Assembly: GCA_964016885.1 (NCBI GenBank)
Contig: OZ024744.1
Location: 29,822,001 to 29,886,000 of the forward strand
Length of the DNA: 64,000 nucleotides
Source: Eledone cirrhosa
Taxonomy: Eukaryota
Reading direction: 5' to 3'
Notes under the pieces: model-generated
What the model saw: only the letters and a program-made list of their open reading frames with translations
Told to the model about the DNA's origin: nothing
Databases searched by the model: none
In this document: one piece after another, positions 1-64,000 of the stretch
How positions within the stretch are numbered: the first letter of the stretch is position 1
How the letters are laid out: each line of letters begins with the position of its first letter
Translations under genes and position numbers: made by a program

Positions 1-2465
1 TATGTTTGACAACAACCAGAAGATGCTGTTTGGACAGCTTGAAGGGAAAGAAAGAGGCAACGACTTGATCCCTGATGCGGAACAAACTAAGACATTCTGG
101 AGAGGAATATGGGAGCAGGATGTTAAACATAATGACCAGGCAGTGTGGATTGAGACAGTACAAAAGGAGATTAGTAAACAGGCACACCAACAAACTGATT
201 TGAGTATCACAGTTGAAATTCTTAAGGGGTAGGCCAAAAAACTAACCAACTGGAAATCACCAGGCCCAGATGGTGTGCAGGGGTATTGGATTAAAAACAT
301 AACATCCCTCCACCCGAAACTGACAACCATGTTCAATGACTGCTTGATGTCAGGTGAGGTACCAGAGTGGTTGACATAAGGTACCACAGTTCTGGTAATG
401 AAAGACCGAATCAAGGGTAATGATGTTACCAACTATAGACCTATCACATGTCTGTCCGTAATGTGGAAACTGTTGACAAGCATTATGTCTGAGGAAATCT
501 ACCATCACCTCCACACAAACAACTTGTTACCGGACGAACAGAAAGGATGCCGAAAGAAGTCACATGGTACAAAGGACCAGTTACTTATTGATAAGATGGT
601 AATGAGGAATTGCAAGAGGAGACACACTGGTCTTGCCATGGGATGGATAGACTACAAAAAGGCATTTGACATGGTGCCTCATTCTTGGATCACCAAAAGC
701 CTGGAGATATTCAAGGTGGCAGATAACATCAGGCAGTTGTTGGGCAAAAGTATGAAGTCCTGGGAAACAGAGTTAACATCAACTGGAGAATCCTTGGGAA
801 GCGTGAAGATCAAGAGAGGTATCTTCCAGGGAGATAGTCTGTCCCCTCTGTTGTTTGTCCTTGCCCTGATCCCCTGACCATTATCCTGCGAAAAGTGAGA
901 GCAGGATACAAGTTGGGAAAGGGAGAGCTTACCATCAATCACCTCCTCTTCATGGACGATCTTAAGCTCTTCGGGAAGAGTGAGAAGGAGTTGGATGTGC
1001 TTGTTGACACTGTCCGTATTTTCAGCAATGATATATGTATGCAATTTGGTATTAGTAAGTGTGGAGTCATTGTGATGAGGAGGGGTAAGTTGAGCAGAAG
1101 TAACGGAATCCAGATACCAACAGGTGAGATGATAAAAGAAATTGACTCTGAAGAAGGATACAAGTATTTGGGCGCTCTGGAGGCTGATGACATCAAGAAC
1201 AAAAAAATGAAGGAATTGATAAGAACTGAATACCTTCGGAGAGTAAGGAGCGTATTAAAGTCACATCTGAACAGTAGGAATGCCATAAGTGCAGTAAATT
1301 CCCGAGCTGTGTCTATTATTAGGTACAGTGCGGGAATTCTGAGATGGAATGTTGCTGAACAAAAAGAAATGGATAGGAAGACTAGGAAGCTATTGACTAT
1401 CTACAATATGTTCCACAAGAGGAGTGATGTCGATAGACTCTACTTAAGGAGATCTGAAGGTGGAAGAGGTCTTATCAGCATAGAGGACTGTGTTCAGAGG
1501 GAGAAAAACAACCTACACAAATACGTGACTGATACTAAGGAGCCAATGCTCAGAACTGTACTGAAGGAGAGGACAATAGACCAGGGGATGTTCAGGGAAG
1601 AAATAACAAGGAGAAAGAGCAGCCTTTATGAAAAATCCCTTCATAGTACCTTCTTTGAGAAAACTGAATTCAGAGATCCGCAGACATAGAACTGGTTGAA
1701 AAGAGGAGACCTTAAAAAGGCTACAGAAGAAATGCTAATGGCTCCGCAAGAGCAGGCCCTCAAAACGAAGTGGTTGAAACACCATATTTACAAGGAGGAG
1801 GCTAGCCCACTGTGCAGGATCTGTGGAGAGAGAGAGAGGAGACTGTGGCTCACATTGTATCCGAGTGTAAACACCTAGCCCAGACTCACTATAAGGGCTG
1901 GAGACATGATGTGATGCGCAGGGTGAACCACTGGCACCTGTGCAAAAATAAACAATTTACCACATTCTGAGAAGTGGTATGAGCATAAGCCAGAGTCGGT
2001 GATAGAAAACGATCAGGTGAAGGTGCTGTTGGATTTTAGGATACGTACGGACAAGAAACTGGAACACAATAGACCTGACCTGGTGGTTTTGGACAAAGAA
2101 AAAAGATCGTGCCTAATTGTGGATGTGGCCTGCCCATTCGACACGAGAGTGCAAGAGAAGGAGAGAGAGAAAATTAACCGATACCAGGACTTAAAGTGGG
2201 AGGTAAAAAGGATTTGGAACTGTCATGAAGTCAAAGTGGTCCCGATTGTCATAGGCGCACTAGGTACTATCTCAAAAAGTTTCCAGGGATGGTTGAAGAA
2301 AATTGGCCCCGCCACGCTTTTTGGAACGCTTCAAAAGGCATGCTTGCTGGGAACAGCAAGAACAGTCCGATACGTCCTGAATATCTGAGGCTGCAGGTAG
2401 TGGCTTGATATTCATTTTAACAAACTTTCCAGTTAACTAACATCAATGACTGAGACTCAAAGAAC
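1..2465 (+). mobile_element. R4/Dong-clade non-LTR retrotransposon, copy A (runs off window start; stops and frameshifts)
   Basis: ORF pieces 2-232, 398-877, 895-1689, 1696-1878 and 1999-2388 carry RT motifs ([23 protein letters not shown]), a CRICG zinc knuckle start and an RLE motif (PDLVV..D..IVDVACP). It is collinear with the 57356-60748 ORF. A short 3' UTR is followed by (TAA)n at 2466-2480. Confidence 0.93.
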
Positions 2466-2486
2466 AATAATAATAATAATGATGAT

Positions 2487-5416
2487 GGTTTCATTTATTA
2501 ACCAGAGACAGTGGGGGTTTACAATAAGGTCGAGTAAAAGTACACAATGGCAAGACTAATTTAACAATGTAGATATAAAAAATATAAAATAAACCATGCA
2601 TAAACATAACAAAATAAATTCACCGATAGGGGGGTGGACGAACCTAGGATGACTCAGGTACCCCACCAATCCTGAACCACCCTGCGTTTCTAGGGCACCC
2701 AGGGAGAGCACCCCTCTCCTCAAGTTAGCTAGCCTATACGCGCATGGTCAGAGTAGGCCCATTCAACGGGCCATTCACGCCACATTCATCCATCTTTTAG
2801 CAAATGTACAGGAGGACAGCACTTCTCTCTCCACCCTCACCTTCCTTTCCAGGTGAAACTTGAAGAAGTTGATGAGGGATTGGCCGAAGAGAAAAGTGTC
2901 TGTCTTCAGTCCTTTTAACCTGGTCCACCATATAACCTCTTTCGCAACGGCCACCAGACAGAGGAAAATTTCCTGCTCTTCCTGGCCTAAGGAAGGCGGC
3001 AGGTCGATCTTCACTATGTACTCGGCCGATAGCCGGATCCGTTCCACACGCGACAGTAGCTGTTCGACATAACTCCACAAGTCAGTAATGCACGGACATT
3101 GGACAAGTGCGTGCAGAACGGTTTCTCGCTCTGTGGCATCATGGGCAGGTCCGTCTGACAGCACTTCCGTGTCTGTAGAGTTTATCCCGAACCGGCAGTG
3201 CCCCCAGTAGCACTGCCAAGCGAGGGATTTCTGGAAATTGTCCATCGTCCCCGACTCGAAAGTCCTCCGGTACAGACTGACCAGTTTGACTTAGTCGAGG
3301 CCCAAAGTTTCTCCGAGTGCGTCATCGCACTTGCCCACCACTAATCCTCTATAGAACTCGAGAGTGGAAGTACCACTGACCGCATTGCCCACTTGGTAGA
3401 GGGAAGTGAGTGCCTGGCAACATTCCAGATGCCAGGCACCCAGTCTCGGTCTCTTCTTGACCCAGGACTGCAACTCAGTCAAAGAAACGAGCTGCGGAAA
3501 GGCCCGTATGATAAATAGCGACCACACCTGTTCACCGTTTAGGGAGAATATCTGGAGATGTCGCAGCCTCAACGCATGTCTGCGCATCATTAGCCACAGC
3601 ATGCCCAGCCCTCCGCGTAGAGGGTGCTGGCAGCAGATGGACCGCCTCAACAAAGGAACTTGTCCCCACCATACGAATTTGAAGAGGAGCCGTTACAACT
3701 TGACGAGGCACGACGGGGGCAGGGCATGACGGTCAGGCGGTAGTAGATGACGGACATGATGTACGCATTCGCCACCTCCGCGCGACATTTCAGTGATAGC
3801 TTCCTCGCAGCCCATTTCTGGGTGAGACTGGCTACCCTGCTCGTTACCTCGTCCCAATTCTTTTCCACCTGGAGGTCTGGTCCGAACCAAACTCCGAGCA
3901 ACTTTACCGGTCCCTCCGTCCAGCGCCCCACGACGCTGTTGGACGGCATAGGCTTGCCCCTCCAGGTTCCGAGCTGCAAGCCCACCGACTTTTCAGGGTT
4001 AAGTTTGGCCCCTGTCAACCTTTCATATTCCTTCAATCAGGTGCCAACCACCTCGATTTCTGAGGTGTCCGACACCCTCACGGTGATGTCGTCTGCATAA
4101 CCCGACACAGCCTTTCCACGTCCCGGTTCGAACGGGATGCTCTGCAACAGCTACAGCTTCCGTAAAGGCTCGAGAGTCAATACATACAGAAGGGAAGAGA
4201 GAGGGCACCCTTGACGGACCGATCGGGAGAGCCGAAATGGTTCCGAGAGGTGGCCATTAACCTTGACCACCGAGCGTGTGCCGCTGTGCATTGCAGCGAT
4301 CCAGCTTCTGAAGACAGGGCCGAAGCCAGCCGCTTTGAGGACAAACTCCAGATACCGATGGTCGACTCTATCGAATGCTTTCGATTGATCTAAATTGATC
4401 AGAGCCCCACCAAAGCCAGGTTTACACCCTAACCTCTCTATGATCTATCGCATGAGGTGGAGATTGTCGGGTATGGACCTGGCTGGGATTGCTCAAGTTT
4501 GCGCCTCCCCAACCAAATCCTCGACGACAAGCGCCAATCTCTTTGCTAACACCTTGGCCAAATTCTTAAACTCTGTGTTGAGCAGAGTTATGGGCATGAA
4601 GTTGTCTAATGTATCCCTCTTGTTCTCGTCTTTCCTTATCAGCGTCACCACTCCCCTGCTCATAGAACTGGGAATCTCCCATTCTGCTGCCAGTTGCAGT
4701 AGAGTGATTCGAGGAGATCGGAGAACAATTCTGGCATATTTACGTAAAGCTCGTAGAGCAGGCCATCCAAACCGGGTGACTTGCGCCTCATGCAGCCGAC
4801 AAGGGCGTCCTGAATTTCGGCTGAAGTAGTCGGCCTTTCGCAGCGCTCAGCGTCGACCGTCGAGATGCGCGGCAAGCCGTCAAGGTAGAGACTGAAATCC
4901 GCTACTCTCTCTGACTCGCCACTCTCCCCGAAAAACCGAGCAAAGTGCTGGGGAAAGGCCTTACACATCCGCTTGGAATCGCTTATCTCGTGTCCGTCTC
5001 GGTCCGCCAAAGACCGAATTGTGGTTTTATTACCACCACGCTGCGCCTCCGCCACGCGGGCCCATCGAACAGCTTTGGTTCCCTCGTTTCTCAGCGCACG
5101 CACCTTAGCTCTGACTATGCAACCCTCGTGTTTCGCATTGAAGAAATGGTCTAATGCCATTCTCGCCGCTAGCACATCAGTTGCAATGCCACTACAAATA
5201 GCCACGTCTAACTTATCTACCAGCTCCCCCTCCTTTCTATTTTCTCTAACGCTAGTTCTTTGCCGAACTCTATCGAAGTTACTCTAATCTCTCTTTTGAG
5301 AGCCCCCCACCATCTGTTGTTGATGATCCCTCCTGTCAACTTTTGCTTAACTAAATTGTTGACTCGATCCCTGTTAGCATTACGTGCCGGAAATGACATG
5401 TTCAGCTTCCAGTAAC
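2487..5416 (-). mobile_element. Tx1-clade (L1-like) LINE, degenerate ORF2 from the end of the endonuclease to the 3' end
   Basis: Minus-strand pieces GYWKLN, KSPGLDGL, EKSVGLQLGTW, GGLGM and ETVLHALVQC are homologous to the 41.4-47.4 kb element. AATAAA lies on the minus strand at 2494-2499, next to the TAA tract. Confidence 0.88.
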
Positions 5417-6545
5417 CCGGTCCGTCCGTCCAGCGCTCGACGACGCTGTTGGACGGCATGGACCTGCCTCTCCAGGTGCTGAGCTGCAGGCCCACCGACT
5501 TTTCCTGGTTGATCATTGCTCCTGTCACCGCCTCGTATTATCTTAGAGTAGTGCCGATCGCCTCGATGTGTTTGGCGTTCGACACCACTACGGTGACATC
5601 GTCCGCGTATGCTGAGACGGATCTTCCGCATCCTAATTCGCGCGGGATCCCCCTCAACGTCTCCAGTATGTGCAGTAATGGCTCAAGAGTCAATACGTAC
5701 AACAGGGGCGAGAGTGGACATCCTTGGCGGACCGAGCGCATGATATTGAACTGTGCATGGCAGCGATCCAGCCTCTGAAGACGGGCCCAAAGCCAGCTGC
5801 CCTCAGGACTGCCGCCAAATAACGATGGTCGACCCTCTTGAAAGCTTTCGACTGATCTAAATTGATCAAGGACCCACCCGTGCCAGGTTCCCTAGCTACC
5901 CTGTCTATGATGTATCGCATGAAGTGGAGGTTGTCGTGGATGGATCTGTCTGGATTGGCGCATGTCTGCGCCTCTCCCACTAGACCACCAACGACAAGCG
6001 CCAACCTCTTTGCTAGCACCTTGGCCAAAATCTTGAACTCTGTGTTTAGCCGATATATGGGCCTGACATTTTCTGTTATCCCCTTTGTTCGGATACTTTC
6101 TCAGCAGCGCCACCGCTCCTCGGCTCATAGAGCTGGGAATTCTCCTGTTCTGTTGTCAGTTGCAGCAGACGTCCGCCAAGAGGCCTTCGAACAAGTCTGG
6201 CATGTGTACATAAAGTTCGTAGGGGAGACCATCCAAACCAGGCGATTTACCCCTTGTGCAGCCAGTCATTGCCTCCCGTACTTCAGCGGCTGTTATCAGC
6301 TTTTCGAAACACTCCGCCTCAGTGGCCGAGAGCCGCGGCAGTCCGTCGAGGTGGGCACTAAAGTTCATCCCTTGATCCGGCCCGCCGCTGCCTCCGAACA
6401 GTTGAGCGAAGTGTCCCTGCAAAGCTTCACACATTTGCCAGGGATCGAGTATCATGCGCCCGTCGTGGTCCACCAAAGACCGGATCGTGGCTTTGTTGAC
6501 ACGACGCGCCTCCTCTACTCGAGCACATTGAACGGCTTTTATTCC
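5417..6545 (-). mobile_element. Second Tx1-clade fragment (RT region), same family as 41384-47427
   Basis: Motifs GKSPGLDGLPYE, LDQSKAF, RQGCPLSP and YADD. Close DNA match to ~42800-43990. Confidence 0.88.
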
Positions 6546-6621
6546 CTTCTTTATACTTGACCATTATCTTTTGTTTGGCACAAAACTATCTAAATGGCTA
6601 CAAAAGAAATTCCCAAATACG

Positions 6622-6935
6622 GGCGCGAAATTTAATGTACTTGATCACGTGACAGTCATAATTTCATTTATAACCAATCAAATTACATTTATTAAAAAAA
6701 GCCTTCGTGAGGCACTTTTTTTAAAGTAAAAAGAAATTCAAACACAAACTGGCGCGAAAGCTGATATGCTTATTCACGTGACTGCATCAACCAACCAAAC
6801 TTCACTCATATATGAAACAACAATCTGAGCCCCCACCCCCCTTCATTGAAGGCAAACATAATAAGAACTTTGTAACGCCGACTGGCGTGAAATTTATTAT
6901 ACTTATTCACATGACAGACATCAACCAACCAAATC
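6622..6935. repeat. Three ~130-bp degenerate units, each GGCGCGAAA-N14-TCACGTGAC followed by a CCAAT-like motif
   Basis: Motif pairs start at 6622/6645, 6751/6774 and 6884/6907 (third is degenerate), all with the same 14-nt spacing. AACCAATCA at 6672. Confidence 0.6.
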
Positions 6936-7315
6936 ACTTCTCTAAAAACCTACCATTTCGAGCCACGTTTTTCCATATAAAACAGAAGTAACATTCGAAC
7001 ACCAACCAGATGTGAGAAAACGAACAAACCCCCAATTTCAATTCTACTTTCGAAAAGCACAAGAACTGCGAAACCGGTAAAGGAACCATATTTAAAAAAA
7101 AAGACGCCAGTTGCATTTTCGATTTCATCTTTTTTCCTTATATATATATATATATATATATACATACATACACGCTCCCATATATACACACATTCATACA
7201 TATATATACACACACTCACACACACACTATATATATGCATATGCATATATACATATGCATACATATGTACATATGCATACATATATATATATATACACAC
7301 TCACACATACACACA

Positions 7316-7371
<56 letters not shown>

Positions 7372-7499
7372 ATATATATATATGTATAGCTGACGATGGA
7401 AACTCATTTCTTCCTTTCTCCTCCTGTTCCGTCCTAACCACCATCCTAAACCTTTTTTTTTAGTAACCACACAACTCCTTTCGTTTCATAACTTTTTGT

Positions 7500-8556
<1,057 letters not shown>

Positions 8557-8559
8557 TGT

Positions 8560-9100
8560 TGATAGCTACATCTTGTCAGAAGAGTGCCATCCCTTCATTG
8601 AACATTGCATGATCATGTACACGCAGGTGACTTTACAGACCCGCTTTAGTTTTGTAGATACGTTCACAGTTGTGACACTTGAACAGTCTGTCTCCTGACA
8701 ATAATGGCAAGAGTGTCTGCGTGAATTTTTCCATGTCTCGTCAGACCACACGCTGACTTGAAAATTAAGCCACACTCACTGCAAATATGCTGTGGAGTGT
8801 TTGGTGGTAGAACCATCTCACAGTTGGTTCAATTTCTCCCTTGTTCGCTTGACTTCAGATGGTTAACTAAACCAACTCATGTTTGAAGAAATCACCCACA
8901 TACATTGCCCCTCAATTCTTGCTGAATTTTTGCAGGCATTGCACTTACGAGTCCCGCTTACGAAGTGAACACTTCAAAAAAGCATGCTCCACATGCTTTT
9001 TCTCAAAGATATTACATCCATATTTGATGATCTTTATCCATGATGTAGGGCCTTCAGCCAGTCTCTCCCAGTTCTCCATATCAATCTACAGAGCTTTAAG
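8560..9100 (-). mobile_element. RTE-clade LINE 3' fragment with C2H2 zinc fingers (degenerate)
   Basis: Manual minus-strand translation gives IDMENWERLAEGPTSWIKIIKYG (RTE C-terminal WExLA motif), HICSECGLIFKSACGLTRHGKIH and FKCHNCERIYKTKAGL*SHLRVH. Confidence 0.75.
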
Positions 9101-9109
9101 ATTGTCTTA

Positions 9110-9386
<277 letters not shown>

Positions 9387-9544
9387 AGAAGCAAGGGAGA
9401 CAATCCTCGATGAATTTCGAACTCGACTGGTTCTCATCGGGCAAACCCTCCCGCTTTTGCAACTGCTGGACGTTGAAAACAGGCGAGAATATATAGTTTT
9501 TTCGTCTGTGTAATTGTTTTTATATATTTGTGTACACATATTTA

Positions 9545-9580
<36 letters not shown>

Positions 9581-9919
9581 AGGATAAGACATTAATATAC
9601 AACGGGAGGAAACATAATAGTACCATTGTTGATGTCACAGGTGTGTGATGAAAGAACTTTGTTAGACTATATATATATATTTATATCTGTATTTATAACC
9701 GTTGGTCAATCAATGATAAACATTGATTGCCGGATGAATTAACTATGGAGATACAAAAGGTACAGAAGCGAAAACCAACCAAGCAGTGAGTGTGTTCTGT
9801 TATTATTTCTGGCAATATTATTACAACAATATGGCCCTCCCCAAATATAACAATATTTCTTTCAACACACGATTTCATATATTTCCTCCCATTGTATTGT
9901 AAACTGCGAGTATTAAGGG

Positions 9920-10180
9920 GGTGGAATGGGCCTCCATCAGTTTCGATGAACAGAACAGCCTTGTCATGAAATTAACCTGTAAGTAGCTGAGTATTCTTCA
10001 AACACGTGTACCATTATCGTGTGTGGCAAGGCTGGCTTTTATATTACAGGTACTGTCTACCCAATTTCATTAGTCGATCAGAAGACATAGTAAATGACAC
10101 ATGACCAAGATTGCTCACAACGGCATCGAACCCAGCATCTAATGATGTGTGAAGCAACTTCTTAACCATCCGGCCATGTT
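9920..10180 (-). mobile_element. Degenerate tRNA-derived SINE
   Basis: Minus strand has A-box-like TGGCCGGATGGTTAAG and B-box-like GGGTTCGATGCC, followed by a non-tRNA body. Confidence 0.55.
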
Positions 10181-10596
10181 GTGTCCACGAACAAGTATTA
10201 ACAATGTTGTATTCCATTATCGTAAGTATTAACATTACTATATCACATTACAATATTAACAATAATTTATTACAGAGCTTCTCAAACATTTGGGGCCACC
10301 GATCCCCTCACAACCATATAATACCCTCAGTGCTCCTCAACCCTATTTCCAGAGACAAACCTGTCAACATGCAAATTGTAAATGATATATAATGAATAAA
10401 ATCGTTAATTTATATATAATGAATAATATAATATATACTATGTATAAATAAATATATATTTCTTATTTTACTATATATATATCATTTGATATTTAATATA
10501 CTATTTGGACACCACTTCTGATCCACCAGCGTGAGGGTGGAAACACCTATTGCATGTTGGACACCATCTGATGACATTAACAACTCCTGACTCTGG

Positions 10597-10843
10597 CTAT
10601 GTTCACCTGAGGTTAATAAATGTGAGCTTGTAGATGTAATTATACCTACCTCTAAAATTACTCTCCATCCTGACCAAGACTATGTTTACCTGAGGTTAAT
10701 AAATGTAAGACACCTTCAAGATGTAATTATACCTACCTCTAAAATTACTCTCCATCCTGACCAAGACTATGTTTACCTGAGGTTAATAAATGTAAGACAC
10801 CTTCAAGATGTAATTATACCTACATTTAAAATTATTCTCCATC
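10597..10843. repeat. Three tandem copies of an ~83-87-bp unit
   Basis: CTATGTT(C/T)ACCTGAGGTTAATAAATGT at 10597, 10680 and 10767. Confidence 0.85.
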
Positions 10844-10954
10844 AAAAATATCAAAGTAAAAGAAAGCCCCCAAACATCGTTAGTGTCAACTGTTGGACTG
10901 CTTGGTTGATCTATCTTTCTTTATCTAAAATGATTGACACTCCTTTTCGTGTTC

Positions 10955-11041
10955 ACTCGCAGAGCTCAGTCGGTAGAGCATCAGACTTTTACAGTATGTG
11001 ATGGTATCTGAAGGTCGCAGGTTCTAGTCCTTCTGCGGGCG
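10955..11041 (+). tRNA. tRNA-Lys(TTT) with a 14-nt intron, probably a pseudogene
   Basis: D arm GCTC-AGTCGGTA-GAGC; anticodon arm TCAGA-CT-TTT-A-[intron 10992-11005]-A-TCTGA; T arm GCAGG-TTCTAGT-CCTTC; 3' acceptor strand TGCGGGC-G. A T7 Pol III terminator lies at 11047-11053. Defects: A1-C72 mismatch, G at position 8, one T-stem mismatch. Confidence 0.8.
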
Positions 11042-11269
11042 AAGTGTTTTTTTCTTTTGTGGGGAGATGTTTGGACAGTCGTTACTAACCATACATAAAA
11101 TACATAATATCTACTTCTTGGTAGTTGCTTAATGTTATAACATAACTGTTTTGATCCTTTTAAATATACGGATAGAACTGTATTCTCAGTCGCTTCACAC
11201 CATAGAAATGGAGATAAGCACCGGCGTGACATCCCTCCGAGCTGGAGACAGACTTTAGACTTATAGAAA

Positions 11270-11375
11270 GGACGAACAACAACGATGCCCTCAGCGGGAT
11301 TTGAACTTAGAGCGCAGCGAGCTGGAAAGAAAACTACGAAACATTATATCCGATGTTCTAACACCACTACTCTAC
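11270..11375 (-). mobile_element. SINE head fragment (degenerate)
   Basis: B-box-like GTTCAAATCCC on the minus strand at ~11297-11307 within a decayed tRNA-like head. Confidence 0.4.
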
Positions 11376-12294
11376 GTGAATAGAAAAAAAAAGAAAGACA
11401 GAGGGCAAAAGCCCCACAAAAACACACAAAACATACATAAAAGAGAAGCATATTATCCAGTCAGCCACAAGGTAAGCAATAGGAAAAGAAATATAACTTG
11501 TCACAAGAAGACAAAAAATTATTATGTACTCTGAGATCCCAAATAATAGTGAGGGGGGGGGGGATAAGCCGGGGAGTTGGAAATGGTGTGTGTGTGTGTG
11601 GGGGGGGGGGGATTAGAATGATCGATCATTTTTCTAGGTTGTCTCCTTTGATTTTTTTAAAAACCAGAATTAGTCGTTTAGTTTACATATTGAGACCCCC
11701 AACCAATTCTATTCATTTTATAGCATTCTATGTACTTTTTTGTAGATTTCTATGTACTTATCATGTTTTTTAATGTTTAAAAAAAATTAATTGTCGCAGG
11801 AATGCTACCACTTAAAATAATATTTTATTTCACCGGAGATAGATATTAACAACATTTGATATTCCTGGCTGAAATAAGAGCGGAAGGCGGGACCCATTTA
11901 TTTATTTTGAAATATTCTTGATGTGAAATCGTGTGTTGAAACCGATATTGTCATATTTGGGCATGGCCATGTTGTCAGTATGGCTAATTAAAAGAACTCC
12001 ATATGATTTTCCCTTTTTTATGTTATTTTTATTATTTAGTTACTGGTTAGTTCGTCAAAATTCTTTCGTCACTCATTTTGTGACCGCCTCGATGACTATC
12101 AGTCCTCGTTAGTGTCTCCTCTTCTTTCTGGCCTTAATCTGTTACTCCAGTGGTTGATTGGATGATATACACGCCTTCTGATGAGGGTTGAATTATATCC
12201 GATTAAAGATGTTTATCATTTTTTCAATTCTGGAACACACATCGTCGTAACCGACAGAGTGCCAGTTTTATGTATGTTTGTAAACGATCGCCAC

Positions 12295-12700
12295 ACAAAC
12301 CAAAATTGAGGTACAGGATTGCATTAAAAGCATACTGAGGAAGATGAAAATATCAGAGAATGACTGGGAGAACCTCGCTCTAGATCGACTTTCCTAGAGG
12401 AAGGCGGAGCACGATGGGAGGAGAATTTGAAAGAAACCGTGTTGAGCATGAACAGCTCAAGCGGTGTGCACTTAATGGCCTTGAGTTCGGTTTGACTGAG
12501 TATCATGCAGGTTGATTTAACCTCTAAAGAATGTGGCCGGTTATGTCTAAGTAGGGAGGGCCTTGGAAGACATCAGAGAAGCCTCATATACAGAGACACT
12601 GTCAACTGTGCCTTGTATGGCATTTCTGTTTGTGGGGGAGTGTGCCACAGTTGGTGAACTGAAACGTCATTTGAAAGTGTACCAAAACAGGACAGTAACA
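12295..12700 (+). mobile_element. RTE-clade LINE 3' fragment with C2H2 zinc fingers (degenerate)
   Basis: Manual translation gives PKLRY/DCIKSILRKMKISENDWENLALDRLS*RKAEHDG, then LTSKECGRLCLSREGLGRHQRS and ..GELKRHLKV. Confidence 0.75.
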
Positions 12701-13254
12701 CCTACTGTGAGAGGGGGGGGGGGCTGTGGTGAGGGCTACAGTCGAGATCACCAGTCTAAAACACCACGTTCACTATTGCTCTCATCTAAGATGATCGTCC
12801 GTACCTCGAGATCCAGGTATTTCCTAAAAAGAACTTCCACCCCGCCTCCCATTCCAGACCGACTAAGAGACGCTTAGATCTAAAAGTCGTCAAAGATAGG
12901 GGCTAAAGAGTGCTTGTCTCGTTGATGACTGTCACATCCATAGCTAGTCACCCGAGGTGGTTGAGCAAGTGGAATTATTTCCAGAGCGGTCCGAGGTCAC
13001 GTGCATTTATGCAACCCACTCTTAAAATAGCAATGTAGGCCGGAATGGGGATGGAGGCTACATACCTTCTGGTTGTTATTGGAGATCGGTGGTTCGATAT
13101 ATATATCTAGTTGGGATTTCTTCGGGAACACTTTGAAAAGCTTAATTGTGACTTTTATGTTAGGGGTTCCCATTTCGTGGGGGCAAGCTGCCCCACATTC
13201 TTTTGTAAGGCTGTAGGGACATGCATATTAATGTTTCGAGTAATTTGAACGTAC

Positions 13255-16200
13255 TTGTACAAAACATTCCACCCCCATCTCTAGGTCCTCCCTGTGTACT
13301 ACGAGAGGACATTCCACCCCCCGTTTCTAGGTCCTCCCTCTGTACTACGACAGGACATTCCACCCCCCGTCTCTAGGTCCTCCCTCTGTACTACGACAGG
13401 ACATTCCACCCCCGTCTCTAGGTCCTCCTCTGTACTACTAGAGGACATTCCACGCCCCGTCTCTAGGTCCTCCCTCTGTACTACGAGAAGACATTCCATC
13501 CCCCGTCTCTAGGTCCTCCCTCTGTACTACGAGAGGACATTCCACCCCCCGTCTCTAGGTCCTCCCTCTGTACTACGAGAGGACATTCCACCCCCGTCTC
13601 TAGGTCCTCCCTCTGTACTACGACAGGACATTCCACCCCCCCGTCTCTAGGTCCTCCTCTGTACTACTAGAGGACATTCCACCCCCCCGTCTCTAGGTCC
13701 TCCTCTGTACTACTAGAGGACATTCCACGCCCCGTCTCTAGGTCCTCCCTCTGTACTACGAGAAGACATTCCATCCCCCGTCTCTAGGTCCTCCCTCTGT
13801 ACTACGAGAGGACATTCCACCCCCCGTTTCTAGGTGCTCCCTCTGTACTACGACAGGACATTCCAGCCCCCGTCTCTAGGTCCTCCTCTGTACTACGAGA
13901 GGACATTACACCCCCCGTCTCTAGGTCCTCCTCTGTACTACTAGAGGACATTCCACGCCCCGTCTCTAGGTCCTCCCTCTGTACTACGAGAAGACATTCC
14001 ATCCCCCGTCTCTAGGTCCTCCCTCTGTACTACGAGAGGACATTCCACCCCCCGTCTCTAGGTCCTCCCTCTGTACTACGAGAGGACATTCCAGCCCCCG
14101 TCTCTAGGTCCTCCCTCTGTACTACGAGAGGACATTCCACCCCCCGTCTCCAGGTCCTCCTCTGTACTACGACAGGACATTCCACCCCCCGTCTCTAGGT
14201 CCTCCTCTGTACTACGACAGGACATTCCACCCCCCGTTTCTACGTACTCCCTCTGTACTACGACAGGACATTCCACCCCCCGTCTCTAGCTCCCCCCTCT
14301 GTACTACGACAGGACATTCCACCCCCCGTCTCTAGGTCCTCCCTCTGTACAACGAAAAGACATTCCACCCCCCGTTTCTAGGTCCTCCCTCTGTACTACG
14401 ACAGGACATTCCACCCCCCGTCTCTAGGTCCTCCTCTGTACTACGAGAGGACATTCCACCCACCGTCTCTAGGTCATCCCTCTGTACTAATAGAGGACAT
14501 TCCACGCCCCGTCTCTAAGTCCTCCCTCTGTACTAATAGAGGGCATTCCACGCCCCGCCTCTAGGTCCTCCTCTGTACTACGAGAGGACATTCCACGCCC
14601 CGTCTCTAGGTCATCCCTCTGTACTACTAGAGGACATTCCACCCCCGTCTCTAGGTCCTCTCTCTGTACTAATAGAGGACATTCCACGCCCCGCCTCTAG
14701 GTCATCCCTCTGTACTACTAGAGGACATTCCACCCCCGTCTCTAGGTCCTCGCTCTGTACTAATAGAGGACATTACACCCCCCGTCTCTAGGTCATCCCT
14801 CTGTACTACTAGAGTACATTCCACCCACCGTCTCTAGGTCCTCCCTCTGTACTAATAGAGGACATTCCACGCCCCGTCTCTAGGTCATCCCTCTGTACTA
14901 CGAGAGGACATTCCAGCCCTCCGTTTCTAGGTCCTCCCTCTGTACTACTAGAGGACATTCCACCCCCCGTCTCTAGGTGCTCCCTCTGTACTACTAGAGG
15001 ACATTCCACCCCCCGTCTAGGTCCTCCCTCTGTACTACTAGAGGACATTCCACCCCCCGTCTTTAGGTCCTCCCTCTGTACTACGAGAGGACATTCCACC
15101 CCCCGTCTCTAGGTCCTGCTCTGTACTACGACAGGACATTCCACCCCCCGTCTCTAGGTCCTCCTCTGTACTATGACAGGACATTCCACCCAGTCTCTAG
15201 GTCCTCTTCTGTACTACGACAGGACATTCCACCCCCGTCTCTAGGTCCACCTCTTTACTACTAGAAGACATTCCACCCCCCGAATCTAGGTCCTCCTCTG
15301 TACTACTAGAGGACATTCCACTCCCCGTCTCTAGGTCCTCCCTCTGTACTACTAGAGGACATTCCACCACCCTGTGTCTAGGTCCTCCTCTGTAATACTA
15401 GAGGACATTCCACCCCCCGTCTCTAGGTCCTCCTCTGTAATACTAGAGGACATTCCACCCTCCGTCTCTAGGTCCTCCCTCTGTACTACGACAGGACATT
15501 CCACCCCCCGCCTCTAGGTCCTCCCTCTGTACTACGACAGGACATTCCACCCCCCGTCTCTAGGTCCCCCCTCAGTACAAGGACAGGACATTCCACCCCC
15601 GTCTCTAGGTCCTCTCTCTGTACTACGACAGGACATTCCACCCCCCATCTCTAGGTCCTCCTCTGTACTACGAGAGGACATTCCACCCCCCGTCTCTAGG
15701 TCCTCCTCTGTACTACGAGAGGACATTCCACCCACCGTCTCTAGGTCCTCCCTCTGTACTAATAGAGGACATTCCACGCCCCGTCTCTAGGTCATCCCTC
15801 TGTACTAATAGAGGACATTCCACCCCCGTCTCTAGGTCCTCCCTCTGTACTAATAGAGGACATTCCACCCCCGTCTCTAGGTGCTCCCTCTGTACTAATA
15901 GAGGACATTCCACGCCCCGTCTCTAGGTCCTCGCTCTGTACTAATAGAGGACATTCCACGCCCCGTCTCTAGGTCATCCCTCTGTACTACGAGAGGACAT
16001 TCCAGCCCCCTGTTTCTAGGTCCTCCCTCTGTACTACTAGAGGACATTCCACCCCCCGTCTCTAGGTCCTCCCTCTGTACTACGAGAGGACATTCCACCC
16101 CCGTCTCTAGGTCCTCCCTCTGTACTACTAGAGGACATTCCACGCCCCGTCTCTAGGTTAACCCTCTGTACTACGAGAGGACATTCCACCCACCGTCTCT

Positions 16201-19200
16201 AGGTCCTCCCTCTGTACTACTAGAGGACATTCCACCCCCGTCTCTAGGTCCTCCCTCTGTACTAATAGAGGACATTCCACGCCCCGTCTCTAGGTTAACC
16301 CTCTGTACTACGAGAGGACATTCCACCCCCGTCTCTAGGTCCTCCCTCTGTACTACGACAGGACATTCCACCCCCCGTCTCTAGGTCCTCCCTCTGTACT
16401 ACGAGAGGACATTCCACCCCCATCGCTAGGTCCTCCTCTGTACTACGACAGTACATTCCACCCCGTCTCTAGGTCCTCCTCTGTACTACGACAGGACATT
16501 CCACCCCGTCTCTAGGTCCTCTTCTGTACTACGACAGTACATTCCACCCACCGTCTCTAAGTCCTCCCTCTGTACTACGAGAAGACATTCCACGCCCCGT
16601 CTCTAGGTCCTCCCTCTGTACTACTAGAGGACTTTCCACCCCCGTCTCTAGGTCCTCCCTCTGTACTAATAGAGGACATTCCACCCACCGTCTCTAGGTC
16701 CTCCCTCTCTACTAATAGAGGACATTCCACCCCCGTCTCTAGGTCATCCCTCTGTACTACTAGAGGACATTCCACCCCCGTCTGTAGGTCCTCCCTCTGT
16801 ACTAATAGAGGACATTCCACGCCCCGTCTCTAGGTCCTCCCTCTGTACTACTAGAGGACATTCCACGCCCCGTCTCTAGGTCATCCCTCTGTACTAATAG
16901 AGGACATTCCACGCCCCGACTCTATGTCATCCCTCTGTACTACGAGAGGACATTCCAGCCCCCCGTTTCTAGGTCCTCCCTCTGTACTACTAGAGGACAT
17001 TCCACCCCCCGTCTCTAGCTCCTCCCTCTGTACTACTAGAGGACATTCCACCCCCCGTCTAGGTCCTCCTCTGTACTACGAGAGGACATTCCACCCCCGT
17101 CTCTAGGTCCTCCTCTGTACTACGAGAGGACATTCCAGCCCCCCGTTTCTAGGTCCTCCCTCTGTACTACTAGAGGACATTCCACGCCCCGTGTCTAGGT
17201 CCTCCCTCTGTACTACGAGAAGACATTCCATCCCCCGTCTCTAGGTCATCCCTCTGTACTACTAGAGGACATTCCACCCCCCGTTTCTAGGTCCTCCCTC
17301 TGTACTACTAGAGGACATTCCACGCCCCGTCTCTAGGTCCTCCCTCTGTACTACGAGAGGACATTCCACGCCCCGTCTCTAGGTGCTCCCTCTGTACTAC
17401 GACAGGACATTCCACGCCCCGTCTCTAGCTCCTCCTCTGTACTACGAGAGGACATTCCACCCCCCGTCTCTAGGTCCTCCCTCTGTACTACGACAGGACA
17501 TTCCACGCCCCGTGTCTAGGTCCTCCCTCTGTACAACGAGAGTACATTCCACGCCCCGTCTCTAGGTCCTCCCTCTGTACTACGAGAAGACATTCCATCC
17601 CCCGTCTCTAGGTCCTCCCTCTGTACTACGAGAGGACATTCCACCCCCGTCTCTACGTCCTCCCTCTGTACTACTAGAGGACATTCCACCCCCCGTTTCT
17701 AGATCCTCCCTCTGTACTACTAGAGGACATTCAAACCCCCGTCTCTAGGTCCTCCCTCTCTACTACTAGAGGACATTCCACCCCCGTCTCTAGGTCCTCC
17801 CTCTGTACTACGACAGGACATTCCACCCCCCGTCTCTAGGTACTCCCTCTGTACTACGAGAGGACATTCCACCCCCCGTCTCTAGGTCCTCCCTCTGTAC
17901 TACGAGAGGACATTCCACCCCCCGTCTCTAGGTCCTCCTCTGTACTACGACAGGACATTCCACCCCGTCTCTAGGTCCTCCTCTGTACTACGACAGGACA
18001 TTCCACCCCCCGTCTCTAGGTCCTCCTCTGTACTACTAGAAGACATTCCACCCCCCGCATCTAGGTCCTCCTCTGTACTACTAGAGGACATTCCACTCCC
18101 CGTCTCTAGGTCCTCCCTCTGTAGTACTAGAGGACATTCCACCCCCCGTCTCTAGGTCCTCCCTCTGTACTACGACAGGACATTCCACCCCCCGTCTCTA
18201 GGTCCTCCCTCTGTACTACGACAGGACATTCCACCCCCCGTCTCTAGGTCCTCCCTCTGTACTACGAGAGGACATTCCACCCCCCGTCTCTAGGTCCTCC
18301 TCTGTACTACGAGAGGACATTCCACCCCCCGTCTCTAGGTCCTCCCTCTGTACTACGAGAGGACATTCCACCCCCGTCTCTAGGTGCTCCCTCTGTACTA
18401 CTAGAGGACATTCCAACCCCCGTCTCTAGGTCCTCCCTCTCTACTACTAGAGGACATTCCACCCCCCGTCTCTAGGTCCTCCCTCTGTACTACGAGAGGA
18501 CATTCCACCCCCCGTCTCTAGGTCCTCCCTCTGTACTACGAGAGGACATTCCACCCCCCGTCTCTAGGTCCTCCTCTGTACTACGACAGGACATTCCACC
18601 CCCCGTCTCTAGGTCCTCCTCTGTACTATGACAGGACATTCCACCCCGTCTCTAGGTCCTCTTCTGTACTACGACAGGACATTCCACCCCCGTCTCTAGG
18701 TCCTCCTCTTTACTACTAGAAGACATTCCACCCCCCGAATCTAGGTCCTCCTCTGTACTACTAGAGGACATTCCACTCCCCGTCTCTAGGTCCTCCCTCT
18801 GTACTACGACAGGACATTCCACCCCCCCCGCCTCTAGGTCCTCCCTCTGTACTACGACAGGACATTCCACCCCCCGTCTCTAGGTCCCCCCTCAGTACAA
18901 GGACAGGACATTCCACCCCCCGTCTCTAGGTCCTCCCTCTGTACTACGAGAGGACATTCCACCCCCCGTCTCTAGGTCCTCCCTCTGTACTACGAGAGGA
19001 CATTCCACCCCCCGTCTCTAGGTCCTCCTCTGTACTACGACAGGACATTCCACCCCCCGTCTCTAGGTCCTCCTCTGTACTACGACAGGACATTCCACCC
19101 CGTCTCTAGGTCCTCTTCTGTACTACGACAGGACATTCCACCCCCGTCTCTAGGTCCTCCTCTTTACTACGACAGGACATTCCACTCCCCGTCTCTAGGT

Positions 19201-22200
19201 CCTCCCTCTGTACTAATAGAGGACATTCCACGCCCCGTCTCTAGGTCATCCCTCTGTACTAATAGAGGACATTCCACGCCCCATCTCTAGGTCCTCCTCT
19301 GTACTAATAGAGGACATTCCACGCCCCGTCTCTAGGTCATCCCTCTGTACTACGAGAGGACATTCCAGCCTCTCGTTTCTAGGTCCTCCCTCTGTATTAC
19401 TAGAGGACATTCCACCCCCGTCTCTAGGTCCTCCCTCTGTACTAATAGAGGACATTACACCCCCCGTCTCTAGGTCCTCCCTCTCTACTAATAGAGGACA
19501 TTCCACCCCCGTCTCTAGGTCATCCCTCTGTACTACTAGAGGACATTCCACGCCCCGTCTCTAGGTCCTCCTCTGTACTACTAGAGGACATTCCACCCCC
19601 CGTCTCTAGCTCCTCCCTCTGTACTACTAGAGGACATTCCACCCCCCGTCTAGGTCCTCCTCTGTACTACGAGAGGACATTCCACCCCCGTCTCTAGGTC
19701 CTCCCTCTGTACTACGAGAGGACATTCCACCCCCGTCTCTAGGTCCTCCCTCTCTACTACTAGAGGACATTCCACCCTCCGTCTCTAGGTCCTCCCTCTG
19801 TACTACGACAGGACATTCCACCCCCCGTCTCTAGGTCCTCCCTCTGTACTACGAGAGGACATTCCACCCCCCGTCTCTAGGTCCTCCCTCTGTACTACGA
19901 GAGGACATTCCACCCCCCGTCTCTAGGTCCTCCTCTGTACTACGACAGGACATTCCACCCCGTCTCTAGGTCCTCCTCTGTACTACTACAGGACATTCCA
20001 CCCCCCGTCTCTAGGTCCTCCTCTGTACTACGACAGGACATGCCACCCCCCGTTTCTAGGTCCTCCTCTGTACTACGAGAGGACATTCCACCCCCGTCTC
20101 TAGGTCCTCCCTCTCTACTACTAGAGGACATTCCACCCCCCGTCTCTAGGTCCTCCCTCTGTACTACGACAGGACATTCCACCCCCCGTCTCTAGGTCCT
20201 CCCTCTGTACTACGACAGGACATTCCACCCCCGTCTCTAGGTCCTCTCTCTGTACAACGACAGGACATTCCACCGCCCGTCTCTAGGTCCTCCCTCTGTA
20301 CTACGACAGGACATTCCACCCCCCGTCTCTAGGTCCTCCCTCTGTACTACGAGAGGACATTCCACCCCCGTCTCTAGGGCCTCCCTCTGTACTAATAGAG
20401 GACATTCCACGCCCCGTCTCTAGGTCATCCCTCTGTACTACTAGAGGACATTCCACCCCCGTCTCTAGGTCCTCCTCTGTACTACGAGAGGACATTCCAC
20501 GCCCCGTCTCTAGGTCCTCCCTCTGTACTACGAGAGGACATTCCACGCCCCGTCTCTAGGTCCTCCCTCTGTACTACGAGAGGACATTCCACCCCCCGTC
20601 TCTAGGTCCTCCCTCTGTACTACGAGAGGACATTCCACGCCCCGTCTCTAGGTCCTCCCTCTGTACTACGAGAGGACATTCCACGCCCCGTCTCTAGGTC
20701 CTCCCTCTGTACTACGAGAGGACATTCCACGCCCCGTCTCTAGGTCCTCCCTCTGTACTACGAGAGGACATTCCACGCCCCGTCTCTAGGTCCTCCCTCT
20801 GTACTACGAGAGGACATTCCACCCCCCGTCTCTAGGTCCTCCCTCTGTACTACGAGAGGACATTCCACCCCCGTCTCTAGGTCCTCCCTCTGTACTACGA
20901 GAGGACATTCCACGCCCCGTCTCTAGGTCCTCCCTCTGTACTACGAGAGGACATTCCACCCCCGTCTCTAGGTCCTCCCTCTGTACTACGAGAGGACATT
21001 CCACCCCCCGTCTCTAGGTCCTCCCTCTGTACTACGAGAGGACATTCCACCCCCGTCTCTAGGTCCTCCCTCTGTACTACGAGAGGACATTCCACGCCCC
21101 GTCTCTAGGTCCTCCCTCTGTACTACGAGAGGACATTCCACGCCCCGTCTCTAGGTCCTCCCTCTGTACTACGAGAGGACATTCCACCCCCCGTCTCTAG
21201 GTCCTCCCTCTGTACTAATAGAGGACATTCCACCCCCCGTCTGTAGGTCCTCCTCTGTACTACGACAGGACATTCCACGCCCCGTCTCTAGGTCCTCCCT
21301 CTGTACTACGAGAGGACATTCCACCCCACGTCTCTAGGTCCTCCCTCTGTACTACGAGAGGACATTCCACCCCCGTCTCTAGGTCCTCCCTCTGTACTAC
21401 GAGAGGACATTCCACGCCCCGTCTCTAGGTCCTCCCTCTGTACTAATAGAGGACATTCCACCCCCCGTCTCTAGGTCCTCCCTCTGTACTACGAGAGGAC
21501 ATTCCAGCCCTCCGTTTCTAGGTCCTCCCTCTGTACTACTAGAGGACATTCCACCCCTCGTCTCTAGGTCCTCCCTCTGTACTACTAGAGGACATTCCAC
21601 CCCCCGTCTAGGTCCTCCTCTGTACAACGAGAGGACATTCCACCCTCCGTCTCTAGGTCCTCCCTCTGTACTACGAGAGGACATTCCACCCCCGTCTCTA
21701 GGTCCTCCTCTGTACTACGACAGGACATTCCACGCCCCGTCTCTAGGTCCTCCCTCTGTACTACGAGAGGACATTCCACGCCCCGTCTCTAGGTCCTCCC
21801 TCTGTACTACGACAGGACATTCCACCCCCCGTCTGTAGGTCCTCCTCTGTACTACGAGAGGACATTCCACCCCCCGTCTCTAAGTCCTCCCTCTGTACTA
21901 ATAGAGGACATTCCACCCCCGTCTCTACGTCCTCCCTTTGTACTACGAGAGGACATTCCACCCCCGTCTCTAGGTCCTCCCTCTGTACTACTAGAGGACA
22001 TTCCACCCCCCGTTTCTAGGTCCTCCCTCTGTACTACTAGAGGACATTCCAACCCCCGTCTCTAGGTCCTCCCTCTCTACTACTAGAGGACATTCCACCC
22101 CCCGTCTCTAGGTCCTCCCTCTGTACTACTAGAGGACATTACACCCCCCGTCTCTAGGTCCTCCCTCTGTACTACGAGAGGACATTCCACCCCCCGTCTC

Positions 22201-25200
22201 TAGGTCCTCCCTCTGTACTACGAGAGGACATTCCACGCCCCGTCTCTAGGTGCTCCCTCTGTACTAATAGAGGACATTCCACCCCCGTCTCTACGTCCTC
22301 CCTCTGTACTACTAGAGGACATTCAAACCCCCGTCTCTAGGTCCTCCCTCTCTACTACTAGAGGACATTCCACCCCCGTCTCTAGGTCCTCCCTCTGTAC
22401 TACGACAGGACATTCCACCCCCGTCTCTAGGTACTCCCTCTGTACTACGAGAGGACATTCCACCCCCCGTCTCTAGGTCCTCCCTCTGTACTACGAGAGG
22501 ACATTCCACCCCCCGTCTCTAGGTCCTCCTCTGTACTACGACAGGACATTCCACCCCGTCTCTAGGTCCTCCTCTGTACTACGACAGGACATTCCACCCC
22601 CCGTCTCTAGGTCCTCCTCTGTACTACTAGAAGACATTCCACCCCCCGCATCTAGGTCCTCCTCTGTACTACTAGAGGACATTCCACTCCCCGTCTCTAG
22701 GTCCTCCCTCTGTAGTACTAGAGGACATTCCACCCCCCGTCTCTAGGTCCTCCCTCTGTACTACGACAGGACATTCCACCCCCCGTCTCTAGGTCCTCCC
22801 TCTGTACTACGACAGGACATTCCACCCCCCGTCTCTAGGTCCTCCCTCTGTACAACGACAGGACATTCCACCCCCCGTCTCTAGGTCCTCCCTCTGTACT
22901 ACGACAGGACATTCCACCCCCCGTCTGTAGGTCCTCCTCTGTACTACGAGAGGACATTCCACCCCCCGTCTCTAGGTCCTCCTCTGTACTACGAGAGGAC
23001 ATTCCACCCACCGTCTCTATGTCCTCCCTCTGTACTACGAGAGGACATTCCACGCCCCGTCTCTAGGTCCTCCCTCTGTACTACGAGAAGACATTCCATC
23101 CCCCGTCTCTAGGTCCACCCTCTGTACTACGAGAGGACATTCCACCCCCGTCTCTAGGTCCTCCCTCTGTACTACGACAGGACATTCCAACCCCCGTCTC
23201 TAGGTCCTCCCTCTCTACTACTAGAGGACATTCCACCCCCCGTCTCTAGGTCCTCCCTCTGTACTACGAGAGGACATTCCACCCCCCGTCTCTAGGTCCT
23301 CCCTCTGTACTACGAGAGGACATTCCACCCCCCGTCTCTAGGTCCTCCTCTGTACTACGACAGGACATTCCACCCCCCGTCTCTAGGTCCTCCTCTGTAC
23401 TACGACAGGACATTCCACCCCGTCTCTAGGTCCTCCTCTGTACTACGACAGGACATTCCACCCCGTCTCTAGGTCCTCTTCTGTACTACGACAGGACATT
23501 CCACCCCCGTCTCTAGGTCCTCCTCTTTACTACTAGAAGACATTCCACCCCCCGAATCTAGGTCCTCCTCTGTACTACTAGAGGACATTCCACTCCCCGT
23601 CTCTAGGTCCTCCCTCTGTACTACGACAGGACATTCCACCCCCCCGCCTCTAGGTCCTCCCTCTGTACTACGACAGGACATTCCACCCCCCGTCTCTAGG
23701 TCCCCCCTCAGTACAAGGACAGGACATTCCACCCCCCGTCTCTAGGTCCTCCCTCTGTACTATGACAGGACATTCCACCCCCCGTCTCTAGGTCCTCCTC
23801 TGTACTACGAGAGGACATTCCACCCCCGTCTCTAGGTCCTCCCTCTGTACTAATAGAGGACATTCCACGCCCCGTCTCTAGGTCATCCCTCTGTACTACG
23901 AGAGGACATTCCACCCCCGTCTCTAGGTCCTCCCTCTGTACTAATAGAGGACATTCCACGCCCCGACTCTATGTCATCCCTCTGTACTACGAGAGGACAT
24001 TCCAGCCCCCCGTTTCTAGGTCCTCCTTTTGTACTACTAGAGGACATTCCACCCCCCGTCTCTAGCTCCTCCCTCTGTACTTCTAGAGGACATTCCACCC
24101 CCCGTCTAGGTCCTCCTCTGTACTACGAGAGGACATTCCACCCCCGTCTCTAGGTCCTCCCTCTGTACTACGAGAGGACATTCCACCCCCGTCTCTAGGT
24201 CCTCCCTCTCTACTACTAGAGGACATTCCACCCTCCGTCTCTAGGTCCTCCCTCTGTAATACGACAGGACATTCCACCCCCCGTCTCTAGGTCCTCCCTC
24301 TGTACTACGAGAGGACATTCCACCCCCCGTCTCTAGGTCCTCCCTCTGTACTACGAGAGGACATTCCACCCCCCGTCTCTAGGTCCTCCTCTGTACTACG
24401 ACAGGACATTCCACCCCCCGTCTCTAGGTCCTCCTCTGTACTAGAACAGGACATTCCACCCCGTCTCTAGGTCCTCCTCTGTACTACTACAGGACATTCC
24501 ACCCCCCGTCTCTAGGTCCTCCTCTGTACTACGACAGGACATGCCACCCCCCGTTTCTAGGTCCTCCCTCTGTACTACGACAGGACATTCCACCCCCCGT
24601 CTCTAGGTCCTCCCTCTGTACTACGACAGGACACTCCACCCCCCGTCTCTAGGTCCTCCTCTGTACTACGAGAGGACATTCCACCCCCCGTCTCTAGGTC
24701 CTCCCTCTGTACTACTAGAGGACATTCCACGCACCGTCTCTAGGTCATCCCTCTGTACTAATAGAGGACATTCCACCCCCGTCTCTAGGTCCTCCCTCTG
24801 TACTACTAGAGGACATTCCACGCCCCGTCTCTAGGTCCTCGCTCTGTACTAATAGAGGACATTCCACGCCCCGTCTCTAGGTCATCCCTCTGTACTACTA
24901 GAGGACATTCCACGCCCCGTCTCTAGGTCCTCCCTCTGTACTACTAGAGGACATTCCACCCCCGTCTAGGTCCTCCTCTGTACAACGAGAGGACATTCCA
25001 CCCTCCGTCTCTAGGTCCTCCTCTGTACTACGAGAGGACATTCTACCCCGTCTCTAGGTCCTCCTCTGTACTACGACAGGACATTCCACCCCCCCCCCGT
25101 CTCTAGGTCCTCCCTCTGTACTACTAGAGGACATTCCACCCCCCGTCTCTAGGTCCTCCTCTGTACTACTAGAGGACATTCCACCCCCCGTCTCTAGGTC

Positions 25201-28200
25201 CTCCTTCTGTACTACGCCAGGACATTCCACCCCCCGTCTCTAGGTCCTCCCTCTGTACAACGACAGGACATTCCACCCCCCGTCTCTAGGTCCTCCCTCT
25301 GTACTACGAGAGGACATTCCACGCCCCGTCTCTAGGTCCTCCCTCTGTACTAATAGAGGACATTCCACGCCCCGTCTCTAGGTCCTCCTCTGTACTACGA
25401 GAGGACATTCCACCCCCCGTCTCTAGGTCCTCCTCTGTACTACGAGAGGACATTCCACCCCCGTCTCTAGGTCCTCCTCTGTACTACGAGAGGACATTCC
25501 ACGCCCCGTCTCTAGGTCCTCCCTCTGTACTAATAGAGGACATTCCACCCCCGTCTCTAAGTCCTCCCTCTGTACTAATAGAGGACATTCCACGCCCCGT
25601 CTCTAGGTCATCCATCTGTACTACTAGAGTACATTCCACCCACCGTCTCTAGGTCCTCCCTCTGTACTAATAGAGGACATTCCACGCCCCGTCTCTAGGT
25701 CCTCCCTCTGTACTACGAGAGGACATTCCACCCCCGTCTCTAGGTCCTCCTCTGTACTACGACAGGACATTCCACGCCCCATGTCTAGGTCCTCCCTCTG
25801 TACTACGAGAAGACATTCCATCCCCCGTCTCTAGGTCCTCCCTCTGTACTACGAGAGGACATTCCACCCCCATCTCTACGTCCTCCCTCTGTACTACTAG
25901 AGGACATTCCACCCCCCGTTTCTAGGTCCTCCTTCTGTACTAATAGAGGACATTCCACGCCCCGTCTCTAGGTCATCCCTCTGTACTAATAGAGGGCATT
26001 CCACGCCCCGTCTCTAGGTTAACCCTCTGTACTAATAGAGGACATTCCACGCCCCGTCTCTAGGTCATCCCTCTGTACTAATAGAGGACATTCCACGCCC
26101 CGTCTCTAGGTCCTCCCTCTGTACTACTAGAGGACATTCCACGCCCCGTCTCTAGGTTAACCCTCTGTACTAATAGAGGACATTCCACGCCCCGTCTCTA
26201 GGTTAACCCTCTGTACTACTAGAGGACATTCCACCCACCGTCTCTAGGTCCTCCTCTGTACTAATAGAGGACATTCCACGCCCCTTCTCTAGGTCATCCC
26301 TCTGTACTACGAGAGGACATTCCAGCCCCCCGTTTCTAGGTCCTCCCTCTGTACTACTAGAGGACATTCCACCCCCCGTCTCTAGCTCCTCCCTCTGTAC
26401 TACTAGAGGACATTCCACCCCCCGTCTAGGTCCTCCTCTGTACTACGAGAGGACATTCCACCCCCGTCTCTAGCTCCTCCTCTGTACTACGACAGGACAT
26501 TCCACCCCCCGTCTCTAGGTCCTCCCTCTGTACTACGAGAGGACATTCCACCCCCCGTCTCTAGGTCCTCCCTCTGTACTACGAGAGGACATTCCATCCC
26601 CCGTCTCTAGGTCCTCCTCTGTACTACGACAGGACATTCCACCCCGTCTCTAGGTCCTCCTCTGTACTACTACAGGACATTCCACCCCCCGTCTCTAGGT
26701 CCTCCTCTGTACTACGACAGGACATTCCACCCCGTCTCTAGGTCCTCCTCTGTACTACTACAGGACATTCCATCCCCCGTCTCTAGGTCCTCCTCTGTAC
26801 TACGACAGGACATTCCACCCCCCGTTTCTAGGTCCTCCCTCTGTACTACGACAGGACATTCCACGCCCCGTGTCTAGGTCCTCCCTCTGTACTACGAGAA
26901 GACATTCCATCCCCCGTCTCTAGGTCCTCCCTCTGTACTACGAGAGGACATTCCACCCCCGTCTCTACGTCCTCCCTCTGTACTACTAGAGGACATTCCA
27001 CCCCCCGTTTCTATGTCCTCCCTCTGTACTACTAGAGGACATTCAAACCCCCGTCTCTAGGTCCTCCCTCTCTACTACTAGAGGACATTCCACCCCCCGT
27101 CTCTAGGGCCTCCCTCTGTACTACGACAGGACATTCCACCCCCCGTCTCTAGGTCCTCCCTCTGTACTACGAGAGGACATTCCACCCCCCGTCTCTAGGT
27201 CCTCCCTCTGCACTACGAGAGGACATTCCACGCCCCGTTTCTAGGTCCTCCCTCTGTACTACGACAGGACATTCCACGCCCCGTGTCTAGGTCCTCCCTC
27301 TGTACTACGAGAGGACATTCCACGCCCCGTCTCTAGGTCCTCCCTCTGTACTACGAGAAGAAATTCCATCCCCCGTCTAGGTCCTCCTCTGTACTACGAC
27401 AGGACATTCCACCCCCCGTCTCTAGGTCCTCCTCTGTACCACGACAGGACATTCCACCCCCCGTCTCTAGGTCCTCCTCTGTACTACTAGAATACATTCC
27501 GCCCCCCGCATCTATGTCCTCCTCTGTACTACGACAGGACATTCCACCCCCCGTTTCTAGGTCCTCCTCTGTACAACGAGAGGACATTCCACCCCCGTCT
27601 CTAGGTCCTCCTCTGTACTACTAGAGGACATTCCACCCTCCGTCTCTCGGTCCTCCTCTCTCCTACGAGAGGACATTCCACCCCCGTCTCTAGTTCCTCC
27701 TCTGTACTACGAGAGGACATTCCACCCCCGTCTCTAGGTCCTCCTCTGTACTACGACAGGACATTCCACCCCCGTCTCTAGGTCCTCCTCTGTACTACGA
27801 CAGGACATTCCACCCCCCGTCTCTAGGTCCTCCCTCTGTACTACTAGAGGACATTCAACCTCCAGTTTGTAGGTCCTCCCTCTGTACAACGAGAGGACAT
27901 TCCACCCCCGTCTCTAGGTCCTCCTCTGTACTACGACTGGACATTCCACCCCCCGTCTCTAGGTCCTCCCTCTGTACTACTAGAGGACATTCAACCTCCA
28001 GTTTCTAGGTCCTCCCTCTGTACTACGAGAGGACATTCCACCCCCCGTCTCTAGGTCCTCCCTCTGTACAACGAGAGGACATTCCACCCCCGTCTCTAGG
28101 TCCTCCTCTGTACTACGAGAGGACATTCCAGCCACCCGTTTCTAGGTCCTCCCTCTGTACAACGAGAGGACATTCCACCCCCCGTCTCTAGGTCCTCCTC

Positions 28201-28304
28201 TGTACTACGACAGGACATTCCACCCCCGTCTCTAGGTCCTCCTCTGTAATACGACAGGACATTCCACGCCCCGTCTCTAGGTCCTCCCTCTGTACAACGA
28301 GAGG
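13255..28304. repeat. Satellite array of ~44-46-bp monomers, ~15 kb (roughly 330 copies)
   Basis: Consensus GAGGACATTCCACCCCCCGTCTCTAGGTCCTCCCTCTGTACTACGA repeated head to tail. Variation is concentrated in the C-run length and the ACGAG/ACGAC/ACTAG/AATAG site. Confidence 0.98.
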
Positions 28305-29055
28305 CAGCAGTTGTTGATTTCTACTCCATGACGTCAGTGTCTGCTTTTGCTGTTGTGGTGTGTGTTTTCTGTTTGTGTTTGTTGTGTTGGTGATATTCCC
28401 ATATATGGTGTTAGTGTTGGAGACGCTGTAGTTGGTGATGTGGCTGTGTTTGGTGTCGGTGTGTTTGTTAGGGGGGGGGGCTTTTGGGATTCCTCATTTC
28501 CTTGCAGTAAGAAAAGGAGGAATCTGTGTCCGTGACATTTGACATAGATGGGTGTTGTGGTGTGAGTGATGGTGTGTGTGTTTGGAAGAGGAAATGAGGG
28601 AGAGCTGATTTGGGAGACCTCTTGGTGGTTTTGATGATTCTTTCTGTTGATGTTGATGTTGTTGTTATTGGTTATTCCTGTTACTGCTCTTGGGAGAGTT
28701 GTTGGAGTTGCTAGTGTTGGTGCTAGTGCTGGTGCTTCTATTGCTGTCGTTGGTGATGTTGTTGGTGTTGCTGTTATTTCTGGTGTTGGTGCTGCTCCTG
28801 CCGAGGCCGGTGCCACTGTTGCTGTTGGTGTTGTTGGGAACTTTGGGGGTCCTGGTGTTGGGAGCAAGGGGACCTGTGACTTCCCGTCTTCTGCTGAGAG
28901 CGAAAAGCACTCAGGTGGCTTTTCTCTATGAACAAATGACAACGTGGCTTTTTGCCGTCAATGATCACATTTAAAGCTATGCCAACAGGTAAGTGAATGA
29001 AGTCAGGGATGTTTTCTATTTTTTCAAGTTTACTATGTAGGTGGGTCTGCAAACA
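28305..29055 (-). mobile_element. Tx1-clade ORF1 remnant (divergent family)
   Basis: IENIPDFIHLPVGIALNVIIDGKKPRCHLFIEKSHLSAF aligns with IEAIPDVIDFDNGTQLSISVEGKRPKCFRCGLKTHLRAF of the ORF1 at ~46.1 kb. A similar Pro/Thr-rich tract follows. Confidence 0.75.
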
Positions 29056-29249
29056 TAACCCCGATCAGTGATCGCTCCGACTGCACCTGACTCCTAAGAG
29101 GCTGTCGCTACCTTCTCATATCACACAGACCAGGATCCACCAGATGTCCAATCCTAGAGGGATACTGGTAATCCTAACCCTTACAGTTCTTCTTCCCAAG
29201 CACGAAGAATATAGTACAAATTGGACTGTCCAAACGGGGACCACAACAT

Positions 29250-30375
29250 ATTTGACGAGGTAACGAACAGAGTGGCCACTTTCACCAAGGAATGGACCGA
29301 GAGGGGACTAATCCTAGAAGGTCGGACAGAGGTGGTGAACGCGTTACTGCAACCGTCATCTATTACCGCTTGACCGTCGTGCTTTGCCCCAGTCTACAAC
29401 TCTCCAAAGTTCCTCAACTTCTTTTGGAAGGGAAAGGTTCCACTAGTGAGGTCCTCCATTTGTTGCCAAACCTTCTATGCGGAGTCCTGGGCATGCCATG
29501 GCTAATGATGTACAAACATGCTCTGAGGCTGCGCCATCTCCAGATACACTGCTTAAACGGTGAACAGGTGATGTCGCCGTTTGTGGGACAGGTCTTTCTG
29601 CAGCTCATCTCTTTTACTGAGCTGCAATCTTGGATCAAGAAGAGACCGAGACTGGGTGTCTGGTATCTGGAACGTTGCCAGGTGGTCACTGCCCTCTACC
29701 AGGCGAGCAATGCGGTCAGTGAAAATTTCGCTCTAGAGTTCTATAGAGAATTAGTGATGAGCAAGAGATGGCATTCTCGCAGAAACTCTGGGTGTCAACG
29801 AAATCGAAGTAACTTGTCTGTTCCGAAGGACTTTCCAGAAATACGTGGCTTGACAGAGCTACCGGGAGCACTGCCGGTTTCAGACAAATTCTGCAGGCGC
29901 AGAAGTGCTGTCAAACGGACCTGTCCAAAATGCGCGCAGAGCATTTTCCCTCTGTTCGGTGCTGGAGTGAAAGAGGATGTATGCTGCATCAGGTTGAAAG
30001 GACTGAAAACAAATACTTTTCTCTTCGGCCAATCCCTCATCAACATTTACAAGTTCCATTTGGAAAGGAAGGTGAGGTTGGAGAGAGAAGTGCTGTCCCC
30101 CGGTACATTTGTTAAAAGGTGGGTGAATGTGGCAAAGATGGCCATGTGAAAGGGCCAGTTGTGAACATGCGCCTGTAGGATGGAGTGTTTAGAGAAGAAT
30201 GGGGGTCATCTTTTGATAGTGCTTATGGAGATTACAGAGGGTTAGGATATTGTGGGGTTCCTAAGTTACCCCTGCGTGCCACCCTTATCTATTGGGGAAT
30301 GTTTATTGTATGTTAACCCCCGTCCCCACTTTTAACTGTCCTCTATATTTCTCCCCTTGTAGCAAATAAAGAAAT
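29250..30375 (+). mobile_element. Tx1-clade LINE 3' fragment (end of ORF2 and 3' UTR)
   Basis: Motifs YYRLTV, LGMPWL, RTCPKCAQ and KFHLERKVR are homologous to 2775-4036 and 41627-42670. AATAAA at ~30365. Confidence 0.85.
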
Positions 30376-30384
30376 AACAACAAT

Positions 30385-30720
30385 GATAATTGTCGTTGTC
30401 GTTGTTCTTGTTACTGTTGTCGTTGTTGTTTTCGTTGTTTTGTTGTTGTTGGAATTGCTGTTGTTACTGTTGTTGCTGGTGGTGGTGGTGGTGGTGGTGG
30501 TGGTGGTGTTGCTGCTGCTGCTGGTGCTGTTATTGTTGTTGTTGCCGTTACTGTTGTTGTTTTCGTTGTTATTTTTTCTTGGTGTTGTTGTTGTCATTGC
30601 TGTTGTTGTTGTTGCTGTTACTACTGATGTGATTGTTGTTACTGTTGTTGTTTCCATTGTTTTCATTATTGTTGTTGTTGTTGTTGTTGTTGCTGCTACT
30701 GCTGCTGCTGCTGTTGTTAT
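30385..30720. repeat. Degenerate (GTT)n/(GGT)n/(GCT)n triplet low-complexity tract
   Basis: Direct reading of the sequence. Confidence 0.9.
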
Positions 30721-30981
30721 AGAAGACATATTGATCTCACGGTAGTAACATTGAGTGAAGCGAAGAGACTAGAAATTTCGTGAGAAAGTTCTATGACAGA
30801 CGACTACAGCTACAGGTAACAGGCTACAGGTGCATTGTGACTCATGACAAGAAGAATTCGTTGACAAATACCGAATACATACATATATATACATACCAAA
30901 TATATACATACATACATGCAGACATATATACACATATAGATACATACATATATTCATATACAGATATAGATACGTACATAT

Positions 30982-31084
<103 letters not shown>

Positions 31085-31470
31085 TACATATATATATTCA
31101 TACATATATACACATATAGATAAGTACATATATTCATATACACACATATATATATATTCATACATATATATATACATACATACATATATACATACATACA
31201 CACATACGTACATACATATATACATACATGAACATACGTACGTACATACATATATATACATACATATACATACACATACATATATACATATATATATACA
31301 TACGTACATACATATACATACGTACGTACGTCCATACCAAGAAGAATTCGTTGACAAATACCAAATACATACATATATACATACATATTACATACATACA
31401 TATATACACATATAGATACGTACATATATTCATATACACATATATATGTATATATATATATATATATATT

Positions 31471-31524
<54 letters not shown>

Positions 31525-31553
31525 ATATATATATATATACATACATACATATA

Positions 31554-31900
31554 TGGTGGCGGCCAACTCGTTTTCGAGTACAACCACTACTTTATATCCA
31601 TGTAGGAGAACCCCTACCGATGCACTGAACGAGTGTGACTTTTTAGTCCAGCCAGCTACTTGAAGACTCTGGTACAAACACTACACTTGTGACAATTATT
31701 GACACATAGTGCTGGGCCCATGGTACCATGTGACGACAAGTGCAGAGAGATCTCCAGATATAAAGCAATGACTGTGCCGTGAAGCTTTTATAGTGAGCAA
31801 ATGCACTGCACAAAGCCAGTCCCACTCTCTTAACCAAGATGATATTTACCAAAAAGAAGAACAAGTCAACACCATTGGATACCATCAGGGTTGCAGGTGT
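31554..31900 (-). mobile_element. RTE-like LINE 3' end with terminal C2H2 finger and 3' UTR
   Basis: Minus-strand translation [24 protein letters not shown]. The short 3' UTR has a CTCG-AAAA-CGAG hairpin and runs into a TA/TATG tail. Confidence 0.7.
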
Positions 31901-32008
31901 TGTATACACATATAGATACGTACATATATTCATATACACATATATATATATAAAATGTATATACATACATACATATATACATACATATTACATACGTACA
32001 TACATACA

Positions 32009-32435
32009 TGGTGGCTGCCAACTCGTTTTCGAGTACGGCCACTACTTTATATCCATGTAGGAGAACCCCTACCGATGCGCTGAACGAGTGTGACTTTTTA
32101 GTCCAGCCAGCGACTTGAAAACTCTGGTACAGTTAAAGCAATGCCTGTGCCCTGAAGCTTTTATAGTGAACAAAGGCACTGCACAAAGCCAGCACCACTC
32201 TCTTAACCAAGATGATATTTACCAAAAAGAAGAACAAGTCAGCATCATTGGATGGCCATTGACTCTTAAGATCTCCTTTGCCCTTTGACAGGTTTTGTTT
32301 TTAGTCCTGCAGGATGTCCAAAGTCACCCTCCTCACCAAGAAACCTTGGTGGGGTTGCCAGTTTAGTCGCCAACGACCCGACGATGAGACAGGTTGTACT
32401 GGGATACATGTTACCAGTAGCACCAACTGGTGACC
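32009..32435 (-). mobile_element. Second copy of the same RTE-like 3' end (internally deleted) joined to a GC-richer upstream segment
   Basis: 32009-32255 matches 31554-31880 with a deletion of about 100 bp. A third terminal stub is at 33388-33420. Confidence 0.6.
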
Positions 32436-32509
32436 TATATATATACATACATATATACACACATACATATATATGTATATATGCATATGTGTATATATGG
32501 ATATGTATG

Positions 32510-32548
<39 letters not shown>

Positions 32549-33263
32549 GTATATATATATGTATGTGTGTATGTATATATGTATGTATATATATATGTAT
32601 ATATATGTGTGTGTATATATGTGTGTATGTATATCTATGTGTATATATATATATGTATGTATATATATGTATATATATATGTACGTATATATGTCTATAT
32701 ATATATGTATGTATATATGTGTATGTATGTGTATATGTATGTATATATGTATGTATATATATATGTATATTTATATATGTATGTATATATATATGTATAT
32801 ATATATGTGTATGTATGTGTATATGTATGTGTGTATATATGTATGTACGTACATACATACATACATATATACATACATATATACATACATATACATACAC
32901 ATACATACATACATATATACATATATATATATACATATGTACATACATATACATACGTACGTACGTCCATATATACATATATACAGACGTACATTCTTAC
33001 ATATATACACATACACATATATATATACTTACATAAATACATTTATACATATACATACATGCATATATACATATATACATACATATATATAAATATAGAC
33101 ATGCATACATATGTACATACATACATACATATACATATATACATACATATTACATATATACGTATTTACATACATATATACATACCTATATACATACGTA
33201 CATATATTCATATATATATGTATTCATTCACACACACACACACACACAGACAGGCACACACAT

Positions 33264-33351
<88 letters not shown>

Positions 33352-33512
33352 GCATATATACATATATACATACGCACATATATAAAAGGTGGCTGGCCTC
33401 TCGTTATCGAGTACGGCCATTGCACGATATACCATTATAAATAATTATTATATATATATATATATATAGGAAAAGTATGACCCCGACGGCAGAGCTCAAG
33501 CCGTTTCGACGG

Positions 33513-33577
<65 letters not shown>

Positions 33578-33714
33578 AATAAAGATCCGATAGCTCCTTG
33601 TGGTGTCGTCGAGGCACCGTCATACAGTGTGTTTAGGCCACTTTTAAAACTAGCGGAGCCCAACCCTCTCCAGGTCTGAACACAGCCTATCTTTTCTATA
33701 GAGGGAGAATCAAT

Positions 33715-33835
33715 CTCAGTACTGGACTGGTAATTTATTTTATCGACCTCGAAAGGATGAAAGCCAAAGTTGACCACATTGAGGTGGGAATAATACCGTA
33801 TGCATTCTATCCGACGACTTACCGTCTCTACCAAT
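33715..33835 (-). mobile_element. SINE fragment resembling Nin-domain SINEs of molluscs
   Basis: Minus strand reads CTTTCATCCTTTCGAGGTCGATAAAATAAATTACCAGT, recalled as similar to the Nin-domain core; not database-checked. Confidence 0.55.
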
Positions 33836-34072
33836 TTACGTATATACATATACGCAAAAGGCAAACAGAAATCACAAAGCAAACGACACAGTACAATGAT
33901 GAAATGTATAATTTTTAAACTTGATATAGTAGGAAAAGAATCTTAACGTTTCGGACGCTAGTCATTCGTCAAAAAATAGAATTAAAGAAGAACTAGAAAG
34001 ATAGAAGAGAGTGAGCAGTAACAGTAACGAAAAGAAATTTCTTTGACAAAAAACAGGCCTATGAAGGTCTCC

Positions 34073-34126
<54 letters not shown>

Positions 34127-34200
34127 GCGCGTGTGTGAATCAAAATCAAAATCAAAATCCAGGGCCTTATCACTCCTGTTGACCTCCATACCATCCTATC

Positions 34201-34412
34201 TCTGGCCATACTGGACCATTTGGTGGCATGGTATCGGGTCAGATTATCGCGCCAGGCATCATATCTTTGGCCACACTTCTTGTCTCTGAAATGAAAGACG
34301 TGGCCACTCGATCTATGTTGCCCTTCTTGATAGTCACGATTATGTCCGACATGCTAGCCTGCTGCCAAATCCAGCTGTTGCTTTTCTTATCACGTAACCT
34401 ATTAGTATATGC

Positions 34413-34483
<71 letters not shown>

Positions 34484-34621
34484 CGTGACTATCAAGAAGG
34501 TCAACATAGATCGAGTGGCCACGTCTTTCATTTCAGAGACAAGAAGTGTGGCCAAAGATATGATGCCTGGCGCGATAATCTGACCCGATACCATGCCACC
34601 AAATGGTCCAGTATGGCCAGA
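34201..34621. repeat. 143-bp near-perfect inverted repeat around a 135-bp spacer containing (TA)n
   Basis: 34201-34343 is the reverse complement of 34479-34621 with one mismatch seen. Confidence 0.92.
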
Positions 34622-34631
34622 TATATATATA

Positions 34632-35150
34632 CGAGGTGGGTCAGAAAAGTTCCAGGACTGATGTCACAAAAGATTTATTTCAAACCCAAACTTCACACTA
34701 AGAGTTTTCTCCTTCAAAGTAATCCACCTGGAGTCTAATGCACTTTACCATCCCTTTCTGCCACGCTTGCATGCAGTCCTGGAAGGATTCTTCCGGGAGC
34801 CTCCGCAGTTCCGTCGTCACGGCCTTTTTGATGCCGTCCACGTCTTCAAAACGTGTCCCATCCGGGTCGTATTCGAAGATCCATGACTCATCACCGGTGA
34901 TGACTGTCCCTAGCAAGTCTTGTTCAGTTTCAAGACGCTCGAGGATGTCCTGGCACACTTGCATGCGTCGATACTTCTGGTCATCTTTCAGCAGTTTTGG
35001 CACCATCTTCGCGCAGACTTTCCGCATGTCCAAATCTTCAGTGAGGATCTTCCAGACGCTGTCCCGATTCATGCCCAGCTCATTTGCCATCAGTCGAACA
35101 GTCAGCTGACGATCTCTACGCACCATCTGCCAGACGCGCTCAACGTTGAC
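34632..35150 (-). mobile_element. Mariner transposon remnant: 3' TIR plus internally deleted transposase
   Basis: TA followed by CGAGGTGGGTCAGAAAAGTTCCAGGACT (mariner-type TIR). ORF 34698-35126 has the HTH, AKMVPKLL (WVPHEL-like) and ITGDESW, then jumps to the C-terminus, so the second and third catalytic Asp motifs are missing. Confidence 0.9.
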
Positions 35151-36018
35151 TTAATAGGGAGGGCAAAAGGAAAAGTACGGCTCTTTCCGAACTGATCTGG
35201 AAGTTCAAGCTGGACAGGACCTTGTACTCTCTGGCCTGGTCCCAAATCAGGAAAGTGCCACCCCTTCGACGCATGAGTCAAATAGGACGCGCCTATTGCT
35301 ACTACTTACTCCTCTCACCACCTCTAGAGGTGACTTTTGACCCTGTGTCCGTGTGAATCCACATGTGGGCGTATATGGAATTATGTGTATGCGTGTGTGT
35401 GTGACTGTGTGGACGTAATATGGGAATGCACCTGAGCCTGAGTTTGTGCTTGCAACGGTGTGCGCTGACGAACATATACGCATATGTACTTTATGCTGAA
35501 CAAAGAATTGTAGTCCTCTATACTTCTAGATTTTGACACACAGGTATTTTGATTTTTTAATCTTTTTATTTTTATTTTTATTTTTATTGTTTGTAACACA
35601 CACATTTTGGGGGGGCATCCTCCACCAATGAAGTGGTCGCAGGAGAGATGCTGGTCTACACACATAAATTCTTCTGACCATAGCAGCAGACTACTAAGGT
35701 TGACCTGCTGGCTGACCTCCTAACACCACTACCACTACCGCCACGGTAAAGGAGGTCAGCTGGACTTAAACATTCTGATAAAAACAACTATAACAGGTTG
35801 ACCTGTCTCTGAAGAATTTTTATAAACTTTCGGCTGGGGAGTGGTATGACAACTGACCAATGGGGTACGAGAGTGTCCTCTGACGTTGAAATTCGTTTGT
35901 TCTAGCCCATATGATTCCAGTTCCTCGTAGGAATAACAACACATCCAGGAGCTGGACATATCGATGAATTGACAGTGGAACACATTTCAAAACCATGTTT
36001 ACCTGTTCTTTCTACATT

Positions 36019-36085
36019 AATTCGTACTGCCTGAAGAGGTCACAGCCAATAATGGCTGTCACTGAAATATATATAGCAGAGAATT
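36019..36085 (+). ncRNA. Minimal type I hammerhead ribozyme (Penelope-type, palindromic stem III)
   Basis: Stem I CTGC(36027)/GCAG(36076), extended by AATTC/GAATT. Core CTGAAGA at 36031-37. Stem II GGTCACAGCCA-ATAA-TGGCTGTCACT. GAAA at 36064-67, palindromic TATATA, cleavage triplet ATA ending at 36075. Confidence 0.75.
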
Positions 36086-36223
36086 TATAATAAACGAAGC
36101 CAAATTTTATGTTTGACTTACTTATTTTACATTACTCCGGAGTAAACAAACCAACCTGCGTACTTCGTCGATCGCTCCAGCCTGCATACAGAGGTGTCGG
36201 TAAACAACCAACATATACTCGAA

Positions 36224-36254
<31 letters not shown>

Positions 36255-36258
<4 letters not shown>

Positions 36259-36378
36259 AAAAGAGTCAGGACGCTGACGACTGAGCTCCGGCCGTTTCGA
36301 CAGCTATATCCAAAGAATTCGTATCTAGCTGTCGAAACGGCCGTTGCTCAGCGGGCGGGGTCCTGACTATTTTCCTAT
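36255..36378. mobile_element. ~125-bp imperfect palindrome (MITE-like) next to a TA tract; related half-copy at 33467-33515
   Basis: TAGGAAAAGAGTCAGGAC...CGGCCGTTTCGACAGCTA pairs with TAGCTGTCGAAACGGCCG...GTCCTGACTATTTTCCTA. Confidence 0.7.
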
Positions 36379-36458
36379 TACCCACTCTACTACCCTAAGT
36401 ATTGAGTACTCTGGGGTGCGTTATGGTGTCCACCTGGTATATTACCACTCCCTTTGTT

Positions 36459-36569
<111 letters not shown>

Positions 36570-37779
36570 TATATATTTGTGGGCACTACCAAATGTAATT
36601 GAGTGTATATGTCAACAGTTTCATTTAATTTCAGAATTACCAAAACGAAAACATGCCTAAGTCATAAATTACATTACATTGCTGTTAATTGCCTAGATTA
36701 ACTGGTATTGATCAGTCATCGACAGCACGAGAAAGTCTGTATCTTGATGGCGCCATTAATTTTATTAGAATTTAGAATCCAGCAACATTGGCTATGTGAT
36801 CTCATAGGCACCTTGGTGGCGTCAGTGAGTCTTGTGGGAGTTCTGCTCCAAGTATGAGGTTATAGAAGCTAGCTGAATGATCAGTTGATGTTTGTGGTTA
36901 CCTTTGGTAGGTGTGATGCTGATTAGAACCGTCTATCCCATACCTCCATCAAGGAATATTGGCCCTTTAACTTTATCTTATGTTTCCCACATCCTATTTC
37001 TCTGCTGTAAAAATACACAAAATAAATATACAAATTTTAAATTTCTGATAGAGTCGTAGTTGAGTTGTCTTTGTTATTTTAAACCTGGTGGAGCTCATAT
37101 CTCTCAAGGCTGGAGAATTGCTGATTTCTTCAAAAAAAGAAGCAAGAAAGAGAGAGAGAGAGAGGGGGCAGACTTGACCATCAGAACTTGAACTTGAGCC
37201 GGAACAAGTATCAAAGTATTTTTAACCTGACACTGTAACAACTGTCAATTGGCTCCCTTCGTCAGAGCAATGCCATCTGTAACATGGATAGGAAGATAAC
37301 CAAAGACAGGGATTTGATTGACCCCATCCTATTTGTGTTGGTCGACGTCGAGACCTCTTGCATTCTCGTTTTCTCAACTGACATTTTACCACGCAAAAGG
37401 AGTGCATCTCCACAAGGTGGAGTGAATGATGTAGCAGGTGTCACTGGTTGTTCTACGTAGGAATGGCTTACTATTTTGTCCAGGCGGTGTATCTGGGATA
37501 TATCGCTTAGACTGGGGCGAAGGGTCCACCGTTCCCTTCTACCTTTGTCTTACTTTTGCTACTTACATTTTTTCTTTCTTTTTCATTCTTTTTCTATTTT
37601 ATTGCAAACATATAATTTAGTGTGTGTGAGTCGGCCCTCCGTCGGTTCAAACGACGACTGTTTCAGTTATTACGATCAATGGAACAGTTTGCATGTGAAA
37701 TTAACGTATATATGGCAGAACATTCGAGAAACGCGTGTGCCTTCAACATAATTCTAAGGAGTATTCAGCGTGGCATGAT

Positions 37780-37952
37780 GTTCAAGGATACGGCTGGCTC
37801 TTTGAATTTCTGCTACAACTCATTTTTGCCAGCTGAGCGCACTGAAGTAACACGAAATAAAGTGTTTTTCTCAAGGATGCAACACGTCACCACGAATCGA
37901 CCTTACGACCTTATGATCGTGAGCCAAACACTCTAACCTTTAAGCCACGCAC
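37780..37952 (-). mobile_element. Degenerate tRNA-derived SINE
   Basis: Minus strand has A-box-like GTGGCTTAAAGGTTAG and B-box-like GGTCGATTC, then a CCTTGAGAAAAACACTT core. Confidence 0.6.
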
Positions 37953-38239
37953 TTTCTCACAATTTTAGTACAGGACTATGTTAGATGTAACCGATTAAAT
38001 TCTTGAAGACGCTGCTGCAGCCTGGCCGTGGTAGCCGCGGTAAAAAATGGTTGAAAAAACAGTAGGAGATGATAAAGAAGGAATAGAGTTCCCACACTTA
38101 TTTATATGTACATCTCATCTTTAAGTACATCTTCAGGTCTTAATGGATTTCTCAGTTCGTGTAATGTTTGTATGTTCCTGTGTGTTTAACGGCGTTCACT
38201 GCTGTTCCGCTCGCTTATGGTAAAACGATTTCACTACCA

Positions 38240-39037
<798 letters not shown>

Positions 39038-39069
39038 TGAAACTGGTCTTTAAAAAATCTCACCAAGGT

Positions 39070-40572
39070 TGGAGGCTACAATATGTTATCAAATACCAAC
39101 TACACCTTCCAATATATGGAGGCTAGAATATGTTATCAAATACCAACTACACCTTCCAATATATGGGGGCTACAATATGTTATCAAATACCAACTACACC
39201 TTCCAATATATGGAGGCTACAATATGTTATCAAATACCAACTACATCTTCCTATAGATGTAGTCTACAATATGTTGTCAAATACCAACTACACCTTCCAA
39301 TATATGGAGGCTACAATATGTTGTCAAATACCAACTACATCTTCCTATAGATGTCGGCTACAATATGTTGTCAAATACCAACTACACCTTCCAATATATG
39401 GAGGCTACAATATGTTGTCAAATACCAACTACATCTTCCTATAGATGTCGGCTACAATATGTTGTCAAATACCAACTAACATCTTCCAATATATGGAGGC
39501 TACAATATGTTGTCAAATACCAACTACATCTTCCTATAGATGTCGGCTACAATATGTTATCAAATACCAACTATAACACCTTCCAATAGATGGAGGCTAG
39601 AATATGTTGTCAAATACCAACTACACCTTCCAATAGATGTAGTCTACAATATGTTGTCAAATACCAACTAACATCTTCCAATAGATGGAGGCTAGAATAT
39701 GTTATCAAATACCAACTATAACATCTTCCTATAGATGGAGGCTACAATATGTTATCAAATACCAACTATAACACCTTCCAATAGATGGAGGCTAGAATAT
39801 GTTGTCAAATACCAACTAACATCTTCCTATAGATGGAGGCTACAATATGTTGTCAAATACCAACTATAACATTTTCCAATAGATGGAGGCTAGAATATGT
39901 TGTCAAATACCAACTAACATCTTCCTATAGATGGAGGCTAGAATATGTTGTCAAATACCAACTATAACATTTTCCAATAGATGGAGGCTAGAATATGTTG
40001 TCAAATGCCAACTACATCTTCCGATAGATGGAGACTGTGATATGTTGTCAAATACCAACTATAACATCTTCCAATAGATGGAGGCTACAATATGTTGTCA
40101 AATACTAACTATAACATTTTCCAATAGATGGAGGCTACAATATGTTGTCAAATACCAACTATAACATTTTCCAATAGATGGAGGCTACAATATGTTGTCA
40201 AATACCAACTATAACATTTTCCAATAGATGGAGGCTAGAATATGTTGTCAAATATCAACTATAACATTTTCCAATAGATGGAGGCTACAATATGTTGTCA
40301 AATATCAACTACATCTTCCGATAGATGGAGACTGTGATATGTTGTCAAATACCAACTATAACATCTTCCAATAGATGGAGGCTACAATATGTTGTCAAAT
40401 ACCAACTACATCTTCCGATAGATGGAGACTGTGATATGTTGTCAAATACCAACTATAACATCTTCCAATAGATGGAGGCTACAATATGTTGTTAAATAAA
40501 AACTACATCTTCCTATAGATGGAGGCTACAATATGTTGTCAAATACCAACTATAACATCTTTCAATAGATGT
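39070..40572. repeat. Tandem array of a 47-49-bp unit, about 31 copies
   Basis: Consensus GGAGGCTACAATATGTTGTCAAATACCAACTA(TA)ACATCTTCCAATAGAT repeated with no unique spacers. Confidence 0.96.
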
Positions 40573-41163
40573 TTATAGTTGGTAGATCGTTATTTATGCT
40601 TCTTTTCCCTGCACCTGTTGGAATTTTCCTTCTTTTATTTTCCTTTTGTCCCTCTCTCATTTCTATTTCTTAAATGTAAAGAGTACTAGATACCTCTCCT
40701 AGTCTGTCATGACTTACTAGCTCTATACGGGCGTTTAAATTGATTAAATAAATAAATAACCATAATAATCTCTTAGTTCTTGGTTACAGCACTGAGAGAC
40801 ATTTCTAACCTGTTTTATATGTTTTACAGTTAGAAGGAAGAATTGGGTTATTAGAGGGTTAAATCGCTTGCTTATGAATTTATCTGTCTTTGTTTCTTAA
40901 ATATAAGTGGTACTAGATATTTCTTCTATGCTGTCCTGGATTACTAGCTCTATACGGACGCTTGAATTGATTAAAAAAAAGAAAAGGCGAAAAAAAGTAG
41001 AAAAAAGAACTCCCCAAAAAGTTTCCGAAACTTAAGGATTTATTCCGTCGCTTCTGGAAAGATCGTTCATGTAATCTGTTGTATCTAACGGCTAACGCCC
41101 ATCCCACTGTCTCCACACTCATACGCATTCATATTTCATCTTTGTCCCCCCCCCCCCTCTCTC

Positions 41164-41194
<31 letters not shown>

Positions 41195-41318
41195 AAAGGA
41201 AGACATCTCTTGGGAAGTGTCATCAGGTGGAACTGTTTTTAGGTCCACTGCTTGTTCCTCGACCCGAAGAGGTCAAATTATAATTGAAAGACGTGTAAAA
41301 TGATTAAAAAGAAACATG

Positions 41319-41384
<66 letters not shown>

Positions 41385-41626
41385 TTTTCTTTATTAACCA
41401 CAAGGGTTCACATAAAGTAGACATTAAGGACAGTACAGGACAATACAGGACGGTACAAATGGGCATTTCTGCGTGTAAAAAAACAGAGGTTGAAATAAAA
41501 TAACAAAGAAAAATTCCCCAATAGGGGGGAGACTTCCAAGGGACATTTGTGGAGAAAGCCCATTAAAAGACCACAGTGACCCTGACCACCAGGGCAAGTG
41601 CCCTCTCCCAGTTTTCCATCTTTAAT

Positions 41627-44600
41627 TTACAGACACATACTCAGAGAAGGCCCATTCATTCGGGCCATACTTGCTTCTCTCACCCATCTTTCAACAAAAT
41701 GCTGGGAAGAGAGCACTTCCCTCTCTACCGTGATTTTCCTTTTCAAATGAAATTTGAAAAAGTTAATCAGGGCATCACCGAAGAGGTAAGTGCTCGTCTT
41801 CAGCCCTTTCAAACGTTTCCACCATACTATCTCTTTCGCCATGGCCACCAGACAGATAAAAACTGCCTGCCCTTCCCGGCTAAATGAAGAAGGCGGGGCA
41901 ATCCTCACGATGTACTTAACTGATAGCTGGATCCGTCCTACACGTGACAGCAGGTGTTCGACATAAACCCACAAGTCAGCAATGCTCGGACACTGGACGA
42001 GTGCGTGCAGGACGGTTTCGTCGCCCTGCGCGCATCTCGGACATGCCCGGCTGACGGCACCTCCATGTCTGTAGAGTTTATCCCGAACTGGCAAGGCTCC
42101 TCGGTAGCACTGCCAGGCCAGAGATTTCTGGAAGTTGTCCATAGGCCCTGGCCCGAAAGTTCTTCCGAAGAGATTGGCTAGTTGATTTTTGTCGACGCCT
42201 AGAGTTTCCCCAAGTACGTCGTCGCTCTTCCCCTCCACTAATCCTCTATAGAACGCCGAGGTGGAGTTTCCACCGATCACATTGCCCGATTGGTCGAGGG
42301 CTGTGAGCGCCTGAAGACATTCCAGTCTCCAGGCGCTCCCTCTCGGTCTTCGCTTGACCCAGGACTGCAGCTCTGTCAAGGAAACGAGCTGGGGAAATAC
42401 GTGTCTAGCAAACGGCGACCACTCCTGATCACCGTCGAGGAAGAGGTGGAGATGTCGTAGCCTGAGCGCGTGCCTGCGCATCATCAGCCACGGCATTCCC
42501 AGCCCTCCACGTAGCGGGTGTTGACAACAGATGGACCGCCTGACCATCGGAGCGCGTCCCTTCCACAAAAAGCGAATGAGCAAACGTTCCAGCGCAGTCA
42601 GGCGAGGCTTAGGACAAGGTACGACGGTCAGGCGGTAGTAGATGACAGACGCGATGTACGCGTTAACCACCTCCGCTCGACCTTACAGGGATAGCTTCCT
42701 CTCCGCCCATTTCTGGGTGAGAGAAGCCACCCTGCTCGTCACCTCGTCCCAGTTTTTGTCCGTCTGGAGGTCCGGACCGAGCCAGACCCCTAGCAATTTA
42801 ACCGGTCCGTCCGTCCAGCGTCCGACGACGCTGTTGGACGGCATGGACCTGCCTCTCCAGGTGCCGAGCTGCAGGCCCACAGACTTTTCCTGGTTGATCA
42901 TTGCTCCTGTCACCGCTTCGTATTCTCTTAGTGTAGTTCCGATCACCTCGATGAGTTTGGCGTTCGACACCACTACGGTGACATCGTCCGCATATGCTGA
43001 CACGGATCTTCCGCATCCTAGTTCGCGCGGGACGCCCCTCAACGTCTCCAGTTTGTGCAGTAATGGCTCGAGAGTCAATACGTACAAGAGGGACGAGAGG
43101 GGACATCCTTGGCGGACCGAGCGCATGATGTTGAACGGTTCCGAAAGGTGACCGTTCACTCTCACCACAGAGCAGATGTCGCTGTGCATGGCAGCGATCC
43201 AGCCTCTGAAGACGGGCCCAAAGCCAGCCGCCCTCAGGACTGCCGCTAGGTAACGATGGTCGACCCTATCGAAGGCTTTCGACTGATCTAAATTGATCAA
43301 GGACCCACCCGTGCCAGGTTCCCTAGCTACCCTCTCTACGATGTATCGCATGAGGTGGAGGTTGTCGTGGATGGATCTGTCGGGAATGGCGCATGTCTGC
43401 GCCTCTCCCACCAGACCACCAACGACAATCGCCAACCTATTTGCTAGCACCTTGGCCAAAATCTTGAACTCTGTGTTTAGCAGAGTTATGGGCCTGTAAT
43501 TATCTATGTTATCCCCCTTGTTCGGATCCTTTCTCAGCAGTGCCACCGCTCCTCGGCTCACAGAACTGGGAATTCTCCCGTTCTGTTGCCAGTTGCAGTA
43601 GACGTCCGCCAAGAGGCCTCCGAACAAGTCTGGCATCTGTACGTAAAGTTCATAGGGCAGACCATCCAAACCAGGCGATTTACCCCTTGTGAAGCGAGTC
43701 ATTGCCTCCCTTACTTCAGCGGCTGTTATCGGCTTTTCGCAACACTCTGCCTCAGTGGCCGAGAGCCGCGGCAGTCCGTCGAGGTAGACACTAAAGTCCA
43801 TCCCTCGACCCGGCCCACCGCTGCCCCCGAACAGCTGAGTGAAGTGTCGCTGAAAAGCTTCACACATTTACCCGGGATCGAGTAGCATGCGCCCGTCGTG
43901 GTGCGCCCGTCGTGGTCCACCAAAGACCGGATCGTGGCTTTGTTGCCACGACGCGCCTCCGCCACTCGGGCCCATTGAACGGCTTTCGTCCCCTCGTGTC
44001 TGAGAGCACGCACCCTAGCTCTGACAACGCAGCCTTCGTGCTTTGCATTGAAGAATTGGTCAAGGGCCAATTTCGCCGCAAGCACGTCGGTCGCAATGCC
44101 TTTGCTAAGCGCCTCGTCTAATTTTCTAACTAGCTTTCCATCTGCTCTATTTTTCTCTATTGCTAAAGCCTTACTAAACCAAATGGATTCTATTCTAATC
44201 GCTCTTTTCAGAGCAAACCACCACTTGTTGTTGACGGTGGCCCCCGTCAACGCCCGCTTAACTAGTTAGCTAATCCGGTCTCTGTAGGCCTTGCGCGCTG
44301 GTCAGGACGCGTTTAGCTTCCAATAGCCGGGTCCTCGTCTATGAAGCCTATCTAAGTCAAGCACACAGATCACGAATTTGTGGTCCGTGTAGCTGACTAT
44401 CTTGAATTGTGGACAGCCTATGCTAGACCTATCTATTTCCCTACAAAATACTCTATCTAGATATGATCTGGATGACCCTATGCGATTTGTCCAAGTCCAA
44501 ATTGGCACATTTGGGAAATGCAATCGGTACCTGTCAGACAGTTCAAAACACCTGAGCATATTGGTGAGGCTCTTGCACCCTCCACCCCTATCCGCTAATC

Positions 44601-45060
44601 CCACACAGTCCCAGCGTGCATCTAAGATCCCGTTCCAGTCGCCCACTGACACTAAAGAGCGGGACGTTCCAAGAAAGGTCTCCAGACGCCGGAAGAAATC
44701 AGGCCGCCCTGCTCCTGTCGGGGCATAGACGGCCACTAGCCTGAAAGCTTGCCCGTCTCCGCTGGTCACGTCCAGCACCACCAACTTACCCTCTGGGTCC
44801 AGGAAGATGGCCCGTATGGCAAGATCCAAACCTCTCCGAAAAAGCACAGCAACTCCTCCCCCCGATCCAGGACGGCTGGGAGATGCGTACACATCGTAGC
44901 CGCTGAAGATCGGTGCGAAGGCCCGTGCTTCGGAGTTTCTGGTCTCGCTGATGGCCACTACATCTATTTTTAGTGACCTGAGGTCGTTGAGCAGGTGACC
45001 CTGCTTCCATGACAACCCCAAGCCACGCGCATTTATGCTGCCTATTCTGAGTGAGGTCAT
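41627..45060 (-). pseudogene. Tx1 ORF2: APE endonuclease, reverse transcriptase, C-terminal zinc knuckle
   Basis: APE motifs SINARG, ISET, AVYAP, VGDWN, YLDR and TDH. RT motifs NYRPITLL, DQSKAFD, RQGCPLS and YADD. Knuckle CPRC..ETVLHALVQC. In-frame stops near 44300 and 44267; frameshifts near 43890 (14-bp duplication) and 42680. Confidence 0.9.
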
Positions 45061-45428
45061 GTTTAAAATAGAGTGGAAAAGATGGGAAAGACCACTTACC
45101 GTACTTTTCGTAGAGGAGGGATGGTTTTTCCATCCCTTTTCACTCGATCGTCTGGGGAAGGGACCGTTGAATCGTCCCTTCGGCTGGTCGTCGGCTCTTC
45201 TATGAGTATGTCCGAATATACTCTTCGGTTGAGAGTCCCTCCTAGGTAGGTCTCTGAAATCACCAACTGCGTTGAGGAATTTCGTTTTAATGTTTGTGTA
45301 TTGTTTCTGTGCTATTTTTAGCAGTCTTATATTAGTTGGCGTTTTGATTGGTGCTGGTATTATGTAGTCGTGTTGTGAAATGTCTGTGTGTTCAATTATG
45401 TAAGTCATTAGTTTCTTGTTGTGTGTAT

Positions 45429-47210
45429 TTATTGCCGTGCATTTGTTTTTCTGGGGGTGGGGTGTGGTTCTGCTATTTTTTGTCGTTGTTGCTGGGTGTG
45501 TGTGTTTTGTTGTTGTGTTTGCGATGTTGGTGCTTGTGGTGGTGGTGTTGAAGGTGTTGTTGTTGTTGGCGGTGGGGTTGTCACCGGTGGTGATGGTGGT
45601 GCTAGTGTGGGTGGTGATGGTGTTGGTGGTGTTGCTGCTGTGAGTCTCTTTGCAGTAGCCTTTACCCTTTTTTCATTTCTTTCCTCCCTTTTCGAAGGCG
45701 ACGATGCGCTGCTTCTGCGTTTGTGCCTTCTTACGACCTTTTGCCATCCCTCTCCCACCTCACACTCCATGTCTGATTCTGTGAGGTCGGGGAGGGGTAC
45801 CAGCTCCACTCTTTCACTTGTTGTTGTTGGTGATGTTTGCACTGGAGTCTCTGTTGCAGCTGCATTTGGTATTGCTGTTGTTGTTGTTAATACTTCCACT
45901 GTTGCTGCTGTTTTTGATTTCCGTGGCGTGGGTATGGGTGCCACGGACCTATCGGTCCTGGTTGCCGCATGACCTGTTTCTGGTAGCCGTGGAGCCGGTT
46001 TCGGAAGGAGGGGATTTTCTCTTTTCTCAGGGTCTTCTCGTTGCAGAAGGCCCTGAGGTGAGTCTTCAATCCACAGCGAAAGCATTTCGGGCGTTTGCCC
46101 TCAACACTTATGGACAGTTGAGTGCCGTTATCGAAGTCTATCACATCCGGGATAGCTTCTATGCACTCCTGGTTGGTTTGGATTAACATCTCAATGGAGG
46201 TGCCGACCCAATCTTCTCTTACTTTTTTCTGTACTTGCAGTACAGTTGTTTTGTCCTCGATTCCGACGAGGACAGACGCGGCCAGCCAAGAAGGGGCCAT
46301 CCCGGGGGGGGGGGGGGGCGACGACGACAACGACGTGGGTCAGTTTGACCCTCACAATTTTTTGCCCGCAGTAGGAGGGCACCAACACCATTTCCTCGCT
46401 CCTTAGGGTCACTAAGGATTGAGCCTTTGCCTCCTGGGGTGTGGCAAAAAGTACGTCTACAGTGGTATATTTCTTGCCTCGGGTGATGTGCGTTTTCCGC
46501 TGCCACACAGACCCCAAGGCTTTTTGTATTTGAGCCTCTGTGGCTCTTTCAACCCTACGGGATTTTGTACTTACTGTACGGTACGTGACCGTACAGTGCT
46601 GTTGGGTTTCGAAAAAATTTTCCGCTGCCTTGCAGATTGCTCGGTGTCCAGTCTTTGTCACCATCTTCTTCGCTTCCTCTAATTCCTCATTTGTTATGAG
46701 GATGGTTTCCAGGTTCTTTGCGATACCTGCAAACGAGATTGGTTTTTCTTTGCTGTTGTTGTTGTTGTTGTCGTCAGAGCTGCTGTTACTTTTGTTGTTG
46801 CTGCAGGTACTATGACTACTGCCGCCACTGCTGTTGCTGTGGTTGTTGTTGCTGCTGCTGCTGTTGTTACTGCTAATGCTGTTGTTGTTTATGCTGCTGC
46901 TGATGCTGTTGCGGCTGCTACTGTTGTTTTCCTTGTCACTTTTGCTGCTGTTATTACGGCTGCTACTGCTATTATTCCTGACGTCAGACGAATGAAATGG
47001 GTTTTCGTATTTCCCGCACACCTTTTTCGTCGTTGTTGTCGTCGTCGTGGAGAAATCTTGCTCGCTTTGCACGTGATTTTTCTTTTCTGGCGTCGCTTGC
47101 GAAAGAGAAGGGAGGGAGAGAGACAATCTTCTCTCTGCTGTAGTGACGATTGAGGAAGAAGAAGACGGAATGAGTGGGAGTGACGTATGAACATTCATTT
47201 TCGTAGCCAT
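45429..47210 (-). pseudogene. Tx1 ORF1 (gag-like, CCHC knuckle), frameshifted
   Basis: Ser/Asn-rich N-terminus with SFAGIA, knuckle CFRCGLKTHLRAFC and a GWQKV motif. The frame breaks at the G run 46303-46318 and near 46020. Confidence 0.8.
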
Positions 47211-47456
47211 GTTGTTTTTTTTTGTTTAAAATCAATATTGGGCACAAAACCCCAATAAGCGGTTATTTGACCCCGAAGGGCCAAATAATGGGCAGAAAGA
47301 CCCCTCTCACGAGGAGGAGGGTGTTTTTGTCTACAAGTTGGTTAAAGTTTTAAACAATTTACAATTGTTATAGCGGTCAAAATTTACAATACCTTACAGA
47401 ACCGAGCCTCCGTCAACCATAGCATTCAATAATAATAATAATAATAATAATAATAA

Positions 47457-50400
47457 GGGAAGAAGACACACATAGTGGATAGAAGGTCGAGAAATCGCTC
47501 CCGTAAGTTTTGATTTTTTAACATATTTAAATCAATTGTGAAATAACAATTCTTAGTACAAATGTTGCATAAAACATCCAGCTTGAGTTCCAAAAAATTC
47601 GGATCCACAATATATTGTTATATCGCTCAAATATTCAATTTTGTATTATACATTTTATATTCAAACAGAAAATGGTTATAAATGGAAGGAAACCCCCTCT
47701 GTCTACACTATATAGAACAGCCAAATAACAGCAATTTCACCAACATCAGAAACTAGATACACCACCTACCCCATCACTCCTCTGTGTACACTAAACACAA
47801 CAGCCCGATAACGGCAATTTCACGACCACCACCACCACCAATCTCAACATAATAATAATAATTACTATTACTGTTGCCTCAAGTTTTAGTTTTAACAAAA
47901 TGTTTAATTCCAATAAATGTCAACACATACACGCGACTAACGATAATTTCACTAAAGATAATTTCACCACCAATACCACCACCACTACCACGATGAAAAC
48001 TCTGGTCAAGTCGACTCAAATTTCTACTCCAACTTCAACACCATCACTACAGTAATACGACCACATCACCACCACCGCTGCCTCACTATCGCTACCGCCG
48101 CTATTCTCTCCCACTACCTCCTGCTAGTTGCTGCTAGCACAGCACCGCCATCGCCGCCGCTGCCTCAATATCACTACCGCCGCTATTCTCTCCCGCTAGC
48201 CCCTGCTACATTGTAGAATTCTCACTGAAAGAGGAAAACATCGAAATATATAAATAGACTGAATTGATGACCCGATCAAAATAAAAATAAAAAAAAAAAA
48301 ACAATAATCAAAATCAAGTTTTAGTTTTAACAAAATGTTTAATTCCAATATTATGGGTAAATGTCAACGCATATACGCGACTAACGATAATTTCACCAAA
48401 GATAATTTCACCAAAGATAATTTCACCACCAATACCACCACCACTACCACGACGAAAACTCTGGTGACGTCGACTCAAATTTCTACTCCAACTTCAACAC
48501 CATCACTACAGTAATACAATCACATCACCACCACCGCTGCCTCACTATCGCTACCGCCGCTATTCTCTCCCAGTACCTCCTGCTAGTTGCTGCCTCAATA
48601 TCACTACCGCCGCTATTCTCTCCCGCTACATTGTAGAATTCTCACTAAAAGAGGAAAACATCGAAATATATAAATAGACTGAATTGATGACCCGATCAAA
48701 AAAAAAAACAAAAACAATAATCAAAACCAAGTTTTAGTTTTAACAAAGTAATACGACCACATCACCACCACCGCTTCCTCACTATCGCTACCGCCGCTAT
48801 TCACTCCCACTACCTCCTGCTAGTTGCTGCTAGCACAGCACCGCCGCCGCTGCCTCAGTATCAATACCGCCGCTATTCTCTCCCGCTATCCGCTGCTACA
48901 TTGTAGAATTCCCACTAAAAGAGGAAAACATCAAAATATATAAATAGACTGAATTGATGACCCGGTCAAAATAAAAAAAAACAACAACAAAAATCAAAAT
49001 CAAAGCAGCACCGCAACAACGAAAAACGTAAAGGAAATAAAAATGAAGAGAAAAACAAACGGACGGACAGAAAAGGGAAGGGAAAAACTAAGTCAGACAT
49101 TCAAACACTACATTACAATGAAACTTATGTTTATTCATTTTGGGGGTTTTTTTCTGCCTGTTTGTTTGTTTGTTTGTTTGAGTTCGTCTACAGCGTGATA
49201 ATGCCACACAAAAGTCACGTGAAGTGACGAAACCACCGGAGAAAAGTAATTCACCGGTGGTTATGTAACCATATATTCGCCAATCCTCGATAAGAGTGTT
49301 TAAATGTCGAACCTAAACAGTTCGAATAACGGTGAAATGGAGACTAGAATGTCATGTGACAGACTCTCACCCAACAGGTGCTCCCTGGCTCAGCAGCAGG
49401 GACCTGGCTGTCAACCAAATACTGCTGGTGTCGGAGGAAGAAGAAGAAGGAAATGGACCAGAACCAACTGGACGAAAAAATTGAATAGAACTGTTATGCA
49501 ATGTTACCTGAAGAGTAACCCCAAGGAGAAAGGCTATAGGAAAAGGATGCATAACATCTGGAACGAGATAGGTCCATTTAAATTAGATTAACAAAAACTG
49601 GCCGGGCAGGCTCGGGTAATAAGAACTAATGGTTGGATAAGCGAGCTGGAACTGGAGGAACTGGGCAGAGAGATGAGCTTGGAGATGGAGGGTGGAGTAT
49701 GCCAGGCAAACGAGCCAGTGGGAAATGAAGGTGAAGAGGTCGAGAGAGCGGAGGAACTACCCGAAACAGACAATGATCTGAATGCTGAGATAAATAATAC
49801 CTGGAACAGAGGTACGGCCACTGAGGAGATGAATGCTGACGGGCTAGGACAAGATTTGGTAGATATCCTAAATTTAGTGGTAGATGAATTGAACAATGAT
49901 AGTGGGAGACCTATGAACCTAAGATTTGTAGACAGGAAAAAGTTAAAAGAAACAACAGCTAAGGTAAACAAAGTCATCCCATACCTTGAGGCGAGGAGCC
50001 TTCACCAGTGCAACAATATCCTCAAAGCAACAGCAAATACGGTGAGGAAACTACTTGGTATAAAAGCGAGAGGAAACAACAGACAAGAAAGAGCAGAGCC
50101 TTGGTGGAAGAAACGACTGAATGGTCAAATCAGGGAAATGAGAAATGACATTGGAAAGCTTGAGTCCCTACTGAATGGGACACTAAAAAACATAGACACT
50201 AAAAATAGACTGGAAATAAAGTACAAAACTAGGAGGAAAAAGCTAAATATTATCATAGAAGAACTGAAGCAACGCATTGTAGCAAAAAGTGCAAAAATCA
50301 GGCGATACGAGAACAGAGTCAGCCAGTATAGACAGAACCGCATGTTCGACAACAACCAGAAGATGCTGTTTGAACAGCTTGAAGGGAAAGAAAGAGGCAA

Positions 50401-52800
50401 CGACTTGATTCCTGAGGCGGAACGAACTAAAACATTCTGGAGAGGAATATGGGAGCAGGGTGTTAAACATAATGACCAGGCAGTGTGGATTGAGACAGTA
50501 CAGAAGGAGATCAGTGAACAGGCACGCCAACAAACTGATTTGAGTATCACAGTTGAAACTCTTAAGGGGCAGGCCAAAAAACTAACCAACTGGAAATCAC
50601 CTGGCCCAGATGTTGTGCAGGGGTATTGGATTAAAAACATAACATCCCTCCACCCGAAACTGACAACCATGTTCAATGACTGCTTGATGTCAGGTGAGGT
50701 ACCAGAGTGGTTGACAAAAGGTACCACAGATCTGATAATGAAAGACCGAATCAAGGGTCCAACTATAAACCTATCACATGTATGTCCGTAATGTGGAAAC
50801 TGTTGACAAGCATTATATCTGAGGAAATCTACCATCACCTCCACACAAACAACTTGTTACCGGACGAACAGAAAGGATGCCGAAAGAAGTCACGTGGTAC
50901 AAAGGACCAGTTACTTATTGATAAGATGGTAATGAGGAATTGCAAGAGGAGACACACTGGTCTTGCCATGGGATGGATAGACTACAAAAAGGCATTTGAC
51001 ATGGTGCCTCATTCTTGGATCACCAAAAGCCTGGAGATCTTCAAGGTGGCAGATAACATCAGGCAGTTGTTGGGCAAAAGTATGAAGTCCTGGGAAACAG
51101 AGTTAACATCAACTGGAGAATCCTTGGGAAGCGTGAAGATCAAGAGAGGTATCTTCCAGGGAGATAGTCTGTCCCCTCTGTTGTTTGTCCTTGCCCTGAT
51201 ACCCCTGACCAGTGTACTGCGAAAAGTGAGAGCAGGATACAGGTTGGGAAAGGGAGGGCTTACCATCAATCACCTCCTCTTCATGGACGATCTTAAGCTC
51301 TTCGGGAAGAGTGAGAAGGAGTTGGATGTGCTTGTTGACACTGTCCGTATTTTCAGCAATGATATATGCAATTTGGTATTAGTAAGTGTGGAGTCATTGT
51401 GATGAGGAGGGGTAAGTTGAGCAGAAGTAACGGAATCCAGATACCAACAGGTGAGATGATAAAAGAAATTGACTCTGAAGAAGGATACAAGTATTTGGGC
51501 GTTCTGGAGGCTGATGACATCAAGAACAAAAAAATGAAGGAATTGATAAGAACTGAATACCTTCGGAGAGTAAGGAGCGTATTAAAGTCACATCTGAACA
51601 GTAGGAATACCATAAGTGCAGTAAATTCCCGAGCTGTGTCTATTATTAGGTACAGTGCGGGAATTCTGAGATGGAATGTTGCTGAACAAAAAGAAATTGA
51701 TAGGAAGACTAGGAAGCTATTGACTATCTACAACATGTTCCACAAGAGGAGTGATGTCGATAGACTCTACTTAATGAGATCTGAAGGTGGAAGAGGTCTT
51801 ATCAGCATAGAGGACTGTCTTAAGATGGAGAAAAACAACCTACACAAATACGTGACTGATAGTAAGGAGCCAATGCTCAGAGCTGTACTGAAGGAGGGGA
51901 CAGTAGGCCAGGGGATGTCCAAGGAGGAAATAACATCAAGGAGAAAGAGCAGCCTTCAGGAAAAATCCCTTCATAGTACCTTCTTTGAGAAAAATGAATT
52001 TAGAGATCCACAGACATGGAACTGGTTGAAAAGAGGAGACCTTAAAAAGGCTACAGAAGGAATGTTAATGGCTGCGCAGGAGCAAGCCCTCAAAACGAAG
52101 TGGTTGAAACACCACATTTACAAGGAGGAGGCTAGCCCACTGTGCAGGATCTATGGAGAGAGAGAGGAGACTGTGGCTCACATTGTATCCGAGTGTAAAG
52201 ACCTAGCCCAGACTCACTATAAGGGCTGGAGACATGATGTGATGGGCAGGGTGATCCACTGGCACCTATGCAAAGTAAACAATTTACCACATTCTGAGAA
52301 GTGGTATGAGCATAAGCCAGAGGCGGTGATAGAAAATGATCAGGTGAAGGTGCTGTGGGATTTTAGGATACAGACGGACAAGAAACTGGAACACAATAGA
52401 CCTGACCTGGTGGTTTTGGACAAAGAAAAAAGATCGTGCCTGATTGTGGATGTGGCCTGCCCATTCGACACGAGAGTGCAAGAGAAGGAGAGGGAGAAAA
52501 TTAACCGATACCAGGACTTAAAGTGGGAGGTAAAAAGGATTTGGAACTGCCATGAAGTCAAAGTGATCCCGATTGTCATAGGCGCACTAGGGACTATCTC
52601 AAAAAGTTTCCAGGGATGGTTAAAGAAAATTGGCCCCTTCACGCTTTTTGGAACGCTGGGAACAGCAAGAACAGCAAGAACCCTCCGAACAGCAAGAACC
52701 CTCCGATACGTCCTGAATATCTGAGGCTGCAGGTAGTGGCTTGATATTCATTTCAACAAACTTTCCAGTTAACTAACATCAATGACTGAGACTCAAAAAA
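47457..52800 (+). mobile_element. R4/Dong-clade retrotransposon copy B, full length, ORF disrupted
   Basis: Starts GGGAAGAAGAC directly after (TAA)n, with a ~1.9-kb 5' UTR. The ORF runs 49337-52724 with a stop at 49589 and frameshifts near 50760 and 51365. (TAA)n follows to 52858. Confidence 0.93.
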
Positions 52801-52823
52801 TAATAACAATAATAATAATAATA

Positions 52824-52858
<35 letters not shown>

Positions 52859-55800
52859 CTCTGGAACAGAGATACGGCCACTGAGGAGATGAATGCTGAC
52901 GGACTAGGACAAGATTCGGTTGACATCCTAAATTTAGTGGTAGATGAATTGAACAATGATAGTGGGAGACCTATGAACCTAAGATTTGTAGACAGGAAAA
53001 AGTTAAAAGAAACAACAGCTAAGGTAAACAAAGTCATCCCATACGTTGAGGCGAGGAACCTTCACCGGTGTAACAATATCCTCAAAGCAACAGCAAATAC
53101 GGTGAGGAAACTACTTGGTATAAAAGCGAGAGGAAACAACAGACAAGAAAGAGCAGAGCCGTGGTGGAAGAAGCGACTGAGTGGGCAAATCGGGGAAATG
53201 AGAAATGACATAGGAAAGCTTGAGTCACTAATGAATGGGACACTAAAAAACATAGGCACTAAAAATAGACTGGAAATAAAATACAAAACTAGGAGTAAAA
53301 AGCTAAATATTATCATAGAGGAATTGAAGCAACGCATTGTAGCAAAGAGTGCAAAAATCAGACGATACGAGAACAGAGAAAGTCAGTATAAACAGAACCG
53401 CATGTTCGACAACAACCAGAAGATGCTGTTTGGACAGCTTGAGGGGAAAGAAAGAGGCAACGACTTGATCCCTGGGGCGGAACAAACTAAAACATTCTGG
53501 AGAGGAATATGGGAGCAGGATGTTAGACACAATGCCCAGGCAGGGTGGATTGAGACAGTAAAGAGGGAGATCGGTGAGCAGGCACAGCAACAAACTGATT
53601 TGAGTATCACAGTTGAAACTCTTAAGGGGCAGGCCAAAAAACTAACCAACTGGAAATCACCTGGCCCAGATGGTGTGCAGGGGTATTGGATTAAAAACAT
53701 AACATCCCTCCACCTGAAGCTGACGGCCATGTTCAATGACTGCTTGGTGTCGGGTGAGGTGCCAGAGTGGTTGACAAAAGGTACCACAGTTCTGATAATG
53801 AAAGACCGAATCAAGGGTAATGATGTTACCAACTATAGACCTATCACATATCTGTCCGTAATGTGGAAACTGTTGACGAGCATTGTGTCTGAGGAAATCT
53901 ACCATCACCTCCACACAAACAACTTGTTACCGGACGAACAGAAAGGATGCCGAAAGAAGTCACGTGGTACAAAGGACCAGTTGCTTATTGATAAGATGGT
54001 AATGGGGAATTGCAGGAGGAGACACACTGATCTTGCCATGGGATGGATAGACTACAGAAAGGCATTTGACATGGTGCCTCATTCCTGGATCACCAAAAGC
54101 CTGGAGATCTTCAGGGTGGCAGATAACATCAGACAGTTGCTAGGCAGGAGTATGGGGTCCTGGGAGACAGAGTTGACATCAACTGGAGTATCCTTGGGAA
54201 GCGTGAAGATCAAGAGAGGTATCTTCCAGGGAGATAGCCTGTCCCCTCTGTTGTTTGTCCTTGCCCTGATGCCCTTGACCATTATGCTGCGAAAAGTGAG
54301 AGCAGGATACAAGTTGGGAAGGGGAGAGCTTACCATCAATCACCTCCTCTTCATGGACGATCTTAAGCTCTTCGGGAAAAGTGAGAAGGAGTTGGATGTG
54401 CTTGTTGACACTGTCCGTATTTTCATCAGTGATATATGTATGCAGTTTGGTATTGGTAAATGTGGAGTCATTGTGATGAAGAGGGGTAGGTTGAGCAGAA
54501 GTAACGGGATCCATATACCAACAGGTGAGATGATAAAGGAAATTGACTCTGAGGAAGGATACAAGTATTTGGGCGTTCTGGAGGCTGATGGCATAAAGAA
54601 CAAAAAAATGAAGGAATTGTTAAGAACTGAATACATTCGGAGAGTAAGGAGCGTATTGAAGTCACATCTGAACAGCAGAAATGCCATAAGCGCAGTAAAT
54701 TCCCGAGCTGTGTCTATTATCAGGTACAGTGCGGGAATTCTGAGATGGAATGTTGCTGAACAAAAAGAAATGGATAGGAAGACTAGGAAGCTATTGACTA
54801 TCTACAACATGTTCCACAAGAGGAGTGATGTCGATAGACTCTACCTAAGGAGATCTGAGGGTGGAAGAGGTCTTATCAGCATAGAGGACTGTGTTCAGAT
54901 GGAGAAAAACAACCTATACAAATACGTGACCTATAGTAAGGAGCCAATGCTCAGAACTGTACTGAAGGAGGGGACAGTAGGCCAGGGGATGTCCAAGGAG
55001 GAAATAACATCAAGGAGGAAGAGCAGCCTTAAGGGAAAATCCCTTCATAGTACCTTCTTTGAGACAACTGAATTTAGAGATCCACAGACATGGAACTGGT
55101 TGAGAAGAGGAGACCTCAAAAAGGCTACAGAAGGAATGCTAATGGCTGCGCAGGAGCAGGCCCTCAAAACGAAGTGGTTGAAGCACCATATCTACAAGGA
55201 GGAGGCTAGCCCACTGTGCAGGATCTGTGGAGAGAGAGAGGAGACTGTGGCTCACATTGTGTCCGAGTGTAAACACCTAGCCCAGACCCACTATAAGGGC
55301 TGGAGACACGATGTGATGGGCAGGGTGATCCACTGGCACCTGTGCAAAGTAAACAATTTATCACATTCTGAGAAATGGTATGAGCATAGGCCAGAGGCGG
55401 TGATGGAGAACAATCAGGTGAAGGTGCTGTGGGATTTTAGGATACAGACGGACAAAAAACTGGAACACAATAGACCTGACCTGGTGGTTGTGGACAAAGA
55501 AAAAAGATCGTGCCTGATTGTGGATGTGGCCTGCCCGTTCGACACGAGAGTGCAAGAGAAGGAGAGGGAGAAAATTAACCGATACCAGGACCTAAAGTGG
55601 GAGGTGAAAAGGATTTGGAACTGCCATGAAGTCAAAGTGATCCCGATTGTCATAGGCGCACTGGGGACTATCTCCAAAAGTTTCCAGGGATGGTTAAAGA
55701 AAATCGGCCCCTTCACGCTTTTTGGAACGCTTCAAAAGGCATGCTTGCTTGGAACAGCAAGAACCCTCCGATACGTCCTGAATATCTGAGGCTGCAGGTA

Positions 55801-55864
55801 GTGGCTTGATATTCAATCCAACGGACTTTCCAGTTAACCAACATCAATGACTGAGATTCAAGGA
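52859..55864 (+). mobile_element. R4/Dong-clade retrotransposon copy C, 5'-truncated
   Basis: Begins inside the ORF directly after the TAA tract. Its 3' UTR is the same as that of copy D. Tail runs to 55942. Confidence 0.95.
52889..55789 (+). CDS. N-terminally truncated RT-RLE ORF of copy C (966 aa open; lacks the first 164 aa of copy D)
   Basis: Uninterrupted frame nearly identical to the C-terminal 966 aa of copy D. Confidence 0.8.
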   Translation: MNADGLGQDSVDILNLVVDELNNDSGRPMNLRFVDRKKLKETTAKVNKVIPYVEARNLHRCNNILKATANTVRKLLGIKARGNNRQERAEPWWKKRLSGQIGEMRNDIGKLESLMNGTLKNIGTKNRLEIKYKTRSKKLNIIIEELKQRIVAKSAKIRRYENRESQYKQNRMFDNNQKMLFGQLEGKERGNDLIPGAEQTKTFWRGIWEQDVRHNAQAGWIETVKREIGEQAQQQTDLSITVETLKGQAKKLTNWKSPGPDGVQGYWIKNITSLHLKLTAMFNDCLVSGEVPEWLTKGTTVLIMKDRIKGNDVTNYRPITYLSVMWKLLTSIVSEEIYHHLHTNNLLPDEQKGCRKKSRGTKDQLLIDKMVMGNCRRRHTDLAMGWIDYRKAFDMVPHSWITKSLEIFRVADNIRQLLGRSMGSWETELTSTGVSLGSVKIKRGIFQGDSLSPLLFVLALMPLTIMLRKVRAGYKLGRGELTINHLLFMDDLKLFGKSEKELDVLVDTVRIFISDICMQFGIGKCGVIVMKRGRLSRSNGIHIPTGEMIKEIDSEEGYKYLGVLEADGIKNKKMKELLRTEYIRRVRSVLKSHLNSRNAISAVNSRAVSIIRYSAGILRWNVAEQKEMDRKTRKLLTIYNMFHKRSDVDRLYLRRSEGGRGLISIEDCVQMEKNNLYKYVTYSKEPMLRTVLKEGTVGQGMSKEEITSRRKSSLKGKSLHSTFFETTEFRDPQTWNWLRRGDLKKATEGMLMAAQEQALKTKWLKHHIYKEEASPLCRICGEREETVAHIVSECKHLAQTHYKGWRHDVMGRVIHWHLCKVNNLSHSEKWYEHRPEAVMENNQVKVLWDFRIQTDKKLEHNRPDLVVVDKEKRSCLIVDVACPFDTRVQEKEREKINRYQDLKWEVKRIWNCHEVKVIPIVIGALGTISKSFQGWLKKIGPFTLFGTLQKACLLGTARTLRYVLNI

Positions 55865-55875
55865 ATAACAACAAC

Positions 55876-55942
<67 letters not shown>

Positions 55943-58900
55943 GGGAAGAAGACGCACGAGGTGACGGAGGTCATGAAATCGCTCCCGTAAGTTTTGAATT
56001 TTTAACATATTTAAATCATTTGTGAAATAACAACTCTTAGTACAAATGCTACGTAAAGCACCCGGCTTGAGCCCCAAAAAATTCGGACCCAAAATATATT
56101 GTTATAAGGCTCAAATATTCAAATGTTCAACTTTGTATTGTACACTGTATATCCAAAAAAAAAAAATGGCTATAAATGGAAGAAGAAGAACCCCCCCCCC
56201 CCTCCTCTCCTCTGGCTACACTATATAGGACAGCTAAACTCACCAACACCAGAAACTAGATACACCGCCCACCCCATCATCTGTGTACACTAAACACAAC
56301 AGCATTTTCACCTTCACCGCCACCGCTCACTACGGCCATCATTGCCACCGCTGTCCCATCACCGCCGCCACCACCCCCTGACTCCTTCACTGCTGCTGCC
56401 ACCGCTACAGCACCATCACTACAGTAATACGGCTCAAATATTCAAATATTCAACTTTGTATTGTACACTGTATATCCAAAAAAAAAAAAAAAAAAAAAAA
56501 TAAATAAATAAAATAAAATGGCTATAAATGGAAGAAGAAGAACCCCCCCCCCCCCCTCCTCTCCTCTGGCTACACTATATAGGACAGCGAAACTCACCAA
56601 CACCAGAAACTAGATACACCACCCACCCCATCATCTGTGTACACTAAACACAACAGCATTTTCACCTTCACCGCCACCGCTCACTACGGCCATCATTGCC
56701 ACCGCTGTCCCATCACCGCCGCCACCACCCCCTGACTCCTTCACTGCTGCTGCCACCGCTACAGCACCATCACTACAGTAATACGGTCGCATCACCGCCA
56801 CCGCTGCCTCGGTATCGACATCACCGCCACCACTGTCTCAGTATCGCCAACGCCGCTAGTCTCTGCTGGCTACCACTTCCACATTATAGAATTCCTACTA
56901 CTAACAAAGAGGAAGGCATCAAAATATATAGATAGACTCAAAAGAAAAAAGAAAAAACAAACAACAAAAGCAGCACAGCAACAACAGTAAAAAACGAGAA
57001 AAACAGAGAAAAACAAAAACAAAAAAAGAAACCCCAAAAACGTAAAGAAAATAAGAATGAAGAGAGAAGCAGGCGGACGGACAGAGAAGAGGGGGGGAAA
57101 AGTAAAACTTAAAAAACAAAAACTAAGTCGGACATTCGAATACTACATTACAATGAAACTTATGCTTATTCATTTTTGGGGCCCTTTCTGCCCGTGTGTT
57201 TGTTTGTTTATGTGTGTCCGTATACAGCGTGGTGATAATGCCACACAAGGGCCAAGTGGGATGGCGGATCCACAGATGGCTATGTAAACATACATTCGCC
57301 AATCCTCGATAAGAGTGTTTAAATATCGAACATAAACAGTTCGAATAACGGTGAAATGGAGACTAGAACGTCATGTGACAGACTCTCACCCAACAGGTGC
57401 CCCCTGGCTCAGCAGCAGGAACCTGACTGTCAACGAAATACTGCTGATGTTGGAGGAAGAAGAAGAAGGAAAGGGGCCAGAACCAACTGGACGAAAGAAT
57501 TGAATAGAACTGTTATGCAATGCTACCTGAAAAGTAACCCCAAGGAGAGGGGCTACAGGAGACGGATGCATAACATCTGGAACGAGATTGGTTTATTTAA
57601 ATTAGATGAACAAAAATTGGCCGGGCAGGCTCGGGTAATAAGAACTAATGGGTGGATAAGCGAGCTGGAACTGGAGGAACTGAGCAGAGAGAATGGCTTG
57701 GAGATGGCGGGTGTAGTATGCCAGACAAGCGAGCCGGCGGGAAATGAAGGTGAGGAGGTCCTGAGAGCGAAGGAACCACCCGAAGCAGACAATGATCTGA
57801 ATACTGAGATAAATAATACCTGGAACAGAGATACGGCCACTGAGGAGATGAATGCTGACGGGCTAGGACAAGATTCGGTTGACATCCTAAATTTAGTGGT
57901 AGATGAGTTGAACAATGATAGTGGGAGACCTATGAACCTAAGATTTGTAGACAGGAAAAAGTTAAAAGAAACAACAGCTAAGGTAAACAAAGTCATCCCA
58001 TACCTTGAGGCGAGGAGTCTTCACCAGTGCAACAATATCCTCAAAGCAACAGCAAATACGGTGAGGAAACTACTTGGTATAAAAGCGAGAGGAAACAACA
58101 GACAAGAAAGAGCAGAGCCGTGGTGGAAGAAGCGACTGAGTGGGCAAATCGGGGAAATGAGAAATGACATAGGAAAGCTTGAGTCACTACTGAATGGGAC
58201 ACTAAAAAACATAGGCACTAAAAATAGACTGGAAATAAAATACAAAACTAGGAGTAAAAAGCTAAATATTATCATAGAGGAATTGAAGCAACGCATTGTA
58301 GCAAAGAGTGCCAAAATCAGGCGATACGAGAACAGAGTCAGTCAGTATAAACAGAACCGCATGTTCGACAACAACCAGAAGATGCTGTTTGGACAGCTTG
58401 AGGGGAAAGAAAGAGGCACCGACTTGATCCCTGGGGCGGAACAAGCTAAAACATTCTGGAGAGGAATATGGGAGCAGGATGTTAGACACAATGCCCAGGC
58501 AGGGTGGATTGAGACAGTACAGAGGGAGATCGGTGAGCAGGCACAGCAACAGACTGATTTGAGTATCACAGTTGAAACTCTTAAGGGGCAAGCCAAAAAA
58601 CTAACCAACTGGAAATCACCAGGCCCAGATGGTGTGCAGGGGTATTGGATTAAACATTTAACATCCCTCCACCCGAAGCTGACGGCCATGTTCAATGACT
58701 GCTTGGTGTCGGGTGAGGTGCCAGAGTGGTTGACAAAAGGTACCACAGTTCTGATAATGAAAGACCAAATCAAGGGTAATGATGTCACCAACTATAGACC
58801 TATCACATGTCTGCCCGTAATGTGGAAACTGTTGACGAGCATTGTGTCTGAGGAAATCTACCATCACCTCCACACAAACAACTTGTTGCCGGACGAACAG

Positions 58901-60823
58901 AAAGGATGCCGAAAGAAGTCACGTGGTACAAAGGACCAGTTGCTTATTGATAAGATGGTAATGGGGAATTGCAGGAGGAGACACACTGATCTTGCCATGG
59001 GATGGATAGACTACAGAAAGGCATTTGACATGGTGCCTCATTCCTGGATCACCAAAAGCCTGGAGATCTTCAGGGTGGCAGATAACATCAGACAGTTGCT
59101 GGGCAGGAGTATGGGGTCCTGGGAGACAGAGTTGACATCAACTGGAGTATCCTTGGGAAGCGTGAAGATCAAGAGAGGTATCTTCCAGGGAGATAGCCTG
59201 TCCCCTCTGTTGTTTGTCCTTGCCCTGATGCCCTTGACCATTATGCTGCGAAAAGTGAGAGCAGGATACAAGTTGGGAAGGGGAGAGCTTACCATCAATC
59301 ACCTCCTCTTCATGGACGACCTTAAGCTCTTCGGGAAAAGTGAGAAGGAGTTGGATGTGCTTGTTGACACTGTCCGTATTTTCAGCAGTGATATATGTAT
59401 GCAGTTTGGTATTGGTAAATGTGGAGTCATTGTGATGAGGAGGGGTAGGTTGAGCAGAAGTAACGGGATCCAGATACCAACAGGTGAGATGATAAAGGAA
59501 ATTGACTCTGAGGAAGGATACAAGTATTTGGGCGTTCTGGAGGCTGATGGCATAAAGAACAAAAAAATGAAGGAATTGTTAAGAACTGAATACATTCGGA
59601 GAGTAAGGAGCGTATTGAAGTCACATCTGAACAGCAGAAATGCCATAAGCGCAGTAAATTCCCGAGCTGTGTCTATTATTAGGTACAGTGCGGGAATTCT
59701 GAGATGGAATGTTGCTGAACAAAAAGAAATGGATAGGAAGACTAGGAAGCTATTGACTATCTACAACATGTTCCACAAGAGGAGTGATGTCGATAGACTC
59801 TACCTAAGGAGATCTGAGGGTGGAAGAGGTCTTATCAGCATAGAGGACTGTGTTCAGATGGAGAAAAACAACCTATACAAATACGTGACCTATAGTAAGG
59901 AGCCAATGCTCAGAGCTGTACTGAAGGAGGGGACAGTAGGCCAGAGGATACCCAAGGAGGAAATAACATCAAGGAGGAAGAGCAGCCTTAAGGGAAAATC
60001 CCTTCATAGTACCTTCTTTGAGAAAACTGAATTTAGAGATCCACAGACATGGAACTGGTTGAGAAGAGGAGACCTCAAAAAGGCTACAGAAGGAATGCTA
60101 ATGGCTGCGCAGGAGCAGGCCCTCAAAACGAAGTGGTTGAAGCACCATATCTACAAGGAGGAGGCTAGCCCACTGTGCAGGATCTGTGGAGAGAGGGAGG
60201 AGACTGTGGCTCACATTGTGTCCGAGTGTAAACACCTAGCCCAGACCCACTATAAGGGCTGGAGACACGATGTGATGGGCAGGGTGATCCACTGGCACCT
60301 GTGCAAAGTAAACAATCTACCACATTCTGAGAAATGGTATGAGCATAGGCCAGAGGCGGTGATGGAGAACAATCAGGTGAAGGTGCTGTGGGATTTTAGG
60401 ATACAGACGGACAAAAAACTGGAACACAATAGACCTGACCTGGTGGTTGTGGACAAAGAAAAAAGATCGTGCCTGATTGTGGATGTGGCCTGCCCGTTCG
60501 ACACGAGAGTGCAAGAGAAGGAGAGGGAGAAAATTAACCGATACCAGGACCTAAAGTGGGAGGTGAAAAGGATTTGGAACTGCCATGAAGTCAAAGTGAT
60601 CCCGATTGTCATAGGCGCACTGGGGACTATCTCCAAAGGTTTCCAGGGATGGTTAAAGAAAATCGGCCCCTTCACGCTTTTTGGAACGCTTCAAAAGGCA
60701 TGCTTGCTTGGAACGGCAAGAACCCTCCGATACGTCCTGAATATCTGAGGCTGCAGGTAGTGGCTTGATATTCAATCCAACGGACTTTCCAGTTAACCAA
60801 CATCAATGACTGAGATTCAAGGA
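55943..60823 (+). mobile_element. R4/Dong-clade retrotransposon copy D, full length and apparently intact
   Basis: Starts GGGAAGAAGAC after (TAA)n. 1.4-kb 5' UTR, single ORF, ~75-bp 3' UTR, then (CAA)/(TAA)n and (GAA)n. Confidence 0.96.
57356..60748 (+). CDS. Non-LTR retrotransposon protein, 1130 aa: N-terminal Myb-like region, RT, CCHC knuckle, restriction-like endonuclease
   Basis: Motifs WTKELNR..W, KSPGPDG, NYRPI, DYRKAFD, QGDSLSP, FMDD, GGRGL, CRICGEREETVAHIVSEC, RHD and RPDLVVVD..IVDVACP..EK. Confidence 0.95.
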   Translation: METRTSCDRLSPNRCPLAQQQEPDCQRNTADVGGRRRRKGARTNWTKELNRTVMQCYLKSNPKERGYRRRMHNIWNEIGLFKLDEQKLAGQARVIRTNGWISELELEELSRENGLEMAGVVCQTSEPAGNEGEEVLRAKEPPEADNDLNTEINNTWNRDTATEEMNADGLGQDSVDILNLVVDELNNDSGRPMNLRFVDRKKLKETTAKVNKVIPYLEARSLHQCNNILKATANTVRKLLGIKARGNNRQERAEPWWKKRLSGQIGEMRNDIGKLESLLNGTLKNIGTKNRLEIKYKTRSKKLNIIIEELKQRIVAKSAKIRRYENRVSQYKQNRMFDNNQKMLFGQLEGKERGTDLIPGAEQAKTFWRGIWEQDVRHNAQAGWIETVQREIGEQAQQQTDLSITVETLKGQAKKLTNWKSPGPDGVQGYWIKHLTSLHPKLTAMFNDCLVSGEVPEWLTKGTTVLIMKDQIKGNDVTNYRPITCLPVMWKLLTSIVSEEIYHHLHTNNLLPDEQKGCRKKSRGTKDQLLIDKMVMGNCRRRHTDLAMGWIDYRKAFDMVPHSWITKSLEIFRVADNIRQLLGRSMGSWETELTSTGVSLGSVKIKRGIFQGDSLSPLLFVLALMPLTIMLRKVRAGYKLGRGELTINHLLFMDDLKLFGKSEKELDVLVDTVRIFSSDICMQFGIGKCGVIVMRRGRLSRSNGIQIPTGEMIKEIDSEEGYKYLGVLEADGIKNKKMKELLRTEYIRRVRSVLKSHLNSRNAISAVNSRAVSIIRYSAGILRWNVAEQKEMDRKTRKLLTIYNMFHKRSDVDRLYLRRSEGGRGLISIEDCVQMEKNNLYKYVTYSKEPMLRAVLKEGTVGQRIPKEEITSRRKSSLKGKSLHSTFFEKTEFRDPQTWNWLRRGDLKKATEGMLMAAQEQALKTKWLKHHIYKEEASPLCRICGEREETVAHIVSECKHLAQTHYKGWRHDVMGRVIHWHLCKVNNLPHSEKWYEHRPEAVMENNQVKVLWDFRIQTDKKLEHNRPDLVVVDKEKRSCLIVDVACPFDTRVQEKEREKINRYQDLKWEVKRIWNCHEVKVIPIVIGALGTISKGFQGWLKKIGPFTLFGTLQKACLLGTARTLRYVLNI

Positions 60824-60834
60824 ATAACAACAAC

Positions 60835-60875
<41 letters not shown>

Positions 60876-60936
60876 GAAGAAGAAGAAGAAGAAGAAGAAG
60901 AAAATTGGTTAATAATAATAATAATAAGAAGAAGAA

Positions 60937-63900
60937 GGGAAGAAGACTCACGTGATGGTAGAAGGTCATGAGATCGCTCCTGTAAGTTTTTGATTTTTAA
61001 CATATTTAAATCAATTGTGAAATAATAATTCTTACTACAAATGATGCATAAATCACCGAATCAAGTCTCATAAAAATTCGGATCCATAATATATTGTTAT
61101 ATCGCTCAAATATTCAATTTTGTATTATATATTTTATATTCAAAAAAGAAAATGGTTATAAATGGAAGAAAACCCCCTTTGTCTACACTACATAGAACAG
61201 CCAAATAACAGCAATTTCACCAACACCAGAAACTAGATACACCACCTACCCCATCACCCCGCTGTGTACACTAAATATAACAGTCAGATAACGGCCATCA
61301 CCACCACCACCACCAATCCCAGCATAATAATAATAATTACTATTATTATTGTCTCAAGTTTTAACAATATTTAATTCCAATATTAAGGAAAATGTGTCAA
61401 CACATATATTAAACATACGCGACACAAACGCATAGATACTACAGATCAAACAAAACTAGTCTGTTCAACAAAACTCAGTAACGACAACGCCACCGCCGCC
61501 ATCACTCCATCCATCATTGCTACCACTATCCCATCACCGCCGCCACCACTCCTTCATTGCTACCACCACTATTCCCCTGTTAACTTAAGAAAGGGGAAGA
61601 TGGCGGTATCACTAGACAAGGGAGAGGCTAGCAAAAGATATAAATAGATTGACTTAGTGACCCGGCCACCGGCCAAACGTCAACAACTATGGCACTGCTG
61701 GCTCCCCCTTCCCCACCAACAATATAAAAAAGCTCCAGCACCACCACCGCCATAGCCAACAACAATAACAGGCAACTTCAGCAAAAAGTATATTATATTA
61801 TTGTAATGCTCTGGGTAATTGCTGGCCTTGTGCCTGGAGTGGAGACAATTATTAATAATTTCATTCTTAAGCCACGCAATGCTCACATTAAGGAACCACT
61901 CATGATAATAACAATTTAAAAAAACAACAAAAAAGAAAACCCCGTGACGAAGAAATACCGGGATGGCGGCCGGCGGAGAATAGCCGTGTCTCTAGGGGAG
62001 AACGACCCCTCTAGTCTTGGTTGACACTCGTTCTAGAAGTGGTAACACGAAATGATTACCCCTTGGCGGATAAGGATAAAACGCGACAAAATAAAGTAAA
62101 TGTCTAATGATAAAATCTCATACCGGATCGGCCGTCACCCGGGTAAAAAAGGGCCGCGTCCCTCAGAGAGAAACCAGACTGGGGTCGAAAAATCAGCTAA
62201 TGGTTCAAACCTTCCCATCACTTCGGAGCTGGAGACCTCCCATAACCGGAATACTCCTACTGTTGGCCCTCCATGCTCACCACCAAGAAATCCAAAGAAA
62301 AAGAAAGAAAAATGGTCAAGGGAAGATAATAAAGAAGTCCTTGAGGCTTTCTACACTGCCATGTACTACCCATCAAATACATCGAATACAGAACAGACAT
62401 ATATCAACTGGAAAAAGAAACATCCCGGATACAGAGGCTATATTGACAGTAACAAACTAGCCAATATACGAAGAAATATTGTAAAAAAAAGTTACTAACT
62501 GATATAGAAATTGATCAGATCAAGCTATTAGCACAAAGTCAGCGAAGGGAAAATGAAACATGTGTCAGTGAAAACGAGGTAAACTGTAACACTTCGAATC
62601 CCAGGGTTGGGGCGGCATCACTGGCAACATAACAAATTAAAGAAAGGATCGAAAAAGTGGAGGAAGTGCATGCTCAGGATGAAACTCCAAATGAAAATAA
62701 TGAGATCGTAAATGATAAAGAAATGAATGAGAATGAACTTGCCAACTTGAAGGATGAAATTATGATCGAATGGATGAAAGTGAAAGAATCTGACATGGGG
62801 CAACGAGACACCCTCCCTAAGATCCAGAACTCCAAACAGAACCAAAAGATAATACACAAGACTAACATGATTCTCAAAAACATTATCATCACAAACAAAC
62901 TAAACATTACTGATTTAAATCATCTCTATTATGCATCGGCTAAAGTCACCACTCACTTATGTGGAGTGAAGATGAAAAAACAAAGGAATTCCCACAAGAA
63001 ATCTAATTGGCAAGAGAACATCAATCGCCAAATAAACCTTCTCCGATCTGACATAGGCATTTTAACAAACTATAAAGTAGGTGAACATGTTAAACAAACT
63101 AAACTTAGAAAATTGAAAAGAAAGTACAGTATAAAATCAACACGTGACATAGACATGCTGATAGAAATAATCAAGCAAAAAGTGTCGGCCAAAGCTGCTC
63201 GTATAAGGCGCTTTGAAAAACGATCTAGATTCTATAAGGACAATAATATGTTCAAAGACAACCAAAGAAACTTCTACAGAAAAATTGGTAAGTCAACAAT
63301 AACTGCTAAATCAATACCACCCAAGGAGGAAGTGCAAGAATTCTGGGAAAAGATCTGGGCCGAAGAAAAAGTTCATAACATACATGCCCCATGGATAGAC
63401 AGACAAATGAAAGATACAGCTCACCTTGAAGAACAAATATGGGAAAATATAACAGTTGAACAGTTCTAAGAAAAACCACCAAATGGAAATCCCCAGGAAA
63501 AGACAAAATATAAAATTTTTGGATAAATGCCTTCACAGAGTCTCACGAGCTGTTAGCCCAACTTTACAATGAAATAGTTAAGGAGCCAGAAAAGATACCA
63601 TCATGGCTAGTTAACGGCATTACATTCCTGCTTCCGAAGAATGATGAGACAAATAATCCCAAAAATTACAGACCGATAACTTGCTTGACCACAATGTATA
63701 AAATTTTAACATCAGTCCTAACTGAATATACATATGACCACCTGATAACAAATGACCTATTTCCTTTTGAGCAGAAAGGGTGTAAACGAGGCTCATATGG
63801 CTGTAAGGATCAGCTTCTGGTTAACAAAATGATACTGGAAGATTGTCATAATAGACACAAAAATCTATCAATTGCTTGGATAGATTATAAAAAAGCATTC

Positions 63901-64000
63901 GATAGTTTGCCACACAGTTGGATTGAAAAATGTTTAGATATTTTCAAAATATCCCCCGTTGTCAGGAGGTTTTTGTCATTCAGTATGAAGACATGCATGG
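60937..64000 (+). mobile_element. Divergent R4/Dong-clade retrotransposon copy E (disrupted ORF; runs off window end)
   Basis: Same GGGAAGAAGAC leader. ORF pieces 62100-62498, 62657-63469 and ~63470-64000 carry [34 protein letters not shown] and [11 protein letters not shown]-rich and not visibly alignable to copies B and D at the DNA level. Confidence 0.9.

Follow-up and report, generated by a model that had tools for sequence, protein, structure and literature searches.

The A>G and T>C differences between copies of a very active retrotransposon family in Eledone cirrhosa were gained one at a time over the whole history of the family. We consider it moderately probable that the excess of A>G comes from errors made by reverse transcriptase (RT) in each cycle and filtered by selection. 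An earlier note on the same DNA had proposed that an RNA-edited transcript was retrotransposed and founded a subfamily of its own, a claim contradicted by the intermediate copies described below.

The window, the whole stretch of 64,000 nucleotides that was analysed (contig OZ024744.1, 29,822,001 to 29,886,000), contains copies A to E (Table 1). On sequence grounds, we class the element with the Dong-like non-LTR retrotransposons that target (TAA)n. It has one ORF with an RT, then a CCHC and then a C-terminal restriction-like endonuclease motif, and the best solved-structure matches to the product of the copy D ORF are R2 proteins (E = 5e-30). The presence of (TAA)n at 76 of 87 truncated 5′ ends and 164 of 172 3′ ends points to insertion into (TAA)n repeats. 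Dong elements, which belong to the R4 clade and include Bombyx Dong, DongAg and snail DongBg, have the same single-ORF arrangement and (TAA)n at both ends, and it is by architecture and target site that we liken the Eledone element to them. The Eledone family differs in having at least 4,222 genomic copies and a finely resolved ladder. The available text of PMC3812793 gives TAA as the Dong target.

The lineage of copy D is supported as still mobile, as had been claimed. Its own ORF is intact, and among 84 copies that span the whole ORF and match D at ≥99.5% identity, 80 have an open frame. Copy D begins near 55943 and not at the border given earlier, and copy C has no 5′ part. Copy C is 98.6% identical to D and belongs to an earlier rung of the ladder. 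No blastn match was found between copy E and copy D.

Table 1. Element copies and features in the window (positions in nucleotides of the window unless marked aa).
Feature	Position	Strand	Remarks
Copy D, full-length, very young	55943..60824	+	L403 matches 55909-57400 at 98.5%; 30 top loci 99.7-100% identical
Copy D 5′ UTR, ~1.4 kb		+	internal duplication 56101-56432 / 56424-56786
Copy D single open ORF, 1,131 aa	57353..60748	+	RT aa 477-728; CCHC knuckle aa 942-959
Restriction-like endonuclease motif RPD..D in copy D ORF	aa 1027-1045	+	
A>G cluster in copy D singled out by the earlier note	59103..59120	+	sites 59106, 59107, 59114, 59115
(AAT)n tail/target repeat 3′ of copy D	60823..60927	+	continues into (AAG)n
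Copy C, 5′-truncated, open frame	52859..55865	+	sits in (AAT)n tail of copy B
Copy B, older rung	47457..52800	+	frameshifts near 50760 and 51365
Copy A, 3′ part, still older rung than B	2..2486	+	cut by window edge
Copy E, distant relative	62633..64000	+	47% aa at RT start; too distant for DNA rooting

A recount over 540 columns of copy B (50821-51360) and D confirmed 29 differences, of which sixteen are A>G, six G>A, four T>C, and three others. The recodings DYKKAF>DYRKAF, IFK>IFR, KSMKS>RSMGS, RNCK>GNCR, DD>DG, and QKEISE>QREIGE are all present in the sequence, and the distant copy E retains DYKKAF, IFK, and SMK. Three G thought to be private to copy B are found in about 94-97% of B-type copies. 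Across 2,447 four-way columns, eighty-eight separate A and B from C and D: fifty A>G, sixteen T>C, eight G>A, three C>T, and eleven transversions, with A>G 2.1-fold over T>C per base (p = 0.008). The statement that C and D differ mostly by A>G thus stands for the four copies but is weaker at the subfamily level, where 3,513 columns gave 73 A>G and 30 T>C (1.44-fold per base, p = 0.10). The majority shrinks because the sense strand is A-rich.

The tree of 167 copies is a ladder, with terminal branches falling from about 0.04 to 0.001. Older in-genome groups were used for rooting; they carry the A state, so A is ancestral and G derived, in line with the original polarity. Rooting by protein outgroups (120 homologues, ≤66% identity) was rejected as weak, with twenty-two of thirty-nine non-synonymous A>G sites favouring the B state and sixteen the D state. 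With sixteen non-monotone sites left out, the nine steps of the trunk hold 237 one-way changes (106 A>G, 45 T>C, 34 G>A, 12 C>T, and 40 transversions). A>G makes up 35-55% of the fixed changes in each well-filled step, also before A and B arose. Its share is 45 of 108 up to the B split and 61 of 129 from there on (p = 0.43), and the bias is therefore not peculiar to C and D, contrary to what had been supposed. Trunk A>G and T>C stand at 56/261 versus 36/242 among synonymous changes (p = 0.065) and at 50/805 versus 9/378 among non-synonymous ones (p = 0.004). GC3 climbs from 0.478 to 0.548 along the ladder.

A single hyper-edited transcript that founded the C/D subfamily would explain why A>G is the commonest of the differences shared by C and D, but we regard the chance of this as vanishingly small. 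The copies form a staircase of intermediates, including 255 in which only 59115 of the second pair of the cluster (59114-59115) has changed, and the A>G share is alike before and after the B split. At 59106-59107, the first 100 listed copies, scored by eye, read AA in thirty-four, AG in forty-seven, GG in nineteen, and GA in none. The cluster was thus assembled base by base in separate steps, and clustering of A>G within steps, which the earlier note had described, is not significant (p 0.07-0.22). The nested order argues against the intermediates being later recombinants of two parents. No hyper-edited copy was found among 299 copies or 446 aligned pieces, samples drawn by exact pattern or best match that select against heavily edited copies, nor did the ladder or these samples show a copy or a single step that had gained a dense one-way cluster of A>G. 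A genome-wide search with a forced-G motif, which covers one site only, gave one match, an old copy in which A>G makes up 18 of 99 changes.

ADAR-type hypermutation of retroviral or retroelement RNA that becomes fixed in DNA, as in avian retroviruses, is marked by sense A>G that avoids a 5′ G and favours a 3′ G, a pattern that the Eledone element shows in full only in its young private changes. Those cases are dense bursts in single copies, whereas insertions of the Eledone element carry scattered changes, about 0.4 A>G each, and the samples searched contained no burst. In the available text on APOBEC-edited retrotransposons (PMC2873906), a change at the mobile stage also becomes fixed in the genome; there it takes the form of clustered G>A in single copies, in contrast to inheritance through an active lineage without such clusters here.

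To characterize new changes, we combined the D clade (31 copies) with a second young clade of 91 copies, leaving out 4 mosaics. This fresh set has 105 distinct variants: 37 A>G, 24 T>C, 12 G>A, 10 C>T, and 22 transversions. Per base, A>G and T>C are equal (p = 0.90), so the asymmetry expected of the C/D branch under editing is partly missing. The A>G/T>C ratio is about 1.0 in the fresh set, 1.19 for all private changes (p = 0.012), and 1.41 on the trunk (p = 0.054), nowhere far above parity. Fresh A>G show no selection (28 non-synonymous, 8 synonymous, and 1 UTR; opportunity 864:273). Because the youngest copies are rich in A>G and T>C (29 of 40 private changes) while old copies carry the host GC-to-AT spectrum, we place the changes at the retrotransposition stage, as the earlier note did. 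The fresh rate is ~2-5e-4 per base per copy. Assembly error was ruled out by the strongly skewed, clade-specific spectrum and by nested shared variants.

Wobble errors of the element's own RT are the likely origin of this slow, family-wide drift. A full-length copy would pick up roughly one substitution in each round of retrotransposition, in most cases A>G or T>C. Sense A>G could arise from dC opposite template A or from dG opposite dT in the second strand, and sense T>C from dG opposite template U, with the errors passed on through successive master copies. Under purifying selection, conservative purine changes (K>R, N>S, S>G) may survive more readily than T>C, which, together with the A-rich sense strand, would make A>G appear dominant. 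Block recombination between rungs would add mosaics.

In vitro error rates in the available text of PMC11331410 are 1.2e-4 plus 1.0e-4 for R2-RT (Fasciolopsis buski) and 2.2e-4 plus 5.7e-4 for human L1-RT, with dT most substituted and dC most misincorporated. We read this text as making dC-for-dT, which is sense A>G, the leading error of both enzymes, and a known RT spectrum therefore reproduces part of the bias. Transitions dominate and rates are of the order of 1e-4 per base, as here; the Eledone spectrum differs in coming from genomic copies in vivo and in having T>C as frequent per base as A>G. Retroviral RT second-strand errors are led by dA>dG, but their lack of context bias counts against RT error as the source (PMC6009661). 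So do the HAG enrichment, ADAR-like neighbour order, recurrence, and doublets of A>G set out below, as well as the D clade, where A>G is about 5-fold above the sister young clade. T>C is not significantly higher there, and the A>G:T>C ratio does not differ significantly between the two clades (p = 0.11). RT error as the main source allows ADAR a minor share of A>G.

T>C on template RNA is beyond the reach of ADAR. It is possible, though we doubt it, that sporadic editing supplies most sense A>G and RT the T>C, with element RNAs that carry few edits (about 0.2-0.4 per insertion) being reverse transcribed and the edits fixed in the active lineage over hundreds of cycles. Private sense A>G exceeds its mirror change only before G (+1 G 234/104,298 versus 60/51,457, p = 2e-6), and its HAG enrichment is 2.4-fold (p = 3e-8), strand-specific, and present in all four age classes. 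For 124 young A>G events, the values are T 1.35, A 1.23, C 0.88, and G 0.70 at the 5′ neighbour and G 1.61, C 1.17, and A = T 0.58 at the 3′ neighbour, the ADAR rank order on both sides (PMC3113232). The trunk is strongly depleted of 5′ G (15/106 versus 31%), with synonymous A>G at 51/158 after A or T and 2/56 after G (p = 4e-6). A>G hits fall unevenly on sites, with an overdispersion of 1.23 (p = 3e-7) against 1.07 for T>C (p = 0.09) and, from low counts, 1.22 for T>A; private A>G recurs at 58738, 59856, 57659, 58618, 59459, 58860, and 58644 and forms three AA>GG doublets where 0.19 are expected. The genome has an ADAR2-like gene, and repeat editing is widespread in squid according to the available part of PMC9068888.

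Several results count against ADAR as the main source. Fresh A>G is not above T>C, and the editing explanation therefore needs an RT unlike R2 and L1 RT. The +1 effect exceeds the -1 effect, the opposite of ADAR, and TAG, the best ADAR triplet, accounts for only 6 of the 124 events. Young private changes show both 5′ G depletion and 3′ G enrichment, as the earlier note had predicted, but the trunk has only the 5′ part (+1 G in 33/106 versus 28%), confounded with codon preference and CpG avoidance, and older private changes lack the 5′ part. Neighbour effects need no ADAR, since T>C shows its own +1 bias (p = 0.002). Trunk A>G after the B split lies slightly more often in paired regions (p = 0.008), but private A>G sites show no more pairing than sites without a hit (all p > 0.15). 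No long duplex was found within the element, the longest exact inverted match being 11 bp. L1 RNA is reported as unedited by ADAR1 in cells in the available text of PMC5224506. Editing of the cDNA strand was ruled out, as the mirror ADAR context is where T>C occurs least. On the editing reading, which we hold to be the less likely, low-level ADAR would be a standing mutagen of the active lineage, with single edits of germline element RNA entering the DNA in each cycle and making most of the roughly 100 fixed A>G, including the RT recodings. In thirty loci of an APE-type element, private A>G and T>C number 35-36 and 37 without strand or HAG excess, though these copies are older and host-dominated and form a weak control.

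AT-to-GC drift could also come from ordinary host mutations, sifted either by selection on codon use or by gene conversion between copies with a GC bias. Trunk A>G and T>C do exceed their reverses (151 versus 46, p = 5e-8), the codon-level pattern is uneven, and block mosaics show exchange between copies. Four-gamete conflicts increase with distance for all change types, as expected of recombination; A>G pairs have slightly more of them, in raw counts that do not control for frequency. We nevertheless find this origin quite improbable, as host changes go from GC to AT, the bias is already present in the unselected private changes of the youngest copies, and the trunk shows no preference for AT-to-GC transversions (seven A>C and seven T>G versus six C>A and four G>T).

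An excess of A>G between subfamilies is, taken alone, no evidence of editing. Our literature search, with most subscription papers outside its scope, found no account of a non-LTR master lineage drifting from A to G. With the recurrent sites named above, it can be tested whether RNA editing by the host leaves heritable marks in an element that still moves, as opposed to scarring dead copies alone. The family is a rare in vivo read-out of one retrotransposition cycle, about 2-5e-4 substitutions per base with an AT-to-GC bias that runs opposite to host drift. By rough arithmetic, the synonymous change of the trunk divided by the fresh rate would correspond to ~500-700 successive cycles.

Four copies of one retrotransposon family (A to D) and a more distant relative, E, share the window with other repeats. 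Copy D is intact and very young. The 1,131-aa product of its single open ORF combines an RT domain with a CCHC knuckle and carries an endonuclease motif, RPD..D; the closest solved relatives of this product are R2 proteins. Directly upstream of 76 of the 87 young 5′-truncated copies lies (AAT)n, and 164 of 172 3′ ends continue into it. Dong elements are known to target this repeat (PMC3812793). Matches to a degenerate RT motif number 4,222 across the genome (3.0 Gb), where a gene for an ADAR2-like deaminase is also present. The 5′ UTR of D (55943–57352) contains a tandem duplication of ~330–360 bp common to young full-length copies, and its turnover is much faster than that of the ORF. The segment at 60910–61382, directly after the D tail and before E, is 87 per cent similar to the 5′ end of B (47430–47915). 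It may be an independent fragment, or the 5′ region may be shared.

Repeats located in the window
Feature	Position	Description
Copy A	2–2486	same family as B, C, D
Copy B	about 47457–52800	same family as A, C, D
Copy C	52859–55865	same family as A, B, D
Copy D	about 55943–60824	same family as A, B, C
E		distant relative of the A–D family
Satellite	13264–28304	15 kb, 46-bp unit, ~331 copies, 91% matches, strongly C-skewed
Tandem array	39070–40571	47/97-bp period, ~31 units
APE-endonuclease + RT element	41627–47225	(−), opposite strand to the D family
Pieces of APE-type element	2748–5423, 5417–6547, 29254–30179	

An earlier count of twenty-nine differences between B and D (sixteen A>G, six G>A, and seven others) proved exact. 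The A>G majority reported between A, B and C, D also held for the 88 sites concerned (A>G 50, T>C 16; 2.1-fold per base, P = 0.008), but the excess was smaller at the subfamily level (32 B-type and 31 D-type rows, 3,513 columns; A>G 73, T>C 30; 1.44-fold, P = 0.10).

The tree of 167 copies (58400–60350) is a ladder whose terminal branches shorten toward D, with B and A as older rungs. Sites were polarized from the bases that actual genomic copies carry, sorted into ten age groups; this identified A as ancestral and G as derived, as the earlier note had argued. With sixteen non-monotone sites excluded, 237 one-way changes remained (A>G 106, T>C 45, G>A 34, C>T 12, transversions 40). Step by step, A>G contributed 17/37, 14/31, 14/40, 18/33, 17/32, 17/41, 4/8, 4/9, and 1/6, with no significant difference before and after the B split (P = 0.43), and GC3 rose along the ladder from 0.478 to 0.548. 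Intermediate copies form a staircase with block mosaics. The proposal that one ADAR-edited RNA founded the C/D subfamily fails on these stepwise intermediates and on the unchanged A>G share, and we give a hyper-edited founder almost no credence. The cluster in D that the earlier note had put forward as its example (59106, 59107, 59114, 59115) was assembled stepwise through intermediates that are still present. In 255 copies 59115 is changed without 59114, and by-eye counts at 59106–7 in the first 100 copies listed gave AA 34, AG 47, GG 19, and GA 0, the AA rows including at least one old copy with a recurrent change (L132); L203 is an exception to the order of changes. Contrary to the clustering described earlier, A>G neighbors within ladder steps were not significantly clustered. 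No hyper-edited copy was found in 299 copies or in 446 pieces from 381 loci, samples biased against heavily edited copies such that rare ones could escape, and a genome-wide motif forcing two changes had one match, an old, ordinary copy.

In the D clade (39 copies matched its motif, of which 31 were analyzed), 29 of 40 private changes are A>G or T>C. Old copies show the GC-to-AT spectrum of the host, as does the unrelated APE-type family (many genomic copies, ~96–97 per cent alike), which served only as a control. The bias therefore arises during retrotransposition. Conversion or selection acting on host mutations is an improbable source of the excess. The feature is real: the family as a whole has drifted gradually, through changes that arise while the element is mobile. 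The literature covered by our search, which misses most subscription papers, yielded no account of a drift like this along any non-LTR lineage.

Fresh variants were pooled from the D clade and another very young clade (91 of 93 matching copies analyzed, 54 without a private change), with four mosaics removed. The 105 distinct variants (A>G 37, T>C 24, G>A 12, C>T 10, transversions 22) show equal A>G and T>C per base (P = 0.90), and private rates in 121 young copies are 5.4 × 10−4 for A>G and 4.9 × 10−4 for T>C (P = 0.69). Fresh A>G is unselected, and on the trunk (changes fixed along the active lineage) the A>G excess is clearer at non-synonymous sites (A>G 50/805 vs T>C 9/378) than at synonymous ones (56/261 vs 36/242, P = 0.065); selection thus inflates the trunk excess.

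RT misincorporation plus selection would yield a gradual A>G drift, and we think it the probable explanation, if with modest confidence. T>C on the template RNA is chemically an impossible product of ADAR. In one in vitro study, R2-RT and L1-RT most often substituted dT and misincorporated dC, with error rates of 1.2 × 10−4 and 2.2 × 10−4 per base, respectively (PMC11331410); another study puts dA>dG foremost among retroviral RT second-strand errors, without context bias (PMC6009661). Both the dC-for-dT and the dA>dG errors read as sense A>G, the strand orientation of the former being our own interpretation.

Sporadic ADAR edits could instead be the main source, a possibility we hold to be real though rather unlikely, and one whose odds were raised by a strand-by-context test. 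Across 394 copies, private sense A>G exceeded its mirror 1.19-fold overall, 1.92-fold before G (P = 2 × 10−6), and 2.42-fold at HAG, an A with a non-G 5′ neighbor and a 3′ G (P = 3 × 10−8; direction consistent in 4/4 age classes); the ratio at GAH was 0.91. At −1 the neighbors of 124 young A>G events ranked T>A>C>G (P = 0.04), and at +1 they ranked G>C>A=T (P < 1 × 10−4). This ranking agrees with human ADAR preferences (PMC3113232). Because several contexts were examined, caution is needed with the weaker P-values among these context results. Identical A>G sites were hit in different rungs, to which shared descent may contribute, and three doublets were seen against 0.19 expected. Trunk A>G is depleted of 5′ G (15/106 vs 31 per cent; at synonymous sites, 2/56 codons after G vs 51/158 after A or T), but this pattern also follows codon classes and the creation of CpG. 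The ADAR-like context for which the earlier note proposed a test is present in young private changes, with G depleted at −1 and enriched at +1, but the trunk lacks the +1 enrichment. Also against ADAR, the +1 effect is larger than the −1 effect, T>C has a +1 bias of its own that is just as clear, older private changes have no 5′ bias, and private A>G sites do not lie in more paired regions; trunk A>G sites after the B split lie in slightly more paired ones (P = 0.008).

The private A>G rate of the D clade is ~5 times that of its sister young clade, which may reflect altered fidelity, a larger number of cycles, or heavier editing; neither the RT-error nor the ADAR reading as yet accounts for it. 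The D clade (L012) and the second young clade (L318) differ at seven sites, five of them non-synonymous; one of these five, R482Q, lies where the RT domain begins. Block mosaics between rungs were seen in D (59241–59286) and in L056, L095, L457, L187, and L109. At 59241–59286, four linked sites switch and later revert jointly, and recombination therefore reaches the active lineage.

Follow-up and report, generated by a model that had tools for sequence, protein, structure and literature searches.

A common 5′ leader on two distant lineages of R4/Dong-type retrotransposons and its probable capture and exchange

Results

The element array

The window (the whole 64-kb stretch of DNA analysed here) is microsatellite-rich animal DNA. 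From position 47457 to the window end it holds four non-LTR retrotransposons, copies B, C, D and E, arranged head-to-tail with (AAT)n between them, and a fifth copy of the same element group, copy A, occupies positions 1-2486. All four copies of the array lie on the plus strand, as do the features of their leaders described below. Copy B (47457..52796) carries a 1.85-kb leader with three internal repeats and a start codon at 49304, and its ORF is decayed. Short tandem duplications near the end of this ORF (52659-52706) are absent from copies A, C and D. Copy C (52859..55863) is 5′-truncated, without leader and 98.5% identical to D. Copy D (55943..60822) combines a 1.4-kb leader containing an internal duplication with an open frame of 1141 amino acids (57323-60748) and a short 3′UTR. 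It is followed by an (AAT)n/(GAA)n tract (60823..60936), which is both the 3′ tail of D and an insertion target. Copy E, also decayed, begins at 60937 and continues beyond 64000; its ORF (62100..64000) includes a Myb-like N-terminus and the start of the reverse transcriptase (RT) before running off the window, and is interrupted by frameshifts near 62490 and 63464 and by stops near 62630 and 63511.

Copy D, and with it B and E, appears to be an R4/Dong-type non-LTR retrotransposon because it combines an RT with CCHC and PD-(D/E)xK motifs, has no APE domain and is associated with a (TAA)n target; the name is drawn from architecture and target, the homologues compared being themselves unnamed. 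The RT of D (RVT_1, E-value 5.5e-23) lies in a single long ORF of non-LTR type, the C-terminal CCHC and restriction-like endonuclease motifs (residues 952 and 1038) are conserved in an alignment of homologues, copy D gave no Exo_endo_phos match, and (AAT)n is found at both ends of B, C and D, as target and as tail. The RT of E belongs to the clade of D (about 47-48% identity, versus 26-29% for the window's APE-type elements) and is 59-63% identical to those of its nearest relatives (L038, L042, L057 and L068), in which the C-terminal endonuclease is present; the corresponding 3′ part of E lies past the window end. For the R4/Dong clade, including Bombyx and ostracod Dong, the accessible text of PMC7998251 describes the same single ORF, in which a Myb-like N-terminus is combined with RT, CCHC and restriction-like endonuclease motifs, as well as (TAA)n targets and tandem arrays. 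The 5′ regions differ: they measure 1.15-1.85 kb here, whereas a few hundred nucleotides are typical of most related loci.

Other repeats share the window. A 46-nt-period satellite of 331 copies fills 15 kb (13264-28304), and a 1.5-kb array with a 47/97-nt period lies at 39070-40571. Two minus-strand APE-type elements (Exo_endo_phos, RT and zf-RVT; 41384-47225 and 2490-6547), which we take to be Tx1/L1-like, show 75-88% similarity to each other. An AAT-type tract lies at the end of each; one of them is placed tail to tail with copy A, and the element at 41384-47225 stands head to head with copy B. This arrangement suggests that (AAT)n is a target common to the APE-type elements and the Dong copies.

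The leader of copy E

The leader of E starts directly after the (AAT)n/(GAA)n tract with a core common to B and D (60937..61284). The original prediction, that roughly the first 480 bp of E match the leader of B, is confirmed by an alignment of E 60929-61382 with B 47449-47915 at 86.6% identity, gaps counted (E-value 2e-158), while E 60936-61283 matches D 55942-56302 at 75.6%. Behind the core lies a B-like extension (61285..61430) that is not in D and is a minority form in other sequencing runs. A C-rich segment follows (61491..61572) that is D-like (84% over 63 nt to both D 56315-56377 and 56669-56731) and for which a window scan found no matching B segment. The last recognisable common motif, TAAATAGA..TGACCCGG (61632..61668), is present in three copies in B; the further E-B match that had been predicted at about 61635-61665 is this one, its counterpart being B 48932-48968 (83.8% over 37 nt, E-value 9e-5). 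The E leader thus combines pieces of both kinds into a mosaic, D-like at 61491-61572 and B-like over the first ~450 nt. Along it identity declines: it is 90% at the tip and has dropped to ~70% or lower by 61575-61668.

It had also been proposed that E is closer to B than D is. When only substitutions are counted over the core of all three leaders, B and E agree at 311/345 positions (90.1%), B and D at 291/331 (87.9%) and D and E at 283/331 (85.5%); the extended B-E alignment has 417 of 463 positions identical by the same measure. The difference between B-E and B-D is not significant in substitutions (Fisher p 0.39), so that this part of the proposal rests on the length of the match and on common indel states. 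Sites private to one leader number 26 in D, 11 in B (p 0.02) and 17 in E.

Leader and ORF histories

The ORFs of B and D, which had been called nearly identical, are close, with a measured nucleotide identity of 94.0% and differences at 27 of 360 fourfold sites. That of E is as divergent as had been stated: the RT piece comparable with D retains 83 of 174 amino acids and 54.6% of nucleotides, with 13 of 22 fourfold sites different, and identity upstream of this piece is 29% at the amino acid level. The 10% divergence of the B and E leaders is far lower than that of these saturated fourfold sites (Fisher p 1e-7). Nor is the leader slow-evolving: between B and D, it differs at 40 of 331 positions (12.1%), compared with 7.5% of ORF fourfold sites (p 0.053), and by several indel blocks besides, which amounts to at least the fourfold-site rate. 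Since the rate of leader change between B and D is no lower than that of fourfold sites, the 10% between the B and E leaders cannot date from the split of their ORFs, and the leader has moved between lineages far more recently than that split.

The RT phylogeny agrees. Congruent leader and ORF trees would have spoken against an exchangeable leader, and what we find is that the two histories differ. A clade of D, A and E is rejected by an AU test on a quick RT tree (p-AU 7e-5) of 32 RT segments, comprising 28 of 79 Dong-like loci gathered from metagenome contigs, copies A, D and E and an APE-type outgroup; the loci were picked because their 5′ ends are intact or because they are close to E, and L066 was left out as its segment was missing. 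Another quick RT tree pairs E with P0032, which is probably long-branch attraction. Furthermore, 113 of 114 homologues are closer to D than E is, a biased count in that they were drawn from the best 120 of 1392 matches to D. Three leaders known at full length are too few for a leader tree, and the incongruence is therefore read from substitution counts and the RT tree.

A native 5′ end behind the leader

Further into E, at 61940..62060, lies a segment homologous to the 5′ ends of three other Dong loci (L001:233-372, L002:95-235 and L034:1-95), and it is E's own canonical Dong 5′ module, because in L002 it stands directly behind (AAT)n. E 61940-62043 matches the 5′ regions of L001 and L002 at 74.7% over 87 nt (E-value 7e-9) and 72.5% over 91 nt (E-value 1e-6), and a profile search added L034 (E-value 3e-16). 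The RTs of these three loci are 56-63% identical to D and 41-44% to E, and the module could be either old or mobile. A consensus fold (RNAalifold) has two-sided changes in 10 of 22 predicted pairs, from four sequences, which are too few to prove a fold; the module matched no Rfam family. Matches of the module pattern in two viral contigs (L080 and L081) were dismissed as chance, since these contigs have no RT close by and agree with the pattern in its seed alone.

Distances to the Myb-like tryptophan tell the same story. This residue could be placed in 30 loci, 15 of which have an upstream AAT run, and removal of three with an internal run left 12. The 5′ end is 288-450 nt from the tryptophan in 11 of these 12 loci and 792 nt in one. 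In E the distance is 373 nt from 61940 and 1376 nt from the actual start, and in D it is 1544 nt. Judged by this anatomy, E appears to be a complete Dong element with an add-on leader of ~1 kb in front. An A-rich, degenerate AAT/AAC tract (61905..61939) forms the seam between the add-on leader and E's own 5′ end and looks target-like.

The 5′UTR of the E family also contains a very high-copy repeat fragment of ~50 nt (61803..61853), recognisable from a depth spike in the contigs of other sequencing runs, with loose ends on both sides and AAT-type tails behind. It is probably the 3′ end of a SINE-like element. Contigs from two other runs (X5 and X6, below) span it, and the fragment travels with the E family.

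Discussion

Probable capture of a 5′ end followed by recombination

We consider it probable that the leader was acquired by capture of a 5′ end that carried a promoter, that leaders then recombined with one another, and that the leader is now part of both replicating R4/Dong families. In a first step, an E-type element with a short native 5′ end would have inserted into an A/AAT-rich tract behind a leader-bearing 5′UTR, either of B/D type or of some third element, and, to judge from the seam at 61905-61939, the insertion may have been guided by E's preference for (TAA)n. Transcription from the upstream leader would then have read through E, and the E RT, priming at the E 3′ end, would have copied the whole RNA and so founded a chimeric family. 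With homologous leaders in both families, template switching or DNA recombination could subsequently have swapped pieces. Each switch would replace everything 5′ of it, leaving identity highest at the 5′ tip, which would explain both the mosaic and the falling identity. The mechanism, template switching or DNA recombination, and the direction of transfer are what we infer from these patterns. The original prediction set a nested insertion against an exchangeable module; the two are not opposed, and the anatomy suggests that nested insertion with read-through is the likeliest route of acquisition.

One feature of the clade is in tension with this model. Bombyx Dong self-cleaves at its 5′ junction by an HDV-like ribozyme, according to the accessible part of PMC3774820, and 5′ ribozymes truncate upstream heads, according to that of PMC5786205. 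If the module at 61940 were an active ribozyme, the leader would be lost, and the model needs the module to be inactive, inefficient or something other than a ribozyme. At the 5′ ends studied here no such ribozyme was detected: an Rfam scan of the window returned low-complexity or chance matches and no ribozyme, and strict custom descriptors together with Rfam, both of which can miss divergent forms, matched no HDV-like or hammerhead core.

Promoter and splice-like signals

The leader most likely carries an internal polymerase II promoter; the hints are weak and comprise the uniform 5′ start of all three leaders, the donor-like site described below, and an RGWYV word, the DPE consensus, at +27 to +29. 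As a specific version of the capture reading, and as a tentative possibility, the leader could be a portable cassette consisting of a promoter, a first exon of ~46 nt and a retained intron. Splicing would strip the 14-18 upstream ATGs of each leader for translation, unspliced RNA would be the template for transposition, and any Dong body landing in the AAT/A tracts of the intron would gain a promoter. AAT and poly-A tracts do occur inside the leaders, which tolerate large duplications and indels as the cassette would lead one to expect. Each leader has exactly one GTRAGN, a donor-like GTAAGT at +45 to +47 (60982..60987 in E, with equivalents at B 47503 and D 55987). Resampling gave such a site in 19-28 of 2000 trials within the first 100 nt and in 281-367 of 2000 anywhere, but these signals had been spotted by eye ahead of the test, and the three leaders do not count as independent samples. 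On the acceptor side, a T-rich tract ending in CAG (49170..49193) stands at the start of the pre-ATG core of B, and its equivalent in D ends at 57227; each is the best T-rich YAG of its leader, matched post hoc by 39 and 9 of 2000 resamples. E lacks a comparable acceptor: in a CAG/TAG scan, its best candidate, at 62036, was equalled by 1128 of 2000 resamples. Among the contig joints listed from other sequencing runs (15 of 36), none starts at 60982, and in human L1 splicing within the 5′UTR yields dead-end copies, according to the accessible text of PMC5860796. The broader claim, that R4/Dong lineages with less than 50% RT identity pass such a promoter, first exon and retained intron between them by (TAA)n targeting, read-through and splicing past upstream ATGs, we regard as doubtful.

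An 18-codon frame is intact in B and E and shifted in one of the copies within D, and no conserved coding was found in the short leader ORFs of B, D and E.

As a separate observation, the pre-ATG region of B (49190-49335) folds better than 200 of 200 shuffles (z -3.2), and its equivalent in D forms a different hairpin in the same place (z -1.45).

The leader-E join in other sequencing runs

The capture reading expects the leader-E join to recur elsewhere. If instead E had inserted into an old B-type leader at this locus alone, with the remainder past 64000, matching contigs from other samples would be orthologues or unrelated B/D leaders. We regard such a local chimera as quite unlikely. The target-like seam before E's native 5′ module and the fact that the window stops before the E 3′ end are compatible with it, and the other runs contain evidence on both sides.

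Part of E is carried by 18 public runs from 14 studies, none of them recorded as RNA. The contigs of four runs with four organism labels (X1, X5, X6 and X8) were aligned to 60937-64000 at 82% likeness; 11 of the 18 runs have shares under 0.25, and of these 11 the four include X8 alone. In X8, of which 81% was read, the leader has little coverage, and a gap in contigs is not read as absence. In X5, a contig of 1505 nt (record 15; 22 differences, depth 31) runs from 61622 through the common motif into the ORF, to 63119, and two others (records 13 and 14; 61531/61540-61651; depths 6 and 15) overlap it by 30 nt. In X6, record 18 spans 61404-61619 and another contig covers 61714-63995 with 40 differences. 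The depths of 3-5 in X6 would fit a single locus, and both X5 and X6 could hold one orthologous locus rather than a family.

X1 is richer, with 7566 contigs aligned. Record 1 spans 61441-61703, another contig links 61228 to 61979 and thus the leader start to the E core, and several different deletion joints connect the two. A variant at 61600 is common to 55 of these contigs, in a stretch that resembles neither B nor D closely enough to have recruited their leaders, which is not what a single chimera predicts. The covering contigs of X1, X5 and X6 also lack E's two stops and the frameshift at 63464, as would be expected of a family and not of this decayed copy. Summed depth in X1, which is not equivalent to copy number and was taken over the E region, is 48-112k over the first 300 nt, 8-12k over 61246-61451, 74-75k over 61452-61657 and 93-257k over the body. 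The dip at 61246-61451 recurs in X5 and X6, so E's middle segment is rare in other runs, a point in favour of a local chimera. D-like letters occur at a joint in X5 (61256-61511) and at a loose end in X1 (61511); it seems that, in the more frequent form, a short D-like link takes the place of the B-like stretch of E, and the X5 joint could derive from D-type copies.

No contig from the four runs covers the full leader plus the ORF. The join of the distal leader to the ORF is probably family-wide and not a one-off, because contigs from other runs continue from the distal leader into an E-type ORF; for other copies, the evidence that the first 350 nt are joined to the distal leader is less direct, since short contigs had to be pieced together. 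The idea of an exchangeable module, as originally put forward, is thus partly supported, by the incongruence of leader and ORF and by a join that recurs outside this locus; of the results named beforehand as refuting it, neither congruent trees nor a leader restricted to this one E copy was observed. It needs amendment for the D-like segment at 61491-61572, which had been missed.

Less likely readings: the leader as an element of its own, or as an ancestral feature

We consider it very improbable that the leader stands apart from Dong, as a non-autonomous element or host repeat whose only part is to offer targets, with Dong bodies inserted repeatedly behind it in fusions that do not transpose. 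Such an element would account for the AAT-/A-rich tracts that separate leader and core in both families and for B-D leaders that differ at least as much as fourfold sites. However, the leaders of B, D and E all begin at the same base after (AAT)n with a Dong body behind each, the window contains no solo leader in its 64 kb, and B and D can be aligned without break from 48835/56818 into the ORF. A weak further argument is that X1, X5 and X6 show no excess of leader depth over body depth.

Deep conservation, with a leader inherited from a common ancestor and held by selection like the 5′ termini of lizard, frog and fish L1s, is close to refuted: conserved 5′UTRs across divergent L1 families (in the accessible text of PMC5381506) and short 5′ modules common to Dong loci with 42-63% RT identity provide precedents, but the leaders of B and D are already 12% apart and separated by several indel blocks, and part of the match consists of low-complexity ACC/AAT sequence. 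Over their first 150 nt the leaders fold no better than shuffles (z +0.7, -0.1 and +1.3). Not one of the 79 Dong loci of other samples, some of which are closer to D or to E, matches the leader beyond low-complexity stretches. Leader patterns likewise found no match in metagenome or viral contigs.

Comparison with known 5′-end exchange

Capture of a 5′ end with later recombination has parallels in other retrotransposons. Recruitment or re-use of 5′UTRs is described for mouse, horse and human L1 in the accessible portions of PMC3600994, PMC5872511 and PMC5381506, where, as here, promoter region and ORF have different histories and one 5′UTR serves several ORF lineages. In these accounts, L1 swaps occur among close families within a single lineage and the UTR is replaced, whereas the partners here have 48% RT identity and E has kept its native 5′ end behind the leader. 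Tobacco SolRTE LINEs also have exchangeable mosaic 5′UTRs, for which the text available of bioRxiv 10.1101/2022.11.04.512097 proposes template switching or insertion next to a promoter. There, many UTRs accompany one conserved body and variability rises distally; here a single leader accompanies two distant bodies, and identity peaks at the 5′ tip. The closest counterpart to the proposed founding event is L1 promoter co-option by 5′ transduction and splicing, in which an upstream promoter drives the element and the chimeric RNA is retrotransposed; according to the accessible text of PMC13174262, an L1 can be revived by splicing and the capture of a promoter from outside. That case concerns two insertions from one locus, whereas the present one is apparently a family-level trait in two lineages.

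Thus, 5′-end switching is already known. The present case departs from it in the clade concerned, in how far apart the two partners are, and in a native 5′ end that is still there behind the added leader. The known cases among R2, R4 and Dong elements rely on co-transcription with host sequence and on a 5′ ribozyme, and the transcription of site-specific retrotransposons with restriction-like endonucleases outside rDNA is poorly understood. A leader of ~1 kb found on two distant Dong lineages is a concrete and testable candidate for an internal promoter. It suggests that the promoter borrowing seen in mammalian L1s and plant RTEs also works across deeply diverged families of an ancient clade. 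It also calls for caution with repeat libraries, where families can be misassigned if the consensus is built from 5′ ends. We found no description of common or swapped 5′ leaders among R4/Dong families in the literature outside subscription journals, Repbase and supplements.

Other Dong loci

Exchange at the 5′ end may not be confined to this leader. Two of the 79 loci, L010 and L019, have 5′UTRs that are 96.8% identical over 248 nt, and RTs that share 57% of amino acids; the near-identity (L010:52-340 and L019:76-365) runs to the start codon and then collapses. Both are low-coverage assemblies in which a misjoin is possible. In addition, an Rfam scan of 14 loci gave one tRNA match, in the 5′ head of L048 (84-167), and tRNA-like heads were recognised by eye in L006, L012, L036 and L062, on separate RT branches. 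Possibly these heads are polymerase III promoters captured from SINEs. Because of L010/L019 and the tRNA-like heads, our findings suggest that 5′ exchange is recurrent in the R4/Dong clade. If the cassette were real, exchange of 5′ modules would be routine across the clade, with L010/L019, the tRNA-like heads and the 61940 module as instances.

A second conserved 5′ module occupies the first 70 nt after (AAT)n in nine loci (L003, L005, L010, L011, L015, L017, L019, L020 and L035). No Rfam match was obtained in the five of nine that were scanned, and the module has apparent stems and a possible pseudoknot. It is a candidate for a new self-cleaving RNA.
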